In this document: piece after piece, positions 1 through 49,665 of the stretch | Position numbering within the stretch: position 1 is the first letter of the stretch | Layout of the letters: each line of letters starts with the position of its first letter | Translations under genes and position numbers: made by a program | Notes under the pieces: generated by a model | Told to the model about the DNA's origin: nothing | Database searches by the model: none | The model's input: the letters and a program-made list of their open reading frames with translations, nothing else | Sequence record: OQ417974.1 | Strand: one strand, 5' to 3' | Length of the DNA: 49,665 nucleotides | Source of the DNA: Mycobacterium phage prophiCCUG48898T-1

Positions 1-18
1 TACTCGTGAGTAAGAACT
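1..18. repeat. Left copy of 18-bp direct repeat TACTCGTGAGTAAGAACT (candidate attL core, or circular-overlap end)
   Basis: Exact match to 49648-49665. It lies inside the 3' part of the leftward repressor ORF. Confidence 0.75.
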
Positions 19-290
19 GTGCTACTCGCCTCCTCCGTGGCTAGCTGCCCGCCCCACATAAGCCATTCGCGGCTCGCTCCGGTCGCCCGATGAATCGCCT
101 GAATCTTCTCGGTGAGCTTGTGAGGACTGCGCCCGCTTTCAATCCCTTGTAGGGCATTCTCGGTCAATCCAGTGAGCTGGGAAAACTCCCTGCGGCTCAT
201 CCTGAGCGCATTTCGCAGGACAACAACCCTGGCGGCAAGAGTGTCTGCCGGAACCCAGTTGTTCCCGTGAACCTTCTCTGCTGTCGTCAT
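1..290 (-). CDS. Immunity repressor, XRE-family HTH (CI-like). ATG at 290 on the minus strand; no stop codon before the window edge. If the ends are joined, the ORF would terminate at 49548 and give 129 aa.
   Basis: Translation MTTAEKVHGNNWVPADTLAARVVVLRNALRMSRREFSQLTGLTENALQGIESGRSPHKLTEKIQAIHRATGASREWLMWG... shows a typical XRE HTH. It is divergent from the cro-like gene. It is absent from the ORF track, which lists stop-terminated ORFs only. Confidence 0.7.
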   Translation of the reverse strand, partial: MTTAEKVHGNNWVPADTLAARVVVLRNALRMSRREFSQLTGLTENALQGIESGRSPHKLTEKIQAIHRATGASREWLMWGGQLATEEASSTVLTHE

Positions 291-410
291 GGGTAAATGA
301 TGACATCTCTGCAATCTGCATGCAAGAAGATTGCATGCTTGAGCTGCAAGTAAACAGTTCATTCCTAAGTGATGCTTGCAATCAAATTTCATGCATGTAA
401 TTATTTCGGC
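291..410. promoter_or_regulatory. Divergent repressor/cro intergenic switch region, AT-rich for this genome, with repeated GCATGC-centred and TGCAATC motifs (candidate operators and promoters)
   Basis: tgcatgcaag at 317-326, ttgcatgcttg at 331-341, ctgcaag at 344-350, tgcaatc at 310-316 and at 377-383. GC is locally much lower than the flanks. Confidence 0.5.
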
Positions 411-602
411 ATGAGCGCAAAACTTCTGCTGATCGAGGCTCGGCTCGGTGGTCGAAGACTCCCCGAACTCGTCGGCGCACGCCGGGCACAGGGCAAGTCC
501 TGGCAGGGCATCGCCAACGAAATCCACGACATGACCGGCGTTGCGGTGTCCCGAGAGTCCTTGCGTGCCTGGTGCAATCAGTCCAAGGCGGTGGCCTCGT
601 GA
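411..602 (+). CDS. Cro-like small HTH regulator (track ORF 369..602; likelier start ATG 411)
   Basis: MSAKLLLIEARLGGRRLPELVGARRAQGKSWQGIANEIHDMTGVAVSRESLRAW is HTH-like. It is divergent from the repressor and is the first gene of the rightward early operon. Confidence 0.5.
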   Translation: MSAKLLLIEARLGGRRLPELVGARRAQGKSWQGIANEIHDMTGVAVSRESLRAWCNQSKAVAS

Positions 603-1366
603 GCGCGCCAGTGATCGTTTCCCCGTTCGACGCGATCCGTCACCTGACTGACGAGGGCCGCGAGTACTGGTCGGCACGTGATCTCATGCCGCTGCTCGGA
701 TACGAGAAGTGGGAGCGGTTCGCCGACGCCATCAGCCGTGCCAAGCTTGCCGCCCGCAATGCTGGGTACGACGCAGCGCAAAACTTTCCCGCCTCCGGGA
801 AAGTTTCTGGGAGCCGAGGACCGGCACAGGCTGACTACCACCTCTCCCGGTACGCCTGCTATCTCGTCGCACTCAATGGCGATCCACGCAAGCCTGAAAT
901 CGCAGCCGCGCAGACATACTTCGTCATCAAGACCCGTGAGGCCGAGACCGCCACGGCCGCGCCCGCGCTCACGGGCACCGACCTACTCGCCGCCGCCGTG
1001 CTCGAAGCCCAGCGGATGATCGAGGCCAAGGATGCTCGAATCGCCGAGCTGGAGCCCAAGGCCGACCTTGCAGATACATACCTCACTGCACAGGGTGGGT
1101 CCCGGTTGATCCGGGAAGCCGCCAAGCTGCTCGGCATGCGCGAGCGCGAGTTTCGCCAGTGGCTCCTGGATGAGCGGCTGATCTTCGCCAAACACGCTCC
1201 GTGCGGCGCGGTGCAGTACGACCACTACGCGCAGTTCACGCACTACTTCCAAGCGCACGAGCACGTCGTCGCGCACTCATGGGGCAGCTGTGCCCACTAC
1301 ACCTTGCGCATTCTGCCGCGAGGGATGGAACTCATCACCGCACGCTTGGGCCGAATCTCCAAGTAA
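572..1366 (+). CDS. Antirepressor (Bro-N N-terminal domain plus KilA-C-like C-terminal domain); alternative GTG start at 599
   Basis: N-terminal motif FDAIRHLTDEGREYWSARDLMPLLGY is typical of Bro-N/AntA. The C-terminal region ADTYLTAQGGSRLIREAAKLLGMREREFRQWLLDERLIF is KilAC-like. Confidence 0.75.
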   Translation: MQSVQGGGLVSAPVIVSPFDAIRHLTDEGREYWSARDLMPLLGYEKWERFADAISRAKLAARNAGYDAAQNFPASGKVSGSRGPAQADYHLSRYACYLVALNGDPRKPEIAAAQTYFVIKTREAETATAAPALTGTDLLAAAVLEAQRMIEAKDARIAELEPKADLADTYLTAQGGSRLIREAAKLLGMREREFRQWLLDERLIFAKHAPCGAVQYDHYAQFTHYFQAHEHVVAHSWGSCAHYTLRILPRGMELITARLGRISK

Positions 1367-1394
1367 TCGCAAGTCCCACAACTGAATAAGTAAA

Positions 1395-1435
1395 GACGCT
1401 GGCGGTCCCGTCGCCAAACAGAAACCGCCAGCGTC
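1395..1435 (+). terminator. Strong hairpin (12-bp perfect stem gacgctggcggt/accgccagcgtc, 17-nt loop) after the antirepressor gene; possible intrinsic terminator or attenuator without a U-tract
   Basis: The inverted repeat is read directly from the sequence. Confidence 0.4.
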
Positions 1436-1468
1436 CCCTACCAACCAATCCTACTGAGAGGACTTGGC

Positions 1469-1855
1469 ATGCCCCAACATATCCGCAGGCGGTCGCACGG
1501 GCGCCGCCGACCCCGGCTGAGCAGCTACGACGCGATCACCATTGTGCTAGCCGCTATCGCGGTGCTCGCCGCGATGCTGCTGGCCTCCCCGGACTCGCAC
1601 GCCGACCCGGTGACCGATGACTTCGTGACGACGAGCGGCTGGCGCGTGTGCAACGAGCTGGACGCGCAGCCCAATTTCGACGGCATCCGGTACTCATACC
1701 GGGCACTGTCCGCGCGCGGCTACAGCCTCGATCAGTCGGCCCAGATCATCGTGGGATCGGTGAAGGTGTGGTGCAAACGCCATGCACCACTGCTCAAGTC
1801 ATACGCCGACACCTATGCTTCCGCGCCGCAGCAGAGCCAGGGGCGTGCGGCATGA
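1469..1855 (+). CDS. Small secreted or membrane-anchored protein (N-terminal basic region plus hydrophobic signal/anchor, predicted cleavage near SHA/DP)
   Basis: MPQHIRRRSHGRRRPRLSSYDAITIVLAAIAVLAAMLLASPDSHADP...; two Cys in the mature part. Confidence 0.5.
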   Translation: MPQHIRRRSHGRRRPRLSSYDAITIVLAAIAVLAAMLLASPDSHADPVTDDFVTTSGWRVCNELDAQPNFDGIRYSYRALSARGYSLDQSAQIIVGSVKVWCKRHAPLLKSYADTYASAPQQSQGRAA

Positions 1856-2172
1856 CCATCACCTTTGACCCCAACCCGACGTTCGACGAGCTCATGGCCG
1901 CGTTCGACAAGGCCGAGCAGAAGTGCTCCCCCAGCGTCGTGAATATCATCCTGGATCTCGAAATCGCCGATCTGTTCGAGAGATTGGGCAATCGCGGCAT
2001 CGCCGTATTGGTCGCCAATCAGAAGGCGTGGCGCGAGTCCGTCAAGGAGTCCGGTACAGACCCGCGATGCGCCTGGACCACCGACGCTAGCGCCGAGGTC
2101 GTGCTCGTCGAGTTCTTCACCGATCGCGACAACCGGGACAAAGCCAGCGCCGTGCTCAAGGCGGATGCGTAA
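1852..2172 (+). CDS. Hypothetical protein (106 aa)
   Basis: ATGA overlap with the upstream stop; in operon context. Confidence 0.5.
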   Translation: MTITFDPNPTFDELMAAFDKAEQKCSPSVVNIILDLEIADLFERLGNRGIAVLVANQKAWRESVKESGTDPRCAWTTDASAEVVLVEFFTDRDNRDKASAVLKADA

Positions 2173-2459
2173 TGACCGAGGGCACAACACATACCGCGAC
2201 CGGGTTCCTGATTCTCGAAGCATCCAGATACAGGTACGGACTCGCTGGCGAGGACGGACTCAGGCCGGTTGATGGCCTGCGCATCGTTGGCCAGCGCGCG
2301 AACCGACCGGCGAAACTGGCCCGTGACCAGATCGCCGTCAAGGTAGCGATCACCATCGACGACGCCGAATTCTCCCCTATTACAGCGACACTCGCGCTCA
2401 CCCTCGACCCGTCGCGGGTCATCCATCCGGTTGTCGAGGATCTGGAGCCTGGCGAGTGA
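2172..2459 (+). CDS. Hypothetical protein (95 aa)
   Basis: The start overlaps the upstream stop (TAATG). Confidence 0.45.
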   Translation: MTEGTTHTATGFLILEASRYRYGLAGEDGLRPVDGLRIVGQRANRPAKLARDQIAVKVAITIDDAEFSPITATLALTLDPSRVIHPVVEDLEPGE

Positions 2460-2662
2460 ATCGGTACTACTGCCCCGTGTGTTGGGCCCGAGTAAAGCGC
2501 TCCAGCGGAGGCAATATCACGGGGCATTTCGACACCGTGACCAGGCCTTGCCCCGCTTCGGGATACCCGTTCTCCATTGCGTTGATAACCCCGCTCAACG
2601 GTGCCGGGTTGCGGAACACCATCAAGCGGATTCACGAGCTACGAGAGGCGATTGCCGCATGA
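2456..2662 (+). CDS. Small Cys-containing hypothetical protein (CPVC...CP motif)
   Basis: 68-aa ORF; GTG start overlaps the upstream stop. Confidence 0.4.
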   Translation: MNRYYCPVCWARVKRSSGGNITGHFDTVTRPCPASGYPFSIALITPLNGAGLRNTIKRIHELREAIAA

Positions 2663-3552
2663 CAACTACCGCCGAAATCCCCACCGCTGACGGCCTATAC
2701 AGCGGTATTCCTGATGAGGTCTACCACGCTGACCGCACCAGCTTGTCGTCGTCGGGTGCTCGTGCACTGCTGGCGCCGTCCTCGCCCGAGATCTTCCACT
2801 ACCAGCAGGGGCAACCGCCAGAACCCAAGCCGCAATACGACTTCGGGCACGTTGCCCACAAGTTCGTGCTGGGCGAAGGCGCCGATATCTGCGAGCTAGA
2901 TCCGGCCGTTCACGGGCTGAACAAGGATGGCTCCCCCGCCAAGTCGCCCACCGCCACCGCGATGTGGCAGGCAGCGGCCGAGGAAGCGCGCAAGGCCGGT
3001 CAGATCCCGATGCACATCGCCGAGGTGGCCAAGGCCAAAGCGATGGCAGCCAGGGTGCACGAGCACCCGCTCGCCGGGCCGCTACTAGCCGACGGGACAC
3101 CGGAGCTGTCCGGGTACTGGCACGACCGGGAGACGGGCGTGCGCCTGCGGTTCCGGCCCGACTGGCTGCCCAACCCCGGCCGGGGACGGCTGATCGTCGT
3201 GGACTACAAGACAAGCTCCAGCGCCTACCCGGGCCACTTCGCCAAGTCCGCAGCCGAATACGGCTACCACCAGCAGGCGCCGTGGTATCTGGACGGCCTG
3301 GCCGCGTGCGAGATCGCCGACGACGCCGCGTTCCTGTTCGTCGTCCAGTCCAAAACGGCGCCCTACCCGATCACCGTGGTCGAGCTCAAGCCCGAAGACA
3401 TCGACCTCGGCCGGCGCCGCAACCGCAAGGCCATCGACCTGTACGCCCAATGCGTCGCCGATGACCACTGGCCCGGCTACGGCGACCACGTGCACTCGGT
3501 ATCGCTCCCCAGTTACGCCACCTACCAGCAAGAAGGAGAACTCGATCAGTGA
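2659..3552 (+). CDS. RecB-family PD-(D/E)XK exonuclease (RecE/Cas4-like nuclease domain, lacking the Cas4 Cys cluster)
   Basis: Motifs LIVVDYKTSSS (D-x-K) and YGYHQQAPWY (QxxxY) are typical of RecB-family nucleases. ATG at 2659 lies within track ORF 2431..3552. Confidence 0.7.
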   Translation: MTTTAEIPTADGLYSGIPDEVYHADRTSLSSSGARALLAPSSPEIFHYQQGQPPEPKPQYDFGHVAHKFVLGEGADICELDPAVHGLNKDGSPAKSPTATAMWQAAAEEARKAGQIPMHIAEVAKAKAMAARVHEHPLAGPLLADGTPELSGYWHDRETGVRLRFRPDWLPNPGRGRLIVVDYKTSSSAYPGHFAKSAAEYGYHQQAPWYLDGLAACEIADDAAFLFVVQSKTAPYPITVVELKPEDIDLGRRRNRKAIDLYAQCVADDHWPGYGDHVHSVSLPSYATYQQEGELDQ

Positions 3553-4670
3553 CCGTCACCCCCTACCAGCCCATCTCACCCGCACCGCGCACAACGGTCA
3601 GCCAAGCCACCTCAGTCGAACAGTCGCGCGCCGTCGCCGAGGTCCAATCCGCCGTCATCGTGGCCCAGCAGATCCCGCGTGACATGCAGCGGGCCGAAGC
3701 GGAGATGCGCGATACGTGCAATCGATCCGCGATGGCGAAACAGGCCTTCTACCAAGTGCCGAACCGAGGCAACGGCGCATCGGTGCACCTCATGCGCGAA
3801 CTCGCGCGAGTCTGGGGCAACGTGCAGTACGGCGTCAACGAGCTGCACCGCGACGACTCCCGGGGCGAGTCGGAGGTTCAGGCGTGGGCGTGGGATGTGC
3901 AGACCAACACCCGCTCTACGCGCACCTTCATCGTCCCTCATGCCCGCATGTCAAAGGGGCGCCGCCAAGAACTCACCGACCTTGGTGACATCACGAACAA
4001 CAACAACAATGCGGGCGCTCGCGCTGTCCGTGAGTGCATCAACGCCATCTTGCCCAAGTGGTTTACCGAAGCGGCACAGGACATCTGCAAGGCCACGCTG
4101 GAGAACGGCGAGGGCGTGCCCTTGCCCAAGCGCATCGAGGACATGATCGCCGGATTCCGTGCCATCGGCGTCTCCCAGGCGCAATTGGAGACCAAGATCG
4201 GCAAGAAGCGCGGCGCCTGGGATGCGGGCGATGTCGCGCAGATGGGCATCACCTATACCTCGATCACCCGCGACGGCTACGACAAAGCCGAGATGTTCCC
4301 GCCGCTCGCGGGAGTGACAACCGACGAGATCAAGGCCAAGGCCCCGGACAAACCGAAGGCCGAAGCGACACCAGCTCCCGAGAAGGCACCAAGCCCGGAG
4401 AAGGTCGAGGAAGCGCCCGAGGCCAACCCCGCTGAATACAACTCGCGCGGTGAGTTTCTGGCCACCAAAAAGACCATCGGCACCATCCGCGGGCTGCTCG
4501 GCAACGCGGGCTATTCCCTGCGCGGCGATGCGGCCACCGTCAAGACGCTCACCTATCTGGCCACTGTCGTCGGCCGCGAAATCGCCGATGTCAACGACCT
4601 ATCCGAAGCCGAGGCCGAGGTAGTGACCGACGTTCTGAACCAACCCACCACAACAGAAGGGAATGAATAA
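3549..4670 (+). CDS. Putative single-strand annealing protein (RecT-like), with a Pro/Lys/Ala/Glu-rich linker and a C-terminal domain
   Basis: It lies directly downstream of the PD-(D/E)XK exonuclease and is translationally coupled to it, as in RecET-like modules. It has the low-complexity linker APDKPKAEATPAPEKAPSPEKVEEAPEA. The family call is an inference. Confidence 0.5.
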   Translation: MTVTPYQPISPAPRTTVSQATSVEQSRAVAEVQSAVIVAQQIPRDMQRAEAEMRDTCNRSAMAKQAFYQVPNRGNGASVHLMRELARVWGNVQYGVNELHRDDSRGESEVQAWAWDVQTNTRSTRTFIVPHARMSKGRRQELTDLGDITNNNNNAGARAVRECINAILPKWFTEAAQDICKATLENGEGVPLPKRIEDMIAGFRAIGVSQAQLETKIGKKRGAWDAGDVAQMGITYTSITRDGYDKAEMFPPLAGVTTDEIKAKAPDKPKAEATPAPEKAPSPEKVEEAPEANPAEYNSRGEFLATKKTIGTIRGLLGNAGYSLRGDAATVKTLTYLATVVGREIADVNDLSEAEAEVVTDVLNQPTTTEGNE

Positions 4671-4672
4671 CC

Positions 4673-5014
4673 ATGTCCGACAACGACACCGAGAAGAAAG
4701 AGGAAGGCACCGAACTCGCGCCAGGTGACATCACCGAGTTCATCGTCGTATTCACTCAGCTCAACAAGGGCCGCACTCAGCTCGAAGCAACCAAGGCTCT
4801 GCACGAGGTCGTCGAGGCCGCGATGGCCACCGGTAAGAAGACCGGCACCGTCACGATCAAGATCAAGGTCGAGCCGCTGGAGTCCGGCGCAGTCAGCCTC
4901 GTGCCCGATGTCACCAGCAACCCTGCCAAGGACCCGGCCGGAACGATTTTCTTCGCCGACGGCGAGGGCGGCCTATCCCGCGACAACGCCAGCATGCACT
5001 ACGGCCTCAGGTAA
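4673..5014 (+). CDS. Hypothetical protein (113 aa)
   Basis: ORF with a good AAGGGAATGAATAACCATG spacing context. Confidence 0.5.
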   Translation: MSDNDTEKKEEGTELAPGDITEFIVVFTQLNKGRTQLEATKALHEVVEAAMATGKKTGTVTIKIKVEPLESGAVSLVPDVTSNPAKDPAGTIFFADGEGGLSRDNASMHYGLR

Positions 5015-5041
5015 CCCAACCCACCCGAAGGAGTAACACCC

Positions 5042-5878
5042 ATGTCCGACAACACCATTGCACTACCAAAGCACGACGCCGATCTGATCGACGAGCCCGA
5101 CGCCGACACCCCGCTCTACCTCGTCACCGCCAACGGCGAGAACGGCCTCCAGACCGAGGTTGTCGACGTACGGGGCAAGGTACCCGCCGCGTTCCCGCCG
5201 CGCGCACCTGAGCGCCGAACCGTCACCGACACCGCCTCATTCCTTGCCGAGGTCACCCGCCGGCCACTACTCCAAGGCCTCTCGACCGTCTGGGGGAACC
5301 GCGACAAGGGGCAGGTCAGCGTCATCTACAACGAACTCGGCACGGACGCGACGGCGGACTACACCCGCCGAAACGATCTGCTCACTCTTCAGTTCGTCGC
5401 GGACCCGGACTGGGCGACCCTATTTAAGGCCGCTGACGGCGAGTACCACGGCCAGGAGAAGTTTGGCGATTTAATCGAGCAGGCCGGACACCTGATCACC
5501 AGCCATCCGGCCGCCGAGGTCGTTGAAATCGTCGACAGCATCCAGTCATCCAGCAATGGGTCATTCAAGTCTCAGATCAAGCGCGACACCGGAAGTCAGC
5601 ACCTCACCTACAGCGAGGAAGTCACCGCATCGGCGGGCACCGCCACCCGGCCACTTGAAGTACCGCGAGAGATCACGCTCGCTGCGCGGCCGTTCGAGGA
5701 CTACCCGCTGATCGAGGTGACGTGCTGGCTGCGCCTGCGCGTGAGCCAGGGGCAGCTATTCCTGGGGTTGTTCCCCAAGCCATATGAGCACTTGGTGCGC
5801 GATGCCTGGACGCAGAAGACCGGCGAGCTGTCCGAAGCACTCGGGGTGCCCGTCTACGCCGCCAACCTCGGCAAGTAG
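5042..5878 (+). CDS. Hypothetical protein (278 aa); possibly DUF2303/YfdQ-like, a family often found beside phage recT genes
   Basis: RBS GAAGGAG precedes the ATG. Its position within the recombination module supports the call. The family assignment is not verified. Confidence 0.5.
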   Translation: MSDNTIALPKHDADLIDEPDADTPLYLVTANGENGLQTEVVDVRGKVPAAFPPRAPERRTVTDTASFLAEVTRRPLLQGLSTVWGNRDKGQVSVIYNELGTDATADYTRRNDLLTLQFVADPDWATLFKAADGEYHGQEKFGDLIEQAGHLITSHPAAEVVEIVDSIQSSSNGSFKSQIKRDTGSQHLTYSEEVTASAGTATRPLEVPREITLAARPFEDYPLIEVTCWLRLRVSQGQLFLGLFPKPYEHLVRDAWTQKTGELSEALGVPVYAANLGK

Positions 5879-5905
5879 CCCCACTAACCAAGTAGAGGAG
5901 ACCTG

Positions 5906-6439
5906 ATGTCCCGCAACCTCATCGTCGTAGACCTGGAAACAACCGGCCTCGGCCCGCAGTGCGCGCCGATCGAGGTTGCGGCCATCAACGTCGACACCGG
6001 AGAAACACTCGAATTCGTGCCGTACGTCGACCTGTCCAAGGTCTCGATCGAGCCCCAGGCATTCGCCATCAACCGATATTTCGAACGCGGTGTGTATGAC
6101 GTAATGCTCAATCCCGACAACACCATCACAGCGTGGAATGACCTCGCCGACATCCTGAGCGGCAACACCTTTGCCGGATCGAACCCGACATTCGACGCAG
6201 CCATGGTCGCACGCAAGGTTGGCACGCACTGGCACTACCGCCTGGCCGACCTCGCCGCCTACGCCGCCCCAGCGCTTGGCCGCGACCCGTCCGAGCTGCC
6301 GGGACTGGCCGACGTACTCGACGCCCTCAAGATCGAGAACCGTTGCCCACACTCGGCACTCGGCGACGCCGAAGCAACCGCCAAAGCATTCGTGAAGCTG
6401 CGCGACATCTACGCAGAACAGCGGGAGTCCGCGCGATGA
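5906..6439 (+). CDS. DnaQ-like 3'-5' exonuclease (DEDDh family)
   Basis: Exo I motif VVDLETTGL; Exo III motif HSALGDAEAT; RBS GAGGAGACC. Confidence 0.75.
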   Translation: MSRNLIVVDLETTGLGPQCAPIEVAAINVDTGETLEFVPYVDLSKVSIEPQAFAINRYFERGVYDVMLNPDNTITAWNDLADILSGNTFAGSNPTFDAAMVARKVGTHWHYRLADLAAYAAPALGRDPSELPGLADVLDALKIENRCPHSALGDAEATAKAFVKLRDIYAEQRESAR

Positions 6440-6852
6440 CCGCCCCGTCCATCTCCCGTCGCTACATCGACGCCACCCCCGTGCGCGAGCACCTGCAGAA
6501 GCTGCAGGCGATCGGCTGGACCGTCAACGCCATCGCGGCCGCCAACGGTCACCCGGGAAAACTCGTCACCACTCTGCGCCAGATCCTTCGCGGCCAACAA
6601 ACCTGCGCCCCATCCACCCGCGACTACGTGATGTGGATGGACCCCGAACTGCCTCCCGAGACCGGAAAACCGTTCGTACTCAAATGGTCCGAATACGTGT
6701 ACATCGGCGTACCCGACCACGCGGCTGCGCGCGAAATGGGCATCACCTACAACTCCATGTCGGAACAGTTACGGCGCAACGGTTTCCAGCCATCTGCGCT
6801 GCTGTATGAGCTGGCCCGCGAGGAACGCGAGAAAGCCAAGGCCGCCGCATGA
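6436..6852 (+). CDS. Hypothetical protein (138 aa)
   Basis: ATG 6436 overlaps the upstream stop. Confidence 0.5.
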   Translation: MTAPSISRRYIDATPVREHLQKLQAIGWTVNAIAAANGHPGKLVTTLRQILRGQQTCAPSTRDYVMWMDPELPPETGKPFVLKWSEYVYIGVPDHAAAREMGITYNSMSEQLRRNGFQPSALLYELAREEREKAKAAA

Positions 6853-7373
6853 CACTGACCGAAGATCAACGCTGGCTATTGCGGATGGTCGGCGGGTGGG
6901 AAATGCGCGATTGCCTCATCGGTCCCGCAGGTGTCACCCGTTTGATGCAATCCTGCTACGGCGGTACCCGCCTGCCTACCGACGGATATCCGTCTCACCT
7001 CAAGGGCTTTGAGTGCAGGCAGGGCAAGATCGTATCGAGGGGCGTCCCCGTCGTTACCGTGACCGCTGCGCAGCTGAACAAGTTCGCGCGCTCCCTGCCG
7101 GTCGAGCTTGTCGCCGAGATGCGCGGGTGCGCCACCGCCGCACAGCGCAACAACCTACGTCGCCACCAGTTCTGCCACTGCGGGAGCGAACCGTGCGGGT
7201 ACGCGTACATGGGCGATCGCATTTGCCCGCCAACCGAGCAGCAGGAAGCCGACGCCAAGGCCGAGTTCTGGCGCTGCCAGGACTGGACCGACGACTTGCT
7301 CGACCGCGCACTCGGGTTCACCGCCGAGGACGAGCCGGTCGGACAACTGGAGCTGTTCGGAGTCAGCGCATGA
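6849..7373 (+). CDS. Cys-rich hypothetical protein (174 aa)
   Basis: Translationally coupled ORF; multiple Cys (CHCGSEPCGY). Confidence 0.5.
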   Translation: MTLTEDQRWLLRMVGGWEMRDCLIGPAGVTRLMQSCYGGTRLPTDGYPSHLKGFECRQGKIVSRGVPVVTVTAAQLNKFARSLPVELVAEMRGCATAAQRNNLRRHQFCHCGSEPCGYAYMGDRICPPTEQQEADAKAEFWRCQDWTDDLLDRALGFTAEDEPVGQLELFGVSA

Positions 7374-8389
7374 TCACGCCCTACTACCAAGATGAATCGG
7401 TCAGCCTGCACCACGGCGACGCCCTCGACGTGGCCAAGGCACTGCCCGCCGGCGGGGCCGATTGCATCGTCACCAGCCCGCCCTACTTCGGCCTTCGCGA
7501 CTACGGCGAGCCCGGCCAGTATGGGCTGGAGGACTCGCCAGCCCAGTACGTCGAGAATATGCGCGCGCTGTTCGCCGAGCTGCGCCGCGTGCTCGCCGAC
7601 GACGGAACACTCTGGCTCAACCTTGGTGACAGCTACTACAGCGGCCGGGGCAACCCGGGTCCGAACGCCGACGACCGAAAGAACATCGCAAGGCGCGGCT
7701 GGGTCCGGCCCGTGGACCGGCCCGGACAGTCATGGGCGAAACCCAAAGACCTGCTCGGCATCCCGTGGAGCGTCGCATTCGCGCTGCGCGATGACGGCTG
7801 GTACCTGCGTAACGACAACATTTGGAACAAGCCGAATCCCATGCCCGAGAGTGTCAATGACCGCTTTTCGAGCAAGCACGAGTACGTGTTCATGCTAACG
7901 AAATCCCGCCGCTACTGGTTCGACCTCGATGCGGTCAGGGAGCAATACCAGGGCGACCGTGATGCTTCCCGGCGCTCACGATCGGGTAACACCAACAAGG
8001 CCAACAGCGTCACCACCCCGTGGGTTCCACCCGAGTCGCGTCCGACAGCATGGAATAACCAGTCGAATATGGGTGCCACTGGGAACCAACACACTTGGGC
8101 CAACAAGGGTGGCCGGAACCCTGGCGACGTGTGGACGATTCCGACCCAACCGTTCTCTGGCGCCCATTTCGCCGTCATGGCCTCCAAGCTGGCACACCGT
8201 TGCATCGCCGCTGGATGCAAACCCGGTGGCACCGTGCTCGACCCGTTCAGTGGTTCCGGTACAACAGGAATGGTCGCCCAACGCCTCGGCCGCAAGTACA
8301 TCGGCATCGAACTCAATCGCGACTACCTAGACCTGTCGCTGCGCTCCCGCCTGCAGGCCGCCCCGCTCGATTTCGAGGCGGGCGCATGA
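7370..8389 (+). CDS. Orphan DNA methyltransferase (beta-class N6-adenine/N4-cytosine; motif IV SPPY precedes motif I FSGSGTTG)
   Basis: CIVTSPPYFGLRDY near the N-terminus and DPFSGSGTTGMVA near the C-terminus. No adjacent restriction gene. ATG 7370 lies within track ORF 7013..8389, whose N-terminal extension is Arg-rich junk. Confidence 0.85.
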   Translation: MITPYYQDESVSLHHGDALDVAKALPAGGADCIVTSPPYFGLRDYGEPGQYGLEDSPAQYVENMRALFAELRRVLADDGTLWLNLGDSYYSGRGNPGPNADDRKNIARRGWVRPVDRPGQSWAKPKDLLGIPWSVAFALRDDGWYLRNDNIWNKPNPMPESVNDRFSSKHEYVFMLTKSRRYWFDLDAVREQYQGDRDASRRSRSGNTNKANSVTTPWVPPESRPTAWNNQSNMGATGNQHTWANKGGRNPGDVWTIPTQPFSGAHFAVMASKLAHRCIAAGCKPGGTVLDPFSGSGTTGMVAQRLGRKYIGIELNRDYLDLSLRSRLQAAPLDFEAGA

Positions 8390-8589
8390 AGCACGCGTTT
8401 TGCGACAGGTGCGGGCGCTACTGCATCGTGCGCAACCACCGCGATTGCGTGTGCCATGAGTGCGAGCTTGGCATGAATTCCATCGCGGCGATGCTCAACC
8501 CGCGCTGGGCACGACCGATGACCAGCAGCGAGATCCAGCTCGCCCATACCTGGCTGATGATCGAGCTCGGCTCGAAAGTGGGTGCGTGA
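8386..8589 (+). CDS. Small zinc-ribbon protein (CxxC...CxxC)
   Basis: MKHAFCDRCGRYCIVRNHRDCVCHECELG; the start overlaps the MTase stop. Confidence 0.4.
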   Translation: MKHAFCDRCGRYCIVRNHRDCVCHECELGMNSIAAMLNPRWARPMTSSEIQLAHTWLMIELGSKVGA

Positions 8590-8717
8590 TGGCCCGCACC
8601 CCCGAGAGCACCAAGGCGTATCAGGCCGGTCTGTGCGTGGACTGCAAGACCGAGCCGCACAGCGCCGGTCGGCCACGGTGCGAGAAGTGCCATACGAAAT
8701 TCAGGAGGGGTCAGTGA
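8589..8717 (+). CDS. Very small zinc-finger-like protein (42 aa)
   Basis: MARTPESTKAYQAGLCVDCKTEPHSAGRPRCEKCHTKFRRGQ; coupled between its neighbours. Confidence 0.3.
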   Translation: MARTPESTKAYQAGLCVDCKTEPHSAGRPRCEKCHTKFRRGQ

Positions 8718-9166
8718 TGCCGGAATTGTCTCTGTGCCCCATCACATTCGCCGAGGCGTGCGCGTTTGTGTACGGCCACCATCGGCATCATCCGGCCCCG
8801 ACCGGTCACAAGTTCAGCGTTGCGGTATCCGACTCGACGCGGATCGTGGGTGTGGCCATGGTTGGCCGACCCGTCGCCCCGGCATTCGATGACGGACTGA
8901 CTCTGGAGGTCAACCGCAGTTGCACAGACGGCACCCATAACGCCAACTCGATGCTGTACGGCGCTGCCTGGCGGGCAGCCAAGGCAATGGGCTATCGCAG
9001 ACTCGTCACCTACACCCTTGCAAGCGAATCCGGCGCATCGCTGCGCGCGGCTGGGTGGCGTGTGGTGGCACAGAGACCGCCGCGCAAGGGCTGGGACATG
9101 CCCGGGCGCCCACGCGTCGACACGACACAGCACAGCGTGCAGCGGACGTTATGGGAGGCGGTCTGA
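8717..9166 (+). CDS. Hypothetical protein, possibly GNAT-like fold
   Basis: The start overlaps the upstream stop (GTGATG). RIVGVAMVGRPV and LVTYTLASESGASLRAAGW are weakly reminiscent of GNAT motifs A and B. Confidence 0.45.
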   Translation: MPELSLCPITFAEACAFVYGHHRHHPAPTGHKFSVAVSDSTRIVGVAMVGRPVAPAFDDGLTLEVNRSCTDGTHNANSMLYGAAWRAAKAMGYRRLVTYTLASESGASLRAAGWRVVAQRPPRKGWDMPGRPRVDTTQHSVQRTLWEAV

Positions 9167-9609
9167 TGCCCATCCGCCTCGAGAACCGCGACCGCTACCC
9201 CAAGGACTGGCCCGAGATTTCGCGCCGCATCCGGTTTGAGCGCGCCGGGTATCTCTGTGAGTGCCGTGGTGAGTGTGGACGTGACCACGCCCGGGATGAC
9301 GCCGCGATGGCCTATGAGCGCTTGATGTGGGTAGAGCCCGGCCGCTGCACAGCGATTCACGGTGAGCCACACCCACACACCGGTAGCCGCGTCGTTCTCA
9401 CCGTCGCGCACCTGAACCACACCCCCGAGGACTGCCGCGATGAGAACCTGCGCGCCATGTGCCAGGGGTGCCATCTGCACTACGACGCCGAGCACCACGC
9501 ACAGACGCGCCAGCGGGCACGCACGGCGGCTCTTGAGGCACAGATGGACCCGATGTTCGGCCCCGAGATTTTGGGGTGTGAGGGGGGTGCAGAACGTGCC
9601 GCAGTCTGA
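9166..9609 (+). CDS. HNH endonuclease
   Basis: CECRGECGRDH ... VAHLNHTPEDC ... CQGCHLHYD: an HNH motif with a zinc-ligand Cys pattern. Confidence 0.7.
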   Translation: MPIRLENRDRYPKDWPEISRRIRFERAGYLCECRGECGRDHARDDAAMAYERLMWVEPGRCTAIHGEPHPHTGSRVVLTVAHLNHTPEDCRDENLRAMCQGCHLHYDAEHHAQTRQRARTAALEAQMDPMFGPEILGCEGGAERAAV

Positions 9610-9617
9610 ATACGTGC

Positions 9618-10571
9618 ATGCGAATCAGAGAAAGGAACACCGTGGCTAACTCGGCCGGAATGCTCAAGGAATCAATCTGGCGCGACGGCCATTTCCGAGC
9701 GCTCACACGCACCGCGCAATGCACCTACGCGCAGCTGCTCAGTCAAAAGGATCTCGACCGCGCCGGGATGCAACCGCTTCAAATCACCAAGTGGGCCAAG
9801 GGGTGCAACGAGATGTCCGTCGAAGACCTACAGGCCGACCTCGACGAGCTGGAGCGTGAACGGTTCGTGTTCTACGACGAGGACACTGACGAACTGTTCG
9901 TGCGCGCCTACATGCGCACCACCGAGGTCACCCGGTATCCGCAGTACCTCAAGAGCGCCTTGAAATGCGCCGTCATGGTGGCCTCGCCCAAGCTGCGCCA
10001 TGAGCTGGCGGTCGAGCTACGTCGCCTGCGCAAGCCCGAGGCGACCAAGGTCGCCAATGAGATTGACCCGTCTGGACCTGACCCCGATGACACCGTGACC
10101 GAACCGTGCGAGAACCCTGACGGCACCGTGCCCGAAGGGTGCGAGAACCCTGCCGGAACCGTGAACCCTGACGGCACCGTGCCCGAACCCTCTAGGGAAA
10201 GGGTAAGGGTAGGGGTAAGGGAACTTACGTTGGTAAGTACTCAAGTTGGGGAGCGCTGCGCGCCACCCCCCGAGTTCTGCCCCAAGCATCCTGGCGGCAC
10301 CGAGGACCCGTGCCGCGCCTGCCAGCGCTACCGGGTGCAGTACTCCCAGTGGGCCGCAGACGACGCGGCTCTCGCCGCCGCCGAGCAGCGCGCACAACAC
10401 CGGGGCGAGCGAGATGCCAAGCGCCAGGCCATCGCCGCGTGCCGCCTGTGCGACCAGGACGGCTACAACGGCCTCTCCGTCTGCGATCACGTCGACCGCT
10501 CGGCCACCGCCAGAGCCGGACTCGCCAGAGCCCGCGCAGCGCTCGAAAATCCCCCCGCCGCGACCGGATAG
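9618..10571 (+). CDS. Putative replication initiation / replisome-organizer-like DNA-binding protein, with a disordered repeat linker that contains iterons (alternative start GTG 9642)
   Basis: N-terminal LKESIWRDGHFRALTRTAQCTYAQLLSQKDLDRAGMQPLQI resembles phage replication-initiator N-termini. The middle PDGTVPE repeats are encoded by DNA iterons. The C-terminus is Cys-rich. The family call is an inference. Confidence 0.45.
   Translation: MRIRERNTVANSAGMLKESIWRDGHFRALTRTAQCTYAQLLSQKDLDRAGMQPLQITKWAKGCNEMSVEDLQADLDELERERFVFYDEDTDELFVRAYMRTTEVTRYPQYLKSALKCAVMVASPKLRHELAVELRRLRKPEATKVANEIDPSGPDPDDTVTEPCENPDGTVPEGCENPAGTVNPDGTVPEPSRERVRVGVRELTLVSTQVGERCAPPPEFCPKHPGGTEDPCRACQRYRVQYSQWAADDAALAAAEQRAQHRGERDAKRQAIAACRLCDQDGYNGLSVCDHVDRSATARAGLARARAALENPPAATG
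10105..10240. repeat. Iteron array (3 x about 19 bp GAACCCTG-N-CGG-N-ACCGTG at 10112, 10145 and 10163), followed by an A/T-richer GGGTAAGGG-repeat stretch and a small hairpin. This is a candidate origin of replication inside the initiator gene.
   Basis: Exact 25-bp repeat gaaccctgacggcaccgtgcccgaa at 10112-10136 and 10163-10187. gggaaagggtaagggtaggggtaaggga at 10196-10223. acttacgttggtaagt hairpin at 10224-10239. Confidence 0.4.
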
Positions 10572-10640
10572 TCCCGAACGGCCCGAAAACCCGCCAGCGA
10601 CGACCACAGCCCCAGGAATCGATATGCGAACGGAGACACG

Positions 10641-10928
10641 ATGACTCAGAAAACGGACCCCGAGCGGTTTACCTGCCCCGGGCTGGAAGAGGGCGACCGC
10701 GTGGCCATCCAGCTCGCCGACGGCACGCTGACCGAGGGCTACTGGTACGACGGCGCGGTACACGACCAGCCGCGCACGCTAGCGCGCCCACCCGCGCCTT
10801 GGCGGATCTGGCCGGTGAACCGCGAGTGGCGCATCGAGAAGCGGCTCACCGACGGGTACGAAACCTGGTGCCGATTCGACACCAGCGGCGAAGCCTTCGC
10901 TGCGTTCGCGGCCGGTGGTGCGCGATGA
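10641..10928 (+). CDS. Hypothetical protein (95 aa)
   Basis: ORF in the operon. Confidence 0.45.
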   Translation: MTQKTDPERFTCPGLEEGDRVAIQLADGTLTEGYWYDGAVHDQPRTLARPPAPWRIWPVNREWRIEKRLTDGYETWCRFDTSGEAFAAFAAGGAR

Positions 10929-11095
10929 GAGACCGCGACCTCGATGGGCGGGTGCTGAAAATCCGTCGCTGCCGACACAACCAGCGCCACTACCGCGACG
11001 AGTACGGAAACCGGCGCTGCCGCGACTGCGACGCCTTCGTGCGACCGGTAGCCGGTGCGGTGATGTGCGCACCACCCAAGAGGGACGGGCGATGA
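10925..11095 (+). CDS. Small Cys/Arg-rich hypothetical protein (56 aa)
   Basis: ATGA overlap with the upstream stop; CRHNQRHYRDEYGNRRCRDCDAF. Confidence 0.3.
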   Translation: MRDRDLDGRVLKIRRCRHNQRHYRDEYGNRRCRDCDAFVRPVAGAVMCAPPKRDGR

Positions 11096-11246
11096 GGCGC
11101 ACGCGCCCCGGCGACGCTGACCGGATAGATGAGCTCTGCTCCTAGGCTGGTAAGCCGTTGCAGCCCTGGCAAATTCAGTTCCTCACCAGGCTCGAACAGC
11201 ACGATATCGATGTCCAATTCGCCGAAATGGTAAGGGGATTCAACCG

Positions 11247-12491
11247 TTGACCAAGTGCAAGCGGTGCGAACGCGCAACCGATCTGTTCGTGTGCAAGGCC
11301 TGCATCGCGGAGCTGCGCAAGCGCCTGGCTGATCTGCCGTGGTGGATCGACCGACTCACCGAGACCGCTGTCGGGCAGGCGAACCTGGGCGACGGAGCAC
11401 GCAAGGGCGAGCGCCGCGACGTGTTGCACGGCGACGACACGCTCGTGAGCCACGTCGAGCCGTTCCCCCGTGACAAGGACACCACCCCGACCGCCAGGGA
11501 CCACCGGGACCGACACCAGGCGGCACTGTGGCATGCCCTGGCACTCGGCCGGGTCAACGGACGCGCCAGCGACGAGCTCGACCGAATCCACAACGCACTG
11601 TCGACGACCATCCGCGACATGTGCGAGACGCGCGGGCTGGAGGTGCCCGAGTTCCGCACCCGGCCAAGGCCTCTGCCGGTGGTCGTCGAATCGGGTGCAC
11701 GGCGGCCGGCAGATCGGTTCAGCCTCGATTCGGCACCGCCGGCCCGGGCGGGCTCGTGTCGACGGTGCTTCGTCACACTGCCCGCCTCGTCGGCCGGACC
11801 GCTGTGCGACGACTGCGACGGCGCCCCGGAGACGCGCACGGCCGACGACTCCCCCGCGGATGACCTACGCGTGACCTACGCCGGAAGGCGCGGCGACGAC
11901 ACGCACTCAGTCGCGACGACAGCGCGCATGGCCAAGTGGCTGCACCGGCATGCGGCCAATATCGCGCTGCAGGAGAACGGCGCCGAGATCTGCGACGAGA
12001 TCGAGCAGGTGTACCGGTCGATCACGCGCGTGGTGAACCGCCCACCCGAGCCCATGATCATCGGGCCGTGCATCACCGACCCGGCACCCGACGAAGTACT
12101 CGCCGAGCGGGGCCGCAAGGGCGACAACTCAACCCGGTGCGGGTACGCACTCATGGCGCCGAGCCACAGCGGCTCAATCGTGTGCCCGCAGTGCGACACC
12201 GCGCATTCGGTGGCCGACGTGCTGGCACGCAACCTCGGCGAGCTCGACGACCGCAACGCGACCGTGCGCGAGCTCGTCGACGTGATACTCCCCCGCCTCG
12301 ACGAGCACGTACCGCAGTCGACCATCGAGCGCTGGATTCGGCGCGGCTGGGTACCGGTACGCGGCCGGGACGCCCACGGGCACCAGATGGTTCGCATTGG
12401 CGATGTGCGCGCGGTGCGAGCAGAGCGGCCCAGGAACGCGCCAAGACGTGAACACACAGCAGACATGAGCTGTAGATCCAGCAACCTTTGA
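11247..12491 (+). CDS. Zinc-ribbon (N-terminal CxxC-x12-CxxC) protein with a C-terminal excisionase/AlpA-like HTH_17 motif; DNA-binding protein of unknown role. TTG start.
   Basis: N-terminal KCKRCERATDLFVCKAC. C-terminal STIERWIRRGWVPVRGRDAHGHQMVRIGDVRAV resembles MerR/excisionase-type HTH. Confidence 0.5.
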   Translation: MTKCKRCERATDLFVCKACIAELRKRLADLPWWIDRLTETAVGQANLGDGARKGERRDVLHGDDTLVSHVEPFPRDKDTTPTARDHRDRHQAALWHALALGRVNGRASDELDRIHNALSTTIRDMCETRGLEVPEFRTRPRPLPVVVESGARRPADRFSLDSAPPARAGSCRRCFVTLPASSAGPLCDDCDGAPETRTADDSPADDLRVTYAGRRGDDTHSVATTARMAKWLHRHAANIALQENGAEICDEIEQVYRSITRVVNRPPEPMIIGPCITDPAPDEVLAERGRKGDNSTRCGYALMAPSHSGSIVCPQCDTAHSVADVLARNLGELDDRNATVRELVDVILPRLDEHVPQSTIERWIRRGWVPVRGRDAHGHQMVRIGDVRAVRAERPRNAPRREHTADMSCRSSNL

Positions 12492-13579
12492 TGGGAGGCG
12501 CGAATCACCTTCACCGCATTCGCCAGCCATGTAACAATCGGTCAGTGATTGAGCTATGGGGAACCCGCTATGCTGCCGGAAATGGCATATCCAGAGCAAT
12601 GCGAATTCTATGCAAGGCAACCTTACTTCAATATGTTGTATTGCTCCTTTCCTTTGCTTTTATAATCTTTGACGACAAGAGCATCGGAATTCGGTACTCC
12701 GACATTGCAAGTGTGCTGTTCTTGGTATTCACAGTACTGTTGTATTTCTGTGGACTGTTGGCGGCAATCCTGGCAGGGCTCCTCGATGGCACTCAGAAGC
12801 AACGCCCCAAAAACTGGGAGCGGCAAAGCATATTGAAGCAGCTGCGAAATCCGACTTCCCCCGGATTTTTACTGTTTGTAGCTATGTCTCCCATCCTCCC
12901 AATGGTCGCAATAGTCGCGTCAGCGGGTATATACCGGCTATTAGATTTTCCTGCCGCAATTCTGAATGTTGCAACTCTGTTGGTCGCACTGGCTACTGGA
13001 TACGCGCACACCAAATTCTTCTATGGAGTGTCGGGCCATATGTCCAGAGAGGTGGCCAAAGGCAAGGATCTTTTTCGGGGATTCGACTGGTCTCTTGTCA
13101 ACACCAACGGTCGGAAGCGATTCCGCGATCGATACAGGAATGACTACTGGAAATACCCTGATGATGCGATCAGGGATGCCGAGGTTGATCTATATATTCA
13201 GCGTGCTCGGGCAATGCACTCCCTCGTTCTTATTCTGAACACTGTGACTTCCCTCTTGATTACATTTGTGATCGCAGACTTGTTCAAGAGGACGGTTGCT
13301 CAATGGGCACAGCCATCGACCGGGCAGAACATGCTCACCGCCGTAGCGATGACGACAGCGTTAGGCGTGTTGCTTCTGTTGTTCTTCGTGCCGTTGTACC
13401 TGCAGCGCAGGGCCAGCCTGTACGAGGACCTGCGGAAGGAATATGAGAAGTATCTGGAGAAGGGCGGCACTAGCTCTTCGAAGCGGCTCCCCGGAGTGCG
13501 TGTCGTCAACGGGCCCCGGCCATTCGCCCCTCGACACCCCAGGAGAACTCAACCGGCCAATGTCGGGCCTCCGGCGTAG
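12488..13579 (+). CDS. Polytopic membrane protein (about 6 TM) of unknown function on a markedly lower-GC segment; moron. Likelier start ATG 12599.
   Basis: TM segments LLQYVVLLLSFAFIIF, IASVLFLVFTVLLYFCGLLAAILAGLL, FLLFVAMSPILPMVAIVASAGIY, AAILNVATLLVALATGY, LVLILNTVTSLLITFVIADLF, LTAVAMTTALGVLLLLFFVPLYL. Local GC is about 48% against about 65% in the flanks. Confidence 0.7.
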   Translation: MMGGANHLHRIRQPCNNRSVIELWGTRYAAGNGISRAMRILCKATLLQYVVLLLSFAFIIFDDKSIGIRYSDIASVLFLVFTVLLYFCGLLAAILAGLLDGTQKQRPKNWERQSILKQLRNPTSPGFLLFVAMSPILPMVAIVASAGIYRLLDFPAAILNVATLLVALATGYAHTKFFYGVSGHMSREVAKGKDLFRGFDWSLVNTNGRKRFRDRYRNDYWKYPDDAIRDAEVDLYIQRARAMHSLVLILNTVTSLLITFVIADLFKRTVAQWAQPSTGQNMLTAVAMTTALGVLLLLFFVPLYLQRRASLYEDLRKEYEKYLEKGGTSSSKRLPGVRVVNGPRPFAPRHPRRTQPANVGPPA

Positions 13580-13653
13580 AACTTGCACATGGCACGCCCA
13601 CCGCGCGATCGGTTCCCCAACGCGGTCGTCGGCGACCTCGCGCCAAGCTGGAA

Positions 13654-14526
13654 TCAGGTTTCGCGGTACTTGTATCGCAGTGCACGCACCGCGCTGTGGG
13701 TTCGCCCCAAACGCTGGGCGGCCTCAATCACGGTCAGGTTGCGATCCAACGCGATCTCGATATCGCTGTCGGCCCAGGGTGCCTTGTAGTTGACCGCCGT
13801 GTGCCGGGTGGCCTCTTGACGTCGCTCCCGCTCTGCTTCGGCCGCGTCCCGGCACCGCGGACATAGGCATCCGTATCGACTCGCGCCGGTGTAGGTGCCG
13901 TGCAGATGCTCGGGAACCTTGCCCTGCAGGCGCCCCAACCAGCGCGCACGAGCCACAGTGACCGAGTTGATCGAACGCCCCAACTCGGCGGCAATCTCCG
14001 TGGGTGTGCGGGACTCATCGGCCAGGACAGCGATCTCATCCTCAGTCCAGAGGCGCTGCCGTATCGGCTCCGCTCGCGACTCGCGCGCCGGGATCAAACC
14101 CGAGGCCTTTTGGCGCTGCAGGTCTCGAATGTGCTTGATCGCCCTGAAGGAACGTCCCAACCGGCGGGCCGCTTCGGCGCGCGATATTGACCGGTCCAGT
14201 GCGATCGCGATCTCCTGTGGTGTCCATGACCCATAACAGGCGATGTCGGTCTCGGCTACCTGCTCTAGCTCGGCAGCGCGACCACGTTTCTGGGCGAGCA
14301 GTTGCTCAATATCGCGTCCCCGGTACCGCTTTCGAGCCTTCTCCACCTGTAGCCGGGTGCGGCCCAACCTCGCGCCGGCCTCGGCGCACGATAGTGACCG
14401 GTCCAGCGCCACTGCCAGCTCGTCAGCGGTCCACCGCCGCTGAGCTACACCATCAGCCACACATGACAGGCTACTTCTGCGTCTCCGTGCACACCGTGAA
14501 CCGGCGCACCGGGTGCGGAAAACCAC
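13654..14526 (-). CDS. DNA-binding protein with four tandem Myb/SANT-like (or sigma region-4-like) HTH repeats; alternative GTG start 14460, which avoids overlap with the upstream gene
   Basis: Four repeats of about 35 aa: W(T/A)xxE(I/L)xxALDRxLSxxEAAxRLGR(T/S)xxA(I/V)...R, for example WTADELAVALDRSLSCAEAGARLGRTRLQV and WTPQEIAIALDRSISRAEAARRLGRSFRAIKHIR. Confidence 0.65.
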   Translation of the reverse strand: MVFRTRCAGSRCARRRRSSLSCVADGVAQRRWTADELAVALDRSLSCAEAGARLGRTRLQVEKARKRYRGRDIEQLLAQKRGRAAELEQVAETDIACYGSWTPQEIAIALDRSISRAEAARRLGRSFRAIKHIRDLQRQKASGLIPARESRAEPIRQRLWTEDEIAVLADESRTPTEIAAELGRSINSVTVARARWLGRLQGKVPEHLHGTYTGASRYGCLCPRCRDAAEAERERRQEATRHTAVNYKAPWADSDIEIALDRNLTVIEAAQRLGRTHSAVRALRYKYRET

Positions 14527-15028
14527 CGGTCGGACAATCAGCGTTCGTCGTCGTGTTCAAGACAAGGTTCAGCGGCTTCTCACGTTTTGGCTTCGACGCG
14601 TCATCACAGGCCGCACGAACCGCTGTCACTTTCCCGATGCTCAGACAGTCGTTCGCGCTCCACGCGTAATCCAGACAAGCCGTGAACTCACCTTCATCTG
14701 GATACATATAGAACTTGTGATCCACATCTGCTGGGCACTCGGCAGGCGTCGGAACACGCTGAATCACCTTGTAACCGTTGGACGGCGAACCACAATCCAC
14801 CACCTTTAGCTTCGCCGCCGTACTAGGCCCATCCAAACTCACACACGCACCCACCGGCGCAATAGAAGCACCCGGTATCCCAGGCGCCTGCTCCGGAAAC
14901 TGGCCGGGGATTTGATCGAATGCTTGCTGCGGAGTGGCTCTAGGGGTCACGGCGGGCGAATCCGCCCCGTTGCATGCCGCGGTTGCAGCAGCTACAGCTA
15001 ATACCGCACAAACCAGCTTAATCGCCAC
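14471..15028 (-). CDS. Secreted Cys-rich lipoprotein-like protein (signal peptide with lipobox-like AATAAC)
   Basis: MAIKLVCAVLAVAAATAACNGADSP...; 10 Cys in the mature part; no recognisable enzymatic motif. Confidence 0.6.
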   Translation of the reverse strand: MAIKLVCAVLAVAAATAACNGADSPAVTPRATPQQAFDQIPGQFPEQAPGIPGASIAPVGACVSLDGPSTAAKLKVVDCGSPSNGYKVIQRVPTPAECPADVDHKFYMYPDEGEFTACLDYAWSANDCLSIGKVTAVRAACDDASKPKREKPLNLVLNTTTNADCPTGGFPHPVRRFTVCTETQK

Positions 15029-15236
15029 TATGTCCCGACCTGCCCAGCTTCCGGTACAGGTAGACCACGTACCCCAAACCGTAGATACCGACGACTCCCT
15101 CGGCGAGCACGAGATAAAGACCCGCCTGCGAAACTGCCCCGATGATCGATCCAGCTATCAAAAGAATAGACCCCACCGCTATTAAGGCGATCACAAGTCT
15201 CGGGTTCGACCTCATTGTTCTCATCCGCCCTTCCAA
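15018..15236 (-). CDS. Small two-TM membrane protein (72 aa)
   Basis: VIALIAVGSILLIAGSIIGAV and LYLVLAEGVVGIYGLGYVVYLY are hydrophobic helices. It overlaps the downstream gene by 11 nt. Confidence 0.45.
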   Translation of the reverse strand: MEGRMRTMRSNPRLVIALIAVGSILLIAGSIIGAVSQAGLYLVLAEGVVGIYGLGYVVYLYRKLGRSGHSGD

Positions 15237-15244
15237 TACGCCTA

Positions 15245-16339
15245 TTACCTATTCGCGCAATCGATTCCGTTTATCACAGCGCCAGTAGTGACGACTCCAC
15301 CACCGAGGATTGTCAGGCCCGTCGCCACCGCAGGCACCCCGATGGCCGCACCCGCCCCAGTCAACGATATTAGTCCCCCAGCCGCGACTAACAGACCACC
15401 CACAATTCCCATACCGATGTTCATCTTTTCACCGGTAGTGCACTGATTTTGTTCATGCTGCTGTTGTTCCAGCTGTTCAATCTTTTTGTCCTGCTCGGCG
15501 ATCTTCTCGTCTTTCGCCCTGTTGGCCTTTTCCAGATCCTCGATCCTCTGCTCAAGGCTAGGTTTCTCCGTAGTGTTCGGCGGGCAGGCACCGTCACACG
15601 GCGACGGCGTGGGTGTCGGGTCCAGCCAGGGATCGAACCAAGCAGGGCTACGGCCGCCGCCACCGGCCACAGTTCCGCCGACGCTCACCAACGCTGCGGC
15701 TGTGGTGTTGCCCATTTGCAGCATGGCGGCTTGGCACTTCTGCTGCTTCTGGTCAAGCTGCTGCGTGGTGTCGTCCTGCTTATTCTGCGGCTGCTGAGTC
15801 TGCGTCGGCGCCTGGCTCGGCTGCTGCTGTTGCGGCTGCTGGCCCTGTTGAGGCTGTTGTGGCGAATTCTGTTGCGGTGCCTGGTAATCCGGATTCGCTT
15901 TACCGGGACCCTGCGTGTACGGCGTGGCCGTCTGGTAGTCCGGGATCTGCGTGCCATGAGCGGGCTGTTGCGCCTGCTGCGGCTGCTGCCCGGCTTGCTG
16001 CCCTGGAACCTGTTGCGCGCCAGGCGATCCCGTGTTGTAGATTGAGATTCCAGAGTTCTGATCCATCGGCGGCTGATTGTTGCCGCCCTGGTAATCGGGC
16101 ATTGAGCTGGGCATTTGCGGCGGCTGGAACTGCTGGCCCCCGTCCATGCCCGGCCCGCCGGTAGGTCCGCCTGGCCCTGTTGGATCGGCGGCTACGGTCG
16201 CGACCGCCGAGAATCCGCTACCGGGAAGTGTGTGGTCATCGACAACCTTCGCTCCACCGACAGCCAAAGCGACAATTGCCACCAGCGCCGAGGCTCGCCG
16301 CAAACCCGCTGGCATCGTCCAACGCTCCTTCATGACCAT
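15245..16339 (-). CDS. Secreted Gln/Pro-rich low-complexity protein with a coiled-coil segment and a C-terminal glycine-zipper hydrophobic anchor
   Basis: Signal-like N-terminus MPAGLRRASALVAIVALAVGG. A long QQPQQ/PQ-rich region. EQRIEDLEKANRAKDEKIAEQDKKIEQLEQQQHEQ coiled coil. C-terminal GMGIVGGLLVAAGGLISLTGAGAAIGVPAVATGLTILGGGVV. Confidence 0.6.
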   Translation of the reverse strand: MVMKERWTMPAGLRRASALVAIVALAVGGAKVVDDHTLPGSGFSAVATVAADPTGPGGPTGGPGMDGGQQFQPPQMPSSMPDYQGGNNQPPMDQNSGISIYNTGSPGAQQVPGQQAGQQPQQAQQPAHGTQIPDYQTATPYTQGPGKANPDYQAPQQNSPQQPQQGQQPQQQQPSQAPTQTQQPQNKQDDTTQQLDQKQQKCQAAMLQMGNTTAAALVSVGGTVAGGGGRSPAWFDPWLDPTPTPSPCDGACPPNTTEKPSLEQRIEDLEKANRAKDEKIAEQDKKIEQLEQQQHEQNQCTTGEKMNIGMGIVGGLLVAAGGLISLTGAGAAIGVPAVATGLTILGGGVVTTGAVINGIDCANR

Positions 16340-16630
16340 GAATACAACCGCCCCTTTCAGCCGACGCTGACCGCGCCCCTGGGCAGATCATTACACACAG
16401 ATGGTTGCCATGTCGAGAAAACCCCAGCTATTGAGTTAGCCACTTCAGCACGGGCTTGCATCTCCGCTGGTAGACACAGCATGAAGACCCTCGCGCGGTA
16501 CCGCGATCTTGGAGCAACATCGACCATGGGACGCCACGTCTCGGTCGGTGGGTCGGCCCGTGTTCGCCAGATCTCCATCCTCTGGCCGCGAGCTGGCCGT
16601 CATGTCGGACTCTCGGCGTAGAACTGGCGA

Positions 16631-17050
16631 ATGGACGCCCGGAAGGCCATTCGTGAGGTCATCGAGAGCATCCCGAACCTATTCGGGATAACCCGAGGTG
16701 TGACCATCGGCGCCGAAGGCCAGACCGAGACCGTTCTCTACACGCAGGCGCAGGTCGCCGACATCATCGCCTCGATACTGCCCGACGCCCTCAAGACCAA
16801 GGGGCATGTGGTGATCGCACTACCCGAGGTCGAGACCTACGAGTCCGGCCGGCAATACGTGCGAGTATCCATCACCGCACAACCATGGTCTGACGGCGCC
16901 GTTCGCATCAGCCCGCACGGCGACCAGGTGGCCATCCGCAACGTGCCCGACAAGCTGCCCATGCAGGACGCGCCAGCGCTGGCCTCAGCACTCGTGGCCG
17001 CGTACACCCTGTGGCGTCGCGACACGCGAAAACCGATATCGCAGGTCTGA
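16631..17050 (+). CDS. Hypothetical protein (139 aa); first gene after the divergent 16340-16630 intergenic region
   Basis: ORF preceded by a 290-bp non-coding region. Confidence 0.5.
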   Translation: MDARKAIREVIESIPNLFGITRGVTIGAEGQTETVLYTQAQVADIIASILPDALKTKGHVVIALPEVETYESGRQYVRVSITAQPWSDGAVRISPHGDQVAIRNVPDKLPMQDAPALASALVAAYTLWRRDTRKPISQV

Positions 17051-17110
17051 CCTGCACGTATGGCAAAATGAGTCTCAACATGTCGGTGGGACAACTATGT
17101 CCATCGCATG

Positions 17111-17135
17111 AAAACCCCGGCCTAGCTGGGGTTTT
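17111..17135 (+). terminator. Hairpin aaaacccc-ggcctagct-ggggtttt followed by cgtcgtttc; candidate intrinsic terminator
   Basis: 8-bp stem with a T-containing tail. It lies in the 145-bp gap before gene 17196. Confidence 0.45.
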
Positions 17136-17195
17136 CGTCGTTTCAGGGGCGATGTCCATTCCGCCCAATCTCATCCCTTAGCCCGAGGGGGACTC

Positions 17196-17528
17196 ATGAA
17201 GCGCACCATTGCCCGTTGGTATCGCCGCCTTCTGCGCCGCGACAGCTGGACGCCGTTCGACTCGAACGGAAACCTGCGCCCCGAGTTGTTCACTCGCGAG
17301 GGGTGGCAGACGGTTGGGGCGCTCACGGACGAAGCCCGGCGGGACGCGGCGCGCCATAGGTTCGCGGCCGCAGGCAGAGACGCAGGCAAGCTGTTCGCCA
17401 AGTCTTGGCACTCAAAGACCCTTGACGGAATCGCGGGTGCCACGCCGACGATGCCCAACGCGGCGGTATGGGTGCGCGTGCACAAGGCAACGTGGTGGCG
17501 ACGACTACTTCGCAGATTTGGCCGCTGA
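17196..17528 (+). CDS. Basic hypothetical protein (110 aa)
   Basis: Strong RBS GAGGGGGA 6 nt upstream of the ATG. Confidence 0.5.
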   Translation: MKRTIARWYRRLLRRDSWTPFDSNGNLRPELFTREGWQTVGALTDEARRDAARHRFAAAGRDAGKLFAKSWHSKTLDGIAGATPTMPNAAVWVRVHKATWWRRLLRRFGR

Positions 17529-17929
17529 TGGCCAATCAGCTCTTGGTGGATCTGCTCACCCGCACGTTCGCAGCTGGCGCACTACCACATCCCGGCGATG
17601 AGAAGTCGGGCCCGCGGACGATCCCAATTCCCGGCTTCCGCTCCACCGGTATGCCAGAGGCTCAAGCACAGGAAATGATCGGCCAGGCCGCAAAGCTGTG
17701 GGCCGAGGCCCTTGAGTCGGTCATCGATAGCGAATTCGACGTACTCACGAAAGCCGATGCGGCACAGCTGCGCCAGGACGCCGCAGAAGCGCCGGACGGC
17801 ACCCGAATCGTCACGCTGTACGACCGCACCGACCACCAGCGCGCCACACCCTTGTTGGTGCTGACGGTCGGCAAGACCGACGACGTGACGATCGATGCCC
17901 GCCAACTACGAAAGTTCCTAGCCCAATGA
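17527..17929 (+). CDS. Hypothetical protein (start TGATG, overlapping the upstream stop)
   Basis: MANQLLVDLLTRTF...; coupled ORF. Confidence 0.45.
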
Positions 17930-18261
17930 GCAATATCAAGATCACCGTCGACGGCAAGGTACTGATGGACACCGACCCGGGTAAGTGGCATTCCACGCCG
18001 CCGGATATCCCCGACCTCAAGCGCCAATCCGGCGGGCAGGGTTGGGGTCTGGCCGCGATGGTCACTCTCGCGCAGGCGGGCACGCTGGCCGAGCTGGGCC
18101 AGCCCATTGGGGATACCACGATGACCATCACTACCCGCGCCAACGGCTGGACGCTGGATGTGGAGCAGGACGGCAGCGAGCCATCTGTCGCACCCGTCAA
18201 GGTCGCACCCGCTCCTACGGCACCGCCAGCGCACGCTGAGGCCGAGCCGGTGCGATCGTGA
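17926..18261 (+). CDS. Hypothetical protein (111 aa)
   Basis: ATGA overlap. Confidence 0.5.
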   Translation: MSNIKITVDGKVLMDTDPGKWHSTPPDIPDLKRQSGGQGWGLAAMVTLAQAGTLAELGQPIGDTTMTITTRANGWTLDVEQDGSEPSVAPVKVAPAPTAPPAHAEAEPVRS

Positions 18262-18764
18262 GTCCAGCAACGCCCGCAGAGTTCCGGGAGAACGGACGCA
18301 AGCCGTTCCGGGTCACCAGCCGGGGCCGCGTGTACGTCGGTGATGATGAATTTCCTTACCCAATCCGCAAGGGCAGCATCCGAGTTGAGAAGGCCAGTCC
18401 CTCACACAACGCGGTGATTATGACGATCCTGGTCGGCCCCGTCTCCATCGAAGCGAAGTCACCCGAAGCACGGACCATCGTTGTCGCCGAAACCATCCCG
18501 GCCGCAATCAAGCTCGCCAAGTCGCTCGACCTCGACCTGTTTCTGGCGGCCTCCCCGCCGTCCATCCGTAGCGGAGCCTTGCGCGGAATCGCGAACGTCT
18601 CGGCCATCTACATCGACGGTGCCGTACGCAGCAGGGACACCGACGAGCAGACTGCCCTGCTGGCCAGCCTCTCTGGCGCTCCCCTCCACCGGGTCGAGCG
18701 CCAGGGGTTTTCGTCGGATGTGCTGATCATGGATGAGCCCTATGTCGCCGAGGCCCGGCCGTAA
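18258..18764 (+). CDS. Hypothetical protein (168 aa)
   Basis: GTGA overlap. Confidence 0.5.
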   Translation: MSPATPAEFRENGRKPFRVTSRGRVYVGDDEFPYPIRKGSIRVEKASPSHNAVIMTILVGPVSIEAKSPEARTIVVAETIPAAIKLAKSLDLDLFLAASPPSIRSGALRGIANVSAIYIDGAVRSRDTDEQTALLASLSGAPLHRVERQGFSSDVLIMDEPYVAEARP

Positions 18765-19134
18765 GGCCAGCACCACCGATCGCGGTCTGGGCTGGAAACA
18801 CCAACAGCAAGCCGAAGGGCTGTTGCGCCGTCACGTCGACGGCACACTGTGCTGGTGGTGTGGCCTACCGATGTTCAAAGCGCCCTTGCTGGAGCGCAAC
18901 TGGGACCGCAAGCAACTGGCCGCAGACCATAGTCAGGCTCGGGCATTCGGCGGACGGCGCGCCGATCGCCTACTGCACGGCATCTGCAACAGCCAGCGCC
19001 AAGACGGCAGGCACGACGCCCACCGGCCCGTGGTGCTCGACGTTCATCCATCCGAGTGGTCCGGCGCCCTTGCGGCACTGGGTATCACCACCGCGCCCGT
19101 CATCACTGCCGACAACCTGGCGATGGACTGGTGA
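18733..19134 (+). CDS. HNH endonuclease (terminase-associated type)
   Basis: LCWWCGLPM ... LAADHSQARAFGG ... LLHGICNSQRQ. It lies two genes upstream of the terminase, as in cos-phage HNH genes. Confidence 0.65.
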   Translation: MSPMSPRPGRKASTTDRGLGWKHQQQAEGLLRRHVDGTLCWWCGLPMFKAPLLERNWDRKQLAADHSQARAFGGRRADRLLHGICNSQRQDGRHDAHRPVVLDVHPSEWSGALAALGITTAPVITADNLAMDW

Positions 19135-19583
19135 CCCTGTACCTGGTGACCGGCCCGCCTGCGGCCGGCAAGTCCACATGGGTGCGACAGCACGCTAAGC
19201 ATGGCGACATCACGATCGACTACGACGCCATCGCTTCGGTGCTCACGCCCGCGGGCGGAGACCCGCACGACCCGCCGCAGCACGTCCGCTCGGTCACCAA
19301 GGCTGCACGGCTGGCCGCGATCGATACGGCGCTGACGTTCGCGGGTCAGTGCGATGTGTACCTGATCCACTCCATGCCCGGCGAGGGCCTGCTCGCGCGC
19401 TACCGATCCGCTGGTGCGCAGGTCATCACCATCGACCCTGGTCAGAGCGTGGTCATGGCCCGATGCAAAGCCGAGCGACCGTGGCGCATGGCGCAGGCAG
19501 CAAAGCGGTGGTACGCCGACCAGTCGCACAGCAAACATCCCGACCCCGCCAGCAAACACGACGGAGGTGTGATGTCGTGGTGA
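19131..19583 (+). CDS. P-loop NTPase / kinase-like protein (Walker A GPPAAGKST)
   Basis: VTLYLVTGPPAAGKSTWV; GTG start overlaps the HNH stop. Confidence 0.55.
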   Translation: MTLYLVTGPPAAGKSTWVRQHAKHGDITIDYDAIASVLTPAGGDPHDPPQHVRSVTKAARLAAIDTALTFAGQCDVYLIHSMPGEGLLARYRSAGAQVITIDPGQSVVMARCKAERPWRMAQAAKRWYADQSHSKHPDPASKHDGGVMSW

Positions 19584-19696
19584 TCGCCAGCCGATGGACC
19601 GAAAAGCCCCTGACCAGCACCGATGCACACGCCCGAAAGGGTCATAACCGCAGGTCAAAGCCCCTCCCCCTGAAATTATCCGGGTGGGGGGCCTTC

Positions 19697-19730
19697 CTGA
19701 CCCCCGGAGGCTCCCGTCAGGTTTTTTTTG
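19697..19730 (+). terminator. Rho-independent terminator: stem cctgac...gtcagg followed by T8
   Basis: ccttcctgacccccggaggctcccgtcaggtttttttt. It separates the early/middle genes from the terminase operon. Confidence 0.6.
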
Positions 19731-19743
19731 AACGCGGCGAGCG

Positions 19744-20145
19744 ATGACAGCAGCCACGAAACCGGCAAAGGTCACCGCTAACTCAGCAAAGACTCCAGCT
19801 AAGCGGGCAACGCGTCGGCAACCGGCCTCCGAGAAGACAGTCGGCCAGCGACTCATCGAAGAGTTGTCACAACCCGACGACCCCTACCCCTTGCGGCTCA
19901 TCATCGAGCAGGCCGGATACGCCGCCGACTACCTCGCCCGGCTCAACGCTCTACTGGACGGCGACCGCGACTGCTGGCTACAGCTCAAGATCGGCGCCAA
20001 GACCGTCGAAGTGGTGGTTAACAACGTGCTGGTGCAGCAGCGCCAGCAGGCCGAGCAGATGCGCAAGCTGATCACCGAGGTCTATCGCCAGCGCGCCGCA
20101 CTGCCGGATGATCCCGATGACGACGACGTGCTCGCCGGTATCTGA
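19744..20145 (+). CDS. Terminase small subunit (putative)
   Basis: 133-aa protein with a basic N-terminus and an acidic C-terminus, directly upstream of the large terminase and overlapping it. Confidence 0.5.
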   Translation: MTAATKPAKVTANSAKTPAKRATRRQPASEKTVGQRLIEELSQPDDPYPLRLIIEQAGYAADYLARLNALLDGDRDCWLQLKIGAKTVEVVVNNVLVQQRQQAEQMRKLITEVYRQRAALPDDPDDDDVLAGI

Positions 20146-21706
20146 CCTGGCACCGCGTGAGTGGCCAGAGTTCATCGGCTTGTGGCCACGCCTGAAGGGC
20201 AGTCAGACACCACGATTCGAGTCCCGACACCCCGGCGATGAATCATGGGGCGACCGGGCGGCGCGCTTGGGATCGCGAATTGGCGTGCGCTGCATGCCCT
20301 GGCAGTGGCTCACCTTACGCGCGGTGCTCTCGCTACAGGAGCCCAACGAGTGGGGCGATCGCGTCTGGACGCACCGCGACGTGTGCATCGAGTGCCCACG
20401 TCAGAACGGTAAGACCCTGATCGTGGTGCTACGCATCATCTTCGGGATGCTGGTGCTCGGGGAGAAAATCGCCTACACCGCCCAGGAATGGGAGACGGCC
20501 AAGGACGTATTCGGCCGCTGCGTCGATGTCATCGACCGCATCCCGTCTCTCAAGAAACGCCTACGCTCCGAGCCAACTTCGGCGGGCAACCGCGGGCTGA
20601 TCAAGCTCGGCAACGGCGAGGCCAAGTTCGGGCCGCGCACCGCCAAGTTCGGTCGCGGTCTTACCGAAGTGGATCTGCTGATACTCGACGAGGCCTACGA
20701 CCTCACCGCGCAAGCCGAAGCGAGCTTGACCGGCGCGACCCGCGCCTCGACCAAGGCGACCGGGCCGCAGATCTGGTACGTCTCAACACCTCCGGTGGCC
20801 TCGGTACACCCCAACTGCCAGATCCTCACCGGGATGCACAACCTGGGCCACAAGCGGTCCCCGGATCTGTACTACGCCCTATATGCGGTACCCGAGGGCA
20901 CCGAGCTCGGCGATATCGACGCATACCGCCTGGCGCACCCCTCCCTGGGTGTCGTCGGCGATGAGCACGAGCTCGAAGCCAAACGGCGCAAGGCCCGCAC
21001 CGCCGAACAGCGGGCGATCTTCACCGCCGACTACCTCGGGATCGGCGACTACCCGCCCGACGAGGACGAGGTTGGCTCGCCGATCCCGAACTGGAGCGAC
21101 ATGGCGAACGCCGACGCGAAGCTCACGGGAGCCCGCACCATCGCGGTGCGGCGATCCTGGAACCGTCAGGTGTGGTCAATCAGCGCCGCGCAGATGGCCG
21201 AAGACGGCAACATCCATGTCGAGGTGGCACCGCTGCGCACCGGTACGCACTCCGAGATCGCCGAGTATCTGGTCGCCAAGGTCACCGCGTGGAATCCGGT
21301 GGCGCTGGTGATCGACCGTAAGAACACCGCGCAGGTACTTGAACCGCTGCTCATCGCCGCCGGTATCGAGCCGCTGATGATCGGCACGTCCGAGATCGCG
21401 CAGTCCTGTAGCGGTTTCCTGGCAGACGCCGATGCCGTCAAGTTGTCGCACAGCGATCAAACAGTGCTCAACGACGAGGTGGCCACCGCCAGCATGCGCG
21501 AGCTGCCGGGCGGCGATTTCGTCTGGGCCGAGGAACCCAACGGCGCAGGCATGCCGCTGATGAACGTGTCCATGGCGCACTGGGCCCTTCGCAAGTACGG
21601 AACCAAGGCGCCCGCCAAGACCGTCAGCGCCCGCACCGGGGCCGCACGAGAGCACCAATCACACCGGCATAGCGCCGATTTCGACGCGATGAGCGCCGCA
21701 TTCTGA
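20108..21706 (+). CDS. Terminase large subunit
   Basis: Walker A ECPRQNGKT and Walker B DLLILDEAYD; the C-terminal nuclease region is of typical size. Confidence 0.85.
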   Translation: MIPMTTTCSPVSDLAPREWPEFIGLWPRLKGSQTPRFESRHPGDESWGDRAARLGSRIGVRCMPWQWLTLRAVLSLQEPNEWGDRVWTHRDVCIECPRQNGKTLIVVLRIIFGMLVLGEKIAYTAQEWETAKDVFGRCVDVIDRIPSLKKRLRSEPTSAGNRGLIKLGNGEAKFGPRTAKFGRGLTEVDLLILDEAYDLTAQAEASLTGATRASTKATGPQIWYVSTPPVASVHPNCQILTGMHNLGHKRSPDLYYALYAVPEGTELGDIDAYRLAHPSLGVVGDEHELEAKRRKARTAEQRAIFTADYLGIGDYPPDEDEVGSPIPNWSDMANADAKLTGARTIAVRRSWNRQVWSISAAQMAEDGNIHVEVAPLRTGTHSEIAEYLVAKVTAWNPVALVIDRKNTAQVLEPLLIAAGIEPLMIGTSEIAQSCSGFLADADAVKLSHSDQTVLNDEVATASMRELPGGDFVWAEEPNGAGMPLMNVSMAHWALRKYGTKAPAKTVSARTGAAREHQSHRHSADFDAMSAAF

Positions 21707-21720
21707 GAAAGGGGGCGAGC

Positions 21721-23169
21721 ATGGCCGATCAGCAGGCACCGAAGAAGACCGCCGCCCCGCGTACCGAACAGGGGTACGTGCTCAGCTCGGCCGGCGCGAC
21801 CGGCTGGGGTGGACCTATCGATCAGTTCGAGCAGACTGCCGACCTGATTTGGCCGCTGTCGGTGTGGACCTACACGCGCATGGTCCGCGAGGACGCCCGA
21901 ATCTCGTCGGTGCTGCGGGCAATTGGGCTGCCCATTCGCCGCACCGCGTGGCGTATCCGGCAGAACGGCGCCAGCGATGAGGTCACCGAATTCATCGCCC
22001 GCAATCTGGGTCTGCCCATCGAGGGTGCCGCCGACGAGGACGAACCCCAGGCGCGGTCCCGTGGCCGGTTCTCCTGGGACAAACACTTGCAGCAGGCCCT
22101 TATGGCATTGCGGTACGGGCACTCGGTATTTGAGCAGGTCTACCGTCTCGAAGGCGAGGGCGCCAACGTACGCGCCGTGCTGCGCAAGCTCGCCCCGCGT
22201 CCCCAGGTGACCATCGCCAAGTGGAACGTCGACCGCGACGGCGGTCTGATCTCGATCGAGCAACACCCCTCCAGCGGGTTCACCATGACATCGAGCGGAG
22301 TGGCGATACCCGCTGGCGGGCCGCTGGATTCGACCATTCCCATCAACCGGCTGGTCGTGTATGCGTACGAGCCCGATCCGGGTGTGTGGATCGGCAACAG
22401 CCTGCTGCGGCCTGCCTACAAGCACTGGAAGCTCAAAGACGAGCTGATGCGCATCGAGGCCGCCGCAGCACGCCGCCATGGCATCGGCGTCCCGTGGATC
22501 AAGGGCAACGAGAACGACTCTCAGGACGAAGAGCGCATGGACGCGCTGCTCGATGTCGCCTCTAAGTACAGCGGTGGCGAGTCGTCCGGCCTGGCCCTGG
22601 CTGAGGGCCAAGAGGCCGGGATCATGTCGCCATCGGGCACCCCGATGGACCCGCGCCGTGCGATCGAGTACCACGACCACCAGATGGCCCTGGTTGCGTT
22701 GGCGCACTTCCTGAATCTGGATGGCAAGGGCGGCTCGTACGCGCTGGCCAGTGTGCAAGCCGACACGTTCGTGCAGTCGGTCCAGACGGTCGCCGAAGAC
22801 ATCCGCAACACCGCACAGGCGCACATCGTCGAGGATCTGGTCGACCTCAATTTCGGCGAGGACGAACCGGCGCCGCTGCTGGTGTTCGATGAGATCGGTT
22901 CGCGCCAGGACGCTACCGCCGCGGCACTGCAAATGCTGGTCAACGCAGGACTGTTGACACCCGACGCCCGTCTTGAGGCCTTCATCCGCTCGGCCACTGG
23001 CCTACCCGGTCCCGATCCCAACGCGCCCGAGGCCGAACCGGAGCCCGACGACGAATCCGCCGCCGCGCCCCGCAACAGCGGAGGGCCGGTGCGTGTGCGC
23101 ACCCATACCCGAGCGCGCCCCGGTGGCGCCAGCACGGCCACGAGGAACGGAGACCCGACGCTGTGGTGA
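21721..23169 (+). CDS. Portal protein
   Basis: 482 aa, located between the terminase and the prohead protease. Acidic C-terminal tail. Confidence 0.7.
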   Translation: MADQQAPKKTAAPRTEQGYVLSSAGATGWGGPIDQFEQTADLIWPLSVWTYTRMVREDARISSVLRAIGLPIRRTAWRIRQNGASDEVTEFIARNLGLPIEGAADEDEPQARSRGRFSWDKHLQQALMALRYGHSVFEQVYRLEGEGANVRAVLRKLAPRPQVTIAKWNVDRDGGLISIEQHPSSGFTMTSSGVAIPAGGPLDSTIPINRLVVYAYEPDPGVWIGNSLLRPAYKHWKLKDELMRIEAAAARRHGIGVPWIKGNENDSQDEERMDALLDVASKYSGGESSGLALAEGQEAGIMSPSGTPMDPRRAIEYHDHQMALVALAHFLNLDGKGGSYALASVQADTFVQSVQTVAEDIRNTAQAHIVEDLVDLNFGEDEPAPLLVFDEIGSRQDATAAALQMLVNAGLLTPDARLEAFIRSATGLPGPDPNAPEAEPEPDDESAAAPRNSGGPVRVRTHTRARPGGASTATRNGDPTLW

Positions 23170-24416
23170 CCAAGAATCGCACGGCGGGCCAACGCCCCCC
23201 GTGGTACAGCATCCGCAATGCCGCCAAGACCGATGACGGCCCGGCCGAGCTGCTGATCTACGACGAAATCGATTCGTGGTACGGCATTTCCGCCGAACAG
23301 TTCGCCCGCGACCTGAGCGCGATCGACAACGATGCCATCACGGTGCGCATCAACAGCCCCGGCGGCTCGGTGTTCGACGGCATCGCCATTCTCAACGCGC
23401 TACGTGATCACCCCGCCACGGTGACCGTCGTGGTCGACAGCCTCGCGGCCTCGATCGCCTCGGTGATCGCGATGGCCGGCGATGAGATCGTGATGAACCG
23501 CAACAGCCAGATGATGGTGCACAACGCCTGGGCGGCGTGCGTCGGAGATGCCCGCGCCATGGAGAAGAGCGCGGCGCGACTGGCCCAGCACAACAGCAAC
23601 ATTGCGCAGATCTACGCCGACCGGGCAGGGGGCACCGTCGAGGACTGGCTCGACGTGATGGCTGAGGAAACCTGGCTGCTCGCCGACGAAGCGGTCGAGG
23701 CCGGTTTGGCCGATCGTGTCGTCGAGCTACCCGAGCCTGACTCCAAGTCGGCTGCCGCGCGTGCATCGGTGTTCGATCTGTCGGCGTTCCGCTATGCCGG
23801 ACGCCAGTCCGCGCCTGCACCACGAATTCCGCTGGTGCACAACAAGACCCCTCGGCCCGAGAAGGGCGAGGTCAACAGAGGAAAGGAGCCCATTGTGGCA
23901 ACCCTGAATGAGGGCCTCGCCAAGCTGCTCGGTATCGATGCCGACGCCGACGACGAGACCATTTTGTCTGCTGCCGCCGAAGCGCTCGAAGAGCGTGCTG
24001 ACGACGGCCAGGAGAGTGACGAAACCCCGTCCGCTGCACCGACTTTGGAGCAGGCCACGGCGGCGCTCGCCAAGGCCGGTATGACGGTCGTCGAACGGGC
24101 CCAGTACGAGGCCACCGTCGCGGCCGCGCAGGCGGGCGCCGAGGCGCGCGCACAGCAGTTGCGCGAGGGTGACGAGCGTGTGGTCGATCAGGCCATCGCT
24201 GACGGCAAGGTCGCCCCGGCGCGTCGCGAGCACCACTTGCAGGCGCTCGCCGCCGACCGCGAGGGCCACACCGCCGTGCTGGCCGCGCTGGCACCCGGGG
24301 TGGTCCCTCTCGCCGAGACGGGGCATTCGACGCAGCCCGCAGACGGTCCGGTGCCCAATGACCTGAGCTGGTTTGACTCCGCGCCCACCGCGCCGAGTTC
24401 GGAAGGGAAGGAATAG
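23163..24416 (+). CDS. Capsid maturation protease (ClpP/S14-like) fused to an Ala/Glu-rich scaffold-like C-terminal domain
   Basis: INSPGGSVFDG ... AASIASVIAMAGD, a ClpP-type serine protease core, followed by a charged helical C-terminus. Confidence 0.75.
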   Translation: MVTKNRTAGQRPPWYSIRNAAKTDDGPAELLIYDEIDSWYGISAEQFARDLSAIDNDAITVRINSPGGSVFDGIAILNALRDHPATVTVVVDSLAASIASVIAMAGDEIVMNRNSQMMVHNAWAACVGDARAMEKSAARLAQHNSNIAQIYADRAGGTVEDWLDVMAEETWLLADEAVEAGLADRVVELPEPDSKSAAARASVFDLSAFRYAGRQSAPAPRIPLVHNKTPRPEKGEVNRGKEPIVATLNEGLAKLLGIDADADDETILSAAAEALEERADDGQESDETPSAAPTLEQATAALAKAGMTVVERAQYEATVAAAQAGAEARAQQLREGDERVVDQAIADGKVAPARREHHLQALAADREGHTAVLAALAPGVVPLAETGHSTQPADGPVPNDLSWFDSAPTAPSSEGKE

Positions 24417-24419
24417 ATC

Positions 24420-24797
24420 ATGACCAACGAGAACGTGGGCGTCTACGAGCCCGGCCGCGACATCACCGGCCGCGCCACAGCTGCCGTCACCGGTAAGCGG
24501 TTCCTCAAGATCAGCGGCAACCGCACCGCCACCGGCAACATCGCCGTGGCGCCTGCTGATGCGGCGGGCCGGGTGTGCGGCGTCTCCAAGTACGACGCGG
24601 CCAGCGGCGACATTGTTGGTGTGGCGCGGGGCAATTCGCGTGTCACCTACGTGACCGCCGACGGCGCGCTCGCCGCATTCGATGAGGTCGAGGTCGGCAC
24701 GGCCGGCAAGGCCAAGAAGTTCGCCAGCGGCGTCGCCGTCGGCTACGCACTGTCCGCGGCCGCCGATGGCGCCGACGCCGAGATCAGCCTCTACTAG
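24420..24797 (+). CDS. Small head-associated protein (possibly DUF2190 / decoration-type)
   Basis: 125 aa, between the scaffold and the major capsid gene. Confidence 0.45.
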   Translation: MTNENVGVYEPGRDITGRATAAVTGKRFLKISGNRTATGNIAVAPADAAGRVCGVSKYDAASGDIVGVARGNSRVTYVTADGALAAFDEVEVGTAGKAKKFASGVAVGYALSAAADGADAEISLY

Positions 24798-24813
24798 GAA
24801 AGGGCTACCCACC

Positions 24814-25725
24814 ATGACAACATCTCCCGTCGCGTACCCGCTGGGTGCGCCGGTCATCAATGACAACAAGATCTCGGTCGACCTGGCATATAAGCAGCCC
24901 GGCCGGATCACCAAGCGGCTCTCGGACCTGACGCTGCAGAAGTTCATTGCCCCGGAACTGTTTTCGTCCTCGGGGGCGAGCACCACAGCCGGGGCGATCA
25001 TCTACGACGTGATCCGCATCAACGAGCTGTACACCAAGAACGATGTGGAACAGCGCGGCCCGTCCGATGAGTACACGATCGTGCAGGGTGAGCGCACGCA
25101 GCCCGAGGTCGCCAAGTCCGAGGACTGGGGTGGCAAGTTCTGGATGTCCGATGAGGCGATCCGGCGCAACGACCGCGCCCAGATGGACCGCCTGACCACA
25201 CAGCTGGCGAACACGCTGGTGCGCAAGATCAATCAGCGCACCGTGGCCGTGCTGGAGGCCGTTATCGCCAGTCTCGGCGGCGCGGGTGTCATCCCCGGAC
25301 ACGACTGGGGCAACGTCACCCTGACCGGCAACAACCCGACCCCGAACAACGCCCGGCCATTCGCCGACATCATCGCCGCGCAGCTGGCCGCCGATGTCGA
25401 GGAATTGGGCTACGTCTACAACGTGTGGGTCGTCAACCCCGTGCAGTACGCGGACCTGCGCATCGCCTACGGACCGGACTTGCCGCAGATCCTGGCCGAC
25501 GCCGATATCTCGATGTTCCGGTCCAACCGCGTCGCCAATGGCAGCGCCTACGCGGGTGTACGCGGCGGTGTCGGGTTCCTGGACTACGAGCAGATGCTCT
25601 CGACCGAGACCTGGCGCGAGCCCAAGACCAAGCAGAACTGGGTCCAGTCTTCGGTGCTGCCGATCATGGGCGTCACTGACCCGTACGCGGTCAAGAAGGT
25701 GACCGGATTGAAGGGCGCCCCGTAA
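24814..25725 (+). CDS. Major capsid protein (HK97-fold type, putative)
   Basis: 303 aa. RBS AGGAAAGGG precedes ATG 24814. Its position follows the protease/scaffold gene. Confidence 0.65.
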   Translation: MTTSPVAYPLGAPVINDNKISVDLAYKQPGRITKRLSDLTLQKFIAPELFSSSGASTTAGAIIYDVIRINELYTKNDVEQRGPSDEYTIVQGERTQPEVAKSEDWGGKFWMSDEAIRRNDRAQMDRLTTQLANTLVRKINQRTVAVLEAVIASLGGAGVIPGHDWGNVTLTGNNPTPNNARPFADIIAAQLAADVEELGYVYNVWVVNPVQYADLRIAYGPDLPQILADADISMFRSNRVANGSAYAGVRGGVGFLDYEQMLSTETWREPKTKQNWVQSSVLPIMGVTDPYAVKKVTGLKGAP

Positions 25726-26174
25726 TGCCCGAGGTCACAGAACATCGGGTGACTGCGGCGACATGGGAATACCTCACGCCCGCAGGCACTCGGCGGCGCG
25801 CGTTTTTCGGCGAGCTCGTCACGCTCACCGACGAAGAGGTCCAGCGCGGCCTCGCCGTCGGTGCACTCGGCGCCCAGCTGCCGGCCGAATCGACCGATCC
25901 CGAAAGCGACTCGGCCGAGGCGGATGCCACCGATGACGGCGACACCGACAGCGGCGACGGTGGGGATGGCGATCCCAGCTCCACCGCAGGCGATTCCGGT
26001 AGCCCGAGCCAGACCACCGGTACCGAAGGTGATGCGCCCCGTAAGAAGCCGCTCAAGGCCGCGACCAAGGCCGTCCTGGTCGACTGGCTGATGGCCAACG
26101 GCACGTATGACCGTGACGAGCTGGAGGCACAGGAGAAGGACGACCTGTGGGCGCTGATCGAGGCCACGGACTAG
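25725..26174 (+). CDS. Hypothetical head protein with an acidic low-complexity centre
   Basis: ATGA overlap; central DDGDTDSGDGGDGD stretch. Confidence 0.45.
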   Translation: MPEVTEHRVTAATWEYLTPAGTRRRAFFGELVTLTDEEVQRGLAVGALGAQLPAESTDPESDSAEADATDDGDTDSGDGGDGDPSSTAGDSGSPSQTTGTEGDAPRKKPLKAATKAVLVDWLMANGTYDRDELEAQEKDDLWALIEATD

Positions 26175-26178
26175 TTTC

Positions 26179-26541
26179 GTGACCGACTTCCTTGACGTAG
26201 AGGCGTTCGCCGCCAGGTTCCGGCCGCTGTCGGCAGCTGAGAAACTGGTGGCGGCGCCTCTACTGACGGTCGTCTCCGATTGGATACGCGACAAGAAACC
26301 GGCCATTGCCGACGATGATCCGGCGGCCAAGGTGGTCACATTCGAGGTCACCCGAGACGCGCTGATGTATGGCGAGTTCGGCCCGGTCTCATCGTTCACC
26401 AAGACGGTGGGTCATCGCACCAAACAGGCTGCGATCGATCGTGAAGCCGTCGAGAAGTTCATCGCACGCCGCCACTACCGCATGCTCGGCCTGGCGCTAC
26501 AGGCCAAGGCGCGCGGCCACTTCCCCAGGGGTGACTACTGA
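26179..26541 (+). CDS. Head-tail connector / adaptor (gp6-like)
   Basis: Position and size. The N-terminal DVEAFAARFRPLSAAEKLVAAPLL pattern is common in head-tail adaptors. Confidence 0.5.
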   Translation: MTDFLDVEAFAARFRPLSAAEKLVAAPLLTVVSDWIRDKKPAIADDDPAAKVVTFEVTRDALMYGEFGPVSSFTKTVGHRTKQAAIDREAVEKFIARRHYRMLGLALQAKARGHFPRGDY

Positions 26542-26948
26542 TGGACACCCTGGGCGGACAGCGGGTCGCGATCGTGTGGGATGTGCCGGTGCTCGACGGG
26601 CAGGGCGACCCGATCTTGGACGAGTACCGCAAGCCGCAAGTCACCGAACGCGTTGTGTGGGTCGATAACTGCCTGTTCGAGGTGCAGTCGACGGCCGAGG
26701 ACAACCAGGCCATCACCACCACAACCACTGAGCAATCGTGGGCGTTCCTGCCGGTCATCGATGGTCACATACCTGCTGTTGACGGCAGTGGTGCCGCCGC
26801 GCCGGTCGCGGTCGCCGACATCCGATCGGCGCACCGGATTCGCCACCTGGACCGCGATCACAGCATGGTCGGTGACGCGGTGCTCGAATTCGACCTCGAC
26901 GGCCGCGAAGATCATGTGTTCTGTACCTGCCAGCGCAGGGTCGGCTGA
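26541..26948 (+). CDS. Head-tail joining (head closure) protein, putative
   Basis: Position in the conserved siphovirus order. Confidence 0.45.
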   Translation: MDTLGGQRVAIVWDVPVLDGQGDPILDEYRKPQVTERVVWVDNCLFEVQSTAEDNQAITTTTTEQSWAFLPVIDGHIPAVDGSGAAAPVAVADIRSAHRIRHLDRDHSMVGDAVLEFDLDGREDHVFCTCQRRVG

Positions 26949-27307
26949 TGGCCGCAGATCGCAGACCCAACCCACTGGTCGCGTTGGGTGTGCCGCAGTC
27001 CGAGATCGACAAGGCGATCCACATCTCGGCGCAAGCCAAAGCCGAGAAGGCGCGCGTCGGCAAGGAGATGGCCGCACACGCCAAGTCCATCTCGCCGGTC
27101 GATCACGGCGACTACGGCGCGGCGTGGAAAGTGCAGCAGGGCAAGGGCCGTGACGATGACACCAAGGTCATCAACGACAACTTCAAAGCCCACTGGATCG
27201 AGGACGGCACCGGGGGCACCAGCCCGACACCGGAGTTCGCCGTCGCGGCCCGCACCGCCATCGCGTTCGGCGGCACCGCCGCCGATGTCATCAACAGGCC
27301 CGACTGA
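26948..27307 (+). CDS. Tail completion / neck protein, putative
   Basis: Synteny. Confidence 0.45.
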   Translation: MAADRRPNPLVALGVPQSEIDKAIHISAQAKAEKARVGKEMAAHAKSISPVDHGDYGAAWKVQQGKGRDDDTKVINDNFKAHWIEDGTGGTSPTPEFAVAARTAIAFGGTAADVINRPD

Positions 27308-27717
27308 TGACCGTCGCGCTGCATGAGCAGATGCCCCCCAACGCGATCGTGATGATGCTCGCCCACCTCGCACCGCTGGGCCCCTGCGACATCGAACGCA
27401 AGCCCGACGATCCGCTGCCGTTCCGCCAAGTCAACATGATTGACGGCACCTACGACGCAAACCTGTTCTACTGCACCGCTGTCCTGTCGATCCACACCTT
27501 CGGCAAGACGATCACCGAGGCGCAGCGCGAGGGCATCAAGACCGATCAGCGGATCATGCGGCTCGGCGACGAGATCGTCGATGTGCCCATGCCCGATGGC
27601 ACGGCCGCCAACGTCGACTACATCGACTTTCAGCAGCTCTCCACGCTGCGCGAATACAAGGCCGACAACGCCTTTCGCTTCAAGGCGATCTGCGAGCTCG
27701 GCCTGTCGTTCAACTGA
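27307..27717 (+). CDS. Tail terminator protein, putative
   Basis: Synteny; immediately before the major tail gene. Confidence 0.45.
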   Translation: MTVALHEQMPPNAIVMMLAHLAPLGPCDIERKPDDPLPFRQVNMIDGTYDANLFYCTAVLSIHTFGKTITEAQREGIKTDQRIMRLGDEIVDVPMPDGTAANVDYIDFQQLSTLREYKADNAFRFKAICELGLSFN

Positions 27718-27807
27718 TCGTCGCGGTCCCCTGATCGCGTCGCGGCATCCGCCGCACCTCAATCGCCGGAACCCTTTCCGGTTCATCACCCATGGAAGGA
27801 GCGTCAC

Positions 27808-28887
27808 ATGACGCAACCCGAAACCGGCGCTGACTGGAGCGTCGGCGGATTCACCGACACCGATAGCCGTTTCGCTATCCGAGGCCCGCTCGTTGCCGTA
27901 TTAGCGCGCGACTATCGCGGCGCGGCCACTGATATCAGCCCGCATCTCTTCAACCCGCTGGCCAAGGATGGCAAGCTGCGCGCGGACCTGTTCGCCCGCC
28001 GCAAGGTCGGCGGGTACTGGGTCAACAACCCCGAGCCCAACCAGGGGTGGCTGTTCCTCGGCGCCAACACCAAGACTGGCGGCCCCGAGCGTGAGCCGAA
28101 CATTGATGTCAGCCCGCTGGAGATCTTGCAGTCGAATTACCCGATCGAGAAGGACATCACCAAGATCGAAAAGACGGTGAAGTTCACCCCGATCGAGACC
28201 TTGAACCCTGTCGTCAAGGCCCTGCGCAATAACGTTCCGCTGCAGGATGAGGACGGCAACCTGCTCGTGGCAGAACCGGGCCAAGGCGACTATTTCGTGG
28301 GCACCCCGCTGGAAGCCGATTTCGTTCCCCGCCAGCTGCTTTTGGTGCGCGCACGGTCCCGGGCCGGCGGCAAGCTGTACACCGTCGAACCCATCCCCCT
28401 GTGCAAGCTGACCAAGATCGGCGCGGCCAAGATGGACACGGAAGACGCCGACGCCAACGAGCTGGAGTTCTCGCTCGAACCTGACCCGTTCTTCCTGATC
28501 CCCGATCCGCGCAACCCGGGCATCCTGATTCCCGGCCTGGACGGCGAATGGGTCGGCGGCAAGGGCTGGACCACGATTCAGGGCGCCCCCAAGGTGTCGA
28601 ACACCCCGCCGACGGTCACCCCCGGTGCCGCCGGTAAGGCCTCGATCGTATTCGCCGACCCCACGGGCGCTGGCGATCCGTTCACCTTCGCCGCCGAAAG
28701 CACCGTCGATGACGGGACCACCTGGCTGCCCGCCGAGCTCGATGGGCCCGCGGTCTCGTCCGGTGGCAACACCACGGTCAAGGTCAAGACGGTGGCAGCC
28801 GGTGCAACCAAGTTCCGCGTGAAGGTGACCGGCACCAACGGCGCTTCGGTCTACACCCCGAAGTCTGCCGCCGCGACCATCGCCTGA
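27808..28887 (+). CDS. Major tail protein with a C-terminal Ig-like domain
   Basis: 359 aa, upstream of the chaperone/tape-measure genes. The C-terminal NTTVKVKTVAAGATKFRVKVTGTNG resembles Big/FN3-type Ig-like domains of major tail proteins. Confidence 0.6.
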   Translation: MTQPETGADWSVGGFTDTDSRFAIRGPLVAVLARDYRGAATDISPHLFNPLAKDGKLRADLFARRKVGGYWVNNPEPNQGWLFLGANTKTGGPEREPNIDVSPLEILQSNYPIEKDITKIEKTVKFTPIETLNPVVKALRNNVPLQDEDGNLLVAEPGQGDYFVGTPLEADFVPRQLLLVRARSRAGGKLYTVEPIPLCKLTKIGAAKMDTEDADANELEFSLEPDPFFLIPDPRNPGILIPGLDGEWVGGKGWTTIQGAPKVSNTPPTVTPGAAGKASIVFADPTGAGDPFTFAAESTVDDGTTWLPAELDGPAVSSGGNTTVKVKTVAAGATKFRVKVTGTNGASVYTPKSAAATIA

Positions 28888-28986
28888 TGAACCCTCACCT
28901 GGCGGGCGTCGGGCTGCGCCCGCCAGGTGAGCCCCACCCCCATTCCAGCCCGAAACCCCAAGCCCACCAGCCCGAAAGGAACAATC

Positions 28987-29433
28987 ATGAGCTCCGAAGA
29001 CACCAAGGACGTTCTACACCCCGTCGACCCCAGAAAGGCACGCGAGCAGGCCGCCGATCACCTCGGATTCATGGCAGGTGTGCCCTTTGATCTCGGCGAC
29101 GGCGAGATGTGGGAGCTTCCCAACCCGGCGTTTCTCGATACCGAGCAGCGCAAGCGGTACCGCGACTACCAGCGGGACATGAAAGCCCTCGACAAGGAAA
29201 CCGTCGATCATCCTTTCATCGACGGCAAGACCATCGAGCAGAACGTCTATCCGTATCTCAAGGACGGCAAGGATTACGACCCTGACGAGCAGCTGTGCAT
29301 CGCACTCATGGGTGAGGACATCTACGCCAAGTTCCTCGCCGCGGGCGGTGTTCCCGGCCAGATCGATACGCACTGGAAGGTGATGCAGCGCCAGCTGGAG
29401 GAGCGGACAAAGATCGACTCCAAAAGTAATTGA
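28987..29433 (+). CDS. Tail assembly chaperone (G-like); start ATG 28987 with RBS AAAGGAA
   Basis: Position upstream of the tape measure, with an overlapping downstream extension ORF. Confidence 0.6.
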   Translation: MSSEDTKDVLHPVDPRKAREQAADHLGFMAGVPFDLGDGEMWELPNPAFLDTEQRKRYRDYQRDMKALDKETVDHPFIDGKTIEQNVYPYLKDGKDYDPDEQLCIALMGEDIYAKFLAAGGVPGQIDTHWKVMQRQLEERTKIDSKSN

Positions 29434-29857
29434 GGCAGTAGCGCTGTGGTGCCGTTGGCCCAATGCGATCGAGGCTGATCTTCGTTTTCGCGGTGTGCGC
29501 ATCGCTGATTGGCACCAGGGCACCCGCGATGAGCGCGGCGCCCTGGTGCTTTCCAGCCGCCAACTACTGTCGCTGATCCACCAGCTGCCCGAAGACTCAG
29601 AGTTCAAAACCCATGCGCCGCCGCCGTTTGGGCGCGACGGCGACTGGACGGTCATGCAGAAGATTGCCGCTGAGACACACAACGAGCTCGCGGCATACCG
29701 GGCCAGCCAGTACGCGGGCACCCCGCACGAATACATGTACACCAAGTACTCATCGCCGCTGGATTCTCGCAGACAGCACGAACTTGACTCCGCTGAAAAC
29801 GAATTCATCGAGTCGGCGCGAGAAGAGTTGCTAGATGACGTGTTTGGCGACCAATGA
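29384..29857 (+). CDS. Tail assembly chaperone frameshift extension (T-like); open in the +1 frame relative to G from 29384
   Basis: The +1 frame is open over 29384-29857. The -1 frame stops at 29427. Candidate shift site CC-AAA-AGU at 29420-29427. Confidence 0.55.
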   Translation, partial: CSASWRSGQRSTPKVIEAVALWCRWPNAIEADLRFRGVRIADWHQGTRDERGALVLSSRQLLSLIHQLPEDSEFKTHAPPPFGRDGDWTVMQKIAAETHNELAAYRASQYAGTPHEYMYTKYSSPLDSRRQHELDSAENEFIESAREELLDDVFGDQ

Positions 29858-29871
29858 TCAGGAGGTGAACC

Positions 29872-32800
29872 ATGTCCGTGCAGATACCCATCGGTGCCGC
29901 CGCTGATCATCGGTCGTGGAAGCGGGTCGCCGATGACGCCACCCGCACGTTCGGCAACGCGGGTAAGGATGCCGGCCGCGATTTCGCCAACGCGCTGGCG
30001 GGTAGCTCCAAGGATGTCGAGAAGTCCCTTAAGCGCATGGGCGACAGGGCTTCTGATGCCTACGACAAGGCAGCATCGGCCGTCGGGAAACTCAAGTCTG
30101 AGGAATCCGAACTACAGCGGCTACGCGACCGCGACGCCGACGGCGCACGGATCATCCGCCAGACCGAGAAAGTCAACGACGCGCGGCGCGCCGAGGCTCG
30201 TGCTGTCCGGGACGCAACGCGGGCATACCGCGAGTATCAAGAAGCTGCCGACGAGGCGAGCCGACGCAACAACACCAACCTTGTTGACGGCATGCGCGCC
30301 CAGGCTGGCCAGGCCGCCCAGCTCGGCCGCGACATGGGCAATGGGTTCTCAGGCGGATTCACCCACGGGGTGAGCAGCGCGGCCTCGATCGCCCGACTCG
30401 GCACCGCTGGCGGGCCAATCGGCGCGGCCCTGTTGGGTTTGACCGCCGTAGGCATCCTCGTCGGAAGTCGGCTCTCCAACGCCATTGCCGAAGGTATGGC
30501 CACCACGGCCACCACCAAGTTGTTCCAGGGCCGCATGGGTCTGGATGACACCTCGATGGGCAATTACGCCAAGGCTGCCGGTCAGTCCTACGCCAACAAC
30601 TTCGGCGCCTCTGTAGCGGACAACCTCAGCGTCGCTCAAGCGGCCCTGCGCAACAACCTGATCAAGCCCAACTCGCCCGATGACGAAATTCAGTACACGA
30701 TTCAGCAGCTCCAAGGTGTGGCGCAGGTCGTCGAGAAGACCCCGCAAGAGCTCGCGCACTCCGCGACCCAACTCATGCGGACCGGCCTTGCCAATAGCGT
30801 CACCGAAGCGCTCGACATCATCACCGCGGGCTCACAGAAGGGCCTGGACGTAACCGGCGACTGGCTCGACTCTATCGGCGAGTACTCCACGCAATTCCGC
30901 AAGCTCGGCCTGACCGGCAGCGAGACAATGACGCTGCTCAAGCAAGGCATCGAGGGCGGTGCCCGCGACACCGACAAGGTGGCCGACTCCCTCAAGGAAT
31001 TCAGCATCCGCGCGGTCGACGGCAGCAAGTCGACCAAGGAAGGTTTCGAGGCGCTGGGGTTCAACGCCGACGAGATGGGACGGCGCTTCTCCGCAGGCGG
31101 CGAGCAAGCACACCAAGCATTTGCAGCGGTGCTCACCGGGCTACGCAATCTAGATGACCCGGTTCAGCAAGCCCTTGTGTGGCAACGCCTTTTCGGCACG
31201 CAGTGGGAGGACATGGGCGATGCTGTCAACAAACTCGACCTCGACCCGGCTAAAAACCAGTTCAAGGATCTGCAAGACACCTCGCAGCGATCGACTAAGA
31301 CCGCGACGGAGACGTTCAAGTCCGAATGGGAAAGCGCAACCAAGACGGTCGATCAGTGGTTCACCGACCTGAAGACCAGTATCTCGGATTGGTTTGTGGA
31401 TCTGCCTGTCATCAGGGACATCCCGACGATGATCAAGGATCTGTTCAGTTCCTCGCCGCCACCGCCGCAATACGCTGCACCGCTCGGCGGTACGCATCCC
31501 GGTACCGACATCCTGGCCAACACCCTTCCCGGTGCGCCGGGCGCGGGCTCAACCGTCCTGCCTCCGGCGCCCGGCGACAACTCAGCACGGACACTGCTCG
31601 GCAGCGCGCTCGCCCCCGGGACCGCCCTGCCCCCGCCGGATGCCCAGCGCGGCAATGCTGTCGATAACGGTCCGCAGGCAGGCGACAGGAAGCCGATCGC
31701 GCCGGCCGGGGACGACGACAAGACCAAGGCCCCGATCGATCCGAGTCTTTGGTCGGTGGAGTCAAAGCCCGTTGCCATGCCGCCAGGATTGGCCACGGCG
31801 CCCACCGCAGCGCCCGGGGTGCTCGTTTCGTCTCCCAAGGGCGGGCCCGGTCTCGGTCGCTACGAGGTCGACCCCATGCGGGTGTATGACGCTGAGTCGT
31901 CGGCGATCCGGGCCAAGAACTCTCTGGAGCAAGACCGCATTGCGTTGATCCGGCTGGAGCAGCAGGGTAACGCCGATCAGGACGCACTACTGCGAGCGCG
32001 CAACCAGGTTGCCGACGCCGAACGCTCGTACGTTTCGGCGCAGATGAAACTGGCTGAGGCGCAGCAAGGTACGTGGAAGAAGCTGGAGAGCTCTACGCAG
32101 GGCCTCGCCGACGGCATGGGCCAGATCGGTGCCGCACTAGACAAGGATTTCGGGATCTCCAAGGGCCTGCCGGGGCTGGCCGAGAATCTGACCAAGTTCC
32201 TGGCCAATATGGCGGCGGCCCCGATCCTTGGCCAGCTCGGCGCGGTCAGCCAACTCAACCCGTCCAAGGGCGGATACGGCGCTATGGGCATCCTGGCCGC
32301 CCAGGGCGTGTTTGGGCCGCAGTACACAGGTGTTGCCCAGGACGTTGCCATGGCGGGCATCGGGCCGATGGCGCTGCAACAGGGTGTAAATCCCAACCTC
32401 GCCGCGATGTATGCATTGGCCGCGCGTGGCGGAAAGTACGCTCCGGCATCTGATCTGCAGAACGGGCTGGCCGACTGCTCGGGTGCCGTCTCGGATTTGG
32501 TGGAGGTGCTGCGCGACGGGAAGTCCTCACCGGCACGGCTGTTCGATACCACTGCGTTCGCCACCGATGCCAGCGCTGCCAAGCTCGGTTTCCTGCCCGG
32601 ATATCAGCCGGGGGCCTTCAATGTCGGTGTGAATCCCCTGCCGGGGCAGCAGGGCCACATGGCCGCGACGCTGCCCAACGGCATGAATTTCGAATCTGGT
32701 GGAGGACACGGCCCGATGCTGGGAGGCTCGGCGGCCGGTGCCCTCGATAAGCAGTTCCCCAAGCAGTACTACATGCCCCTTGGTTCGGGCACGTCGAGCG

Positions 32801-33498
32801 CACCGTCGCCGCAGCCGATCGGGCCCACGGTCGATTATCGGGCGCTCTACCCCAAGACGGCCGGTCCTGGCTTAGCGGTCACCGATCCGGTGATGAGCGA
32901 TCCGACGTTGACCAATCCTGCCCTGACAGCGGGTATTCCGGCCGCTGGCGGCGGGTGGGGTGGGGCTACCGGGCCTGCGCAGGCGTGGAGCCCGTCATCG
33001 ACGCGCATTGGTGGTGTGGAACCGGCGACCGGTTCGGGTGCGGGCGGGGTCGGTATCACTCCCGGCGGCACCATCGATACCGCGATCGGGATGGCCGCCT
33101 CGGCGGCCGACATCTTCGCCCCAGGTGCCGGGCAGGCAGCGCAGACCGGAATCAAGCTGGCCAACAGGGCGATTCAGTTCGGTGCACAGGCCGCAGGTAT
33201 CGGGGTGCAGGGCTTGATGGATACGGTGCTGCCGACCGCGGGCTCGGAGCTGGCCAACAAGAGCTGGCTGACCAAGATCCTCGGTGGTGTCGCTGGTGCT
33301 GCCCCGGCGATCCCGAACGTGGCCGGCAAGGCGACCGCGCCACCGAACCCGAATCAGGGCGACCCGAACGCCCAAGGCGGCCCAGTCAAGGCGGGCGACA
33401 CAAACATCCACGTCACCAACAACCGCGCCACCGAGGACGGCACCGGCCGCGATATCGCATTCCATCAGCAAGCCCGCAACTCCGGGCCGGGGATGTGA
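29872..33498 (+). CDS. Tape measure protein (1208 aa)
   Basis: Size and position; N-terminal coiled-coil regions; embedded DCSG...H motif. Confidence 0.85.
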   Translation: MSVQIPIGAAADHRSWKRVADDATRTFGNAGKDAGRDFANALAGSSKDVEKSLKRMGDRASDAYDKAASAVGKLKSEESELQRLRDRDADGARIIRQTEKVNDARRAEARAVRDATRAYREYQEAADEASRRNNTNLVDGMRAQAGQAAQLGRDMGNGFSGGFTHGVSSAASIARLGTAGGPIGAALLGLTAVGILVGSRLSNAIAEGMATTATTKLFQGRMGLDDTSMGNYAKAAGQSYANNFGASVADNLSVAQAALRNNLIKPNSPDDEIQYTIQQLQGVAQVVEKTPQELAHSATQLMRTGLANSVTEALDIITAGSQKGLDVTGDWLDSIGEYSTQFRKLGLTGSETMTLLKQGIEGGARDTDKVADSLKEFSIRAVDGSKSTKEGFEALGFNADEMGRRFSAGGEQAHQAFAAVLTGLRNLDDPVQQALVWQRLFGTQWEDMGDAVNKLDLDPAKNQFKDLQDTSQRSTKTATETFKSEWESATKTVDQWFTDLKTSISDWFVDLPVIRDIPTMIKDLFSSSPPPPQYAAPLGGTHPGTDILANTLPGAPGAGSTVLPPAPGDNSARTLLGSALAPGTALPPPDAQRGNAVDNGPQAGDRKPIAPAGDDDKTKAPIDPSLWSVESKPVAMPPGLATAPTAAPGVLVSSPKGGPGLGRYEVDPMRVYDAESSAIRAKNSLEQDRIALIRLEQQGNADQDALLRARNQVADAERSYVSAQMKLAEAQQGTWKKLESSTQGLADGMGQIGAALDKDFGISKGLPGLAENLTKFLANMAAAPILGQLGAVSQLNPSKGGYGAMGILAAQGVFGPQYTGVAQDVAMAGIGPMALQQGVNPNLAAMYALAARGGKYAPASDLQNGLADCSGAVSDLVEVLRDGKSSPARLFDTTAFATDASAAKLGFLPGYQPGAFNVGVNPLPGQQGHMAATLPNGMNFESGGGHGPMLGGSAAGALDKQFPKQYYMPLGSGTSSAPSPQPIGPTVDYRALYPKTAGPGLAVTDPVMSDPTLTNPALTAGIPAAGGGWGGATGPAQAWSPSSTRIGGVEPATGSGAGGVGITPGGTIDTAIGMAASAADIFAPGAGQAAQTGIKLANRAIQFGAQAAGIGVQGLMDTVLPTAGSELANKSWLTKILGGVAGAAPAIPNVAGKATAPPNPNQGDPNAQGGPVKAGDTNIHVTNNRATEDGTGRDIAFHQQARNSGPGM

Positions 33499-35225
33499 CC
33501 GTGACGATCCGCTATCCGGCCAACCCCGTCACACCCCATGGCTGGTATCACCTCGTCAACGGCGAAAAGCCCATGATGCGCCTGACCGCCTTTGACGGGT
33601 CGGTCGAGATGTTCATGATCGGCGGATACGCGATTCCCGACCCGTACACGGCGCCAGAAGCCGTGCATTTGATCGACCTCGAAGGCCTCATCGCGCCATG
33701 GAAGCACGTCACCCAGAAGGGTGCGACCGAGGATGGCGTTCACCATATCGACGCGTTTTTGGATCCGGTCGAGGTCAAGCTCACGGTCAAGTGCCGGGGC
33801 CGCAACGCCGCGCGCACGCGCCGGGTCTATCGGCATCTGATCGATTCGCTGGACGCCATCAAGTGTTCCCGGCTGGACTTTTTCGATCACGATGCCGGGT
33901 ACTGGTGGGCCGACGTGCGCTGGTTCCAAGGCGGGCAACCCGATCCGGTTTCGGCTATGCGCAAGGGCACCTCGCAGAAAGCCACGTTGCGGCTACAGGC
34001 CGACACCGGCACCTGGAAGTCGTTCGACCACGCGGACTCCTTCGCGTTCACCTACGACGCGATTACCGACACCTTCGCGACCGATCATCGCCAAACCAAG
34101 GATCTCGGCGCGGTTCCGCAGCGCTACAGCGGCCCCGGCGGCGGTTTCTGCACCTCCTACAACGACCAAATGCGTTGGTGGGACGACCCCGAACACGGGT
34201 TTGGCACCCAATGGCGCCGAGTCATCAACGGGCCCTGGCCCGATTTCGACACCGATACCGATAACCAGGTCGTCTCCCAGGTGCACGGGGGATTTCAGGA
34301 GTGGTCGGTGCCCGACTCGGGCCGAAACATCCTGGGCGCGCGCATGAACCGCAATCCCGACGGCAGCTGGGCGGGCGACGGGGTGTTCGTCGAGTACGGC
34401 GCCGGATACCTGCGCCTGTACTACACGATCAACTTCGTTGAGACCACCTTGCGCAGCTGGCCGCTGGCCATCCCCATCGGGCCGCTGCCGGGCGAGAAGT
34501 TCACACTGGTGTGCGGCACCGAGGATCACCCGCGCACGTTCCGCGTGCTGCGCAACGACATGGAGATCTTGTCGGTCACCGAAACCGGCACGGGCTCGCC
34601 TCTGGGGGCAGCGCATCGGGGCGTCGGCAACGGCATGTTCGCTGCCGGTGCGGTGATCAGCCAGGCAACGCCGTCCGCTATCCGCAAGCTGGCCGCGGGC
34701 GATAACGCTGCCGTGGCGCAAACCGGGTTCCTCAAGCGCATCAACATCGGTGATCAGGACATGTACGACGACTACGTGCTGTTCGGGCCGTTCACCAAGG
34801 TCAAAATCTACGACGGGCCCGGCTCGGACCAATATGTCGAATTCGGGCCGCTGCTACCCAATCAGGTGGTGTTTTTGCGCACCGATCCGCGCGTGCACAC
34901 CACCTTGGTGAAAGACCTAACCTCGGTGCCGCCCTCACCGCAGGAACTCGATTTGTTCCAGGAGGCGATCGAGAAGTTCATGAGCTTTGCGGGCATGAAC
35001 GGTACGGCGTTCGCCGATCAGATCAAGTCGCAGTTCGGCATCACCCCGCCGCAAGGCCCGCTGTACAAGTACCTCAAGGGCCGCTTCTCCAAGAACGCGG
35101 CGATACCACCGAAATCACCGGGCAATCCCGCGCAGCCGTATTTCGTGAAGGTCTCGATCGAGGGCGGCAACGCCGACTCCAAGATCATCGCCTCGGGCAC
35201 GCCGCGACGGAGATACCCGCTCTAA
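33495..35225 (+). CDS. Minor tail protein (distal-tail type), GTG start overlapping the TMP stop
   Basis: First gene after the TMP. Confidence 0.6.
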   Translation: MTVTIRYPANPVTPHGWYHLVNGEKPMMRLTAFDGSVEMFMIGGYAIPDPYTAPEAVHLIDLEGLIAPWKHVTQKGATEDGVHHIDAFLDPVEVKLTVKCRGRNAARTRRVYRHLIDSLDAIKCSRLDFFDHDAGYWWADVRWFQGGQPDPVSAMRKGTSQKATLRLQADTGTWKSFDHADSFAFTYDAITDTFATDHRQTKDLGAVPQRYSGPGGGFCTSYNDQMRWWDDPEHGFGTQWRRVINGPWPDFDTDTDNQVVSQVHGGFQEWSVPDSGRNILGARMNRNPDGSWAGDGVFVEYGAGYLRLYYTINFVETTLRSWPLAIPIGPLPGEKFTLVCGTEDHPRTFRVLRNDMEILSVTETGTGSPLGAAHRGVGNGMFAAGAVISQATPSAIRKLAAGDNAAVAQTGFLKRINIGDQDMYDDYVLFGPFTKVKIYDGPGSDQYVEFGPLLPNQVVFLRTDPRVHTTLVKDLTSVPPSPQELDLFQEAIEKFMSFAGMNGTAFADQIKSQFGITPPQGPLYKYLKGRFSKNAAIPPKSPGNPAQPYFVKVSIEGGNADSKIIASGTPRRRYPL

Positions 35226-35265
35226 TGCGCAATGCGTTGCGCCCCTGCGATCCAGGGGCCATCTC

Positions 35266-36972
35266 GTGATGCCCATATCCGATGAGCAGCGCTGGGAGGC
35301 CGCCAAGCGCTCGGGCGATATCGCGCGGATCGCCACCACCGCCCGCGCCCTGACCGAGAAAAACTCGAAGGTCGACACCAGCTATCGGTTCACCGTCTGC
35401 GACAAGATGTGGACCCCGATGGCCTCGGTGGGCTCGGACCTTATGGAGGGTTCGGGCGCCCGGCCGCGCAACGACTGCCCCACCGGAAAGCTGATGCTCA
35501 AGGGCAGCTCGCCACTGATCCAGATGTTCATGGACTGCCGCAACACCCTGGTCGGGGTCGAGATGGAGACCGCCGGCAGCCGACAGAACTTCTACACCAA
35601 GGTTCACCGCTACCGCTACGAAAAGGGCGCGTGGACAGGCAATGTCGAGATGCGCGGCATTTGGGACATCCTGAACTACTACGTGATCTGGCCGACGTGG
35701 TGGCTTCCCCTTGCCGCCCAGCCCATTTCGCACGCAATCTTCATCTGGGCGCTACAGACCTGCGTGGAGAACATGGTCGCCGAATGCGCGCTGCGCATCC
35801 AGTCCGGGTGGCTGGAGTTCGTCAACAACGGCCTGTCACTCAACGGCGACATCCGGGCATGGATGGGCACCATCTTGCAAGCCCTCAAGCGCGACAAGCT
35901 CTCGGTGCAGACCTTCGGCAAGATGCTGCGCACCCCCACCTATGTGCAGCGCACCAACCCGTTCCTGGACACATCGCCGATGTGCGCCAAGACCGTTCGC
36001 ATGGAAACCTGCGGAACGGTCATCAAGGATGTCACCCGCGCCTACGGTGTGGACACCCGCATGGACCTGTGGCGCCCCGGTGACCCGCAACCGGACAAGT
36101 GGGCCAACCTCGATTCGCCCACCTACGTGTTTTCCACCCGGGACCGCCAGCAAATCTCGGGACCCACCAAAACCGTTGCCGATTCGGTGATCAAGACGGT
36201 GATCGACCTCGGCGGATCACTCGGTGACATCTTCAAGCCGGTCATTCAGCAGGTACCCGGTATGAACGGGGTGTTCTACGCCCCCAAGCTCGGTGTCGAT
36301 TTCGAGCAGCCCTACGCCTACGTCGTGGCCCCCGAAGAGGGCGAGGACTCCAACATCATCAACTGCGAAATCGCCGACCACACCCCCGAGGGCTGGCAAC
36401 ACATCATCGGCGGCCGTTCTCCAAAGTGGTTGAACGACTTAATGAATGCCACCTTCGCATGGTTGATCGATTCGCTGATGATCGTGGTCGGGTTCTCCGG
36501 CATCCCGTCGGATCTGCTCTCGGGATTCCTGAACAACAGCTTCCTGGCGTTCCAGATGGTCCAGGTGTACCAGGTCCGCGACGAGGTGGGCCCTTTTCAT
36601 CCGGCGATCGAGCGGTTCTACCCGACCGCCAGCGCCCCGTACAACATCGAAACCATGTTCGCGTTCATCAACGCGATTTTCGATGCCCAAGGTGCTACCA
36701 CGGCGCAGGTCACTTTCCGCAACGGTGACCAATATGCCTTGGGCCGAGACATTTTCGAGGGCGGCCTGATGTCGCTGGTGTATCACCGCCGAACCAAGAT
36801 GATCACCGACTACATCGAAAACACCATGTGGCGCATCACCCCCACCGAGCAGACCACCCTGGTGCAGCTCGGTGACGGCCGCCGCGACGAGGCCCCCTTG
36901 GGCAGGATTCAACGCTTCATCACTGGCGCATTCGAAGCCATCAACGTCATCACACTGGCCCCCCAGTCCTAA
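35266..36972 (+). CDS. Minor tail protein (568 aa)
   Basis: Synteny. Confidence 0.55.
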   Translation: MMPISDEQRWEAAKRSGDIARIATTARALTEKNSKVDTSYRFTVCDKMWTPMASVGSDLMEGSGARPRNDCPTGKLMLKGSSPLIQMFMDCRNTLVGVEMETAGSRQNFYTKVHRYRYEKGAWTGNVEMRGIWDILNYYVIWPTWWLPLAAQPISHAIFIWALQTCVENMVAECALRIQSGWLEFVNNGLSLNGDIRAWMGTILQALKRDKLSVQTFGKMLRTPTYVQRTNPFLDTSPMCAKTVRMETCGTVIKDVTRAYGVDTRMDLWRPGDPQPDKWANLDSPTYVFSTRDRQQISGPTKTVADSVIKTVIDLGGSLGDIFKPVIQQVPGMNGVFYAPKLGVDFEQPYAYVVAPEEGEDSNIINCEIADHTPEGWQHIIGGRSPKWLNDLMNATFAWLIDSLMIVVGFSGIPSDLLSGFLNNSFLAFQMVQVYQVRDEVGPFHPAIERFYPTASAPYNIETMFAFINAIFDAQGATTAQVTFRNGDQYALGRDIFEGGLMSLVYHRRTKMITDYIENTMWRITPTEQTTLVQLGDGRRDEAPLGRIQRFITGAFEAINVITLAPQS

Positions 36973-36987
36973 CCGGAGGTAACCCAC

Positions 36988-37827
36988 ATGGCTTGGCCTA
37001 TCGTCGATTTCAACGGCGCACGCTACTACCAGGGACAGGGCTACACCCTGGTCCCGGTCGACGGCACCGGGGTGGCGCACGTGCTGCTGCGCGAAGACGG
37101 CGGAATCATGGGAGGGGTGTCCGGGGTCGAGCAGGGCCCGCCCGGAAAGCACGCCGAGTTCGACGAGAAGATCGACCTGACACCACTGGCCCCCGAAGAC
37201 GCGACACCCGATTCAGCATTTTTCGAACTCATTACTCCCCCAACGGATACCACGCCCGGCAGGTGGAAGATGCACCTGGCGCTACACACCGGCAAGACCG
37301 GTAAAGACGGCGCGACGCGCTGGAATCCGCTGGACCTGTCGGCCAATCCCAAGGCGGGGTGGATTCCGGCCGTCAAAACCGACCTACTCGGTTTTGAGCT
37401 TGTGCCACAAAAGGTTGCCGAGGTGTTCTACCCGGGCGAAATCAAGAACATCGGTACGGGCAACGCGAACGGGACTATGGCCGCGATCGACATCCCTCCC
37501 CGCCCGTGGCCTCGGCGCATCCGCGCACAAGGCCAAACGGTCGTTACCGGCGAAGCGGCCGACGTGCGCGTGAATCTGCTGGCCCGGCTCAACGGCGAGG
37601 CCAACGGCAACATCGTGGGCCGCTGCGTGGGCATCGCCCAGACTGATCGGCTGGCGTTCTCACCGGGCAAGCCCATCGGCCCCGGCAGCACCACCGACGA
37701 CTACGACACCATCCCCGCTGGCACCTCGGCCACCGTGCACATCCGGTGCGAGCGCCAAACCGGCACATCGACGTACACAGCCACCGCCGCGATGTCGCAC
37801 TTCAACATCGAGGCCTGGCCGCTGTGA
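36988..37827 (+). CDS. Minor tail protein (279 aa)
   Basis: Synteny; RBS GGAGG. Confidence 0.5.
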   Translation: MAWPIVDFNGARYYQGQGYTLVPVDGTGVAHVLLREDGGIMGGVSGVEQGPPGKHAEFDEKIDLTPLAPEDATPDSAFFELITPPTDTTPGRWKMHLALHTGKTGKDGATRWNPLDLSANPKAGWIPAVKTDLLGFELVPQKVAEVFYPGEIKNIGTGNANGTMAAIDIPPRPWPRRIRAQGQTVVTGEAADVRVNLLARLNGEANGNIVGRCVGIAQTDRLAFSPGKPIGPGSTTDDYDTIPAGTSATVHIRCERQTGTSTYTATAAMSHFNIEAWPL

Positions 37828-40271
37828 GCGACAACCTGCCCGAGATCCCCGATTGGGCAAGAGATGTCCCCTCGGCCCCGGTACACCGCGAGCAGGGCGG
37901 CGGTCTCACGCGACCGTTCACAGCCCAACAGCTCCAGGAGTTCGGCAAGGGGTTCGTTGAGCAGTTCCTCGGTCGCGTGGTGCTCGCGGTCATGGGGCAC
38001 CTCATTCCCGGCGTGGGTTCGTTTGATCAGCTGCGCGAGTGGGCCAAAGACAAACCTGGTCTCGGCGATCTGGTCGAGCTGCTGACCGGGATCGAGGACG
38101 GCGACGAAAATGATTTAGGGACATGGGCGCTCGGTATCCGCAACGCCCTGGCTGGCATCGATCTGGCCCACCCCGAATCGATCCTGACTGCTATCGCCAA
38201 GGTCGCGGGCCAGTTCCTCAAGGGCGTGATACCGGCGTCGTGGGTGGCTGATGTGGCCCACGACCTACTGGGCGGCGCTGGCGGATTCACCGACCCGAAG
38301 ATGGTCGAGGACAACCCGTACTGGCGATTCGACGCCGCCCAAAACGGGCACCTGTCGGGCAAGTCGATCTACCTCAACGCCGATGGCCAGCTGCATGCGA
38401 TCAGCATCAAAGACCCGTTCAACGTAGCTGCCGGCCAGGCGGTGGATATCTCCGCATCGGCGATGTGGCAAGGAGTCTCGGCTGCAGTGGGGTCCAATCC
38501 GATCCGGTTGTGCATCACCCCGTTTGCCCCCGATGGCACCAAGCTCCCCGATATCGTCATCAAGAAAATTCAGCCCGTGGCCGCGGATTCGTCCTGGATA
38601 CGTGCCAGCTTGAGCGGCTCGTGGACGGTGCCGACCGACGGATCGGTCAAGTCCGCGACAGTGACCCTGGTGGTCACCGAGGGCGCCACCGCCGGCCGCA
38701 TCCACTTCTCCAACGTCACCTCGGTCATGTCGAACCTCGGCCCGCTACTGGGCAAGTGGAGATCGTTCTTTGACACCCTGGGCGGCAAAGCCAATTCGGA
38801 CATCGCCGATTTCGAGCAGCGATTCGCCGCGATCACCGCCGACGGCAAGATCACCGCCGAGGAAATCATCGGGCTACTCGGGTTGGGCAATATCCCGAAG
38901 CTGCCCCCGGCCAAGGTGCACAGCCCGATCGGCAGCACCGACATCGGAGAAGACCTCAAGGACACGTGGAACAACTTCTGGAACGCGGTATTTGGGGACG
39001 GATCTAGTGGCAGGGGTCCTGTCGATGTATCCACCGCGACCGCTGCACTCAAGAAAAAGGCCGATGACGCGTACGCAGCCGCGGTGTACGCCACCGACGT
39101 TGTGAACCTGCCACGACTGACCCCCCGCTGGATGTCCACAGGCATCAACGACGATGTGTCGTTCCCCATCATCAATGCACAGTCGACATTCGTACCGGCC
39201 GACCAAAAGCTGGTGTTCATCCCCATCACGCCGGGTGTCGAGCGCACGTATCGAACCGTGAAATTCGCCATCACCGGCAATGGCATGACGCAGTGCTACG
39301 TGGGCGTGTACCGGATCAATGAGTCGCTGCAAATTCAGAAGGCCGTCGACCTCGGGAACGTCAAGGCACGGCTATCGGGCACCAGCCGCGTGCAAGCTCT
39401 GACAATTCCGTCGCCGGGATTGACGGTACCCAAGGGCCACACCGCCTTCATCGGTGTGCTGCAGGTCGGCAACCCGCAGGGCCTCTACACCACACCGGCC
39501 ATGCCGACCGTGCTGGAAGTCGTGCAGAACATCCCCCTGTTTTTCACCCAGGACGGCGGCACCGGCTACACCTCCCTGCCCACCCTGGTGGGCGGGCACG
39601 TGGAATTCACGCCGGTATGGGGCGCCCTGGGCGAGTCGACCAACTTGGCAGATCAATGGACCGAGTACTCACCCACCGGGTCGAACCTGCCCCTGTCCGT
39701 CTACGACATCCCCAGCGCCAGCACCGTGCTGTACCTGGCGGGCTGCGGTGGCGGTGGTGGGGGCGGCGGCGGTGACGGCGGCTGGAACAAGCCCGGCGAG
39801 GGTGGGGGCGGCGGTTCCTGGAACTCGCTACGGCTGGAGCGCGGCGTCGACATCCCGGTGTCCGTCACTCAGATCACGGTGCAGTCCGAGCGTGTGGGTT
39901 CACCCACAGGTATTGGCGGCGAGCCCGGCAGCAAGGAGACCGACGGCAAGCCGGGCCACGACATCGTGTTCCGCAACGGCACCGACAACAGCGAAATTCT
40001 GCGCTGCGCTGGTGGCCGACTGGGGCGCCTGGCCTATGGCAGCTTCTACAACCGCGACTCGGTGGGCTACGGCCCCGGCGATCTTGGGTTCTCCGCGCGC
40101 CTGTTCAAGGGCGGGCAGAACACCCCGCCCAGCGCTTCGGTGGGTGCGGCCAACGGTGCCCCGGGCAACGGGCCCGGTGGCGGCGGCGCGGGCGGTGCCG
40201 GTGGTACCGGGGGCAGCGCCGGTACCGGCGGCTGGGGGGCTGCGGGGTACGCCGCGATCAAGGCGGTCTGA
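37824..40271 (+). CDS. Glycine-rich minor tail protein
   Basis: C-terminal region CGGGGGGGGGDGGWNKPGEGGGGGSWN ... GPGGGGAGGAGGTGGSAGTGGWGAAGY. Confidence 0.6.
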   Translation: MSDNLPEIPDWARDVPSAPVHREQGGGLTRPFTAQQLQEFGKGFVEQFLGRVVLAVMGHLIPGVGSFDQLREWAKDKPGLGDLVELLTGIEDGDENDLGTWALGIRNALAGIDLAHPESILTAIAKVAGQFLKGVIPASWVADVAHDLLGGAGGFTDPKMVEDNPYWRFDAAQNGHLSGKSIYLNADGQLHAISIKDPFNVAAGQAVDISASAMWQGVSAAVGSNPIRLCITPFAPDGTKLPDIVIKKIQPVAADSSWIRASLSGSWTVPTDGSVKSATVTLVVTEGATAGRIHFSNVTSVMSNLGPLLGKWRSFFDTLGGKANSDIADFEQRFAAITADGKITAEEIIGLLGLGNIPKLPPAKVHSPIGSTDIGEDLKDTWNNFWNAVFGDGSSGRGPVDVSTATAALKKKADDAYAAAVYATDVVNLPRLTPRWMSTGINDDVSFPIINAQSTFVPADQKLVFIPITPGVERTYRTVKFAITGNGMTQCYVGVYRINESLQIQKAVDLGNVKARLSGTSRVQALTIPSPGLTVPKGHTAFIGVLQVGNPQGLYTTPAMPTVLEVVQNIPLFFTQDGGTGYTSLPTLVGGHVEFTPVWGALGESTNLADQWTEYSPTGSNLPLSVYDIPSASTVLYLAGCGGGGGGGGGDGGWNKPGEGGGGGSWNSLRLERGVDIPVSVTQITVQSERVGSPTGIGGEPGSKETDGKPGHDIVFRNGTDNSEILRCAGGRLGRLAYGSFYNRDSVGYGPGDLGFSARLFKGGQNTPPSASVGAANGAPGNGPGGGGAGGAGGTGGSAGTGGWGAAGYAAIKAV

Positions 40272-41326
40272 TGCCCTGGTCCACCAATCCGTCTGCGCCC
40301 TCGGGGCAATCGAGTAGGTGGTCGACCAAGCCCGATCCGCCCTCGCCGCCATCCATGGGCAAGTGGGTCTGGATGCCACGGGTCACTGTCGCGGACTCGG
40401 CAGTCGGCGCCGATCTGGCCCATCTGCTGCGGGTCGCCCACACGGGCATCGATCAGGGTGTTAGCGCAGACCTCGCCGTCGCAGGAGTGAGCGTGGGCGC
40501 CAGTGATGCCGGCCGGGGCGCCGACCTGGCGCGGGCGAAGCTGCGCGTGGCTGCACGAGACGCCGGGATAGCTGCCGACACGGCCCGCCCCGGTGTGCGC
40601 GCCACCGATTCGGCCGTGGCCGCCGAGATGGCGCAGATGCTCCCCCGCCTGGCCGCCGTCGGTGCCGCCACGGCCGCCGATATCGCGGTGCTGTCGCGGG
40701 TTCGGCTTCCCTCCAGCGCCAGTCAAGCCATCGGCGCCGATACCGCCACCGCCCGGTTCAGTCCGCAACCGGCAGCGCTGACCGCGATCACCGCAGTCGG
40801 CACGACCGTGGTCCCGATCCCGGTGTGGTGCCGCTATCTCGATCTGGCGCTGGTCGGCGCTGGCGGCGGCGGTGCGAGCTCGGGCACGTTCTACCTACTC
40901 GGCGGCTTCCCCGGCAGCCCGGGAACCTGGGCCACCACCACTTTGGAGCGCGGCATCCACATTCCCTGGACCACAACAACCCTGACATTCGTCATCGGCG
41001 CAGGCGGCGCCAAGGGTAGCGGCGGTTTCGCCGGAACCGCGGGCGGCCCAGGTGCGGCAACCACCGCTATCGGCGACGGATGGGCGGGCCTGTCCGCTGC
41101 TGGCGGCGCTGGTGGCCCGCAGCACCCCACCGGCATCAACGCCAACGACGGCCCCGGCCCGGGCGACAAGACCTACAACGGCGTGACCTACCCGGGCGGT
41201 GCCACGCAAACCTCCGATGGCGCAACGGGCTACGCGCCCGGCGGTGCCGGTGCCGGCGGTGCCAACTTCGGCGGCCCCGGCGGCGTCGGCGGCGCAGGCG
41301 GTGCCTGGTGCCGCGCATACCAGTAA
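40271..41326 (+). CDS. Glycine-rich minor tail protein 2
   Basis: Repeated GGxGG tracts and AD-rich heptad-like repeats (ADLA...ADLA...). Confidence 0.55.
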   Translation: MPWSTNPSAPSGQSSRWSTKPDPPSPPSMGKWVWMPRVTVADSAVGADLAHLLRVAHTGIDQGVSADLAVAGVSVGASDAGRGADLARAKLRVAARDAGIAADTARPGVRATDSAVAAEMAQMLPRLAAVGAATAADIAVLSRVRLPSSASQAIGADTATARFSPQPAALTAITAVGTTVVPIPVWCRYLDLALVGAGGGGASSGTFYLLGGFPGSPGTWATTTLERGIHIPWTTTTLTFVIGAGGAKGSGGFAGTAGGPGAATTAIGDGWAGLSAAGGAGGPQHPTGINANDGPGPGDKTYNGVTYPGGATQTSDGATGYAPGGAGAGGANFGGPGGVGGAGGAWCRAYQ

Positions 41327-41348
41327 CCGCAGGAGGGACCACCCAAAC

Positions 41349-41804
41349 ATGGCCAACCCCAACGACATCGACAACTACTCATTCCGAATCCACTTCTACA
41401 GCAGACGCGAAACCTCCTATTTCGACATCTACATGAACGACGGCCCAATCGGACTGATCAACGGAAACTACTACCTCGACGCGGCCCCACACGACCCGAA
41501 CGTCGGCGAATGCCTCCTGCAATACGTCCCCAAGCTCAACACCACCATCTGGGACTTTGACGACGACAGCCTTCCGGTCAACACCGAGGACTACCTCTGG
41601 TACCAGGTCAACGAAACCTACGTCATCACAGGCGATTACCAGCCCTTCGGCGGCCTGATGATCGAGGGCCAACTCGGATGCGCCTACCTCAAATCCGCCA
41701 TCGCCCCCTACAGAGACCACCAATGGACGACCGAATCACCCCGCAACGTCGCGCTGGGATACACCCCGCGCATCAGCGGATGGACCACCTGGGAAACCCC
41801 GTAA
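41349..41804 (+). CDS. Hypothetical protein (151 aa), somewhat lower GC; strong RBS GGAGGGA
   Basis: It follows the tail genes and may be tail-associated or an accessory gene. Confidence 0.5.
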   Translation: MANPNDIDNYSFRIHFYSRRETSYFDIYMNDGPIGLINGNYYLDAAPHDPNVGECLLQYVPKLNTTIWDFDDDSLPVNTEDYLWYQVNETYVITGDYQPFGGLMIEGQLGCAYLKSAIAPYRDHQWTTESPRNVALGYTPRISGWTTWETP

Positions 41805-41823
41805 CCAACAGAAAGGCCCCCGC

Positions 41824-42186
41824 ATGTCCGAATACCAGGGCGCGCACCGACGCGCCTGCTGCGCCGCAATCACCGCACTCGGCAACCGAATCGGCCTATT
41901 CGCGGGTTCCACCCGGGTAGGCACCGCCTACGCCGACACCACCTGGGCCACCCCAGTCGATGTCACCGAATCCGGCATCGACAAGGCATCGTCCACCGGC
42001 TCGCTGGTGACCATCTCGGTACCTGGCGGCACCGTGGCCAACGGCACGGTGATCAACCGGTACGGCGTGTTCAACGGCGCGACCCTGCTGCGCACCGAGG
42101 CACTACCGGTCTCCCTGACCGTCAACGACGGATCGCAGCCGTTACAAGTCGATGTCACACCAACATTCAAGTTCTGGGGCGTGTAG
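41824..42186 (+). CDS. Hypothetical protein (120 aa)
   Basis: ORF with ATG 41824. Confidence 0.45.
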   Translation: MSEYQGAHRRACCAAITALGNRIGLFAGSTRVGTAYADTTWATPVDVTESGIDKASSTGSLVTISVPGGTVANGTVINRYGVFNGATLLRTEALPVSLTVNDGSQPLQVDVTPTFKFWGV

Positions 42187-42188
42187 TC

Positions 42189-42332
42189 ATGGCCCGCCAG
42201 CTGCTCAAACACTCGGCCGTCTACGCCGCACTTGCCGCCATCTCATTCCGGCTGGGCTGGTGGGCATCCGACCGCCTGTCCTCCTACGCCCAAGAGATCG
42301 ACCCCCGCATCGAAAGGAAGTACACCCGATGA
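42189..42332 (+). CDS. Possible small hydrophobic protein (47 aa) coupled to lysA by an ATGA overlap
   Basis: MARQLLKHSAVYAALAAISFRLGWWASDRL... It is not in the ORF track because it is under 60 aa. Weak RBS. Confidence 0.25.
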   Translation: MARQLLKHSAVYAALAAISFRLGWWASDRLSSYAQEIDPRIERKYTR

Positions 42333-42976
42333 GTTTCCGCACCGCCTACGGCAATACGACCTCCGAGAACGGTTGGCGTATGTGCAACCGGGACGAATGC
42401 GACATCGTACGCATCGACGAGCTGTACCTCGTGGACACCGCACCGCTGCGCAAGGGCGCCCCGCTGACCATCCTGGGCGCCTGGCTGTACTGGTATGACC
42501 GCAACGTCGAAGAGATCACCTCGCCTGTGTGGGGCTGGTCGGCCACAAACGATGTCGCCAACAGTAATCACCTGGCAGGCACCGCTGTTGACGTGATGGC
42601 ACCCAAGTACCCCTGGCAGCGGTACACGATGGATGCCGCCACGCAGGCCAAGGTCCGCAAGGGCCTGGCGCTGTTCGAGGGCTCGGTGTTCTGGGGCCGC
42701 GACTGGTCGCGCCCCGACGAGATGCACTACCAGATGGCCTGGCCCGAGGGCGACAAGCGCAATGACGCGTTCGCCGCCAAGCTGCGCGCCGGATACCTCG
42801 GCATCTACGCGCCCGCGCAGCCCCCGGCGGTCGATCCTATTGTGCTACACCAGCAATTCGTCCAAGAAGCTCCCGACCGCAAGCTACTTGAATACATCGC
42901 CGAACAACTCGGGCCAGGACATCCTGACTGGGCATCGAAGGGTATGACGCTGCGCGACAAGGTGTGGTCCAAGTGA
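42329..42976 (+). CDS. lysA: Endolysin LysA, peptidase M15 (VanY/L-Ala-D-Glu peptidase-like) domain
   Basis: Zinc-binding motifs SNHLAGTAVD (HxxxxxxD) and DEMHYQ. ATG 42329 lies within track ORF 42152..42976. Confidence 0.7.
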   Translation: MSFRTAYGNTTSENGWRMCNRDECDIVRIDELYLVDTAPLRKGAPLTILGAWLYWYDRNVEEITSPVWGWSATNDVANSNHLAGTAVDVMAPKYPWQRYTMDAATQAKVRKGLALFEGSVFWGRDWSRPDEMHYQMAWPEGDKRNDAFAAKLRAGYLGIYAPAQPPAVDPIVLHQQFVQEAPDRKLLEYIAEQLGPGHPDWASKGMTLRDKVWSK

Positions 42977-44148
42977 TCCGCATCGGAGACCGCAATGAAA
43001 CGGTCCGTCAGTGGCGGGCCGTGATGAACGACTGGTTTGGGCCGCTGTACACCCGGCTGCTGGGGCCGCTGCCCCGCGACACCGACGAGTTCGGGCCGCG
43101 CGCTGCCCTGTGGGCCGCCGAATATCAGCGCCGCACCGGCCAGATCCCCACCGGGCAGGTGTCCGATGATGACCTACGCGCGCTGGGCATTGCGCCCCCG
43201 GCCCCGCCCGCCAACCGCCACCTGGGCCTAATGTTCCGGGGCACCGGAGGAGTCATCGGCCAAGACTACGTATCTCGCGTCATGCAGGCCGTGGCCAACC
43301 TCGTTGAGGAAGTGCACCCCGAATTCGCCGCAACCATGGGCGGACTCCCGGTCGGCGCCGCGGGCAGCATCAACGACATTTCGATGGCCAAGGCCGTCGA
43401 CATCGCCGTGGCCGACGCACAACGCATCTTCGCCGAGCGCTACCGCGCCAACCCCAATATCAAGGTTGTCATCGGCGGATACTCGGCCGGCGCGGTCGCA
43501 GGCGCCCGGTTCCGCGCGTGGCTGGCCGAGCACTACCCGGACAACTACCTGTGCTCATTCAGCTTTGGTGACCCCACCCGGCCCCACGGTGGCAGCTACT
43601 ACGGCGGCCCAATCCTGGCGGGACAGGGTATTTCATCGTGGCGGTTCGGCGATGTCACCGACTACCGGCACTGCTGGCTCACCGACCCTGGCGACATGTA
43701 CGGCAACATCCCCCTCGGGGTGGTCGGGGACATCATGGACGACTGTTTCGACATGGTGACCGCATTCCAGATCACTGACCCACTCGGGGCCGCTGGTGCC
43801 ATCCTGCCCAAAATCCCCGAAATCGCCGCCAAGGCATTGGGTGTCGAGCTGCCCGCCATATTCGGCGCGCTCACTGGTGGCCCCAACGGTATCGCCGCGC
43901 TCGGCCTACCCATGGTGCTCGGCGGTCTACAGGGACTACTCGGCTGGGGCGATATCAACAAGCTCACCGGGCCCGCGGCCGCGGCGCAGGCCGCCTTGAT
44001 CGCGCTGCGTTTCGTCACCACCAGCCCACCGACCGCCGCGCATATTCAATACGAATACCGCGAGGTCTGGCCCGGCCAAACCTATCTCGGCCTCGCCATC
44101 CAGCACGTGCGCGACTGGGCCAGCCGCACCCCCGCCATAGCCGCGTAG
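42964..44148 (+). CDS. lysB: Lysin B (mycolylarabinogalactan esterase, cutinase-like) with an N-terminal peptidoglycan-binding domain
   Basis: GGYSAGA matches the GxSxG serine esterase motif. The N-terminal region RIGDRNETVRQWRAVMNDWF...LWAAEYQRRTGQIPTGQVSDDDLRALGI is PGBD-like. Confidence 0.8.
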   Translation: MVQVIRIGDRNETVRQWRAVMNDWFGPLYTRLLGPLPRDTDEFGPRAALWAAEYQRRTGQIPTGQVSDDDLRALGIAPPAPPANRHLGLMFRGTGGVIGQDYVSRVMQAVANLVEEVHPEFAATMGGLPVGAAGSINDISMAKAVDIAVADAQRIFAERYRANPNIKVVIGGYSAGAVAGARFRAWLAEHYPDNYLCSFSFGDPTRPHGGSYYGGPILAGQGISSWRFGDVTDYRHCWLTDPGDMYGNIPLGVVGDIMDDCFDMVTAFQITDPLGAAGAILPKIPEIAAKALGVELPAIFGALTGGPNGIAALGLPMVLGGLQGLLGWGDINKLTGPAAAAQAALIALRFVTTSPPTAAHIQYEYREVWPGQTYLGLAIQHVRDWASRTPAIAA

Positions 44149-44286
44149 ATCAGTCCGCCCCCGCGCGAGGAGAGCGCGCAGGGACTCCCCACACCGTAGC
44201 GTTCCCTATCCATGGCGCCATCGAAAAAACTCCCCCTGAACTGCCCAAACGCAGTTATCCACAACCCAACCGCCGAGAGGACCGTC

Positions 44287-44583
44287 ATGCACATCACCAT
44301 CCCGCCCTGGCTCAAGGACGCCGCCGTTGACGCTGCCGAGCGCGCTATCAAGACGTTCGCGGGTGGCTTCATCGTCGGCGCCAACCTGGCCGACGCCGCG
44401 GTGAACGCAGCCCTGACCGAGATCGATTGGCAGAGCGGTATCAATGTCGGCGCCGGGACGCTGGCGGTATCGCTCATCTTCTCTGCGGCATCGATCAAGC
44501 TGGGCCGATCCGGTACCGCCTCGGCCACCAAGGCGGTCGTACCGTCCAGCCTGTTCAAGCTCGTGGCGGGCAGCGGCCGGTGA
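44287..44583 (+). CDS. Holin-like membrane protein (two hydrophobic helices)
   Basis: FAGGFIVGANLADAAVNAALT and INVGAGTLAVSLIFSAASI. It follows the lysins. Confidence 0.5.
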   Translation: MHITIPPWLKDAAVDAAERAIKTFAGGFIVGANLADAAVNAALTEIDWQSGINVGAGTLAVSLIFSAASIKLGRSGTASATKAVVPSSLFKLVAGSGR

Positions 44584-44831
44584 GCCCCGACCAGATCCAA
44601 GCCGTCGGCGGCGCCATCGTCGCCATCCTGGGCGCCTGGCAAGCCCGCACCTCGCGCAAAGTCCGCGACCTGGAAGCTCAACTAGCCATCGTCGTAGGCC
44701 AGCGCGACCAATATCGTGACAAACTCCGCGCAGCCGTCCGACACATCCGCGAATGGATGGGCTGGGCGCGACAACACAGACCCGAAACGCCCACACCCGA
44801 ACTACCAGCAGAGCTGGTCGACGAGGTGTAG
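44580..44831 (+). CDS. Small membrane protein (N-terminal TM), possible holin accessory
   Basis: VSPDQIQAVGGAIVAILGAWQA...; GTG overlap. Confidence 0.4.
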   Translation: MSPDQIQAVGGAIVAILGAWQARTSRKVRDLEAQLAIVVGQRDQYRDKLRAAVRHIREWMGWARQHRPETPTPELPAELVDEV

Positions 44832-44864
44832 AGAGCCCACACTGATTGCAGGCCAACGAAATAA

Positions 44865-44906
44865 CGCCCCTCACCCCGACCCGGTGAGGGGCGCTATTCG
44901 TGTTTC
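44865..44906. terminator. Bidirectional intrinsic terminator at the convergence of the late operon and the leftward right-arm operon
   Basis: Perfect 10-bp stem gcccctcacc/ggtgaggggc with a 7-nt loop. T-rich tails on both strands (gctattcgtgtttct on +, gttatttcgtt on -). Confidence 0.6.
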
Positions 44907-44913
44907 TAGTGCA

Positions 44914-45342
44914 CTAATCCAGCACGCGGGCCCGGCTTTGCGTTGTGCCGTTTCTGTCCACCACCGCATCGCAGGTGTAGGGACGCATCCCCGTGTAACC
45001 ACCAAACGCGTTCTTGGCGTTGACATTGCCCGTCACCGTAAAGTAAATATCACCGCGGTCGGGCGAGTAGTCCAACTCGGGATCGCGACCACCTCCATGC
45101 GCCACGCCTTCACGGGCCACCTCATCGGCGAACTTCGCACTCTCAGGGTCACGCATGCGCTTCATGAGAGCGGACTGGCATGTCTCGATCGCGTACTTTT
45201 GCCTCACTTCAACGCTCACACCAACGTTTCCGGATTGGCCCGACAGCCCTATTGCGCACGCCGCCATGAACGCCAGCAGCCCGACAAATACCCCCAGACA
45301 CACCCACAACGCTTTCGCCGGGGTGCCCATCTCTCTCGCCAT
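44914..45342 (-). CDS. Membrane-anchored or lipoprotein-like protein (142 aa); last gene of the leftward toxin operon
   Basis: N-terminal ALWVCLGVFVGLLAFMAACAIG is a signal/anchor sequence. Confidence 0.5.
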   Translation of the reverse strand: MAREMGTPAKALWVCLGVFVGLLAFMAACAIGLSGQSGNVGVSVEVRQKYAIETCQSALMKRMRDPESAKFADEVAREGVAHGGGRDPELDYSPDRGDIYFTVTGNVNAKNAFGGYTGMRPYTCDAVVDRNGTTQSRARVLD

Positions 45343-45416
45343 GGACGGCAGATTACAAGATCACGCCCAGGTCAGAAGTGGTTACAGGAGTGCTCACATC
45401 GCGGCGGGCATGCCCC

Positions 45417-45917
45417 CTACCCGGCGTCGGCGAATTCGGGTTGCTCGCGCAAGTGCCAGCCCGGCGCAACGTCCAGGTGGTTGTAGTAGTGCTGGAACAG
45501 CTCGATAGCTTCAGCGGCGGATAGGACCTCTGACGGTCGTACCAGGTACTCACTGTCGCCGTTGTAGACCGTCTCTGACTGCTCGGATTCATTTGCCGCA
45601 GAAGGCCGTCCGATGGTGTACATACGCCGAACGCCATCGGACTCTTTCCGGCGGATTTCGACGGTCAGGCGCTCGGCGGTGGCCCCGCAAGTCTGAATCC
45701 ACTCATGAGGGTATGGGAACTCGTCGTACTCAGTGCCATCGGGGACCTTATAGATCGAGAACGCCACGTCTGCGACACCATCCCGATCTTCGCCGATCGA
45801 GTTGATATTTATTTCGATCTGCCGGTGCGCCTTCCCTGGCTCAGCGCCCATCCACATAATGAAATCTTTGTCGGTAGTGTATGTATGCATCTGAAAACCA
45901 TTGCGCTCAAGACTCAT
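45417..45917 (-). CDS. Candidate immunity protein for the upstream toxin
   Basis: Its ATG overlaps the toxin stop (ATGA). 166-aa cytoplasmic acidic protein. Confidence 0.5.
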   Translation of the reverse strand: MSLERNGFQMHTYTTDKDFIMWMGAEPGKAHRQIEININSIGEDRDGVADVAFSIYKVPDGTEYDEFPYPHEWIQTCGATAERLTVEIRRKESDGVRRMYTIGRPSAANESEQSETVYNGDSEYLVRPSEVLSAAEAIELFQHYYNHLDVAPGWHLREQPEFADAG

Positions 45918-47566
45918 TCGCCCGCCACCTTAATTACCTCTACCTCAGTGACTTTCACCGTCTCGACTTCCCCGCTCCTGTTTGTGATCGTAACGTAGGC
46001 CGGATTCTCTGGAGTTACGGCCGAGTCGAACGCTCGCTGCTCTGCATTGCGTGTGGCATCACCGGATTTGACCTCAATACCTTTGTAAGTGCCGTCTGAC
46101 TTCTGCGCCAAACCATCGTAGTAGCGGCCATTCTCGACCCCATCGACCTTGGCCTTACGACGCTCAGTGCTCACCCATTCGTCCGGGTTAGCGCGCCGAT
46201 AACGATCGATACCCTCTGCCTCTGGTTGGCGACCGTATCCTCGGGCTGTGCCGCCTCGGCCTGTGAATGTGCCGATGGAATCGCGGTCGTCGCCACGGTT
46301 GATGCCCTCGCCGGGTCGTCCAGTCCGGGCCTCCATCACCGTCACGCCGTTGACCGCAGCCTCTTTCGAGAGGTCGAGGGCTGGCGGTATGGCGACGACC
46401 GCGCCACCAGCGAGTAAGCCCGCCCCGGCAACAGCGACAGGCGCCGCGACCGGTGTCGCGGCCCCACCGGTGAAGACCTCACCGACGCCCGCCGCAGCCA
46501 TCATGTCGTAGCCGACCGCCATCATGCCGACTCCAGCTGCCATCTGGATTGTCTGGCCGGGGTTGTCGATCATGGCCTGCCCCAAGGATGCAGTGGCGTT
46601 CACTACCGGGGCCACGGTGTTGTATATCTCGTTTCCGAAAAGCTCAACCTGCATCTGTACCAACGACTTTAGGGTGTCGATGACCATCGATGCGCCCTGG
46701 ATGATCGGCGCCAGCAGCAGCGCGAGCGACTGCACTTCCGACTTGAACTGGTTGACGATGTTGCGGATGTCGGCGGCGATTTTCTTTATTTCGTCGTCGT
46801 CTTCGCCGGTAATCCAGTCCACGACCTGTTTGGCACCGGTCAGCGGATTTACCAAGCGGGCCAACAGGTCCAGTATCGATGCGTGCGCCGTATCGATCTT
46901 GGCCGCGTAGTCGTTGAGCTTGGTGCCCATGGTGCTGCACATGCCGCCGACCTCGCCGACAGCACCGTCAATCGTCTTGAACGCGCTATCGATCTTGGGA
47001 CCTTCGGGGATCTGCTGGGCCTGCGCGGTTGCCTGCGCCCCCGCTAGTCCGGCCTGCTGAGCGGTGAATGCCGCACCGGCAGCCGTCCACGCGGCGCCAG
47101 CGGCGCGCAGCTTCGCCGAATCACCATTGGGCCAAATCATTCCGATGAACGGCTCCACCAGGAACCAACCGGGTGGGTCGCCAACATCGCTACCCACCGC
47201 AGACGGTGGGGTCCCGGCCTTCACCGCGGGAGTGGGTGAGGCGGCGGGCAGTGGGTCGCCGCCCTTGCCGTCGATGTTGGATGCCACCTCGGCACGCGAA
47301 TAGTTGGTCGCCGAGGCCCGGATGCCGTCAGCGGCCCGCCCGGCACCGTTGGACACGTCCACCATCGCCTCAAGGAGTTCCTTGGCTGACGAGTCATACG
47401 ATCGCGCGAACACGATCCCGGCGGGGTCATCCCCACCCATACCGGCCGAACTCGACAGCGCCGACTGCAATGCCGACAGCGCAGAGCCCCACCCGCCCAC
47501 CGAGCTGGAGACCGTTCTACCGGCGCCATCGAGGGCAACCGGGTCGACATGAATCGGGGGTGCCAT
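45914..47566 (-). CDS. Polymorphic toxin. N-terminal WXG100-like ESX/T7SS secretion domain (GGWGS and YSRAE), Gly/Ala-rich hydrophobic linker, C-terminal PD-(D/E)xK-like domain. Start ATG 47566; the track extension to 47725 is spurious.
   Basis: N-terminal DGAGRTVSSSVGGWGSALSALQ...SATNYSRAEVAS matches WxG and YxxxE. C-terminal YYDGL...GIEVKSGD...RNAEQRAFD matches D...ExK...Q. It sits directly downstream of an Esx-like pair. Confidence 0.65.
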   Translation of the reverse strand: MAPPIHVDPVALDGAGRTVSSSVGGWGSALSALQSALSSSAGMGGDDPAGIVFARSYDSSAKELLEAMVDVSNGAGRAADGIRASATNYSRAEVASNIDGKGGDPLPAASPTPAVKAGTPPSAVGSDVGDPPGWFLVEPFIGMIWPNGDSAKLRAAGAAWTAAGAAFTAQQAGLAGAQATAQAQQIPEGPKIDSAFKTIDGAVGEVGGMCSTMGTKLNDYAAKIDTAHASILDLLARLVNPLTGAKQVVDWITGEDDDEIKKIAADIRNIVNQFKSEVQSLALLLAPIIQGASMVIDTLKSLVQMQVELFGNEIYNTVAPVVNATASLGQAMIDNPGQTIQMAAGVGMMAVGYDMMAAAGVGEVFTGGAATPVAAPVAVAGAGLLAGGAVVAIPPALDLSKEAAVNGVTVMEARTGRPGEGINRGDDRDSIGTFTGRGGTARGYGRQPEAEGIDRYRRANPDEWVSTERRKAKVDGVENGRYYDGLAQKSDGTYKGIEVKSGDATRNAEQRAFDSAVTPENPAYVTITNRSGEVETVKVTEVEVIKVAGE

Positions 47567-47570
47567 CGCG

Positions 47571-47861
47571 CTATGCCCAGTTCTGCATGTTCTTGGCAGC
47601 GGCGCCTGTGTAATTGCCGTGCGCGGCGTGGCTCGCGCTACGTAGGCCCTTGAGCGCTTCGCGCATCTGCTCGGCGCCCTTGGCCCACTTCTCGTGCGCC
47701 TGCGTGTGGGCCGTGGCAGCTTCACCTGTGAAGGTGGCGTGCAGGTTGTGAACCTCGGTGTCCATGGCCGCTATCGACGCCTCGGCTCGCTGCTCAACCT
47801 CTGCCATGCGTTCGATGATCCGCATGAGCTCGTCGGGCACAACGCCGAATTCACCTGACAT
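47571..47861 (-). CDS. Esx-like small helical protein (WXG100-family partner, EsxB-like)
   Basis: 96 aa, MSGEFGVVPDELMRIIERMAEVEQRAEASIAAMDTEVHNLHATFTGEAATAHTQAHEKWAKGAEQM. Its stop lies 4 nt upstream of the toxin start. Confidence 0.55.
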   Translation of the reverse strand: MSGEFGVVPDELMRIIERMAEVEQRAEASIAAMDTEVHNLHATFTGEAATAHTQAHEKWAKGAEQMREALKGLRSASHAAHGNYTGAAAKNMQNWA

Positions 47862-47870
47862 CTTCTCCCC

Positions 47871-48182
47871 CTACATTCCGTCAGCGGCGTTGACGTTGGC
47901 GGCGGTGGCCGCATCCTGGCCCACGAACGCATCCCCGGTGCTCGCCAACAAGCTGCCCATCTGCGCAAGGCCCTGGTGTACCAGCTTGGCGCCCTCGTAC
48001 CACTGGAACCACCGCGTGGTGAACGCGCTCGCCGACCCACCAGACCAACCGGAGCCGACAAACCGCGACACCTCGGCGTCGAGGGCATCCAGCTCCGTCG
48101 CCAAACCGCCTGCGGTCGCGGTGACCAATCGCGAAACCCGCTGCAACTCTTCTGGCGAAACCCCGAGGACCCCTCCACTCAT
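47871..48182 (-). CDS. WXG100 protein (EsxA/ESAT-6-like); start ATG 48182
   Basis: MSGGVLGVSPEELQRVSRLV...FVGSGWSGGSASAFTTRWFQW; W-S-G in the central turn; about 100 aa. Confidence 0.65.
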   Translation of the reverse strand: MSGGVLGVSPEELQRVSRLVTATAGGLATELDALDAEVSRFVGSGWSGGSASAFTTRWFQWYEGAKLVHQGLAQMGSLLASTGDAFVGQDAATAANVNAADGM

Positions 48183-48279
48183 TGCCGGATGGTATCGCCG
48201 CCGAGTTTGCCACCGCAATAGGAGTGCGAAGCGATACCCATCCGACCTGCACGTTTCGGCGGCATGCGCAGGGTTATTG

Positions 48280-48636
48280 CTATTCCGTCGCGATTCCAGA
48301 CTGGTCGGGCACCGCTCTCAGTCCACGGCGCGGTGACCGAGCTTGTAAGTCTCGGACCGCTGCCGCGAAGCTATCGGCCATCCGGCGCACGTAGTCCTCA
48401 TCGACGTAGGCCTTGGCCGACTGCCGGCTGATGCCCATCAGCTCGGCGGTCAGGTCGACTTTCGCCGAAATACGCTCTCGCGCCATGGCCTCGGTCATGT
48501 TCAGGGCGTGCTGCTCAGCGAGATAGCGCACGAGCAACTGGGCGCGTTCATTCATCCAGGGGGACCGGCGAGCGGGCATTCGGAGACCATATGGGCATCC
48601 CCTCGTGCCCGCTGGCCGACCTCCTAGATGTGACAC
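48280..48636 (-). CDS. Small HTH-like protein immediately downstream of int (alternative start ATG 48556)
   Basis: MNERAQLLVRYLAEQHALNMTEAMARERISAKVDLTAELMGISRQSAKAYV is a putative HTH. Confidence 0.4.
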   Translation of the reverse strand: MSHLGGRPAGTRGCPYGLRMPARRSPWMNERAQLLVRYLAEQHALNMTEAMARERISAKVDLTAELMGISRQSAKAYVDEDYVRRMADSFAAAVRDLQARSPRRGLRAVPDQSGIATE

Positions 48637-49527
48637 CTACTTGTGACTGCGCTGTTCCATTCTCGATGCCGACGACCGCGAGGGGCACAAGTGCGACGCG
48701 AGCGAGTCGACGGACGCCGCTCCACGTCGGGTCGAGTAAGCGAGGTACCGCATGGTGGTCGCCAGGCTCTCGTGCCCCATCAATTCCTGGATATCGCGGA
48801 GGTCCGCGCCTTCGTCGGCGAGCACGGTCGCGAACCTGTGTCGCAGGGTGTGCAGCGTGTACGGGAGCCCGAGATTGGTTAGGAATTCCGCACCCACGAC
48901 CGAGACGTAGTTGGGTGTGACTGGCCCGCCGCGGGGACGGCAGAACATGGTGCCGGGTCGGCTCAGCTGAATTGCCAGACGTTGCATGACCTCGGGGGCA
49001 ACTCGGACGATGCGTTGCTTCCCTCCCTTACCGTGCACGGTCAGGAAGGCGCCGCCGCCTTCATCGGGGCGAAAGTCGTTGCGTGACATCTGCGCGATCT
49101 CCCCAGCGCGCAGACCGCAGTATCCGGCCAATAGCAGCCATGCATGGATGTCAGTCCCGACAGGCGCGCCGGTCAGCGCGATCCGCAAGTGGTCCTCGGG
49201 GATGGGCCGGGCCATACGGCGCTGAATCTTCGGTTGCACCAAGTCTTTTGCGACGTATTCGCTCGTGCGCCCACATCGGTAGGCCCACTGATAGAAGGTG
49301 CAAACATGCGACGTGTAGGTCTGGATGCTAGACGGGCACACCCGCAACGAACCCTGCCAGGCCTCAAGCTGCTCCGGGGTGGCCTCCAGCAAAGATGTTT
49401 CCCCAAGCCATCTAGCTAATCTAGCAATCTGCCCCAAGCGGTGCTCGATCGTTTTAGCTGTGAAGTTCTTCAGCTTCAGATAACGAGCAAACTCTGAGAC
49501 GACAGTGTCATTATTCACAGGTGACAT
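48637..49527 (-). CDS. int: Tyrosine integrase (site-specific recombinase, XerC/D-like catalytic domain)
   Basis: YCGLRAGEI (Arg I), LHTLRHRFAT (HxxR) and LMGHESLATTMRY (His and Tyr nucleophile). Adjacent to the att repeat. Confidence 0.85.
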   Translation of the reverse strand: MSPVNNDTVVSEFARYLKLKNFTAKTIEHRLGQIARLARWLGETSLLEATPEQLEAWQGSLRVCPSSIQTYTSHVCTFYQWAYRCGRTSEYVAKDLVQPKIQRRMARPIPEDHLRIALTGAPVGTDIHAWLLLAGYCGLRAGEIAQMSRNDFRPDEGGGAFLTVHGKGGKQRIVRVAPEVMQRLAIQLSRPGTMFCRPRGGPVTPNYVSVVGAEFLTNLGLPYTLHTLRHRFATVLADEGADLRDIQELMGHESLATTMRYLAYSTRRGAASVDSLASHLCPSRSSASRMEQRSHK

Positions 49528-49647
49528 AAGTACAGCCCGTCCTTTTGCTAGGAAACCGAACGGGTGGACTTGTTGCAGGTCAGTTGCTTCCCCGAGCGGA
49601 AACCGTGACCTGAGCTGGCGCGCCGGAACGCGGACTTATACGGTTCA

Positions 49648-49665
49648 TACTCGTGAGTAAGAACT
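49648..49665. repeat. Right copy of 18-bp direct repeat (candidate attR core); about 120 bp upstream of the integrase start codon
   Basis: Exact match to 1-18. The repeat may be longer, but the window ends here. Confidence 0.75.

What the first reader, a model, noticed from the sequence alone, without database searches (positions are those of the whole stretch)
1..420. The att core lies inside the 3' end of the repressor ORF, with int downstream in the same orientation: the layout of integration-dependent immunity
The leftward XRE repressor ORF (ATG at 290) reads through the 18-bp terminal repeat and has no stop before the window edge. Joining the ends extends it by 33 codons to a stop at 49548. 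The integrase (49527-48637, same strand) would then lie immediately downstream of the repressor. This is the arrangement described for mycobacteriophage integration-dependent immunity (Broussard et al. 2013; BPs, Brujita, Charlie). There, attP sits within the repressor gene, so the viral-form and prophage-form repressors have different C-termini. The prophage form is truncated and stable.
Basis: partly seen in the sequence, partly recalled or inferred. Interest (0 to 1): 0.8.

Follow-up and report, generated by a model that had tools for sequence, protein, structure and literature searches.

The report
Known prophage switch: att inside repressor

Summary
An exact 18-bp repeat bounds the window. 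The leftward HTH repressor ORF (ATG 290) runs off the left edge after 96 codons plus TA. Joining the ends gives a 129-aa ORF (stop 49550-49548), and a 296-aa tyrosine integrase starts 20 nt downstream.

Six sequenced lysogens carry the junction host...T|core, so the repressor ends ...VLTHE-TAA. The exact 96-aa protein is a called gene in 369 blocks of the assembly collection. Empty attB sites and attR junctions were also found, and the lytic relative phiGD57-1 carries the contiguous 129-aa gene.

By length, cluster and attB, the window matches prophiCCUG48898T-1 (cluster MabC, attB-13). Dedrick et al. 2021 already assign integration-dependent immunity to MabC, and GenBank records of relatives annotate it. 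Hence: already known, low interest. Instability of the viral form is inferred, not shown. Neither Rep nor Int has an -AA tag.

Additional points:
- attB-13 is a 24-bp palindrome broken only by a central GT.
- One arm base toggles Tyr and stop.
- A related integrase module uses the same site in the opposite orientation, including a head-to-head double prophage. The two M. abscessus prophage papers I searched mention neither the palindrome nor the opposite orientation.

The parts
1..18 (.). attL copy of the common core. It comprises TAC (the last 3 bases of the left arm), TCGTGA (putative overlap, 4-9) and GTAAGAACT (the P' arm, 10-18).
   Evidence: Exact repeat of 49648-49665. The same 18-mer is found at attB, attL and attR in Mycobacteroides genomes.
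3..290 (-). Repressor body, the prophage form: 96 codons, MTTAEK...STVLTHE. Bases 2-1 (TA) are the first two bases of the stop codon, or of Tyr97 in the viral form.
   Evidence: Translation. Pfam HTH_3 and HTH_31, PHROG repressor families. The exact 96-aa protein is a called gene in 369 blocks of assemblies. Six attL junctions read ...THE*. The AlphaFold2 model places the HTH helices at 18-79 with pLDDT 81-91.
49548..49647 (-). 3' end of the viral-form repressor gene: the third base of Tyr97, 32 further codons (EPYKSAFRRASSGHGFRSGKQLTCNKSTRSVS) and TAG. Integration separates it from the repressor body.
   Evidence: Circular join. The same tail lies in the contiguous gene 35 of phiGD57-1. A 33-codon tail with the same stop position is kept in 6 divergent modules. 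It is predicted to be disordered.
49528..49547 (-). 20-nt rep-int spacer, CAAAAGGACGGGCTGTACTT, containing an AAGGA ribosome-binding motif. No terminator was found.
48637..49527 (-). Simple, arm-less tyrosine integrase of 296 aa. Catalytic residues are R140, K170, H226, R229, H252 and Y261. The C-terminus is ...EQRSHK, with no -AA tag.
   Evidence: Pfam Phage_integrase plus SAM-like domains. The best solved-structure match is 5VFZ chain A, deposited as 'Gp33' (E 7e-21, end-to-end); that this is Brujita integrase gp33 is from my own knowledge. Motif positions. The exact protein occurs in 730 blocks of assemblies, next to the host gene at attR.
49642..49665 (.). attR recombination site: P arm GGTTCATAC (49642-49650), overlap TCGTGA (49651-49656) and B' arm GTAAGAACT (49657-49665). 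The 18-bp core copy is 49648-49665.
   Evidence: Comparison of attP, attB, attL and attR. attB is AGTTCTTAC-TCGTGA-GTAAGAACT, a palindrome except for the central GT.
49653..49655 (+). GTG start codon of the host gene to the right of attB (MAB_3947, adh_short/KR family, 295 aa). It lies inside the core.
   Evidence: Gene calls in L022-L026 map the host gene start to this base. Junction sequences. The paper states that the core overlaps the start of MAB_3947.
291..410 (.). rep-cro intergenic control region, 39% G+C against 64% for the whole window.
318..338 (.). Operator candidate O1, GCATGCAAgaagaTTGCATGC, a perfect 8-5-8 palindrome on the rep-proximal side.
   Evidence: 2 matches in the window against 0.25 expected. 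It is conserved in every relative carrying this repressor and absent from relatives with other repressors.
374..394 (.). Operator candidate O2, GCTTGCAAtcaaaTTTCATGC, on the cro-proximal side.
   Evidence: An O2-like site sits at the same place before cro in the remote repressor homologues L037 and L038.
411..602 (+). cro-like first rightward gene (63 aa). An alternative GTG start at 369/372 gives 76-77 aa.
   Evidence: ORF list. Gene calls of 63 or 76 aa in lysogens. Annotated as an HTH protein in phiGD57-1. No Pfam or PHROG hit.
599..1366 (+). Antirepressor (Bro-N plus ANT/KilAC domains). This is an extra component not found in the minimal three-gene switch.
   Evidence: Annotated as antirepressor in relatives.
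48280..48636 (-). ORF immediately downstream of int, annotated in relatives as a helix-turn-helix DNA-binding protein. Its function is unknown. I found no evidence that it is an excisionase.
   Evidence: No Pfam or PHROG hit.

Best explanation
The window is an integrated Mycobacterium abscessus prophage of cluster MabC. By length, cluster and attB it matches prophiCCUG48898T-1. It is delimited by the two copies of the attB-13 common core and uses an integration-dependent immunity switch.

In the circular (viral) genome, PRep transcribes an operon made of rep (129 aa) and int (296 aa). attP lies in codons 92-97 of rep, within a disordered C-terminal extension behind the HTH domain. The arm-less Int recombines attP (GGTTCATAC-TCGTGA-GTAAGAACT) with the palindromic host site (AGTTCTTAC-TCGTGA-GTAAGAACT).

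Integration does three things:
- It leaves rep at one prophage end and int at the other, so int loses PRep.
- It replaces the P arm with the host B arm. That one-base change turns Tyr97 (TAT) into TAA, which gives a 96-aa repressor without the 33-residue tail.
- It places the GTG start of host MAB_3947 behind phage DNA.

Shown here: the layout, both protein forms, all four att sites, and that the 96-aa gene is called in many M. abscessus assemblies.

Inferred from BPs, Brujita and Charlie: the 129-aa form is unstable or inactive and the 96-aa form maintains lysogeny by binding O1 and O2. For this phage the degradation signal must be something other than an ssrA-like -AA tag.
For: - Repeat and ORF geometry.
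- Six attL junctions read ...THE-TAA, with the A supplied by the host.
- The 96-aa protein is a called gene in 369 blocks of assemblies and the Int in 730.
- Eight empty attB sites and two further attR junctions in other Mycobacteroides genomes.
- The lytic relative phiGD57-1 carries contiguous genes for a 129-aa repressor and Int.
- A partial viral-form protein (P0121, 36 member sequences) runs to contig ends in M. abscessus assemblies.
- Dedrick 2021 assigns integration-dependent immunity to MabC at attB-13. It states that the stop is formed by the first host base.
- Amarh 2023 lists prophiCCUG48898T-1 as MabC, 49,665 bp, attB-13, and detected attP by PCR.
- Int is Xer-sized, and its best solved-structure match is PDB 5VFZ chain A ('Gp33'), which I take from memory to be Brujita Int.
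- Remote repressor homologues have -AA tails and are followed by int.
- The tail is disordered in the model, and its length is conserved.
- The operator candidates co-vary with the repressor.
Against: - Neither the viral Rep tail (...STRSVS) nor Int (...RSHK) ends in -AA, so the canonical ClpXP/ssrA-type signal is absent. The paper says the same.
- I found no experimental test of the two MabC repressor forms in the papers I read.
- pN/pS of the tail is only 0.65-0.75 and is no better than one alternative frame. Selection on the tail as a peptide is therefore not demonstrated.
- An antirepressor and an uncharacterised ORF downstream of int lie beyond the minimal three-gene switch.
- attB is not a tRNA gene, unlike the M. 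smegmatis phage examples.
Confidence: 0.85

Rival explanations
1. The overlap is incidental and immunity is conventional. The att core happens to lie in a dispensable disordered C-terminal extension of the repressor, both forms are equally active and stable, and the lysis-lysogeny decision does not depend on integration.
For: There are no ssrA-like -AA tags on Rep or Int. The codon-level signal of selection on the tail is weak. The truncation leaves the folded HTH domain intact. An antirepressor gene offers a conventional induction route.
Against: The same arrangement recurs in at least four related att modules: attB-12, attB-13 in both orientations, and attB-14. In all of them a Tyr codon in the P arm becomes TAA in the host arm. 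The tail is exactly 33 codons in 6 divergent modules. Homologous repressors elsewhere carry -AA tails upstream of int. int always loses its promoter on integration.
Confidence: 0.1
2. The tail region is conserved for a DNA-level role rather than as a degron. It would hold integrase or accessory binding sites of attP, or a promoter or leader for int or for host MAB_3947. The extra peptide would then be a by-product, although truncation and loss of int expression would still occur.
For: The conserved blocks are DNA blocks: CTTATACGGTTCATAC, GAGCGGAAACCGTGACC and TTGTTGCAGGTCAG. pN/pS in the rep frame is no lower than in frame +1. The phage DNA to the left of the core must provide whatever upstream signals MAB_3947 retains.
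Against: A module with a different core (prophi100A-2) still ends ...SHRFASAGFLSCNNSRHPVSK. That resembles GHGFRSGKQLTCNK at the protein level even though the DNA differs. No sigma-70-like promoter was detected, although the scan is not tuned to mycobacteria. No further copies of the half-site lie within 300 bp.
Confidence: 0.15
3. The 18-bp terminal repeat is an assembly or circularisation overlap of a non-integrating phage, and the 129-aa ORF is the only form that ever exists.
For: None beyond the bare fact that the window has identical ends.
Against: attB, attL and attR junctions with host DNA were found in many genomes. The published prophage coordinates also argue against it.
Confidence: 0.01

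Closest known systems
Integration-dependent immunity of cluster MabC/MabN/MabO Mycobacterium abscessus prophages (Dedrick et al. 2021, mBio, PMC8092301; Amarh et al. 2023, PLoS One, PMC9934374)
   Same: It is the same system. It uses attB-13, which overlaps the start of MAB_3947. attP lies within rep, and the stop codon is made by the first host base. There are no -AA tags on Rep or Int, and a polymorphic toxin cassette sits next to attR. The window's length (49,665 bp), cluster and attB match prophiCCUG48898T-1. Its right end is 100% identical to prophiGD51-1, and its repressor is 127/129 identical to phiGD57-1 gp35.
   Different: Nothing differs in kind. Several points are not mentioned in the two papers, which I searched for 'palindrom', 'orientation' and 'inverted'. 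These are the palindromic nature of attB-13, the Tyr/stop toggle common to related modules, and the use of the site in the opposite orientation.
Integration-dependent immunity of mycobacteriophages BPs (cluster G), Brujita (I1) and Charlie (N) (Broussard et al. 2013; Broussard and Hatfull 2013, PMC3694055; Villanueva et al. 2015, PMC4557955)
   Same: A rep-int operon faces a divergent cro. attP lies inside rep. The prophage form is 33 residues shorter (BPs 136 to 103, here 129 to 96). As in BPs, the stop is created by the host base adjacent to the core. Int is arm-less, with no RDF. Palindromic operators lie in the rep-cro intergenic region.
   Different: attB is a palindrome at the start of a protein-coding gene, not the 3' end of a tRNA gene. 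The core is 18 bp rather than about 35 bp. Rep and Int have no ssrA-like tag. An antirepressor follows cro. The repressor is not a close homologue of BPs gp33, since no such hit appeared in the searches.
Brujita integrase gp33, a simple arm-less tyrosine integrase (Lunt and Hatfull 2016, cited in PMC8138268); PDB 5VFZ is deposited only as 'Gp33', and its identity with Brujita Int is from my own knowledge
   Same: It is the best solved-structure sequence match (E 7e-21, residues 19-277 aligned to 32-285). It has only core-binding and catalytic domains and is about 300 aa long. Its att site is a simple pair of inverted arms.
   Different: The match is distant: the aligned stretch covers most of both proteins, but HMMER scored it at only 78 bits. 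It recognises a different att sequence. Directionlessness and promiscuity have not been tested for this Int.
XerC/XerD-dif and Cre-loxP type simple recombination sites
   Same: Two inverted 9-11 bp arms surround a short central region, and the asymmetry of that region alone sets the orientation.
   Different: Here the asymmetry is reduced to a central GT. The site is embedded in a coding sequence whose reading frame is exploited for regulation.

Membership tests
Integration-dependent immunity (Broussard et al. 2013 type switch) | The attP common core lies inside the repressor ORF, so the viral and prophage forms differ at the C-terminus. | tested here: met
   The core encodes residues 92-96 (VLTHE). 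The viral form is 129 aa and the prophage form 96 aa.
Integration-dependent immunity (Broussard et al. 2013 type switch) | In the viral genome, rep and int are adjacent, co-oriented and organised as an operon. Integration separates int from PRep. | tested here: met
   The gap is 20 nt and holds an RBS, with no terminator-like site. The genes are contiguous in phiGD57-1. In lysogens int sits at attR and rep at attL. Co-transcription itself is inferred.
Integration-dependent immunity (Broussard et al. 2013 type switch) | The prophage form is truncated by a stop codon generated at attL. | tested here: met
   TAA is made of phage TA plus host A on the coding strand in six lysogen genomes. All 8 empty attB sites have T immediately to the left of the core.
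Integration-dependent immunity (Broussard et al. 2013 type switch) | A cro-like gene is divergent across a 100-300 bp control region that contains operators. | tested here: met
   A 120-bp region of 39% G+C holds two 21-bp palindromic sites that co-vary with the repressor. The cro-like ORF has no family hit, so its identity rests on position and on the annotation of relatives.
Integration-dependent immunity (Broussard et al. 2013 type switch) | [quoted passage not shown] | tested here: not met
   The tail ends ...STRSVS. Five related tails also lack -AA. Remote homologues do end in -AA. The literature treats MabC as a member that uses 'other signals', like BPs, so this feature is typical rather than strictly defining.
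Integration-dependent immunity (Broussard et al. 2013 type switch) | [quoted passage not shown] | tested here: not met
   Int ends ...MEQRSHK. The paper reports the same for MabC.
Integration-dependent immunity (Broussard et al. 2013 type switch) | There is no recombination directionality factor, the integrase is arm-less, and attP has no arm-type sites. | tested here: inconclusive
   Int is 296 aa with only SAM-like and catalytic domains, and its best PDB match is 5VFZ 'Gp33', which I take from memory to be Brujita Int. No excise gene is annotated among the 78 features of prophiGD51-1. No extra half-sites lie within 300 bp. However, the ORF at 48280-48636 downstream of int is uncharacterised, and a divergent RDF cannot be excluded.
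Integration-dependent immunity (Broussard et al. 2013 type switch) | Function: the viral form is unstable or inactive, the truncated form confers immunity, and lysogeny requires integration. | not testable with these tools
   There is only indirect support. The tail is predicted to be disordered, its length and motif are conserved, and the 96-aa gene is called in many M. abscessus assemblies.
Integration-dependent immunity (Broussard et al. 2013 type switch) | [quoted passage not shown] This holds for all M. smegmatis phage examples (PMC9262239). | tested here: not met
   There is no tRNA in the window. attB lies between the divergent genes adh_short-276 and MAB_3947 and contains the latter's GTG start. 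Dedrick 2021 records this as a known variant.
Cluster MabC M. abscessus prophages | Nucleotide similarity and gene content are shared with MabC members, and integration is at attB-13 or attB-12. | tested here: met
   Identity is 92-100% to prophiGD13-2, GD44-1, GD51-1 and 104-2 at both ends. The attB-13 flanks match. The length, 49,665 bp, equals that of prophiCCUG48898T-1.
Simple (arm-less, IntBrujita-like) tyrosine recombinases | Only core-binding and catalytic domains are present, the R-K-H-R-H-Y catalytic set is complete, and the recombination site is a simple inverted repeat. | tested here: met
   for the protein. for the 9-6-9 (or 11-2-11) inverted-arm site.

The most novel reading that the evidence does not exclude
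attB-13 is a 24-bp palindrome (AGTTCTTAC-TCGTGA-GTAAGAACT) whose only asymmetry is the central GT. Two related rep-att-int modules exploit this to integrate in opposite orientations.

MabC and MabN phages carry ...CTTAC-TCACGA-GTATG... on the rep coding strand (VLT-H-E-Y). An uncatalogued 304-aa-Int module carries ...TCGTGA... (VLT-R-E-Y). Its int end lies against the opposite host flank, and it also occurs head-to-head with a MabC prophage.

Because the arms are palindromic, the same one-base difference between the P arm (CATAC) and the B arm (CTTAC) turns Tyr into TAA in either orientation.

Orientation would then decide what the displaced host MAB_3947 promoter hits. In MabC it would run antisense into rep. 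In the reversed module it would run sense into int. In the reversed module it would also place MAB_3947 downstream of PRep-rep, which couples prophage stability to host gene regulation.
Probability: 0.5. Interest if true: 0.5.

Novelty: already known. Interest (0 to 1): 0.2.

Why it matters
The main finding only confirms a published annotation. It does have practical relevance. To use this phage's immunity as a selectable marker, or to engineer lytic derivatives for M. abscessus phage therapy, the 96-aa prophage form must be cloned rather than the 129-aa ORF, and removing int or attP should abolish lysogeny.

The side observations would matter more if confirmed. They suggest a compact design rule for these switches: a one-base arm asymmetry acts as a Tyr/stop toggle, and the central dinucleotide acts as both an orientation code and a codon. 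They also suggest that a simple palindromic attB can be occupied in either orientation or doubly, with different consequences for the neighbouring host gene.

Tried and rejected
- The Broussard 2013 primary paper is not held. I used the authors' addendum, the 2015 BPs repressor paper and the 2022 review instead.
I used the partial viral form P0121 instead.
- Sigma-70 promoter and terminator scans of the control region, the attR end and the host attB flank found nothing. The scan is not tuned to mycobacterial promoters, so this says nothing about PRep, PR or a promoter for MAB_3947.
- pN/pS of the tail in six frames was 0.65-0.75 in the rep frame and similar in frame +1. This neither proves nor refutes selection at the peptide level.
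- No tRNA or tmRNA was found in the window, so the attachment site is not a tRNA gene.
- I searched for the repressor of the reversed-orientation module, which should end in VLTRE. Two repressor-family searches returned only VLTHE, ILTPE and other endings. An IMG/VR scan for its attP gave 0 hits. Its int region has no megablast match among deposited phages. The rep-side junction of that module therefore remains unseen.
- The single 18-mer hit outside Mycobacteroides (Actinophytocola, L013) lies beside a TetR-like gene. It has no homologous downstream gene and is only half-palindromic, so I treat it as chance.
- The idea that the ORF downstream of int is an excisionase finds no support from Pfam or PHROGs, but it is not excluded.
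Full report
**Observation**

The window starts and ends with the same 18 bases, TACTCGTGAGTAAGAACT. They occur nowhere else on either strand.

On the minus strand an ORF starts at ATG 290 and reads 96 codons (MTTAEK...STVLTHE) to the left edge, leaving two bases (TA) and no stop. With one repeat copy removed and the ends joined, it continues for 33 codons (YEPYKSAFRRASSGHGFRSGKQLTCNKSTRSVS) to TAG at 49550-49548. The next gene on that strand is a 296-aa tyrosine integrase (49527-48637). It starts 20 nt later, behind an AAGGA motif.

The ORF product passes Pfam HTH_3 and matches PHROG repressor families. The integrase has SAM-like core-binding and catalytic domains only.

**What the window is**

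Both ends match M. abscessus prophages of Dedrick et al. 2021 at 92-100% identity: prophiGD13-2, GD44-1, GD51-1 and 104-2. The records of these relatives begin and end at the same core. They carry a split misc_feature, 'immunity repressor; the location of the phage attachment site (attP) within the immunity repressor...'.

The lytically propagated relative phiGD57-1 has one contiguous 129-aa 'immunity repressor' gene, 127/129 identical to the joined ORF here. The integrase gene follows it directly.

Table 2 of Amarh et al. 2023 lists prophiCCUG48898T-1 as cluster MabC, 49,665 bp, attB-13, Int-Y. That is exactly the window length. [quoted passage not shown] The window is therefore almost certainly that published prophage.

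**Is the repeat a real att core?**

Yes. A scan of species-representative genomes for the 18-mer found three kinds of hit:
- Eight empty sites in Mycobacteroides species, reading ...CATACAGTTCT|core|CGGTGAGC...
- Two attR-type junctions of related prophages.
- One unrelated hit.

The exact 96-aa protein is a called gene in 369 blocks of the assembly collection. In six lysogen genomes the junction reads host ...ACAGTTCT|TACTCGTGAGTAAGAACT|GTGCTACTCG... The repressor therefore ends ...CAC GAG TA+A, that is ...THE-stop, with the third base of TAA supplied by the host.

The exact integrase occurs in 730 blocks. At attR the core is followed by the host adh_short/KR gene (MAB_3947 in the paper), whose GTG start lies inside the core at window 49653-49655. 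The host gene to the left is a divergently transcribed adh_short gene (276 aa).

The two forms have different C-termini, 96 against 129 aa. The repeat is not an assembly overlap.

**Agreement with the literature**

Dedrick et al. 2021 state four things about MabC:
- MabC, together with MabB, H, K, N and O, has attP within rep.
- The prophage form is 20-35 residues shorter.
[quoted passage not shown] Amarh et al. 2023 detected the attP junction of this prophage by PCR, weakly and variably.

The defining features of the switch are given in the authors' addendum and in the 2022 review. They are a rep-int operon, attP within rep, C-terminal tags on both proteins, a divergent cro, no RDF and no arm-type sites.

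**Anatomy beyond the finding**

*Control region.* The 120-bp rep-cro spacer is 39% G+C, against 64% for the window. It holds a perfect 8-5-8 palindrome, GCATGCAAgaagaTTGCATGC (318-338), and a second copy with two mismatches (374-394). There are no others in the window, where 0.25 are expected by chance.

Both sites are present wherever this repressor is present, even in L019, whose other phage genes differ. They are absent from relatives with other repressors. An O2-like site sits just before cro in two remote repressor homologues. They are therefore good operator candidates. The promoters themselves were not found by the consensus scan.

*Repressor structure.* An AlphaFold2 model built on 21 family members gives five helices at residues 18-79 with pLDDT 81-91. 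Everything from about residue 84 onward is below 55. This includes the core-encoded VLTHE and the tail. Truncation therefore removes a disordered extension and leaves the fold intact.

*Tail conservation.* Six divergent modules all have a 33-codon tail that stops at the same position. They share YEPYK..R(R/N)AS(S/A)GH.FRS...LTCN(N/K), followed by about 7 variable residues, none ending in -AA. A module with a different core still ends ...SHRFASAGFLSCNNSRHPVSK.

pN/pS is only 0.65-0.75 and no better than one alternative frame. Whether the constraint acts on the peptide, on the DNA or on both is therefore open.

*Repressor family.* Remote homologues share the body W.P.DTLAARV..LR...TGLTEN.LQGIE.GRSP...WLMWGG.L. 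Many of them end in -AA: EVAA, LSAA, AVAA and AQAA. Two that I checked sit directly upstream of a roughly 300-aa integrase, with a divergent cro and, in one case, an antirepressor. The family as a whole is thus used in this kind of switch.

*Integrase.* The integrase aligns over nearly its whole length with PDB 5VFZ chain A, deposited as 'Gp33' (E 7e-21), and with Xer-type recombinases. That 5VFZ is Brujita Int is from my own knowledge. The catalytic residues R140, K170, H226, R229, H252 and Y261 are all present. No excise gene is annotated in the close relative prophiGD51-1. The ORF just downstream of int has no family match.

**The recombination site**

attB reads AGTTCTTAC-TCGTGA-GTAAGAACT. 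Its 11-bp arms are perfectly inverted around a central GT. attP reads GGTTCATAC-TCGTGA-GTAAGAACT.

The 18-bp 'core' is therefore the overlap, one full arm and 3 bases of the other arm. The first differing base, A in the phage arm and T in the host arm, is the base that turns TAT (Tyr97) into TAA.

The same logic holds in the related modules:
- attB-14 (MabO prophi91-3): CATAC-TCTGGA-GTAAG, repressor ...ILTPE|YES.
- attB-12 type (prophi100A-2): CATAC-TTTCGA-GTAAG, repressor ...LTRK|YGS.

In each module the P arm gives G-TAT-G on the coding strand and the host arm gives G-TAA-G. The length of the overlap (6 bp) and the cleavage positions are my inference from the symmetry. They are not shown.

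**Noticed while checking attR**

In one NCBI assembly (L025) the int end of a MabC-type prophage does not meet MAB_3947. It meets an inverted second tail and a second integrase (304 aa) across the perfect P-overlap-P palindrome GGTTCATAC-TCGTGA-GTATGAACC.

That integrase belongs to cluster P0015, which is 70% identical to the window's Int. In three independent Logan assemblies it lies as a single prophage with its int end against the left host flank (adh_short-276, ECH, CMD, Pirin, GGDEF). This is the flank that abuts the rep end of MabC prophages. The junction reads ...CAGTTCTTAC-TCGTGA-GTATGAACC..., followed by the tail ...VLTRE|YEPRKSGLRRSAKGHGLRSKEHLTCNNRQIKIT.

A related module therefore uses attB-13 in the opposite orientation. 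Relative to its own arms the central dinucleotide is flipped, which changes the repressor codon from CAC (His) to CGT (Arg).

Its rep-side junction could not be retrieved. Its int region has no close match among deposited phages. The two M. abscessus prophage papers do not mention a palindrome or an opposite orientation.

The consequences I draw are inference only. They are that the host MAB_3947 promoter would read into int in this orientation and antisense to rep in MabC, and that MAB_3947 would lie downstream of rep in the reversed module.

**Mechanism, with shown and inferred steps**

Shown:
- The two DNA states and the two protein forms.
- Separation of int from rep on integration.
- The origin of the stop codon.
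- The prophage form is called as a gene in many M. abscessus assemblies.

Shown by others for this cluster:
- Excision products (PCR).
- A viable lytic relative with the contiguous gene.

Inferred by homology of design with BPs, Brujita and Charlie:
- The 129-aa form is unstable or inactive.
- Int is limiting and unstable.
- The frequency of lysogeny is set by proteolysis.
- The 96-aa form binds O1 and O2 to shut off the rightward promoter.

The absence of -AA tags means that the degradation signal, if there is one, has not been identified.

**Verdict**

However, this is a published feature of a published prophage, so novelty is 'already known' and interest is low. The palindromic, bidirectionally used attB-13 and the Tyr/stop arm toggle are the only items that might add to what is in print. 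The reversed module still lacks its rep-side junction.

Noticed in passing
L025 3750-4001 (NCBI GCA_900136365.1, FSIP01000001.1); corresponds to window 49528-49665: Head-to-head double prophage. The int end of a MabC-type prophage is joined through GGTTCATAC-TCGTGA-GTATGAACC (P arm, overlap, inverted P arm) to a second 33-aa repressor tail and a second, 304-aa integrase pointing the other way. No host DNA lies between them.
   Followed up: yes
L030 4860-5001, L031, L032 (Logan assemblies ERR5412398, SRR6045076, ERR5413157): The 304-aa integrase module (P0015, 70% identical to the window's Int) sits as a single prophage with its int end against the left host flank of attB-13. This is the flank that abuts the rep end of MabC prophages. 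The same palindromic site is therefore used in the opposite orientation, with the central dinucleotide flipped relative to the phage arms (repressor ...VLTRE instead of ...VLTHE). The rep-side junction was not retrieved.
   Followed up: partly
window 49642-49665 and 1-18; attB in L007-L015: attB-13 is a 24-bp palindrome, AGTTCTTAC-TCGTGA-GTAAGAACT, broken only by the central GT. In this module and in the attB-12 and attB-14 modules, the phage int-side arm has CATAC (Tyr codon on the rep strand) and the host arm has CTTAC (TAA). The two M. abscessus prophage papers I searched do not mention the palindrome.
   Followed up: yes
window 49653-49655 and host flanks in L016-L026: The GTG start of host MAB_3947 (adh_short/KR, 295 aa) lies in the core. 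After integration its native upstream region sits at attL, pointing antisense into rep, and the gene itself follows phage DNA at attR. A TAnnnT hexamer (TACAGT in attB, TACGGT in attP) lies 8 nt upstream of the GTG in both, which may indicate a preserved -10 element for a leaderless transcript. This has not been tested.
   Followed up: partly
L039 3001-3370 (NCBI GCA_900140565.1, contig end); protein P0121: A partial viral-form repressor (body, core and 27 tail residues) runs to the contig end in M. abscessus isolate assemblies (36 member sequences). This implies that reads span an attP-type junction, from either excised circles or tandem prophages.
   Followed up: partly
L019 1-6000 compared with window 1-6000: One lysogen has the identical 96-aa repressor, operators and attL, but completely different downstream early genes and no antirepressor. 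This shows mosaic exchange immediately to the right of the immunity cassette.
   Followed up: no
window 45914-47861: A polymorphic toxin (603-aa ORF) with two WXG100 genes and an immunity gene lies next to int and attR. It is 96% identical to the cassette of the MabD prophage prophiGD17-1, as already reported for prophiCCUG48898T-1.
   Followed up: no
window 48280-48636 (minus strand): The ORF starting right after the int stop codon is annotated in relatives as an HTH DNA-binding protein. It has no Pfam or PHROG match, and gene callers disagree on its start (86-118 aa). Its role is unknown, and it is the only candidate for an accessory recombination factor.
   Followed up: partly
L013 4760-4777 (Actinophytocola oryzae): This is the only exact 18-mer match outside Mycobacteroides. 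It lies next to a divergent TetR-like gene, has no homologue of MAB_3947 downstream, and is only partly palindromic. It is probably chance.
   Followed up: yes
L033 8708-8731 and L034 (IMG/VR UViGs of about 43 kb): These carry a contiguous attP with a different (MabN-type) repressor body and the same tail and int module. The viral form, P0141, is 133 aa and reads ...NTVLTHEYEPYKRIGRRASSGHVFRSGKHLTCNNPAVASK. The att-tail-int module is thus shared between unrelated repressor bodies.
   Followed up: partly

Follow-up and report, generated by a model that had tools for sequence, protein, structure and literature searches.

In the prophage genome prophiCCUG48898T-1 (Mycobacterium phage; record OQ417974.1), of which the whole analysed stretch of 49,665 nucleotides is referred to here as the window, two overlapping genes encode the tail assembly chaperones G and GT, and the longer product, GT, is very probably made by a +1 ribosomal shift on AAA_A. 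The slip site is contained in the cassette GAC-UCC-AAA-AGU (29416..29427, + strand), which was located by its conservation among relatives and as the sole re-pairing site in the narrowed region. A frameshift in the chaperone genes is already known, routinely annotated and ordinary for this phage group, as is evident from joined CDSs in phiGD57-1 and its relatives and from published descriptions; indeed, the AAA-AGU arrangement with +1 geometry is common in mycobacteriophages, namely in clusters F, J, N and O, in phage HC, and in MabA2 and MabC. The original prediction had regarded a +1 shift as the unusual variant, and this is right for G/T shifts in general, among which +1 is a minority, but not within the mycobacteriophages.

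The window represents a Mycobacterium abscessus prophage of cluster MabC; the assignment of the near-identical and related M. abscessus prophages to this cluster has been published (PMC8092301). In nucleotide comparisons, the 1-kb region around the frameshift site was 100% identical to those of prophiGD43A-3 and prophiGD33-1 and 80-99% identical to those of 12 further M. abscessus prophages. When the whole window was compared, the identity of ~99% with prophiGD43A-3 was confined to 18699-45382, and the window is therefore a close relative of prophiGD43A-3 but not the same prophage. The early genes (1-18698) are mosaic with respect to prophiGD43A-3, matching in gapped blocks of 93-97% identity, and the last 4.3 kb (45383-49665) gave no blastn match in the first 50 kb of prophiGD43A-3. 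prophiGD43A-3 carries a polymorphic toxin/immunity/WXG cassette and the integrase there, and the right end of the window may have a different cargo. No tRNA genes were found in the window.

G and T, which like their two neighbours are on the + strand, are sited between the major tail protein gene (27808..28887, an ORF so annotated in prophiGD43A-3 and phiGD57-1) and the tape measure protein gene (29872..33498, recognised as an ORF and from annotation), which has the strong Shine-Dalgarno (SD) sequence AGGAGG upstream. The short chaperone G (28987..29433; 148 amino acids) runs from ATG at 28987, preceded by an SD-like GAAAGGA, to TGA at 29431-29433 and ends in ...KIDSKSN. The frame of T is +1 relative to G; after TGA at 29381-29383, no stop codon interrupts it from 29384 until that at 29855-29857, and both frames are open together for the 47 nt from 29384 to 29430, which is the only place for a shift. 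The site reads UCC (29419) AAA (29422) AGU (29425) AAU UGA in the 0 frame and CCA (29420) AAA (29423) GUA (29426) AUU GAG in the +1 frame, while the -1 frame is closed by TAA at 29427-29429 and by more stop codons further downstream. The frames had been described in just this way beforehand, with the +1 frame open from 29384 to 29857, the -1 frame closed at 29427 and both codon readings present in the overlap, and these coordinates proved exact. The fusion GT thus corresponds to 28987-29424 joined to 29426-29857 and has 289 amino acids, and the T extension proper (29426..29857) consists of 143 codons and a stop codon.

The proteins themselves identify the pair. The translation of G matched the PHROG profiles phrog_621 (E 1e-43) and phrog_978 (E 8e-27), the latter being built from fused tail assembly chaperones and 288 positions long. 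G through K146 occupies positions 7-156 of phrog_978 and T from the Val encoded at 29426 occupies positions 157-280, and the junction between K146 and Val is therefore exactly contiguous on the profile. A fusion with the junction DSK/V gave a single uninterrupted match of 226.4 bits (E 1e-66), a score that is not an independent measurement because the profile mirrors the join chosen by annotators. A Pfam search of the chaperone returned zero matches. The PHROG matches and the location of the pair, with the major tail protein gene on one side and the tape measure gene on the other, agree with the description of the pair as tail assembly chaperones in the original prediction. As a separate observation, the sole full-length match to the GT fusion was P0001, a 276-amino-acid "tail assembly chaperone, partial" attributed to the eukaryote Aduncisulcus paluster with 67% identity, which is without ~50 residues around the frameshift site (...AAGGVP/VRIADWHQ...); the protein search yielded no fusion protein from a phage GenBank record. 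Because the junction region is removed, P0001 is uninformative on the junction; it is probably derived from a contaminant contig (mycobacterial prophage), in which a eukaryote-style gene model has removed the stretch around the frameshift as if it were an intron.

We then compared the site with homologous regions from phiGD57-1, HC, prophiGD02-2 (MabA2), Mutaforma13 (F), Vorrps (O), Rebel (N), Minerva (J) and four prophages or MAGs from GTDB genomes; related loci in GTDB and IMG/VR were sought with a 3-sequence alignment. In all of the sampled relatives, T is in the +1 frame and the site reads GA[CT]-[TC]C[CG]-AAA-AGT. When 11 independent lineages were compared without gaps from -36 to +48 nt, AAAAGT was the sole run of six invariant bases, and this invariance is above chance because the proteins of the 11 lineages are only about 30-50% identical. 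The conserved residues are those of the G frame 5' of AAAAGT (R140 and D144) and those of the +1 frame 3' of it (A, W, P, I and DL), and the 0-frame tail after AGT is unconserved, with 1 to 17 codons among the lineages. The +1 frame opens as near as 11 nt upstream of AAA (in prophiGD02-2) and the 0-frame stop codon comes as near as two codons after AGT (in the window and HC), which leaves about six codons around the motif for the shift. Furthermore, the synonymous positions in the flanks are saturated, R140 being encoded by CGG, CGT, CGA or CGC and the Val after the shift by GTA, GTG, GTT or GTC, yet the Lys of the motif is always AAA and the next base is always A across the lineages; selection therefore acts on the nucleotide sequence and not only on the protein. 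AAAAGT is both conserved and slip-prone, and it lies within the overlap.

The same pattern extends to environmental sequences. In IMG/VR, GAY-YCN-AAA-AGU occurs at the homologous codon with the +1 geometry in 21 of the 23 distinct contexts (60 loci). The two exceptional contexts are a locus with a -1 heptamer, L072, to which we return below, and a pair of loci that have lost the G part, L061 and L062. The latter two are on contigs of ~7.7 kb, where a T-domain ORF (protein P0002; ...ANLWPLWCRYPDQIESDL...) is preceded by a sequence that is not G-like and the AAA-AGU cassette is missing; they are probably a rearranged or decayed prophage fragment.

Among the known phages, homologous G and T with ~30-50% identity are present in cluster F1 (Tweety gp12/13, Karhdo and Mutaforma13 gp12/13) and also in cluster N (Rebel), cluster O (Vorrps; the Corndog group), cluster J (Minerva; the Omega group) and HC. 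These chaperones have the site GAC-TCG/CCC-AAA-AGT, the +1 geometry and the DSK/V junction as in the window, but their 0-frame tail is longer (up to 17 codons versus one in the window) and their +1 Val codon is usually GUG instead of GUA. The joined CDSs annotated in four of the relatives span 937 nt (Mutaforma13), 952 nt (Vorrps), 907 nt (Rebel) and 796 nt (Minerva), all of them 1 modulo 3; as feature tables give outer coordinates, the direction of the join was taken from the span modulo 3 and the PHROG profile. Closest to the window is the MabC phage phiGD57-1 (MW314852), the genes 13/14 of which have ~90% nucleotide identity and an identical GAC-TCC-AAA-AGT-AAT-TGA. For its gene 14, the annotation gives a tail assembly chaperone CDS joined from two pieces, the 946-nt span of which corresponds to +1 or -2.

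In the mechanism that we propose, most ribosomes would translate G and stop at UGA 29431, and a minority would enter the +1 frame at UCC-AAA-AGU. While peptidyl-tRNA-Lys is paired with AAA (29422-29424) in the P site and the A site presents AGU, a codon of rare use, the tRNA-Lys would move one base downstream on the A4 run and pair again at 29423-29425. Val-tRNA would then read GUA (29426-29428), and translation would continue to 29857. The resulting GT would contain the junction ...KIDSK/VIEAVALW..., corresponding to a predicted junction peptide RTKIDSKVIE or DSKVIEAVALWCRWPNAIEA. AAA_A (29422-25) is the only site in the narrowed region of about six codons at which re-pairing in the P site is possible, and the re-pairing of tRNA-Lys one base downstream, which had been anticipated, is perfect; the frames and the conservation likewise support the +1 (or -2) geometry and the slip site put forward in the original prediction. 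If the pair behaves like gpG/gpGT of lambda, G and GT would be needed in a fixed ratio during tail assembly, acting as chaperones of the tape measure protein and bringing in the major tail protein.

The codon usage of the phage is compatible with this mechanism. According to codon counts from the CDSs of the near-identical record prophiGD43A-3 (15,880 codons), AAA is used 6.4 times per 1000 codons and constitutes 17% of the Lys codons, and AGT is used 2.6 times per 1000, constitutes 4.9% of the Ser codons and is the fifth rarest sense codon; the rarity claimed for both codons is thereby confirmed. The in-frame pair AAA-AGT occurs once in the 15,880 codons. There are twenty other in-frame AAA_A sites within phage genes, and the A4 run alone is therefore insufficient for shifting. 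AGU is read by the same tRNA-Ser(GCU) as the common AGC, and its action as a "hungry codon" is therefore putative, a strong pause being not guaranteed. GUA, which occupies the A site in the +1 frame, is also uncommon (5.1 per 1000), but the 0-frame A-site codon AGT is rarer than GTA, as judged by usage only. For the forward shifts annotated in SEA-PHAGES genomes, PRFect uses a motif of four identical bases and a rarer 0-frame A-site codon (PMC10885494), and UCC-AAA-AGU fits this "four" motif rule.

We found no stimulatory RNA structure downstream or upstream of the site (z of +0.98 and -1.67 downstream and -0.71 upstream), and a search for Rfam elements gave only a chance-level match (mir-138 at E 0.87). 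An SD-like GGAGGAG is present at 29397-29403, 18 nt upstream of the AAA slip codon, where it coincides with conserved E-E-R codons; similarly, runs like AGGAG or GGAGC are found in several relatives, likewise on conserved E-R codons, and the spacing exceeds that of known SD-stimulated shifts. A prfB-like SD stimulator was hence rejected, the sole SD-like run being at the wrong spacing. In the literature searched, we found no experimental junction peptide for the window phage or any relative and no experiment settling +1 versus -2, and a full-text search for a frameshift at "AAA AGU" also found nothing.

The frame geometry is equally compatible with a -2 shift at or next to AAA-AGU, which would give ...DSKKV... 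or ...DSKSV.... A chaperone shift of that kind is documented in phage Mu, at GG GGG CGA (PMC3458567), and the arrangement in Tweety of cluster F1 was called a -2 frameshift in 2007 (PMC2884959); AAAAGT in the examined F-cluster sequence is at the distance given in that paper. Nonetheless, tRNA-Lys would have to move from AAA to CCA or CGA, or tRNA-Ser(GCU) from AGU to AAA, with two mismatches in each case, and the base two positions upstream varies among UCC, UCG and CCC, which is not what would be expected of a conserved landing codon. Also, the two -2 products scored 220.4 bits (DSKKV) and 219.3 bits (DSKSV) on phrog_978, i.e., 6-7 bits below the +1 fusion, on a profile that itself reflects a chosen join. 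A tandem -2 slip of the Mu type (GG_GGG_CGA) was rejected, since the site does not allow re-pairing two bases upstream. Current SEA-PHAGES annotation, in which only -1 or +1 joins are made (PMC10885494), uses +1 (PMC10793310, PMC10885494), and the frameshift of the cluster F1 chaperones was reported as +1 in 2023 (PMC10793310). We thus consider a -2 shift very unlikely and regard +1 slippage of tRNA-Lys in the P site as the probable event.

T might also be made without any frameshift from its own GTG at 29495, and the GenBank annotation of 12 of 14 near relatives indeed has two separate genes. This GTG exists, and the ORF beginning there (29495..29857), called a "hypothetical protein" in prophiGD43A-3, is the 3' part of the T extension. 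However, the T frame has no earlier start codon, with no ATG, GTG or TTG from 29384 to 29494, and no SD was found ahead of this GTG (ctgatcttcgttttcgcggt GTG). When the predicted fusions of eight phages (29-88% identity to the window protein) were aligned, A150, W154, P158, I161, D164 and L165 were invariant, all of which are encoded upstream of GTG 29495; protein homology reaches across clusters into the 23 codons upstream of this GTG. In tblastn searches with the T frame against 682 phage records and the GTDB and IMG/VR loci, the matches start with the Lys of the motif or directly beside it, and in every relative the motif marks the exact beginning of the homology. Furthermore, the relatives have no conserved start codon, and the fused model covers phrog_978 end to end in one stretch. 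Since the T frame lacks a start before 29495 and residues upstream of it are conserved across clusters, T is reached by a frameshift from G; independent initiation at 29495 is highly improbable and, judged from the sequences, the separate gene 29495..29857 is an annotation artefact.

Were RNA polymerase to slip on the A4 run, so that a fraction of the mRNAs lost one A or gained two and were then translated to GT, the product would be identical to that of the +1 ribosomal shift, and the conserved element is indeed a homopolymer run. The runs known to be prone to such slippage nonetheless have about 6-9 or more identical bases, in comparison with which four A would be too short, and the strict keeping of exactly four A and the following GU in all lineages would better fit a translational signal; transcriptional slippage is hardly credible here. 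A canonical -1 shift (X_XXY_YYZ with a structure) was rejected, as its frame meets stop codons at 29427 and after and there is neither a heptamer nor a significant downstream structure.

The +1 shift of tRNA-Lys on AAA_A can be compared with several other systems. The gpG/gpGT pair of lambda was reportedly the subject of Xu, Hendrix and Duda in 2004; the yield of GT in lambda is a few percent, with which a low, unstimulated shift efficiency in the window phage would be consistent. In lambda, too, the genes for the major tail and tape measure proteins flank the pair (PMC2884959, PMC8785237), and the two products share a common N-terminus, the longer one arising from a programmed shift shortly before the short ORF ends; unlike the window, however, the lambda shift is -1 on G_GGA_AAG, and similarity at the sequence level is undetectable (no Pfam match). 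In cluster E, Kostya gp20/21 has a homologous T domain with the shift at the homologous codon, but the site (L010, 1199-1213) is a classical -1 heptamer, C_CCA_AAC, instead of the AAA-AGU of the window. The -1 fusion of Kostya, DPN/LLEAV, aligns gap-free with DSK/VIEAV of the +1 fusions. The exceptional IMG/VR locus L072 (about 1480-1505) likewise has a -1 heptamer, C_CCA_AAA, at the homologous codon. Because the junctions align gap-free and the motifs differ, the position of the shift is conserved whereas its direction and the slippery motif have been exchanged.

Forward recoding with a slowly decoded 0-frame A-site codon is familiar from yeast Ty1 (CUU-AGG-C) and Ty3 (GCG-AGU-U) and from E. 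coli prfB (CUU-UGA-C), and in Ty1 and prfB the P-site tRNA can re-pair at +1. AAA_A in the window resembles Ty1 and prfB in allowing this P-site re-pairing at +1, and the site resembles Ty3 in that the putative pause codon is AGU and the +1 codon is for Val (GUU in Ty3 and GUN in the window and its relatives). In contrast to prfB and Ty3, the window has no SD-like stimulator at the prfB spacing, and no downstream context like that of Ty3 was found. The organisms and tRNA pools of Ty1, Ty3 and prfB also differ from those of the window, and pausing at AGU in mycobacteria is putative.

With regard to annotation, the MabC records are inconsistent (MW584182, MW584148 and others as against MW314852). 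T is given as a "hypothetical protein" or as a separate, unjoined chaperone in 12 of the 14 MabC records, and a joined CDS is present only in phiGD57-1. Also, the start of G differs among the records, being either ATG (window 28987) or, as in phiGD57-1, an upstream GTG (window 28927). The latter GTG sits within the 3' arm of a perfect 16-bp GC-rich hairpin at 28894-28931 (dG -35.6 kcal/mol; z -5.0), which comes directly after the stop codon of the major tail protein gene and ahead of G and has no obvious U tract. Hairpins of comparable strength are found at the corresponding position in phiGD57-1, HC, prophiGD02-2, Mutaforma13, Rebel and Kostya. Possible roles of the hairpin are those of a terminator, of an attenuator or of an element that stabilises the mRNA and so sets the ratio of the major tail protein to the chaperones.

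In practical terms, our analysis leads to a correction of the annotation in most MabC records, and it concerns a shift for which the published labels conflict, the F1-type chaperone shift having been -2 in 2007 and +1 in 2023. The AAA-AGU site offers a clean case, with wide conservation, of forward frameshifting in a bacterial virus, and forward sites have been characterised less well than those for -1. That homologous chaperones shift in opposite directions at one codon, +1 at AAA-AGU and -1 at CCCAAAC or CCCAAAA, makes for a neat comparative system. Known biology is extended here and not overturned. As a tentative and joint reading, to which we give somewhat less than even weight, GAY-YCN-AAA-AGU could be a dedicated bacterial +1 cassette, in which AGU and the +1 Val codon (as in Ty3) are mechanistically needed and not merely tolerated, which has been kept at one codon position in F, J, N and O, HC, MabA2 and MabC, and the position of which has been converted to the -1 heptamer C_CCA_AAN in cluster E and L072. 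If this were true, the tail assembly chaperones of these phages would provide a natural system for comparing +1 and -1 answers to the same problem of fixed-ratio expression.

Follow-up and report, generated by a model that had tools for sequence, protein, structure and literature searches.

A probable PEST3-type polymorphic toxin-immunity cassette in a Mycobacterium abscessus prophage, with a predicted nuclease domain in its toxin

Type VII-linked toxin cassettes and the prophage locus

[quoted passage not shown] The genes for the EsxF and EsxE homologues, MAB_3112 and MAB_3113, precede the one for the CpnT homologue of M. abscessus (PMC13491425). Secretion of CpnT is abolished by the substitution Y88A and, separately, by loss of esxEF (PMC8092274). 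In M. abscessus prophages, a class of polymorphic toxin-immunity (PT-Imm) cassettes has been described (Dedrick 2021, PMC8092301); its four-gene type was named PEST3, a phage-encoded ESX-secreted toxin, in a study that also pointed out the analogy to esxF-esxE-cpnT and called the PEST3 toxin domain bioinformatically uninformed in 2023 (Abad 2023, mSystems, PMC10654092). Within the later literature on prophiGD17-1 and PEST3, no paper assigning an activity to the toxin was found.

The window, i.e. the whole stretch of 49,665 nucleotides from Mycobacterium phage prophiCCUG48898T-1 (OQ417974.1), carries at 45417-48218 two WXG100 genes followed by those for a 550-aa toxin and its immunity protein, all four being leftward open reading frames with the following features:

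47871..48182, minus strand: gene 75, EsxF-like WXG100 protein, 103 aa from ATG 48182 (Pfam PF06013, PDB match, GenBank 'WXG motif protein')
47571..47861, minus strand: gene 74, EsxE-like WXG100 partner, 96 aa (Pfam PF06013, EspC PF10824, PDB match)
45914-47566, minus strand: gene 73, polymorphic toxin, 550 aa from MAPPIHVDP (GenBank 'polymorphic toxin protein with WXG motif')
46592..47566, minus strand: toxin aa 1-325, CpnT-N-terminal-like T7SS substrate domain (CpnT alignment, PF25547)
46376..46561, minus strand: Gly/Ala-rich hydrophobic linker, toxin aa 336-397 (hydropathy and composition)
45917..46231, minus strand: predicted PD-(D/E)xK nuclease domain, toxin aa 446-550 (structure model and conserved residues)
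45417..45917, minus strand: gene 72, immunity protein, 166 aa (ATG overlapping the toxin TGA by 4 nt)
45417..46210, minus strand: exchangeable module made up of toxin aa 453-550 and gene 72 (sole diverged segment between sister prophages)

Upstream of the cassette lie the genes for lysin A, lysin B and holin on the plus strand, and an HTH gene and a tyrosine integrase gene follow on its other side, which agrees with the position between lysis genes and int given in the original prediction. The mycobacterial host proposed there is likewise borne out, the element being an M. abscessus prophage whose cassette region is 100% identical to that of prophiGD51-1 (MW584163.1). GenBank annotates WXG motif proteins, a polymorphic toxin and an immunity protein both in the record of the window itself and in prophiGD51-1; the supplements of Dedrick 2021, searched for GD51-1, hold no mention of it.

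The block 45417-48218 is also common to the otherwise unrelated prophiGD17-1, with matches spanning exactly query positions 618-3419, and since it recurs there at ~95% DNA identity outside a swapped tip, the cassette lies far beyond chance. Both cassettes have the gene order WXG, WXG, toxin, immunity and lie near attR. They differ in carrier phage and site: the present one adjoins the tyrosine integrase and HTH genes, with attP inside a repressor gene, whereas the prophiGD17-1 cassette abuts an apparent tRNA 3' end. With a probability of roughly 0.8, we take the locus to be a polymorphic toxin-immunity cassette of the PEST3 type that an M. abscessus prophage carries and whose toxin is predicted to be secreted. 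The likeness to published M. abscessus prophage cassettes that had been noted is in fact membership, as the present cassette is one of them (PMC8092301, PMC10654092): it is already known, having been deposited, annotated and discussed in two papers from the Hatfull laboratory. The sole addition made here is the nuclease character that a structure model predicts for the toxin domain.

The Esx pair and the secretion domain of the toxin

The two small proteins are the WXG100 pair that had been anticipated. Gene 75 (47871-48182/48218) contains GSGWSGGSASAF, with its WxG at W46-S-G, and scores 59.5 bits on Pfam WXG100 PF06013 (gathering score 27.3); gene 74 reaches 43.9 bits on the same profile, in addition to 24.9 bits on EspC PF10824, and on NCBIfam TIGR03930 both stay just under the cut-off (39.1 for gene 75 and 42.9 for gene 74 vs 44.85). 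The best PDB relative of gene 75 is 4i0x_A, the EsxF homologue MAB_3112 (E 3.3e-6), and that of gene 74 is 4i0x_B, the EsxE homologue MAB_3113 (E 4.8e-6). The products of these adjacent genes thus have as best solved relatives the chains A and B of the 4I0X heterodimer, in the same order, in keeping with a predicted helical-hairpin heterodimer. Gene 74 starts 9 nt past the gene 75 stop, preceded by GGGGAGAAG; a motif scan of its product found neither a strict WxG nor YxxxD/E, with FTG at the equivalent turn, and YxxxD/E is absent from both small Esx proteins. Possible starts of gene 75 are ATG 48182 (103 aa), TTG 48146 (the GenBank choice, 91 aa) and TTG 48218 (115 aa). The last of these, adopted in the original prediction, is merely the longest possible, and the start probably lies downstream of it; from ATG 48182 the protein fits the WXG100 profile from position 4.

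The 550-aa protein expected in the leftward operon is encoded at 45914-47566; it begins with a helical secretion domain of the CpnT type, continues through a hydrophobic Gly/Ala linker and a conserved pre-toxin stretch, and ends in the variable toxin domain. Its residues 4-325 align with the N-terminus of M. tuberculosis CpnT (CKY63358.1) at 44% identity (E 6e-70), and this, together with an Esx order matching MAB_3112/MAB_3113, upholds the view that the architecture mirrors esxF-esxE-cpnT-ift. Of the two type VII motifs that had been ascribed to the N-terminus, the YxxxE stands, Y89-S-R-A-E93 (47288-47302) being aligned to Y88-S-L-A-E of CpnT; GGWGS does not qualify as WxG, as it reads W26-G27-S28 at a place where CpnT has no Trp, and a regular-expression search found no W-x-G anywhere in the 550 residues. 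The Pfam WXG100_2 profile (WXG100-like, PF25547) matches aa 142-236 with 31.2 bits and not the extreme N-terminus, and phmmer with the whole toxin against PDB returned nothing but a spurious GAPDH match. The N-terminus has 140 homologues with varied C-termini, ART among them, and a 435-aa homologue from M. shigaense is named CpnT by UniRef. In prophiGD17-1, the N-terminal 452 residues of the toxin are identical to the present ones at 446 positions, and the N-terminal domain superposes on CpnT at 1.9 A (Abad 2023, PMC10654092). The predicted hydrophobic linker is found at aa ~336-397, with 45% G+A, 3 charged residues and 10 small-xxx-small motifs; it lies where CpnT can no longer be aligned, beyond aa 325, which sets the present toxin apart from CpnT, and it is conserved in two relatives (P0006 and L006).

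Exchange of the toxin tip and the immunity gene

Comparison across related prophages supports the distinct C-terminal domain of the original prediction, in that divergence is confined to the final 98 residues of the toxin and to the immunity gene. Against prophi91-1, DNA identity drops to 40-69% in the bins covering 45400-46199, with flanking bins at 84-100% (most at 96% or more). Among the sister prophages, the toxin keeps 446-449 of its 452 N-terminal residues (99%) vs 60-64 of the 98 C-terminal ones (61-65%), and the identity of the immunity protein falls to 57% together with the tip. Relative to prophiGD17-1, aa 453-550 are identical at just 60 of 98 positions and the immunity protein, which is 10 aa longer here (166 vs 156 aa), is 57% identical, so that the present cassette represents a different toxin/immunity allele. 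Being prophage-borne and allelically variable, it also differs from the cpnT operon.

As had been recognised, the ATG of the small gene 72 (45417-45917) overlaps the toxin TGA by 4 nt (GAATGAGT), and its product is cytoplasmic, having no hydrophobic segment. The immunity role proposed for it is supported by a model with the fold of DddI (PDB 6U08 chain B), a bona fide immunity protein that counters the T6SS deaminase toxin DddA. The two proteins share 8% sequence identity and no common Pfam family, the present one has ~45 extra residues at its N-terminus, and its cognate toxin is a predicted nuclease where DddA is a deaminase. Judged by the modelled fold, this DddI-like antidote is probably unrelated to IFT. 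A Pfam search with 64 immunity homologues at E up to 1 returned nothing relevant. For the sister allele of prophiGD17-1, M. smegmatis could not be transformed with the cassette lacking imm but was transformed when imm was included (pLA15 vs pLA6; Abad 2023, PMC10654092); this tested pair is 61% (toxin tip) and 57% (immunity protein) identical to the present one.

The tip is reused behind unrelated delivery domains, namely T7SS_signal (20/76), WXG100_2 (10/76) and RHS (2/76), as well as in a Hint-domain protein (P0010), and in ~360 clusters with T7SS_signal, WXG100_2, RHS or Hint N-termini it always stands at the C-terminal end of secreted-toxin architectures. Downstream of a Hint-linked copy in Patulibacter comes an immunity homologue of 33% identity, and a metagenome contig (L006) carries an orphan array of toxin tips and immunity genes. 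Features of a polymorphic toxin in the Zhang/Aravind sense that are found here are a conserved trafficking region, a variable reused tip, a covarying downstream immunity gene and an orphan array.

These patterns bear on the target cell, which we infer to be a bacterial recipient. Alternatively, the toxin could enter the macrophage as an effector directed at the host, in the way of CpnT/TNT, with an immunity protein that protects the producer only before export. Homology does link its N-terminal domain and the EsxEF pair to the CpnT system, in which macrophages are the target of the toxin (PMC8593097, PMC8092274) and a cytoplasmic antitoxin is likewise present; ESX-4 of M. abscessus is required for intracellular survival (cited in PMC8092301), and a role in in vivo growth was favoured by Dedrick 2021 (PMC8092301). 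However, soil actinobacteria such as Gordonia, Rhodococcus and Patulibacter also carry the tip, on Rhs, Hint and T7SS_signal proteins, the cognate immunity genes and orphan arrays that accompany it are a signature of bacterial competition, and the allelic diversification of tip and immunity gene among strains of one species suits kin discrimination better than a eukaryotic target, which together make a macrophage effector unlikely in our view.

A predicted PD-(D/E)xK nuclease fold and its implications

PD-(D/E)xK (restriction-endonuclease-fold) toxin domains, e.g. the Tox-REase families and Rhs nuclease tips, were reportedly described in polymorphic toxin systems by Zhang et al. in 2012. The present tip resembles them in its modelled alpha-beta-beta-beta-alpha-beta core with E...D...ExK...Q and in its C-terminal position behind T7SS, Rhs and Hint modules. 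In the model, both parts of the PD-(D/E)xK signature are present, an acidic residue at the start of strand 2 and (D/E)xK on strand 3, and the conserved E/D/ExK/Q positions coincide with strand and helix elements. The candidate catalytic residues are E449 (46220-46222), D484 (46115-46117), E498 (46073-46075), K500 (46067-46069) and Q510 (46037-46039); across 76 sequences, D484, E498 and Q510 never vary and K500 and E449 are conserved in at least 90%, these last two being invariant in a 35-sequence set. A profile of 35 tips against PDB had as its best match, at a merely suggestive E of 0.29, the Rhs protein 7q97_A on the D/ExK/Q motif. Foldseek against PDB returned a list dominated by nucleases, but with nothing at E<=0.001.

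By sequence the tip belongs to an unnamed family and differs from the Tox-REase families: when searched in isolation at E up to 10, it matched neither a Tox-REase nor any other nuclease model of Pfam, and PHROGs, NCBIfam and PADLOC returned no match for the whole toxin, the tip or the immunity protein. With moderate confidence, and from the structure model, we favour an unnamed, sequence-orphan family of putative PD-(D/E)xK nuclease toxins, counting ~360 clusters at 50% identity, mostly from Actinobacteria, and paired with a DddI-fold immunity family.

A different activity, either that of an NAD(+)-arginine ADP-ribosyltransferase or another one on a PD-(D/E)xK-like scaffold, would accord with the modest fold-search scores, with the presence of tRNA-splicing endonuclease subunits, some of them non-catalytic, among the matches, and with the name 'NAD(+)--arginine ADP-ribosyltransferase (Mav domain protein)', which NCBI and UniRef give to members of the 90% cluster. 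Yet PF03496 or PF01129 is present in those N-terminal homologues whose tips are real ARTs, neither of the two is found in the present toxin, and the modelled acidic residues, Lys and Gln sit exactly at the PD-(D/E)xK metal-binding positions; we regard a non-nuclease tip as quite improbable. The ART name seems to follow the N-terminal domain that these proteins have in common and not the tip, and 'ADP-ribosyltransferase' is probably wrong for the many NCBI entries of the gene 73 protein that bear it. A TNT NAD+ glycohydrolase countered by IFT, as in CpnT, was likewise rejected: the C-terminus has no TNT or other Pfam match, the alignment to CpnT stops at aa 325, and the model is of the PD-(D/E)xK type.

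In the mechanism that we propose, with expression in the lysogen presumed, the four genes would be read leftward as a single translationally coupled unit. The EsxF-like and EsxE-like proteins would form a WXG100 heterodimer on which export of the 550-aa toxin would depend, a dependence established in M. tuberculosis for CpnT and EsxE/EsxF; the CpnT-like N-terminal four-helix domain of the toxin carries the type VII signal YxxxE. The export route in M. abscessus is likely ESX-4 and possibly ESX-3; no report of ESX secretion of any PEST toxin in this species was found in the PEST cassette literature. The C-terminal ~105 residues might then damage nucleic acid of the recipient cell as a metal-dependent PD-(D/E)xK nuclease, while the producer and sister lysogens would be protected by the cytoplasmic DddI-like protein, which would bind and block the toxin domain. 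Toxin tip and immunity gene could be exchanged together through recombination at the conserved pre-toxin sequence.

A search of 44600-48700 found no sigma-70-like promoter, and the exact SigM -35 box GGAACCG does not occur near the cassette, its 11 matches window-wide being at chance level. The chromosomal MAB_3112-3115 operon is part of the host SigM/ESX-4 regulon, and a like control of the cassette was considered and set aside, though not refuted. By eye, the one-mismatch variant GGAATCG, a candidate for the -35 box alone, can be seen within the terminal part of the HTH gene (48291-48297).

Least probable of all is an action inside the lysogen, as a prophage-stabilising addiction module or an abortive-infection defence whose toxin is freed on phage attack and never needs export: toxin and antidote are tightly coupled, the cassette adjoins the integration locus, the usual place of mycobacteriophage defence genes, and prophage-mediated defence is one possibility listed by Abad 2023 (PMC10654092), but none of the proteins is matched by any PADLOC model, the toxin domain is always C-terminal in secreted-toxin architectures, and the secretion parts (two Esx proteins and the 325-aa CpnT-like domain with YxxxE) would be pointless inside the cell, yet are 99% conserved.

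For an exported PEST3-type toxin, we speculate that the prophage EsxE/EsxF-like pair could, by analogy, join the ESX-4 EsxUT outer-membrane complex of the host, a complex described in 2025 in M. tuberculosis; if true, this would change the general secretion of the lysogen, beyond toxin export. The analysis offers a testable activity for the PEST3 toxin type, that of a PD-(D/E)xK nuclease for which five candidate catalytic residues are pinpointed; if true, this would be the first mechanistic assignment for a PEST3 toxin. It also maps exactly the segment swapped by recombination, and the two toxin/immunity alleles circulating in M. abscessus clinical isolates predict strain-vs-strain antagonism between lysogens.

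Architecture of the cassette and its published class

The right end of the window (44800-49665) is 100% identical to that of prophiGD51-1 (MW584163.1), a prophage of Mycobacterium abscessus GD51, which bears out the mycobacterial host put forward in the original prediction. The leftward four-gene block that it described, with a WXG100 pair, a 550-aa protein and an overlapping small ORF, is likewise recovered in the six-frame ORF list and by Pfam.

Cassette genes (ORFs from the six-frame list; names in quotation marks or after the semicolon from the MW584163.1 annotation)
Gene 75, 47871-48218 (longest frame), minus strand: small protein with GSGWSGGSASAF; WXG motif protein
Gene 74, 47571-47861, minus strand: 96 aa; WXG motif protein
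Gene 73, 45914-47566, minus strand: 550 aa, start MAPPIHVDP; "polymorphic toxin protein with WXG motif"
Gene 72, 45417-45917, minus strand: 166 aa; "polymorphic toxin immunity protein"

Genes 75 and 74 match the Pfam WXG100 model with 59.5 and 43.9 bits (gathering score 27.3), and a WXG100-like domain (PF25547) is found at aa 142-236 of the gene 73 product. The junction between genes 75 and 74 is 9 nt long and contains GGGGAGAAG, the gap between genes 74 and 73 is 4 nt, and an ATGA overlap joins genes 73 and 72. The predicted placement between lysis genes and int also holds: lysin B and holin lie upstream on the opposite strand, and the far side is occupied by an HTH gene (gene 76) and a tyrosine integrase gene (gene 77), both so annotated in MW584163.1. 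Gene 75 is real, yet its proposed start, TTG 48218, is merely the longest possible one; ATG 48182 (103 aa) and the GenBank TTG 48146 (91 aa) are more plausible, and the choice between them is uncertain. Translated from ATG 48182, the protein aligns with the WXG100 profile from position 4 onwards, and conservation with the related prophage prophiGD17-1 sets in some 40 nt upstream of this codon.

Cassettes of this kind are common beside the attachment junctions of M. abscessus prophages and were expressed lysogenically in the cases examined (Dedrick et al. 2021; PMC8092301). They have since been named PEST (phage-encoded ESX-secreted toxin) systems, and a PEST3 superfamily was defined with prophiGD17-1 as its representative: a pair of WXG100 genes "analogous to esxF and esxE" precedes a toxin whose N-terminal domain could be superimposed on CpnT (Abad et al. 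2023; PMC10654092). M. smegmatis was transformed by the GD17-1 cassette solely when the immunity gene was present, and the GD17-1 toxin had no "bioinformatically informed" C-terminal domain (PMC10654092). The anticipated likeness to reported prophage toxin cassettes is thus a matter of record, the same sequence being already annotated and its class published. The cassette and its esxF-esxE-cpnT analogy are already known, since sequence and annotation are on deposit, the class is in print and a toxicity test on a close allele has appeared; the initial observation is confirmed and its interpretation supported. Near the cassette, a promoter search returned neither sigma-70-like nor exact SigM elements.

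Several neighbouring features were also noted. Gene 71 (44914-45342, minus strand; 142 aa) comes immediately after the immunity gene, in the same orientation. Its product combines a single, strongly hydrophobic N-terminal segment with a lipobox-like FMAAC, falls in PHROG 2320 (unknown function, E 3e-24) and could be a membrane protein or lipoprotein expressed in the lysogen. The gene is kept beside the cassette in prophi91-1 and prophi104-2 and replaced in prophiGD44-1 and prophiGD17-1, all M. abscessus prophages with related cassettes. Gene 76 (48280-48636, minus strand; 118 aa), an HTH DNA-binding protein according to GenBank, lies between integrase and cassette. Pfam, PHROG, NCBIfam and PADLOC gave no match to it, and its location beside int suggests an excise/recombination directionality factor or a cassette regulator. 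At 49550-49651 (minus strand), GenBank places one end of an immunity repressor gene that is split by integration, and the window therefore ends at attR; attP lies inside this repressor gene, which makes it an integration-dependent immunity system.

The Esx pair and the toxin N-terminus

The predicted likeness to esxF-esxE-cpnT is sustained by the best solved relatives of the small proteins and by the toxin N-terminus. Among proteins of solved structure, the gene 75 product matches chain A of PDB 4I0X best (MAB_3112, E 3.3e-6) and the gene 74 product chain B of the same entry (MAB_3113, E 4.8e-6); a 2026 paper (PMC13491425) recognises these two as the EsxF and EsxE homologues of M. abscessus, upstream of a CpnT homologue. 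An M. tuberculosis protein having the CpnT N-terminus shares 44% identity (E 6e-70) with toxin residues 4-325. Of the two secretion motifs assigned to the toxin N-terminus, YSRAE stands, with Y89SRAE aligned to Y88SLAE of CpnT, whose secretion is abolished by Y88A and, separately, by esxEF deletion (PMC8092274). The other, GGWGS, fails as a WxG motif: it reads W-G-S, and W-x-G is absent from the entire 550-aa product. The gene 74 product carries neither WxG nor YxxxD/E. Around 140 mycobacterial homologues share the toxin N-terminal region; their C-termini vary, with ART domains in some. The Gly/Ala hydrophobic linker of the toxin falls where the CpnT alignment ends.

A predicted nuclease tip and its immunity protein

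The variable C-terminal domain, or toxin tip, matches no Pfam, NCBIfam, PHROG or PADLOC model. A word-indexed search retrieved just 11 relatives, one of them a Patulibacter Hint-domain protein that carries the same tip; the gene after it overlaps by 4 nt and encodes a protein with 33% identity to the immunity protein of the window (E 9e-19). An exhaustive profile search yielded 360 cluster representatives (E<=0.001); among the matches listed (150 of 360), the tip sits at the C-terminal end of nearly all proteins, which are 69 to 2158 aa long. Domain scanning of 76 tip-bearing proteins detected T7SS_signal in 20, WXG100_2 in 10, WXG100 in three and RHS repeats in two. Named family members, from Gordonia, Rhodococcus and similar genera, are all called "hypothetical protein" or "RHS repeat-associated protein".

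In 76 tip sequences, D484, E498 and Q510 never vary, and conservation reaches 90% or more at E449, R481 and K500; a trimmed alignment of 35 sequences shows no variation at E449, D484, E498, K500 or Q510. The AlphaFold2 model (pLDDT >90 over aa 446-550) consists of a helix, four strands, a helix and two strands, in which the first helix bears E449, D484 immediately precedes a strand, the next long strand contains E498-x-K500 and the second helix bears Q510. Foldseek returned no significant match for this model, and in a profile search of PDB the top hit is the tip of an Rhs toxin (E 0.29), the alignment falling on D...ExK...Q. From motif and modelled fold, the tip is probably a metal-dependent PD-(D/E)xK nuclease that belongs to an unnamed family, a reading to which we give a probability of roughly 0.7; E449, D484, E498, K500 and Q510 are its candidate catalytic residues.

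Many NCBI and UniRef copies of the exact toxin (cluster P0239) go by the name [quoted passage not shown]. The C-terminal fold contradicts such a reading, and because the C-terminus contains no ART domain, the name was apparently carried over via the shared CpnT-like N-terminus.

The immunity protein has 80 homologous clusters, mycobacterial wherever an organism is named and free of any Pfam domain; it has no hydrophobic segment and is predicted to adopt a DddI-like fold, also an addition of this analysis. On a mycobacterial metagenome contig (L006), a full-length relative of the toxin has a variant tip, and behind it come, in order, an immunity homologue, another small protein, an orphan tip fragment that begins within conserved pre-toxin sequence, and a further immunity homologue, an orphan-cassette array that is typical of polymorphic toxin loci. 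After each immunity gene of this contig lies a conserved ORF starting MSYDLFAFDP (2341-3321 and 4530-5051, plus strand; 326 and 173 aa). The end of the longer one resembles, by eye, the C-terminal part of the immunity protein, and these ORFs may form a second immunity or accessory family within the array.

Allelic exchange, mobility and role

The polymorphism expected across related prophages is present: tip and immunity gene diverge, while the N-terminal 452 residues are conserved. Up to residue 452, the toxin is identical at 446-449 of 452 positions in five sister prophages; beyond it, identity is 60-64 of 98 against three prophages with the other toxin/immunity allele, versus 94 of 98 against prophi104-2, which has the same allele. 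Immunity protein identity drops to 57%, with two length classes, 166 aa in prophiGD51-1 and prophi104-2 and 156 aa in prophiGD17-1, prophi91-1 and prophiGD44-1, and DNA identity to prophi91-1 is 40-69% within 45400-46199 versus 84-100% in flanking bins (most at least 96%). The tip and the immunity gene have thus been exchanged together, cleanly. The whole 45417-48218 block recurs in prophiGD17-1, a phage with no other match to the queried 4.9-kb stretch, so that the cassette is a mobile module in its own right.

At the prophiGD17-1 right end (L004, 5270-5522), the cassette abuts an apparent tRNA 3' end (GGTTCGATTCCCCTTAGCTCCACCA; by appearance alone) at attR, with neither int nor HTH gene in between; the first WXG gene there, 552 nt in GenBank, is probably over-extended.

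We propose that gp75 and gp74 would form an EsxF/EsxE-like heterodimer enabling gp73 export via a type VII system of the host; between ESX-3 and ESX-4, both present in M. abscessus, the latter would be favoured by analogy with CpnT. The Gly/Ala linker may aid membrane passage, the predicted nuclease tip would act in the recipient, and gp72 would protect the producer. The toxin might instead target the macrophage, or the lysogen itself as a defence or addiction device. Inter-bacterial antagonism is better supported than either, because Rhs, Hint and T7SS toxins across environmental actinobacteria widely carry this tip and because tip and immunity gene vary allelically within one species. To a known class of cassettes, the analysis adds a nuclease assignment with candidate catalytic residues, a DddI-like fold for the immunity protein, mapped swap boundaries and a likely NCBI misnaming, and antagonism between bacteria is the best-supported role of the cassette.

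Follow-up and report, generated by a model that had tools for sequence, protein, structure and literature searches.

PEST3 cassettes were defined by Abad et al. (2023; PMC10654092) with the M. abscessus prophage prophiGD17-1 as their representative. The cassette of prophiGD17-1 (gp85-gp88) holds two WXG100 genes, a toxin gene and an immunity gene, and the N-terminal domain of its toxin superimposes on CpnT. A cassette from which the immunity gene is missing (pLA15) fails to transform M. smegmatis, while the complete cassette (pLA6) does transform it, which establishes toxicity and immunity for prophiGD17-1. No recognisable toxin domain was reported in that study, and neither a fold nor an activity was given for it (PMC10654092). 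In the CpnT-EsxE/EsxF-IFT system of M. tuberculosis, two WXG100 genes likewise precede a toxin with this type of N-terminal domain, and an antitoxin gene follows; the C-terminal domain of CpnT, however, is TNT, an NAD+ glycohydrolase, and the locus described here has instead a predicted restriction-endonuclease-fold (REase-fold) domain and an unrelated immunity protein.

Toxin domains of the REase, or PD-(D/E)xK, fold are themselves well described. Tox-REase-1 to -10 (Zhang et al., 2012; PMC3482391) are C-terminal modules of polymorphic toxins that are carried on T7SS (WXG), RHS and HINT architectures, occur in Actinobacteria and have a downstream immunity gene, all of which they share with the toxin family described below. 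PoNe (Jana et al., 2019; PMC6688995) is also a PD-(D/E)xK polymorphic toxin domain and is found on T5SS, T6SS and T7SS carriers, including WXG100 proteins. It offers an experimental precedent, being a Mg-dependent DNase that loses its activity when a conserved Asp is mutated.

Here, a toxin cassette was analysed within a 49,665-nucleotide stretch of Mycobacterium phage prophiCCUG48898T-1 (OQ417974.1; hereafter the window, with all coordinates given on it unless stated otherwise). I read the minus-strand region 45417-48218, with a probability of about 0.8, as a PEST3-type, prophage-encoded and ESX-secreted polymorphic toxin system in which the tip of the toxin is a PD-(D/E)xK nuclease, most likely one that acts on DNA, and a 166-aa partner neutralises it.

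Organisation and genomic context of the cassette

The ~3-kb region around the toxin gene is 99.9% identical to prophiGD51-1, a Mycobacterium phage of cluster MabC that resides as a prophage in M. abscessus GD51. The annotation of prophiGD51-1 lists, on the minus strand, a tyrosine integrase, an HTH protein, two WXG-motif proteins, the toxin, the immunity protein and a hypothetical protein, and it names the toxin and its partner 'polymorphic toxin protein with WXG motif' and 'polymorphic toxin immunity protein'. Dedrick et al. (2021) assigned prophiGD51-1 the toxin-immunity configuration 't'. Given this listing and the annotation of the near-identical record, the cassette itself was already known and annotated. 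In the same annotation the integrase and an attP-containing repressor adjoin the cassette, which puts it at the prophage attachment junction as in PEST3, and the lysis cassette lies on its other side. Within that neighbourhood, the lysin A gene (42152-42976) corresponds to a 648-nt gene in the prophiGD51-1 record and to a 957-nt gene in prophi57-1 (1028-1984 of locus L023), and two large plus-strand ORFs (37746-40271 and 40271-41326) that precede the lysis cassette terminate in glycine-rich tracts. The second of these ORFs corresponds to a 1056-nt gene that prophiGD51-1 annotates as a minor tail protein.

All genes of the toxin cassette lie on the minus strand. A WXG100 (ESAT-6-like) protein, annotated as a WXG-motif protein, is encoded proximal to the toxin gene (47571-47861; Pfam WXG100, E 2.9e-11), and a second one, annotated likewise, lies beyond it (47871-48218; Pfam WXG100, E 5.6e-16). 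The coordinates of the second are those of the longest ORF; prophiGD51-1 annotates a shorter, 276-nt gene with the same stop. The toxin is 550 aa long as annotated, with its ATG at 47566, its last codon ending at 45917 and its stop codon at 45914-45916, and a 603-aa ORF in the mechanical ORF list is the same frame opened at an earlier GTG. Its N-terminal secretion domain (46550-47566) is WXG100-like and of the PEST3 or CpnT-like type, with a Pfam WXG100_2 match at residues 142-236. In the translation, a hydrophobic Gly/Ala-rich linker (about residues 340-419; 46310-46549), nearly identical to that of prophiGD17-1 gp86, connects the secretion domain to the toxin module. The module begins with a pre-core segment delimited by alignments and conservation (residues 420-446; 46229-46309; GEGINRGDDRDSIGTFTGRGG...) and ends with a nuclease-like core (residues 447-550 of 550; 45917-46228) in which the elements are ordered alpha1-beta1-beta2-beta3-alpha2-beta4-beta5. 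The 166-aa protein encoded next (45417-45917) is taken as the cognate immunity protein from annotation, synteny and its model, and its start codon overlaps the toxin stop in an ATGA at 45914-45917. The cassette belongs to PEST3 by its Pfam WXG100 matches on both upstream ORFs, the WXG100_2 match in the toxin and an N-terminal part that is 99% identical to the prototype.

An exchangeable toxin-immunity module

Comparison with prophiGD17-1 showed that the two cassettes, which have the same four genes and share both the toxin and the immunity family, differ almost entirely at one end. Their DNA is 90-100% identical, and for the most part at least 95%, between 48173 and about 46274, and drops to 41-77% identity over the toxin core and immunity gene. 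At the protein level, the toxin is 92% identical to gp86 overall and ~99% identical over the first ~450 residues, and nearly all differences fall after residue ~452. Identity is only about 60-75% between the toxin cores and 63% between the immunity proteins, which makes the cassette in the window a different allele, and cross-immunity between the two may therefore not hold. Other MabC prophages that carry different cassettes match the window again at 45300-45382, which places the left boundary of the exchangeable unit just below 45417. The toxin core diversifies jointly with the immunity gene, as a single unit, in contrast to the constant secretion part.

Below the immunity gene, a 142-aa ORF (44914-45342, minus strand) encodes a protein that starts with a hydrophobic stretch and has a match to PHROG 2320, a group of unknown function. 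MabC prophages with a different toxin cassette (prophi57-1 and others) share the 5' end of this ORF at 97.6% identity.

Motifs and predicted fold of the toxin domain

The sequence-only reading had proposed that the last about 160 aa of the toxin (45914-46420) form a nuclease domain with a YYDGL motif, a GIEVKSGD motif about 14 residues later and a conserved Q. The motifs are present in the minus-strand translation where they had been placed (...GYGRQPE449AEGIDRY...GRYYD484GLAQKSDGTYKGIE498VK500SGDATRNAEQ510RAFD514...), with E498 located 14 residues after D484. The range does contain the domain but proved too wide: the conserved module comprises ~130 aa (residues ~420-550; 45917-46309) and the confidently folded core ~104 aa, while the first ~35 codons (46310-46420) are linker.

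As a lone D...ExK pattern is frequent by chance, the reality of the motif rests on its conservation across the 194 members of the family alignment. E449, an upstream acidic residue in the first helix (codon 46220-46222), is conserved in 160 of 168 sequences, D484 of YYD484GL (46115-46117) in 188 of 191, and, within GIE498VK500SG, E498 (46073-46075) in 191 of 193, with D in the remaining two, and K500 (46067-46069) in 189 of 193. Q510 of AEQ510RAFD514 (46037-46039) and D514 follow with 189/191 and 187/191, and R481 is conserved in 189/191. E449, D484, E498, K500, Q510 and D514 are the putative catalytic residues according to the alignment; they are 95-99% conserved and, together with R481, represent the most conserved positions, although the members are only 30-60% identical to each other, and typically 30-50%. 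That the D...ExK...Q pattern is a fortuitous resemblance, with fold and activity unrelated, would agree with a domain that is unrecognised by any curated profile and finds only insignificant matches among PDB sequences, but given this conservation it can be set aside as extremely improbable.

An AlphaFold2 model of the toxin domain was obtained from a 103-sequence alignment (domain residue + 411 gives the toxin residue). Its mean pLDDT is 86.8, and the blocks from residue 41 on reach 93-98. The predicted elements (H37-48, E60-63, E74-77, E83-90, H97-105, E112-117 and E123-136 in domain numbering) form an alpha-beta-beta-beta-alpha-beta REase core plus one extra strand; the prediction, which had been named as a check on the fold, returned the REase core and not a different one. 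In the model, E38 (E449) sits in helix 1, D73 (D484) directly before strand 2, E87 and K89 (E498 and K500) in strand 3, and Q99 (Q510) in helix 2. In Foldseek searches of PDB and viral structures, the better matches came mostly from the same superfamily, with none reaching E 0.001, and included the AdnA nuclease domain, Cas4 SSO0001, VRR-NUC, YqaJ-like and endonuclease I-like structures, a structural likeness to established PD-(D/E)xK members. The top structural neighbours, namely VRR-NUC, FAN1, Bax1, Hjc and NucS, act on DNA.

Faint sequence signals pointed the same way. At a lax threshold, sub-threshold Pfam matches among the 103 domains were to VRR_NUC (10), YqaJ (7) and NOV_C (4), and further to DUF4143, Endonuc_Holl and Tox-REase-3. 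Motif conservation, predicted structure and these weak sequence signals are three independent lines that agree on a REase fold, and they support the PD-(D/E)xK assignment first proposed for the toxin tip. As a separate observation, 20 of the 103 domains also gave sub-threshold matches to Pfam DUF1391 (best E 2.5e-4).

The pre-core segment (RGDDRDsiGtF) stands apart from this picture. R428 (156/157) and G432 (159/159) are nearly invariant across the family, and the segment is modelled with low confidence (pLDDT 54-70). In the two HINT-containing relatives (P0010 and P0026), a conserved 'GRD..G.F' start of the module abuts the HINT C-terminus. Substrate binding, immunity contact or translocation are candidate roles for the segment, which the model does not explain.

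Relationship to named toxin and nuclease families

The family had been described as unassigned and possibly new, and this held throughout the searches. The full toxin gave nothing on its C-terminal domain in Pfam and NCBIfam, and the toxin domain alone had no Pfam match at E<=10. In Pfam scans of 76 full-length members, the domain was unrecognised, with no Tox-REase at E<=0.01, and it was equally unrecognised in the precomputed Pfam results of 59 further relatives. In PHROGs and PADLOC the toxin domain likewise had no match, the immunity protein drew a blank in these two libraries as well as in NCBIfam, profile searches of PDB sequences gave only insignificant matches to the toxin domain, and no link to the family was found in the toxin survey by Danov et al. 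One of the PDB matches, RhsA of P. protegens (7q97; E 0.56), a predicted DNase, has a D...FEVKNGSG...Q pattern that lines up with the motif of the family and serves as a lead only; the aligned RhsA fragment matched no Pfam family. Among the database entries, P0001 (M. abscessus, 139 aa), which represents part of the toxin domain at 73% identity, bears the NCBI name 'putative NAD(+)--arginine ADP-ribosyltransferase Mav domain protein', which looks like a misannotation in view of the REase fold of the domain.

Among the Tox-REase families, the motifs of Tox-REase-7 (GxxxE, IxD, ExK, Q), -1 (E, D, ExK, Q) and -6 (E, D, ExK, Q, Y) are most like G445xxxE449, YYD484, E498xK500 and Q510. No member reaches the threshold of the Pfam models for Tox-REase-2, -3, -5, -7 and -9, the one Tox-REase-3 match among the 103 domains having an E-value of 0.028, while Tox-REase-1, -4, -6, -8 and -10 were compared by their tabulated motif strings only. 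Identity with Tox-REase-5 was rejected, as hhalign against the verified Tox-REase-5 domain of the sister prophage prophi57-1 gave a probability of 0.5%; by hhalign and HMM comparison, the Tox-REase-5 toxin of prophi57-1 and its immunity protein are unrelated to the pair described here. PoNe shares the 'Yx3ExK' element (here Y494-KGI-E498-V-K500), but the remainder of its motif (Kx3GE...GIDx2Y) does not fit, and its immunity protein PoNi has DUF1911 and DUF1910, neither of which was matched by the immunity homologs of this family; membership in PoNe/PoNi was rejected on these grounds. VRR-NUC and FAN1 nuclease domains are only 13-19% identical in sequence to the toxin domain, and VRR-NUC proteins are DNA-repair or phage enzymes that have no immunity partner and are not secreted toxins.

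With no Pfam Tox-REase match, no Pfam immunity family, an unrelated Tox-REase-5 and only Yx3ExK in common with PoNe, the domain was classed as a sequence family that is new but belongs to an established class, the REase-fold polymorphic toxins; its distinction from Tox-REase-1, -4, -6, -8 and -10 is one of motif strings. A REase-fold assignment of this toxin domain is not reported in the prophage papers of Abad et al. (2023) and Dedrick et al. (2021).

Distribution of the family and its immunity partner

A word-indexed search with the C-terminal 143 aa found only 11 relatives. The profile built from these retrieved 361 proteins at E<=1e-3, 182 of them at E<=1e-10, from 1.84 billion representatives. 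In nearly all of the 150 matches listed (of 361), which range in length from 69 to 2158 aa, the domain is at or near the C-terminus. The N-terminal modules of the 76 full-length members include T7SS_signal (20), WXG100_2 (10), WXG100 (6), EspA_EspE (5), RHS (3) and PPE (3), and two members have the HINT pre-toxin domain mentioned above. One C-terminal domain thus occurs on varied N-terminal trafficking and repeat modules, as is typical of polymorphic toxins.

Twenty genome loci of the family span Mycobacteriaceae, Segniliparus, Solirubrobacteraceae, Nocardioides, Gryllotalpicola and Saccharibacteria. The locus from a Candidatus Saccharibacteria MAG (L022) encodes a toxin domain of 36% identity (3407-4378) and an immunity homolog (4397-4852; 50 bits). 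Members of the toxin family are also found in Actinomyces oris (P0184). The Saccharibacteria occurrence may reflect exchange between the epibiont and an actinobacterial host, or a mis-binned contig.

The 166-aa partner had been proposed as the immunity protein, and several observations bear this out: a homolog lies downstream of the toxin gene in all 20 loci, the gene is annotated accordingly, and the prophiGD17-1 ortholog relieves toxicity. In 19 of the 20 loci the homolog is immediately downstream on the same strand (tblastn with the 166-aa partner), and it was detected by profile in the 20th (50 bits). With divergence confined to the toxin core and the immunity gene, a downstream immunity gene co-varies with the toxin domain as expected of polymorphic toxins. 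The immunity family matched nothing in Pfam, including its Imm models, or in PDB; the protein is modelled as a compact alpha+beta fold with a pLDDT of 91.1. Past the single toxin gene, five loci carry two or three tandem immunity copies (L003, 4423-6805; L006, L007, L009 and L010, about 4426-5580), in arrays suggestive of immunity genes that are orphans or spares.

The mycobacteriophage Dori (NC_023703.1) carries a further version. Its gp88 (1592-3007 of locus L002, plus strand) combines a WXG-type N-terminus with the toxin domain (95 bits) and has IEAKT as its ExK element, while gp87 (3004-3516, minus strand) is an immunity homolog (56 bits, 30% identity) that converges on gp88 with a 4-nt overlap. 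It is unusual for an immunity gene to lie on the strand opposite to its toxin gene. The Dori system was described as lacking some PEST components (Abad et al., 2023; PMC10654092).

Proposed mechanism and alternatives

Other members of the superfamily suggest by analogy how the site would work: a divalent metal would be coordinated by E449, D484 and E498, the water that makes the attack would be activated or positioned by K500, and Q510 and D514 on the next helix would make up the rest of the active site. The toxin domain would then cut phosphodiester bonds of nucleic acid, most likely DNA, in whatever cytoplasm it reached, and the translationally coupled 166-aa partner would bind and neutralise it in the producer. 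That the domain is catalytic and depends on a metal, which substrate it cuts, and that the immunity protein physically binds it are inferences, with a metal-dependent phosphodiesterase as the best-supported reading. DNA is the more likely substrate because the domain's nearest neighbours in structure are DNA-acting, its site is of a hydrolytic type and PoNe, the only REase-fold family among polymorphic toxins whose activity was tested, is a DNase, but this is a preference and not a result, as some PD-(D/E)xK toxins are tRNases.

The PD-(D/E)xK-fold CdiA-CT toxins of Burkholderia are such tRNases, and they provide the precedent for a toxin with the same fold and immunity logic that would cleave RNA, for instance tRNA or rRNA. 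An RNA substrate is nevertheless judged improbable here: the full acidic set (E, D, ExK) is of the hydrolytic DNase type and not a His/Tyr/Lys splicing-endonuclease site, the top structural neighbours listed above are DNA-acting, and, as noted by Zhang et al. (2012; PMC3482391), DNA is the substrate of most proteins with this fold that have been characterised. Much less probable still is a domain that has kept the REase fold but is no nucleic-acid nuclease and kills by target binding or by hydrolysing other phosphodiesters. The invariant R428/G432 segment, which has no explained role, would leave room for such a function, yet the near-invariance of exactly the catalytic constellation across 194 members fits an active enzyme, the known REase-fold polymorphic toxins are all read as nucleases (PMC3482391), and PoNe was shown to be a DNase (PMC6688995). 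A PD-(D/E)xK nuclease acting on DNA hence remains the preferred reading of the toxin tip.

A bolder interpretation is tentative and more doubtful than not. It would see an undescribed toxin-immunity pair, whose toxin has a REase fold extended by an invariant 'RD..G.F' element at the N-terminus and by a long beta-hairpin at the C-terminus, as distinct from Tox-REase-1 to -10 and PoNe and as present in mycobacteria, other Actinomycetota, Dori and a Saccharibacteria genome. Its substrate could be unusual, such as a specific RNA or, as for the VRR-NUC neighbours, structured DNA, and the M. abscessus alleles could form separate immunity groups.

Significance

The analysis reveals no new kind of system; what it adds is modest, namely a family that is new but of a familiar kind, in a cassette already known and annotated. 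Current databases list the family, which comprises over 350 sequence clusters, as 'hypothetical', and likewise the immunity partner. Secreted toxin cassettes of this kind are common in the prophages of M. abscessus, and expression in lysogens has been shown for several of them; virulence, bacterial competition or phage defence are the suggested roles at issue. The PD-(D/E)xK assignment with its named residues would provide a testable active site for a lethal and mechanistically unassigned toxin of a clinically relevant organism. If the more tentative interpretation were true, close alleles in M. abscessus prophages would represent separate immunity groups that shape the competition between clinical strains.
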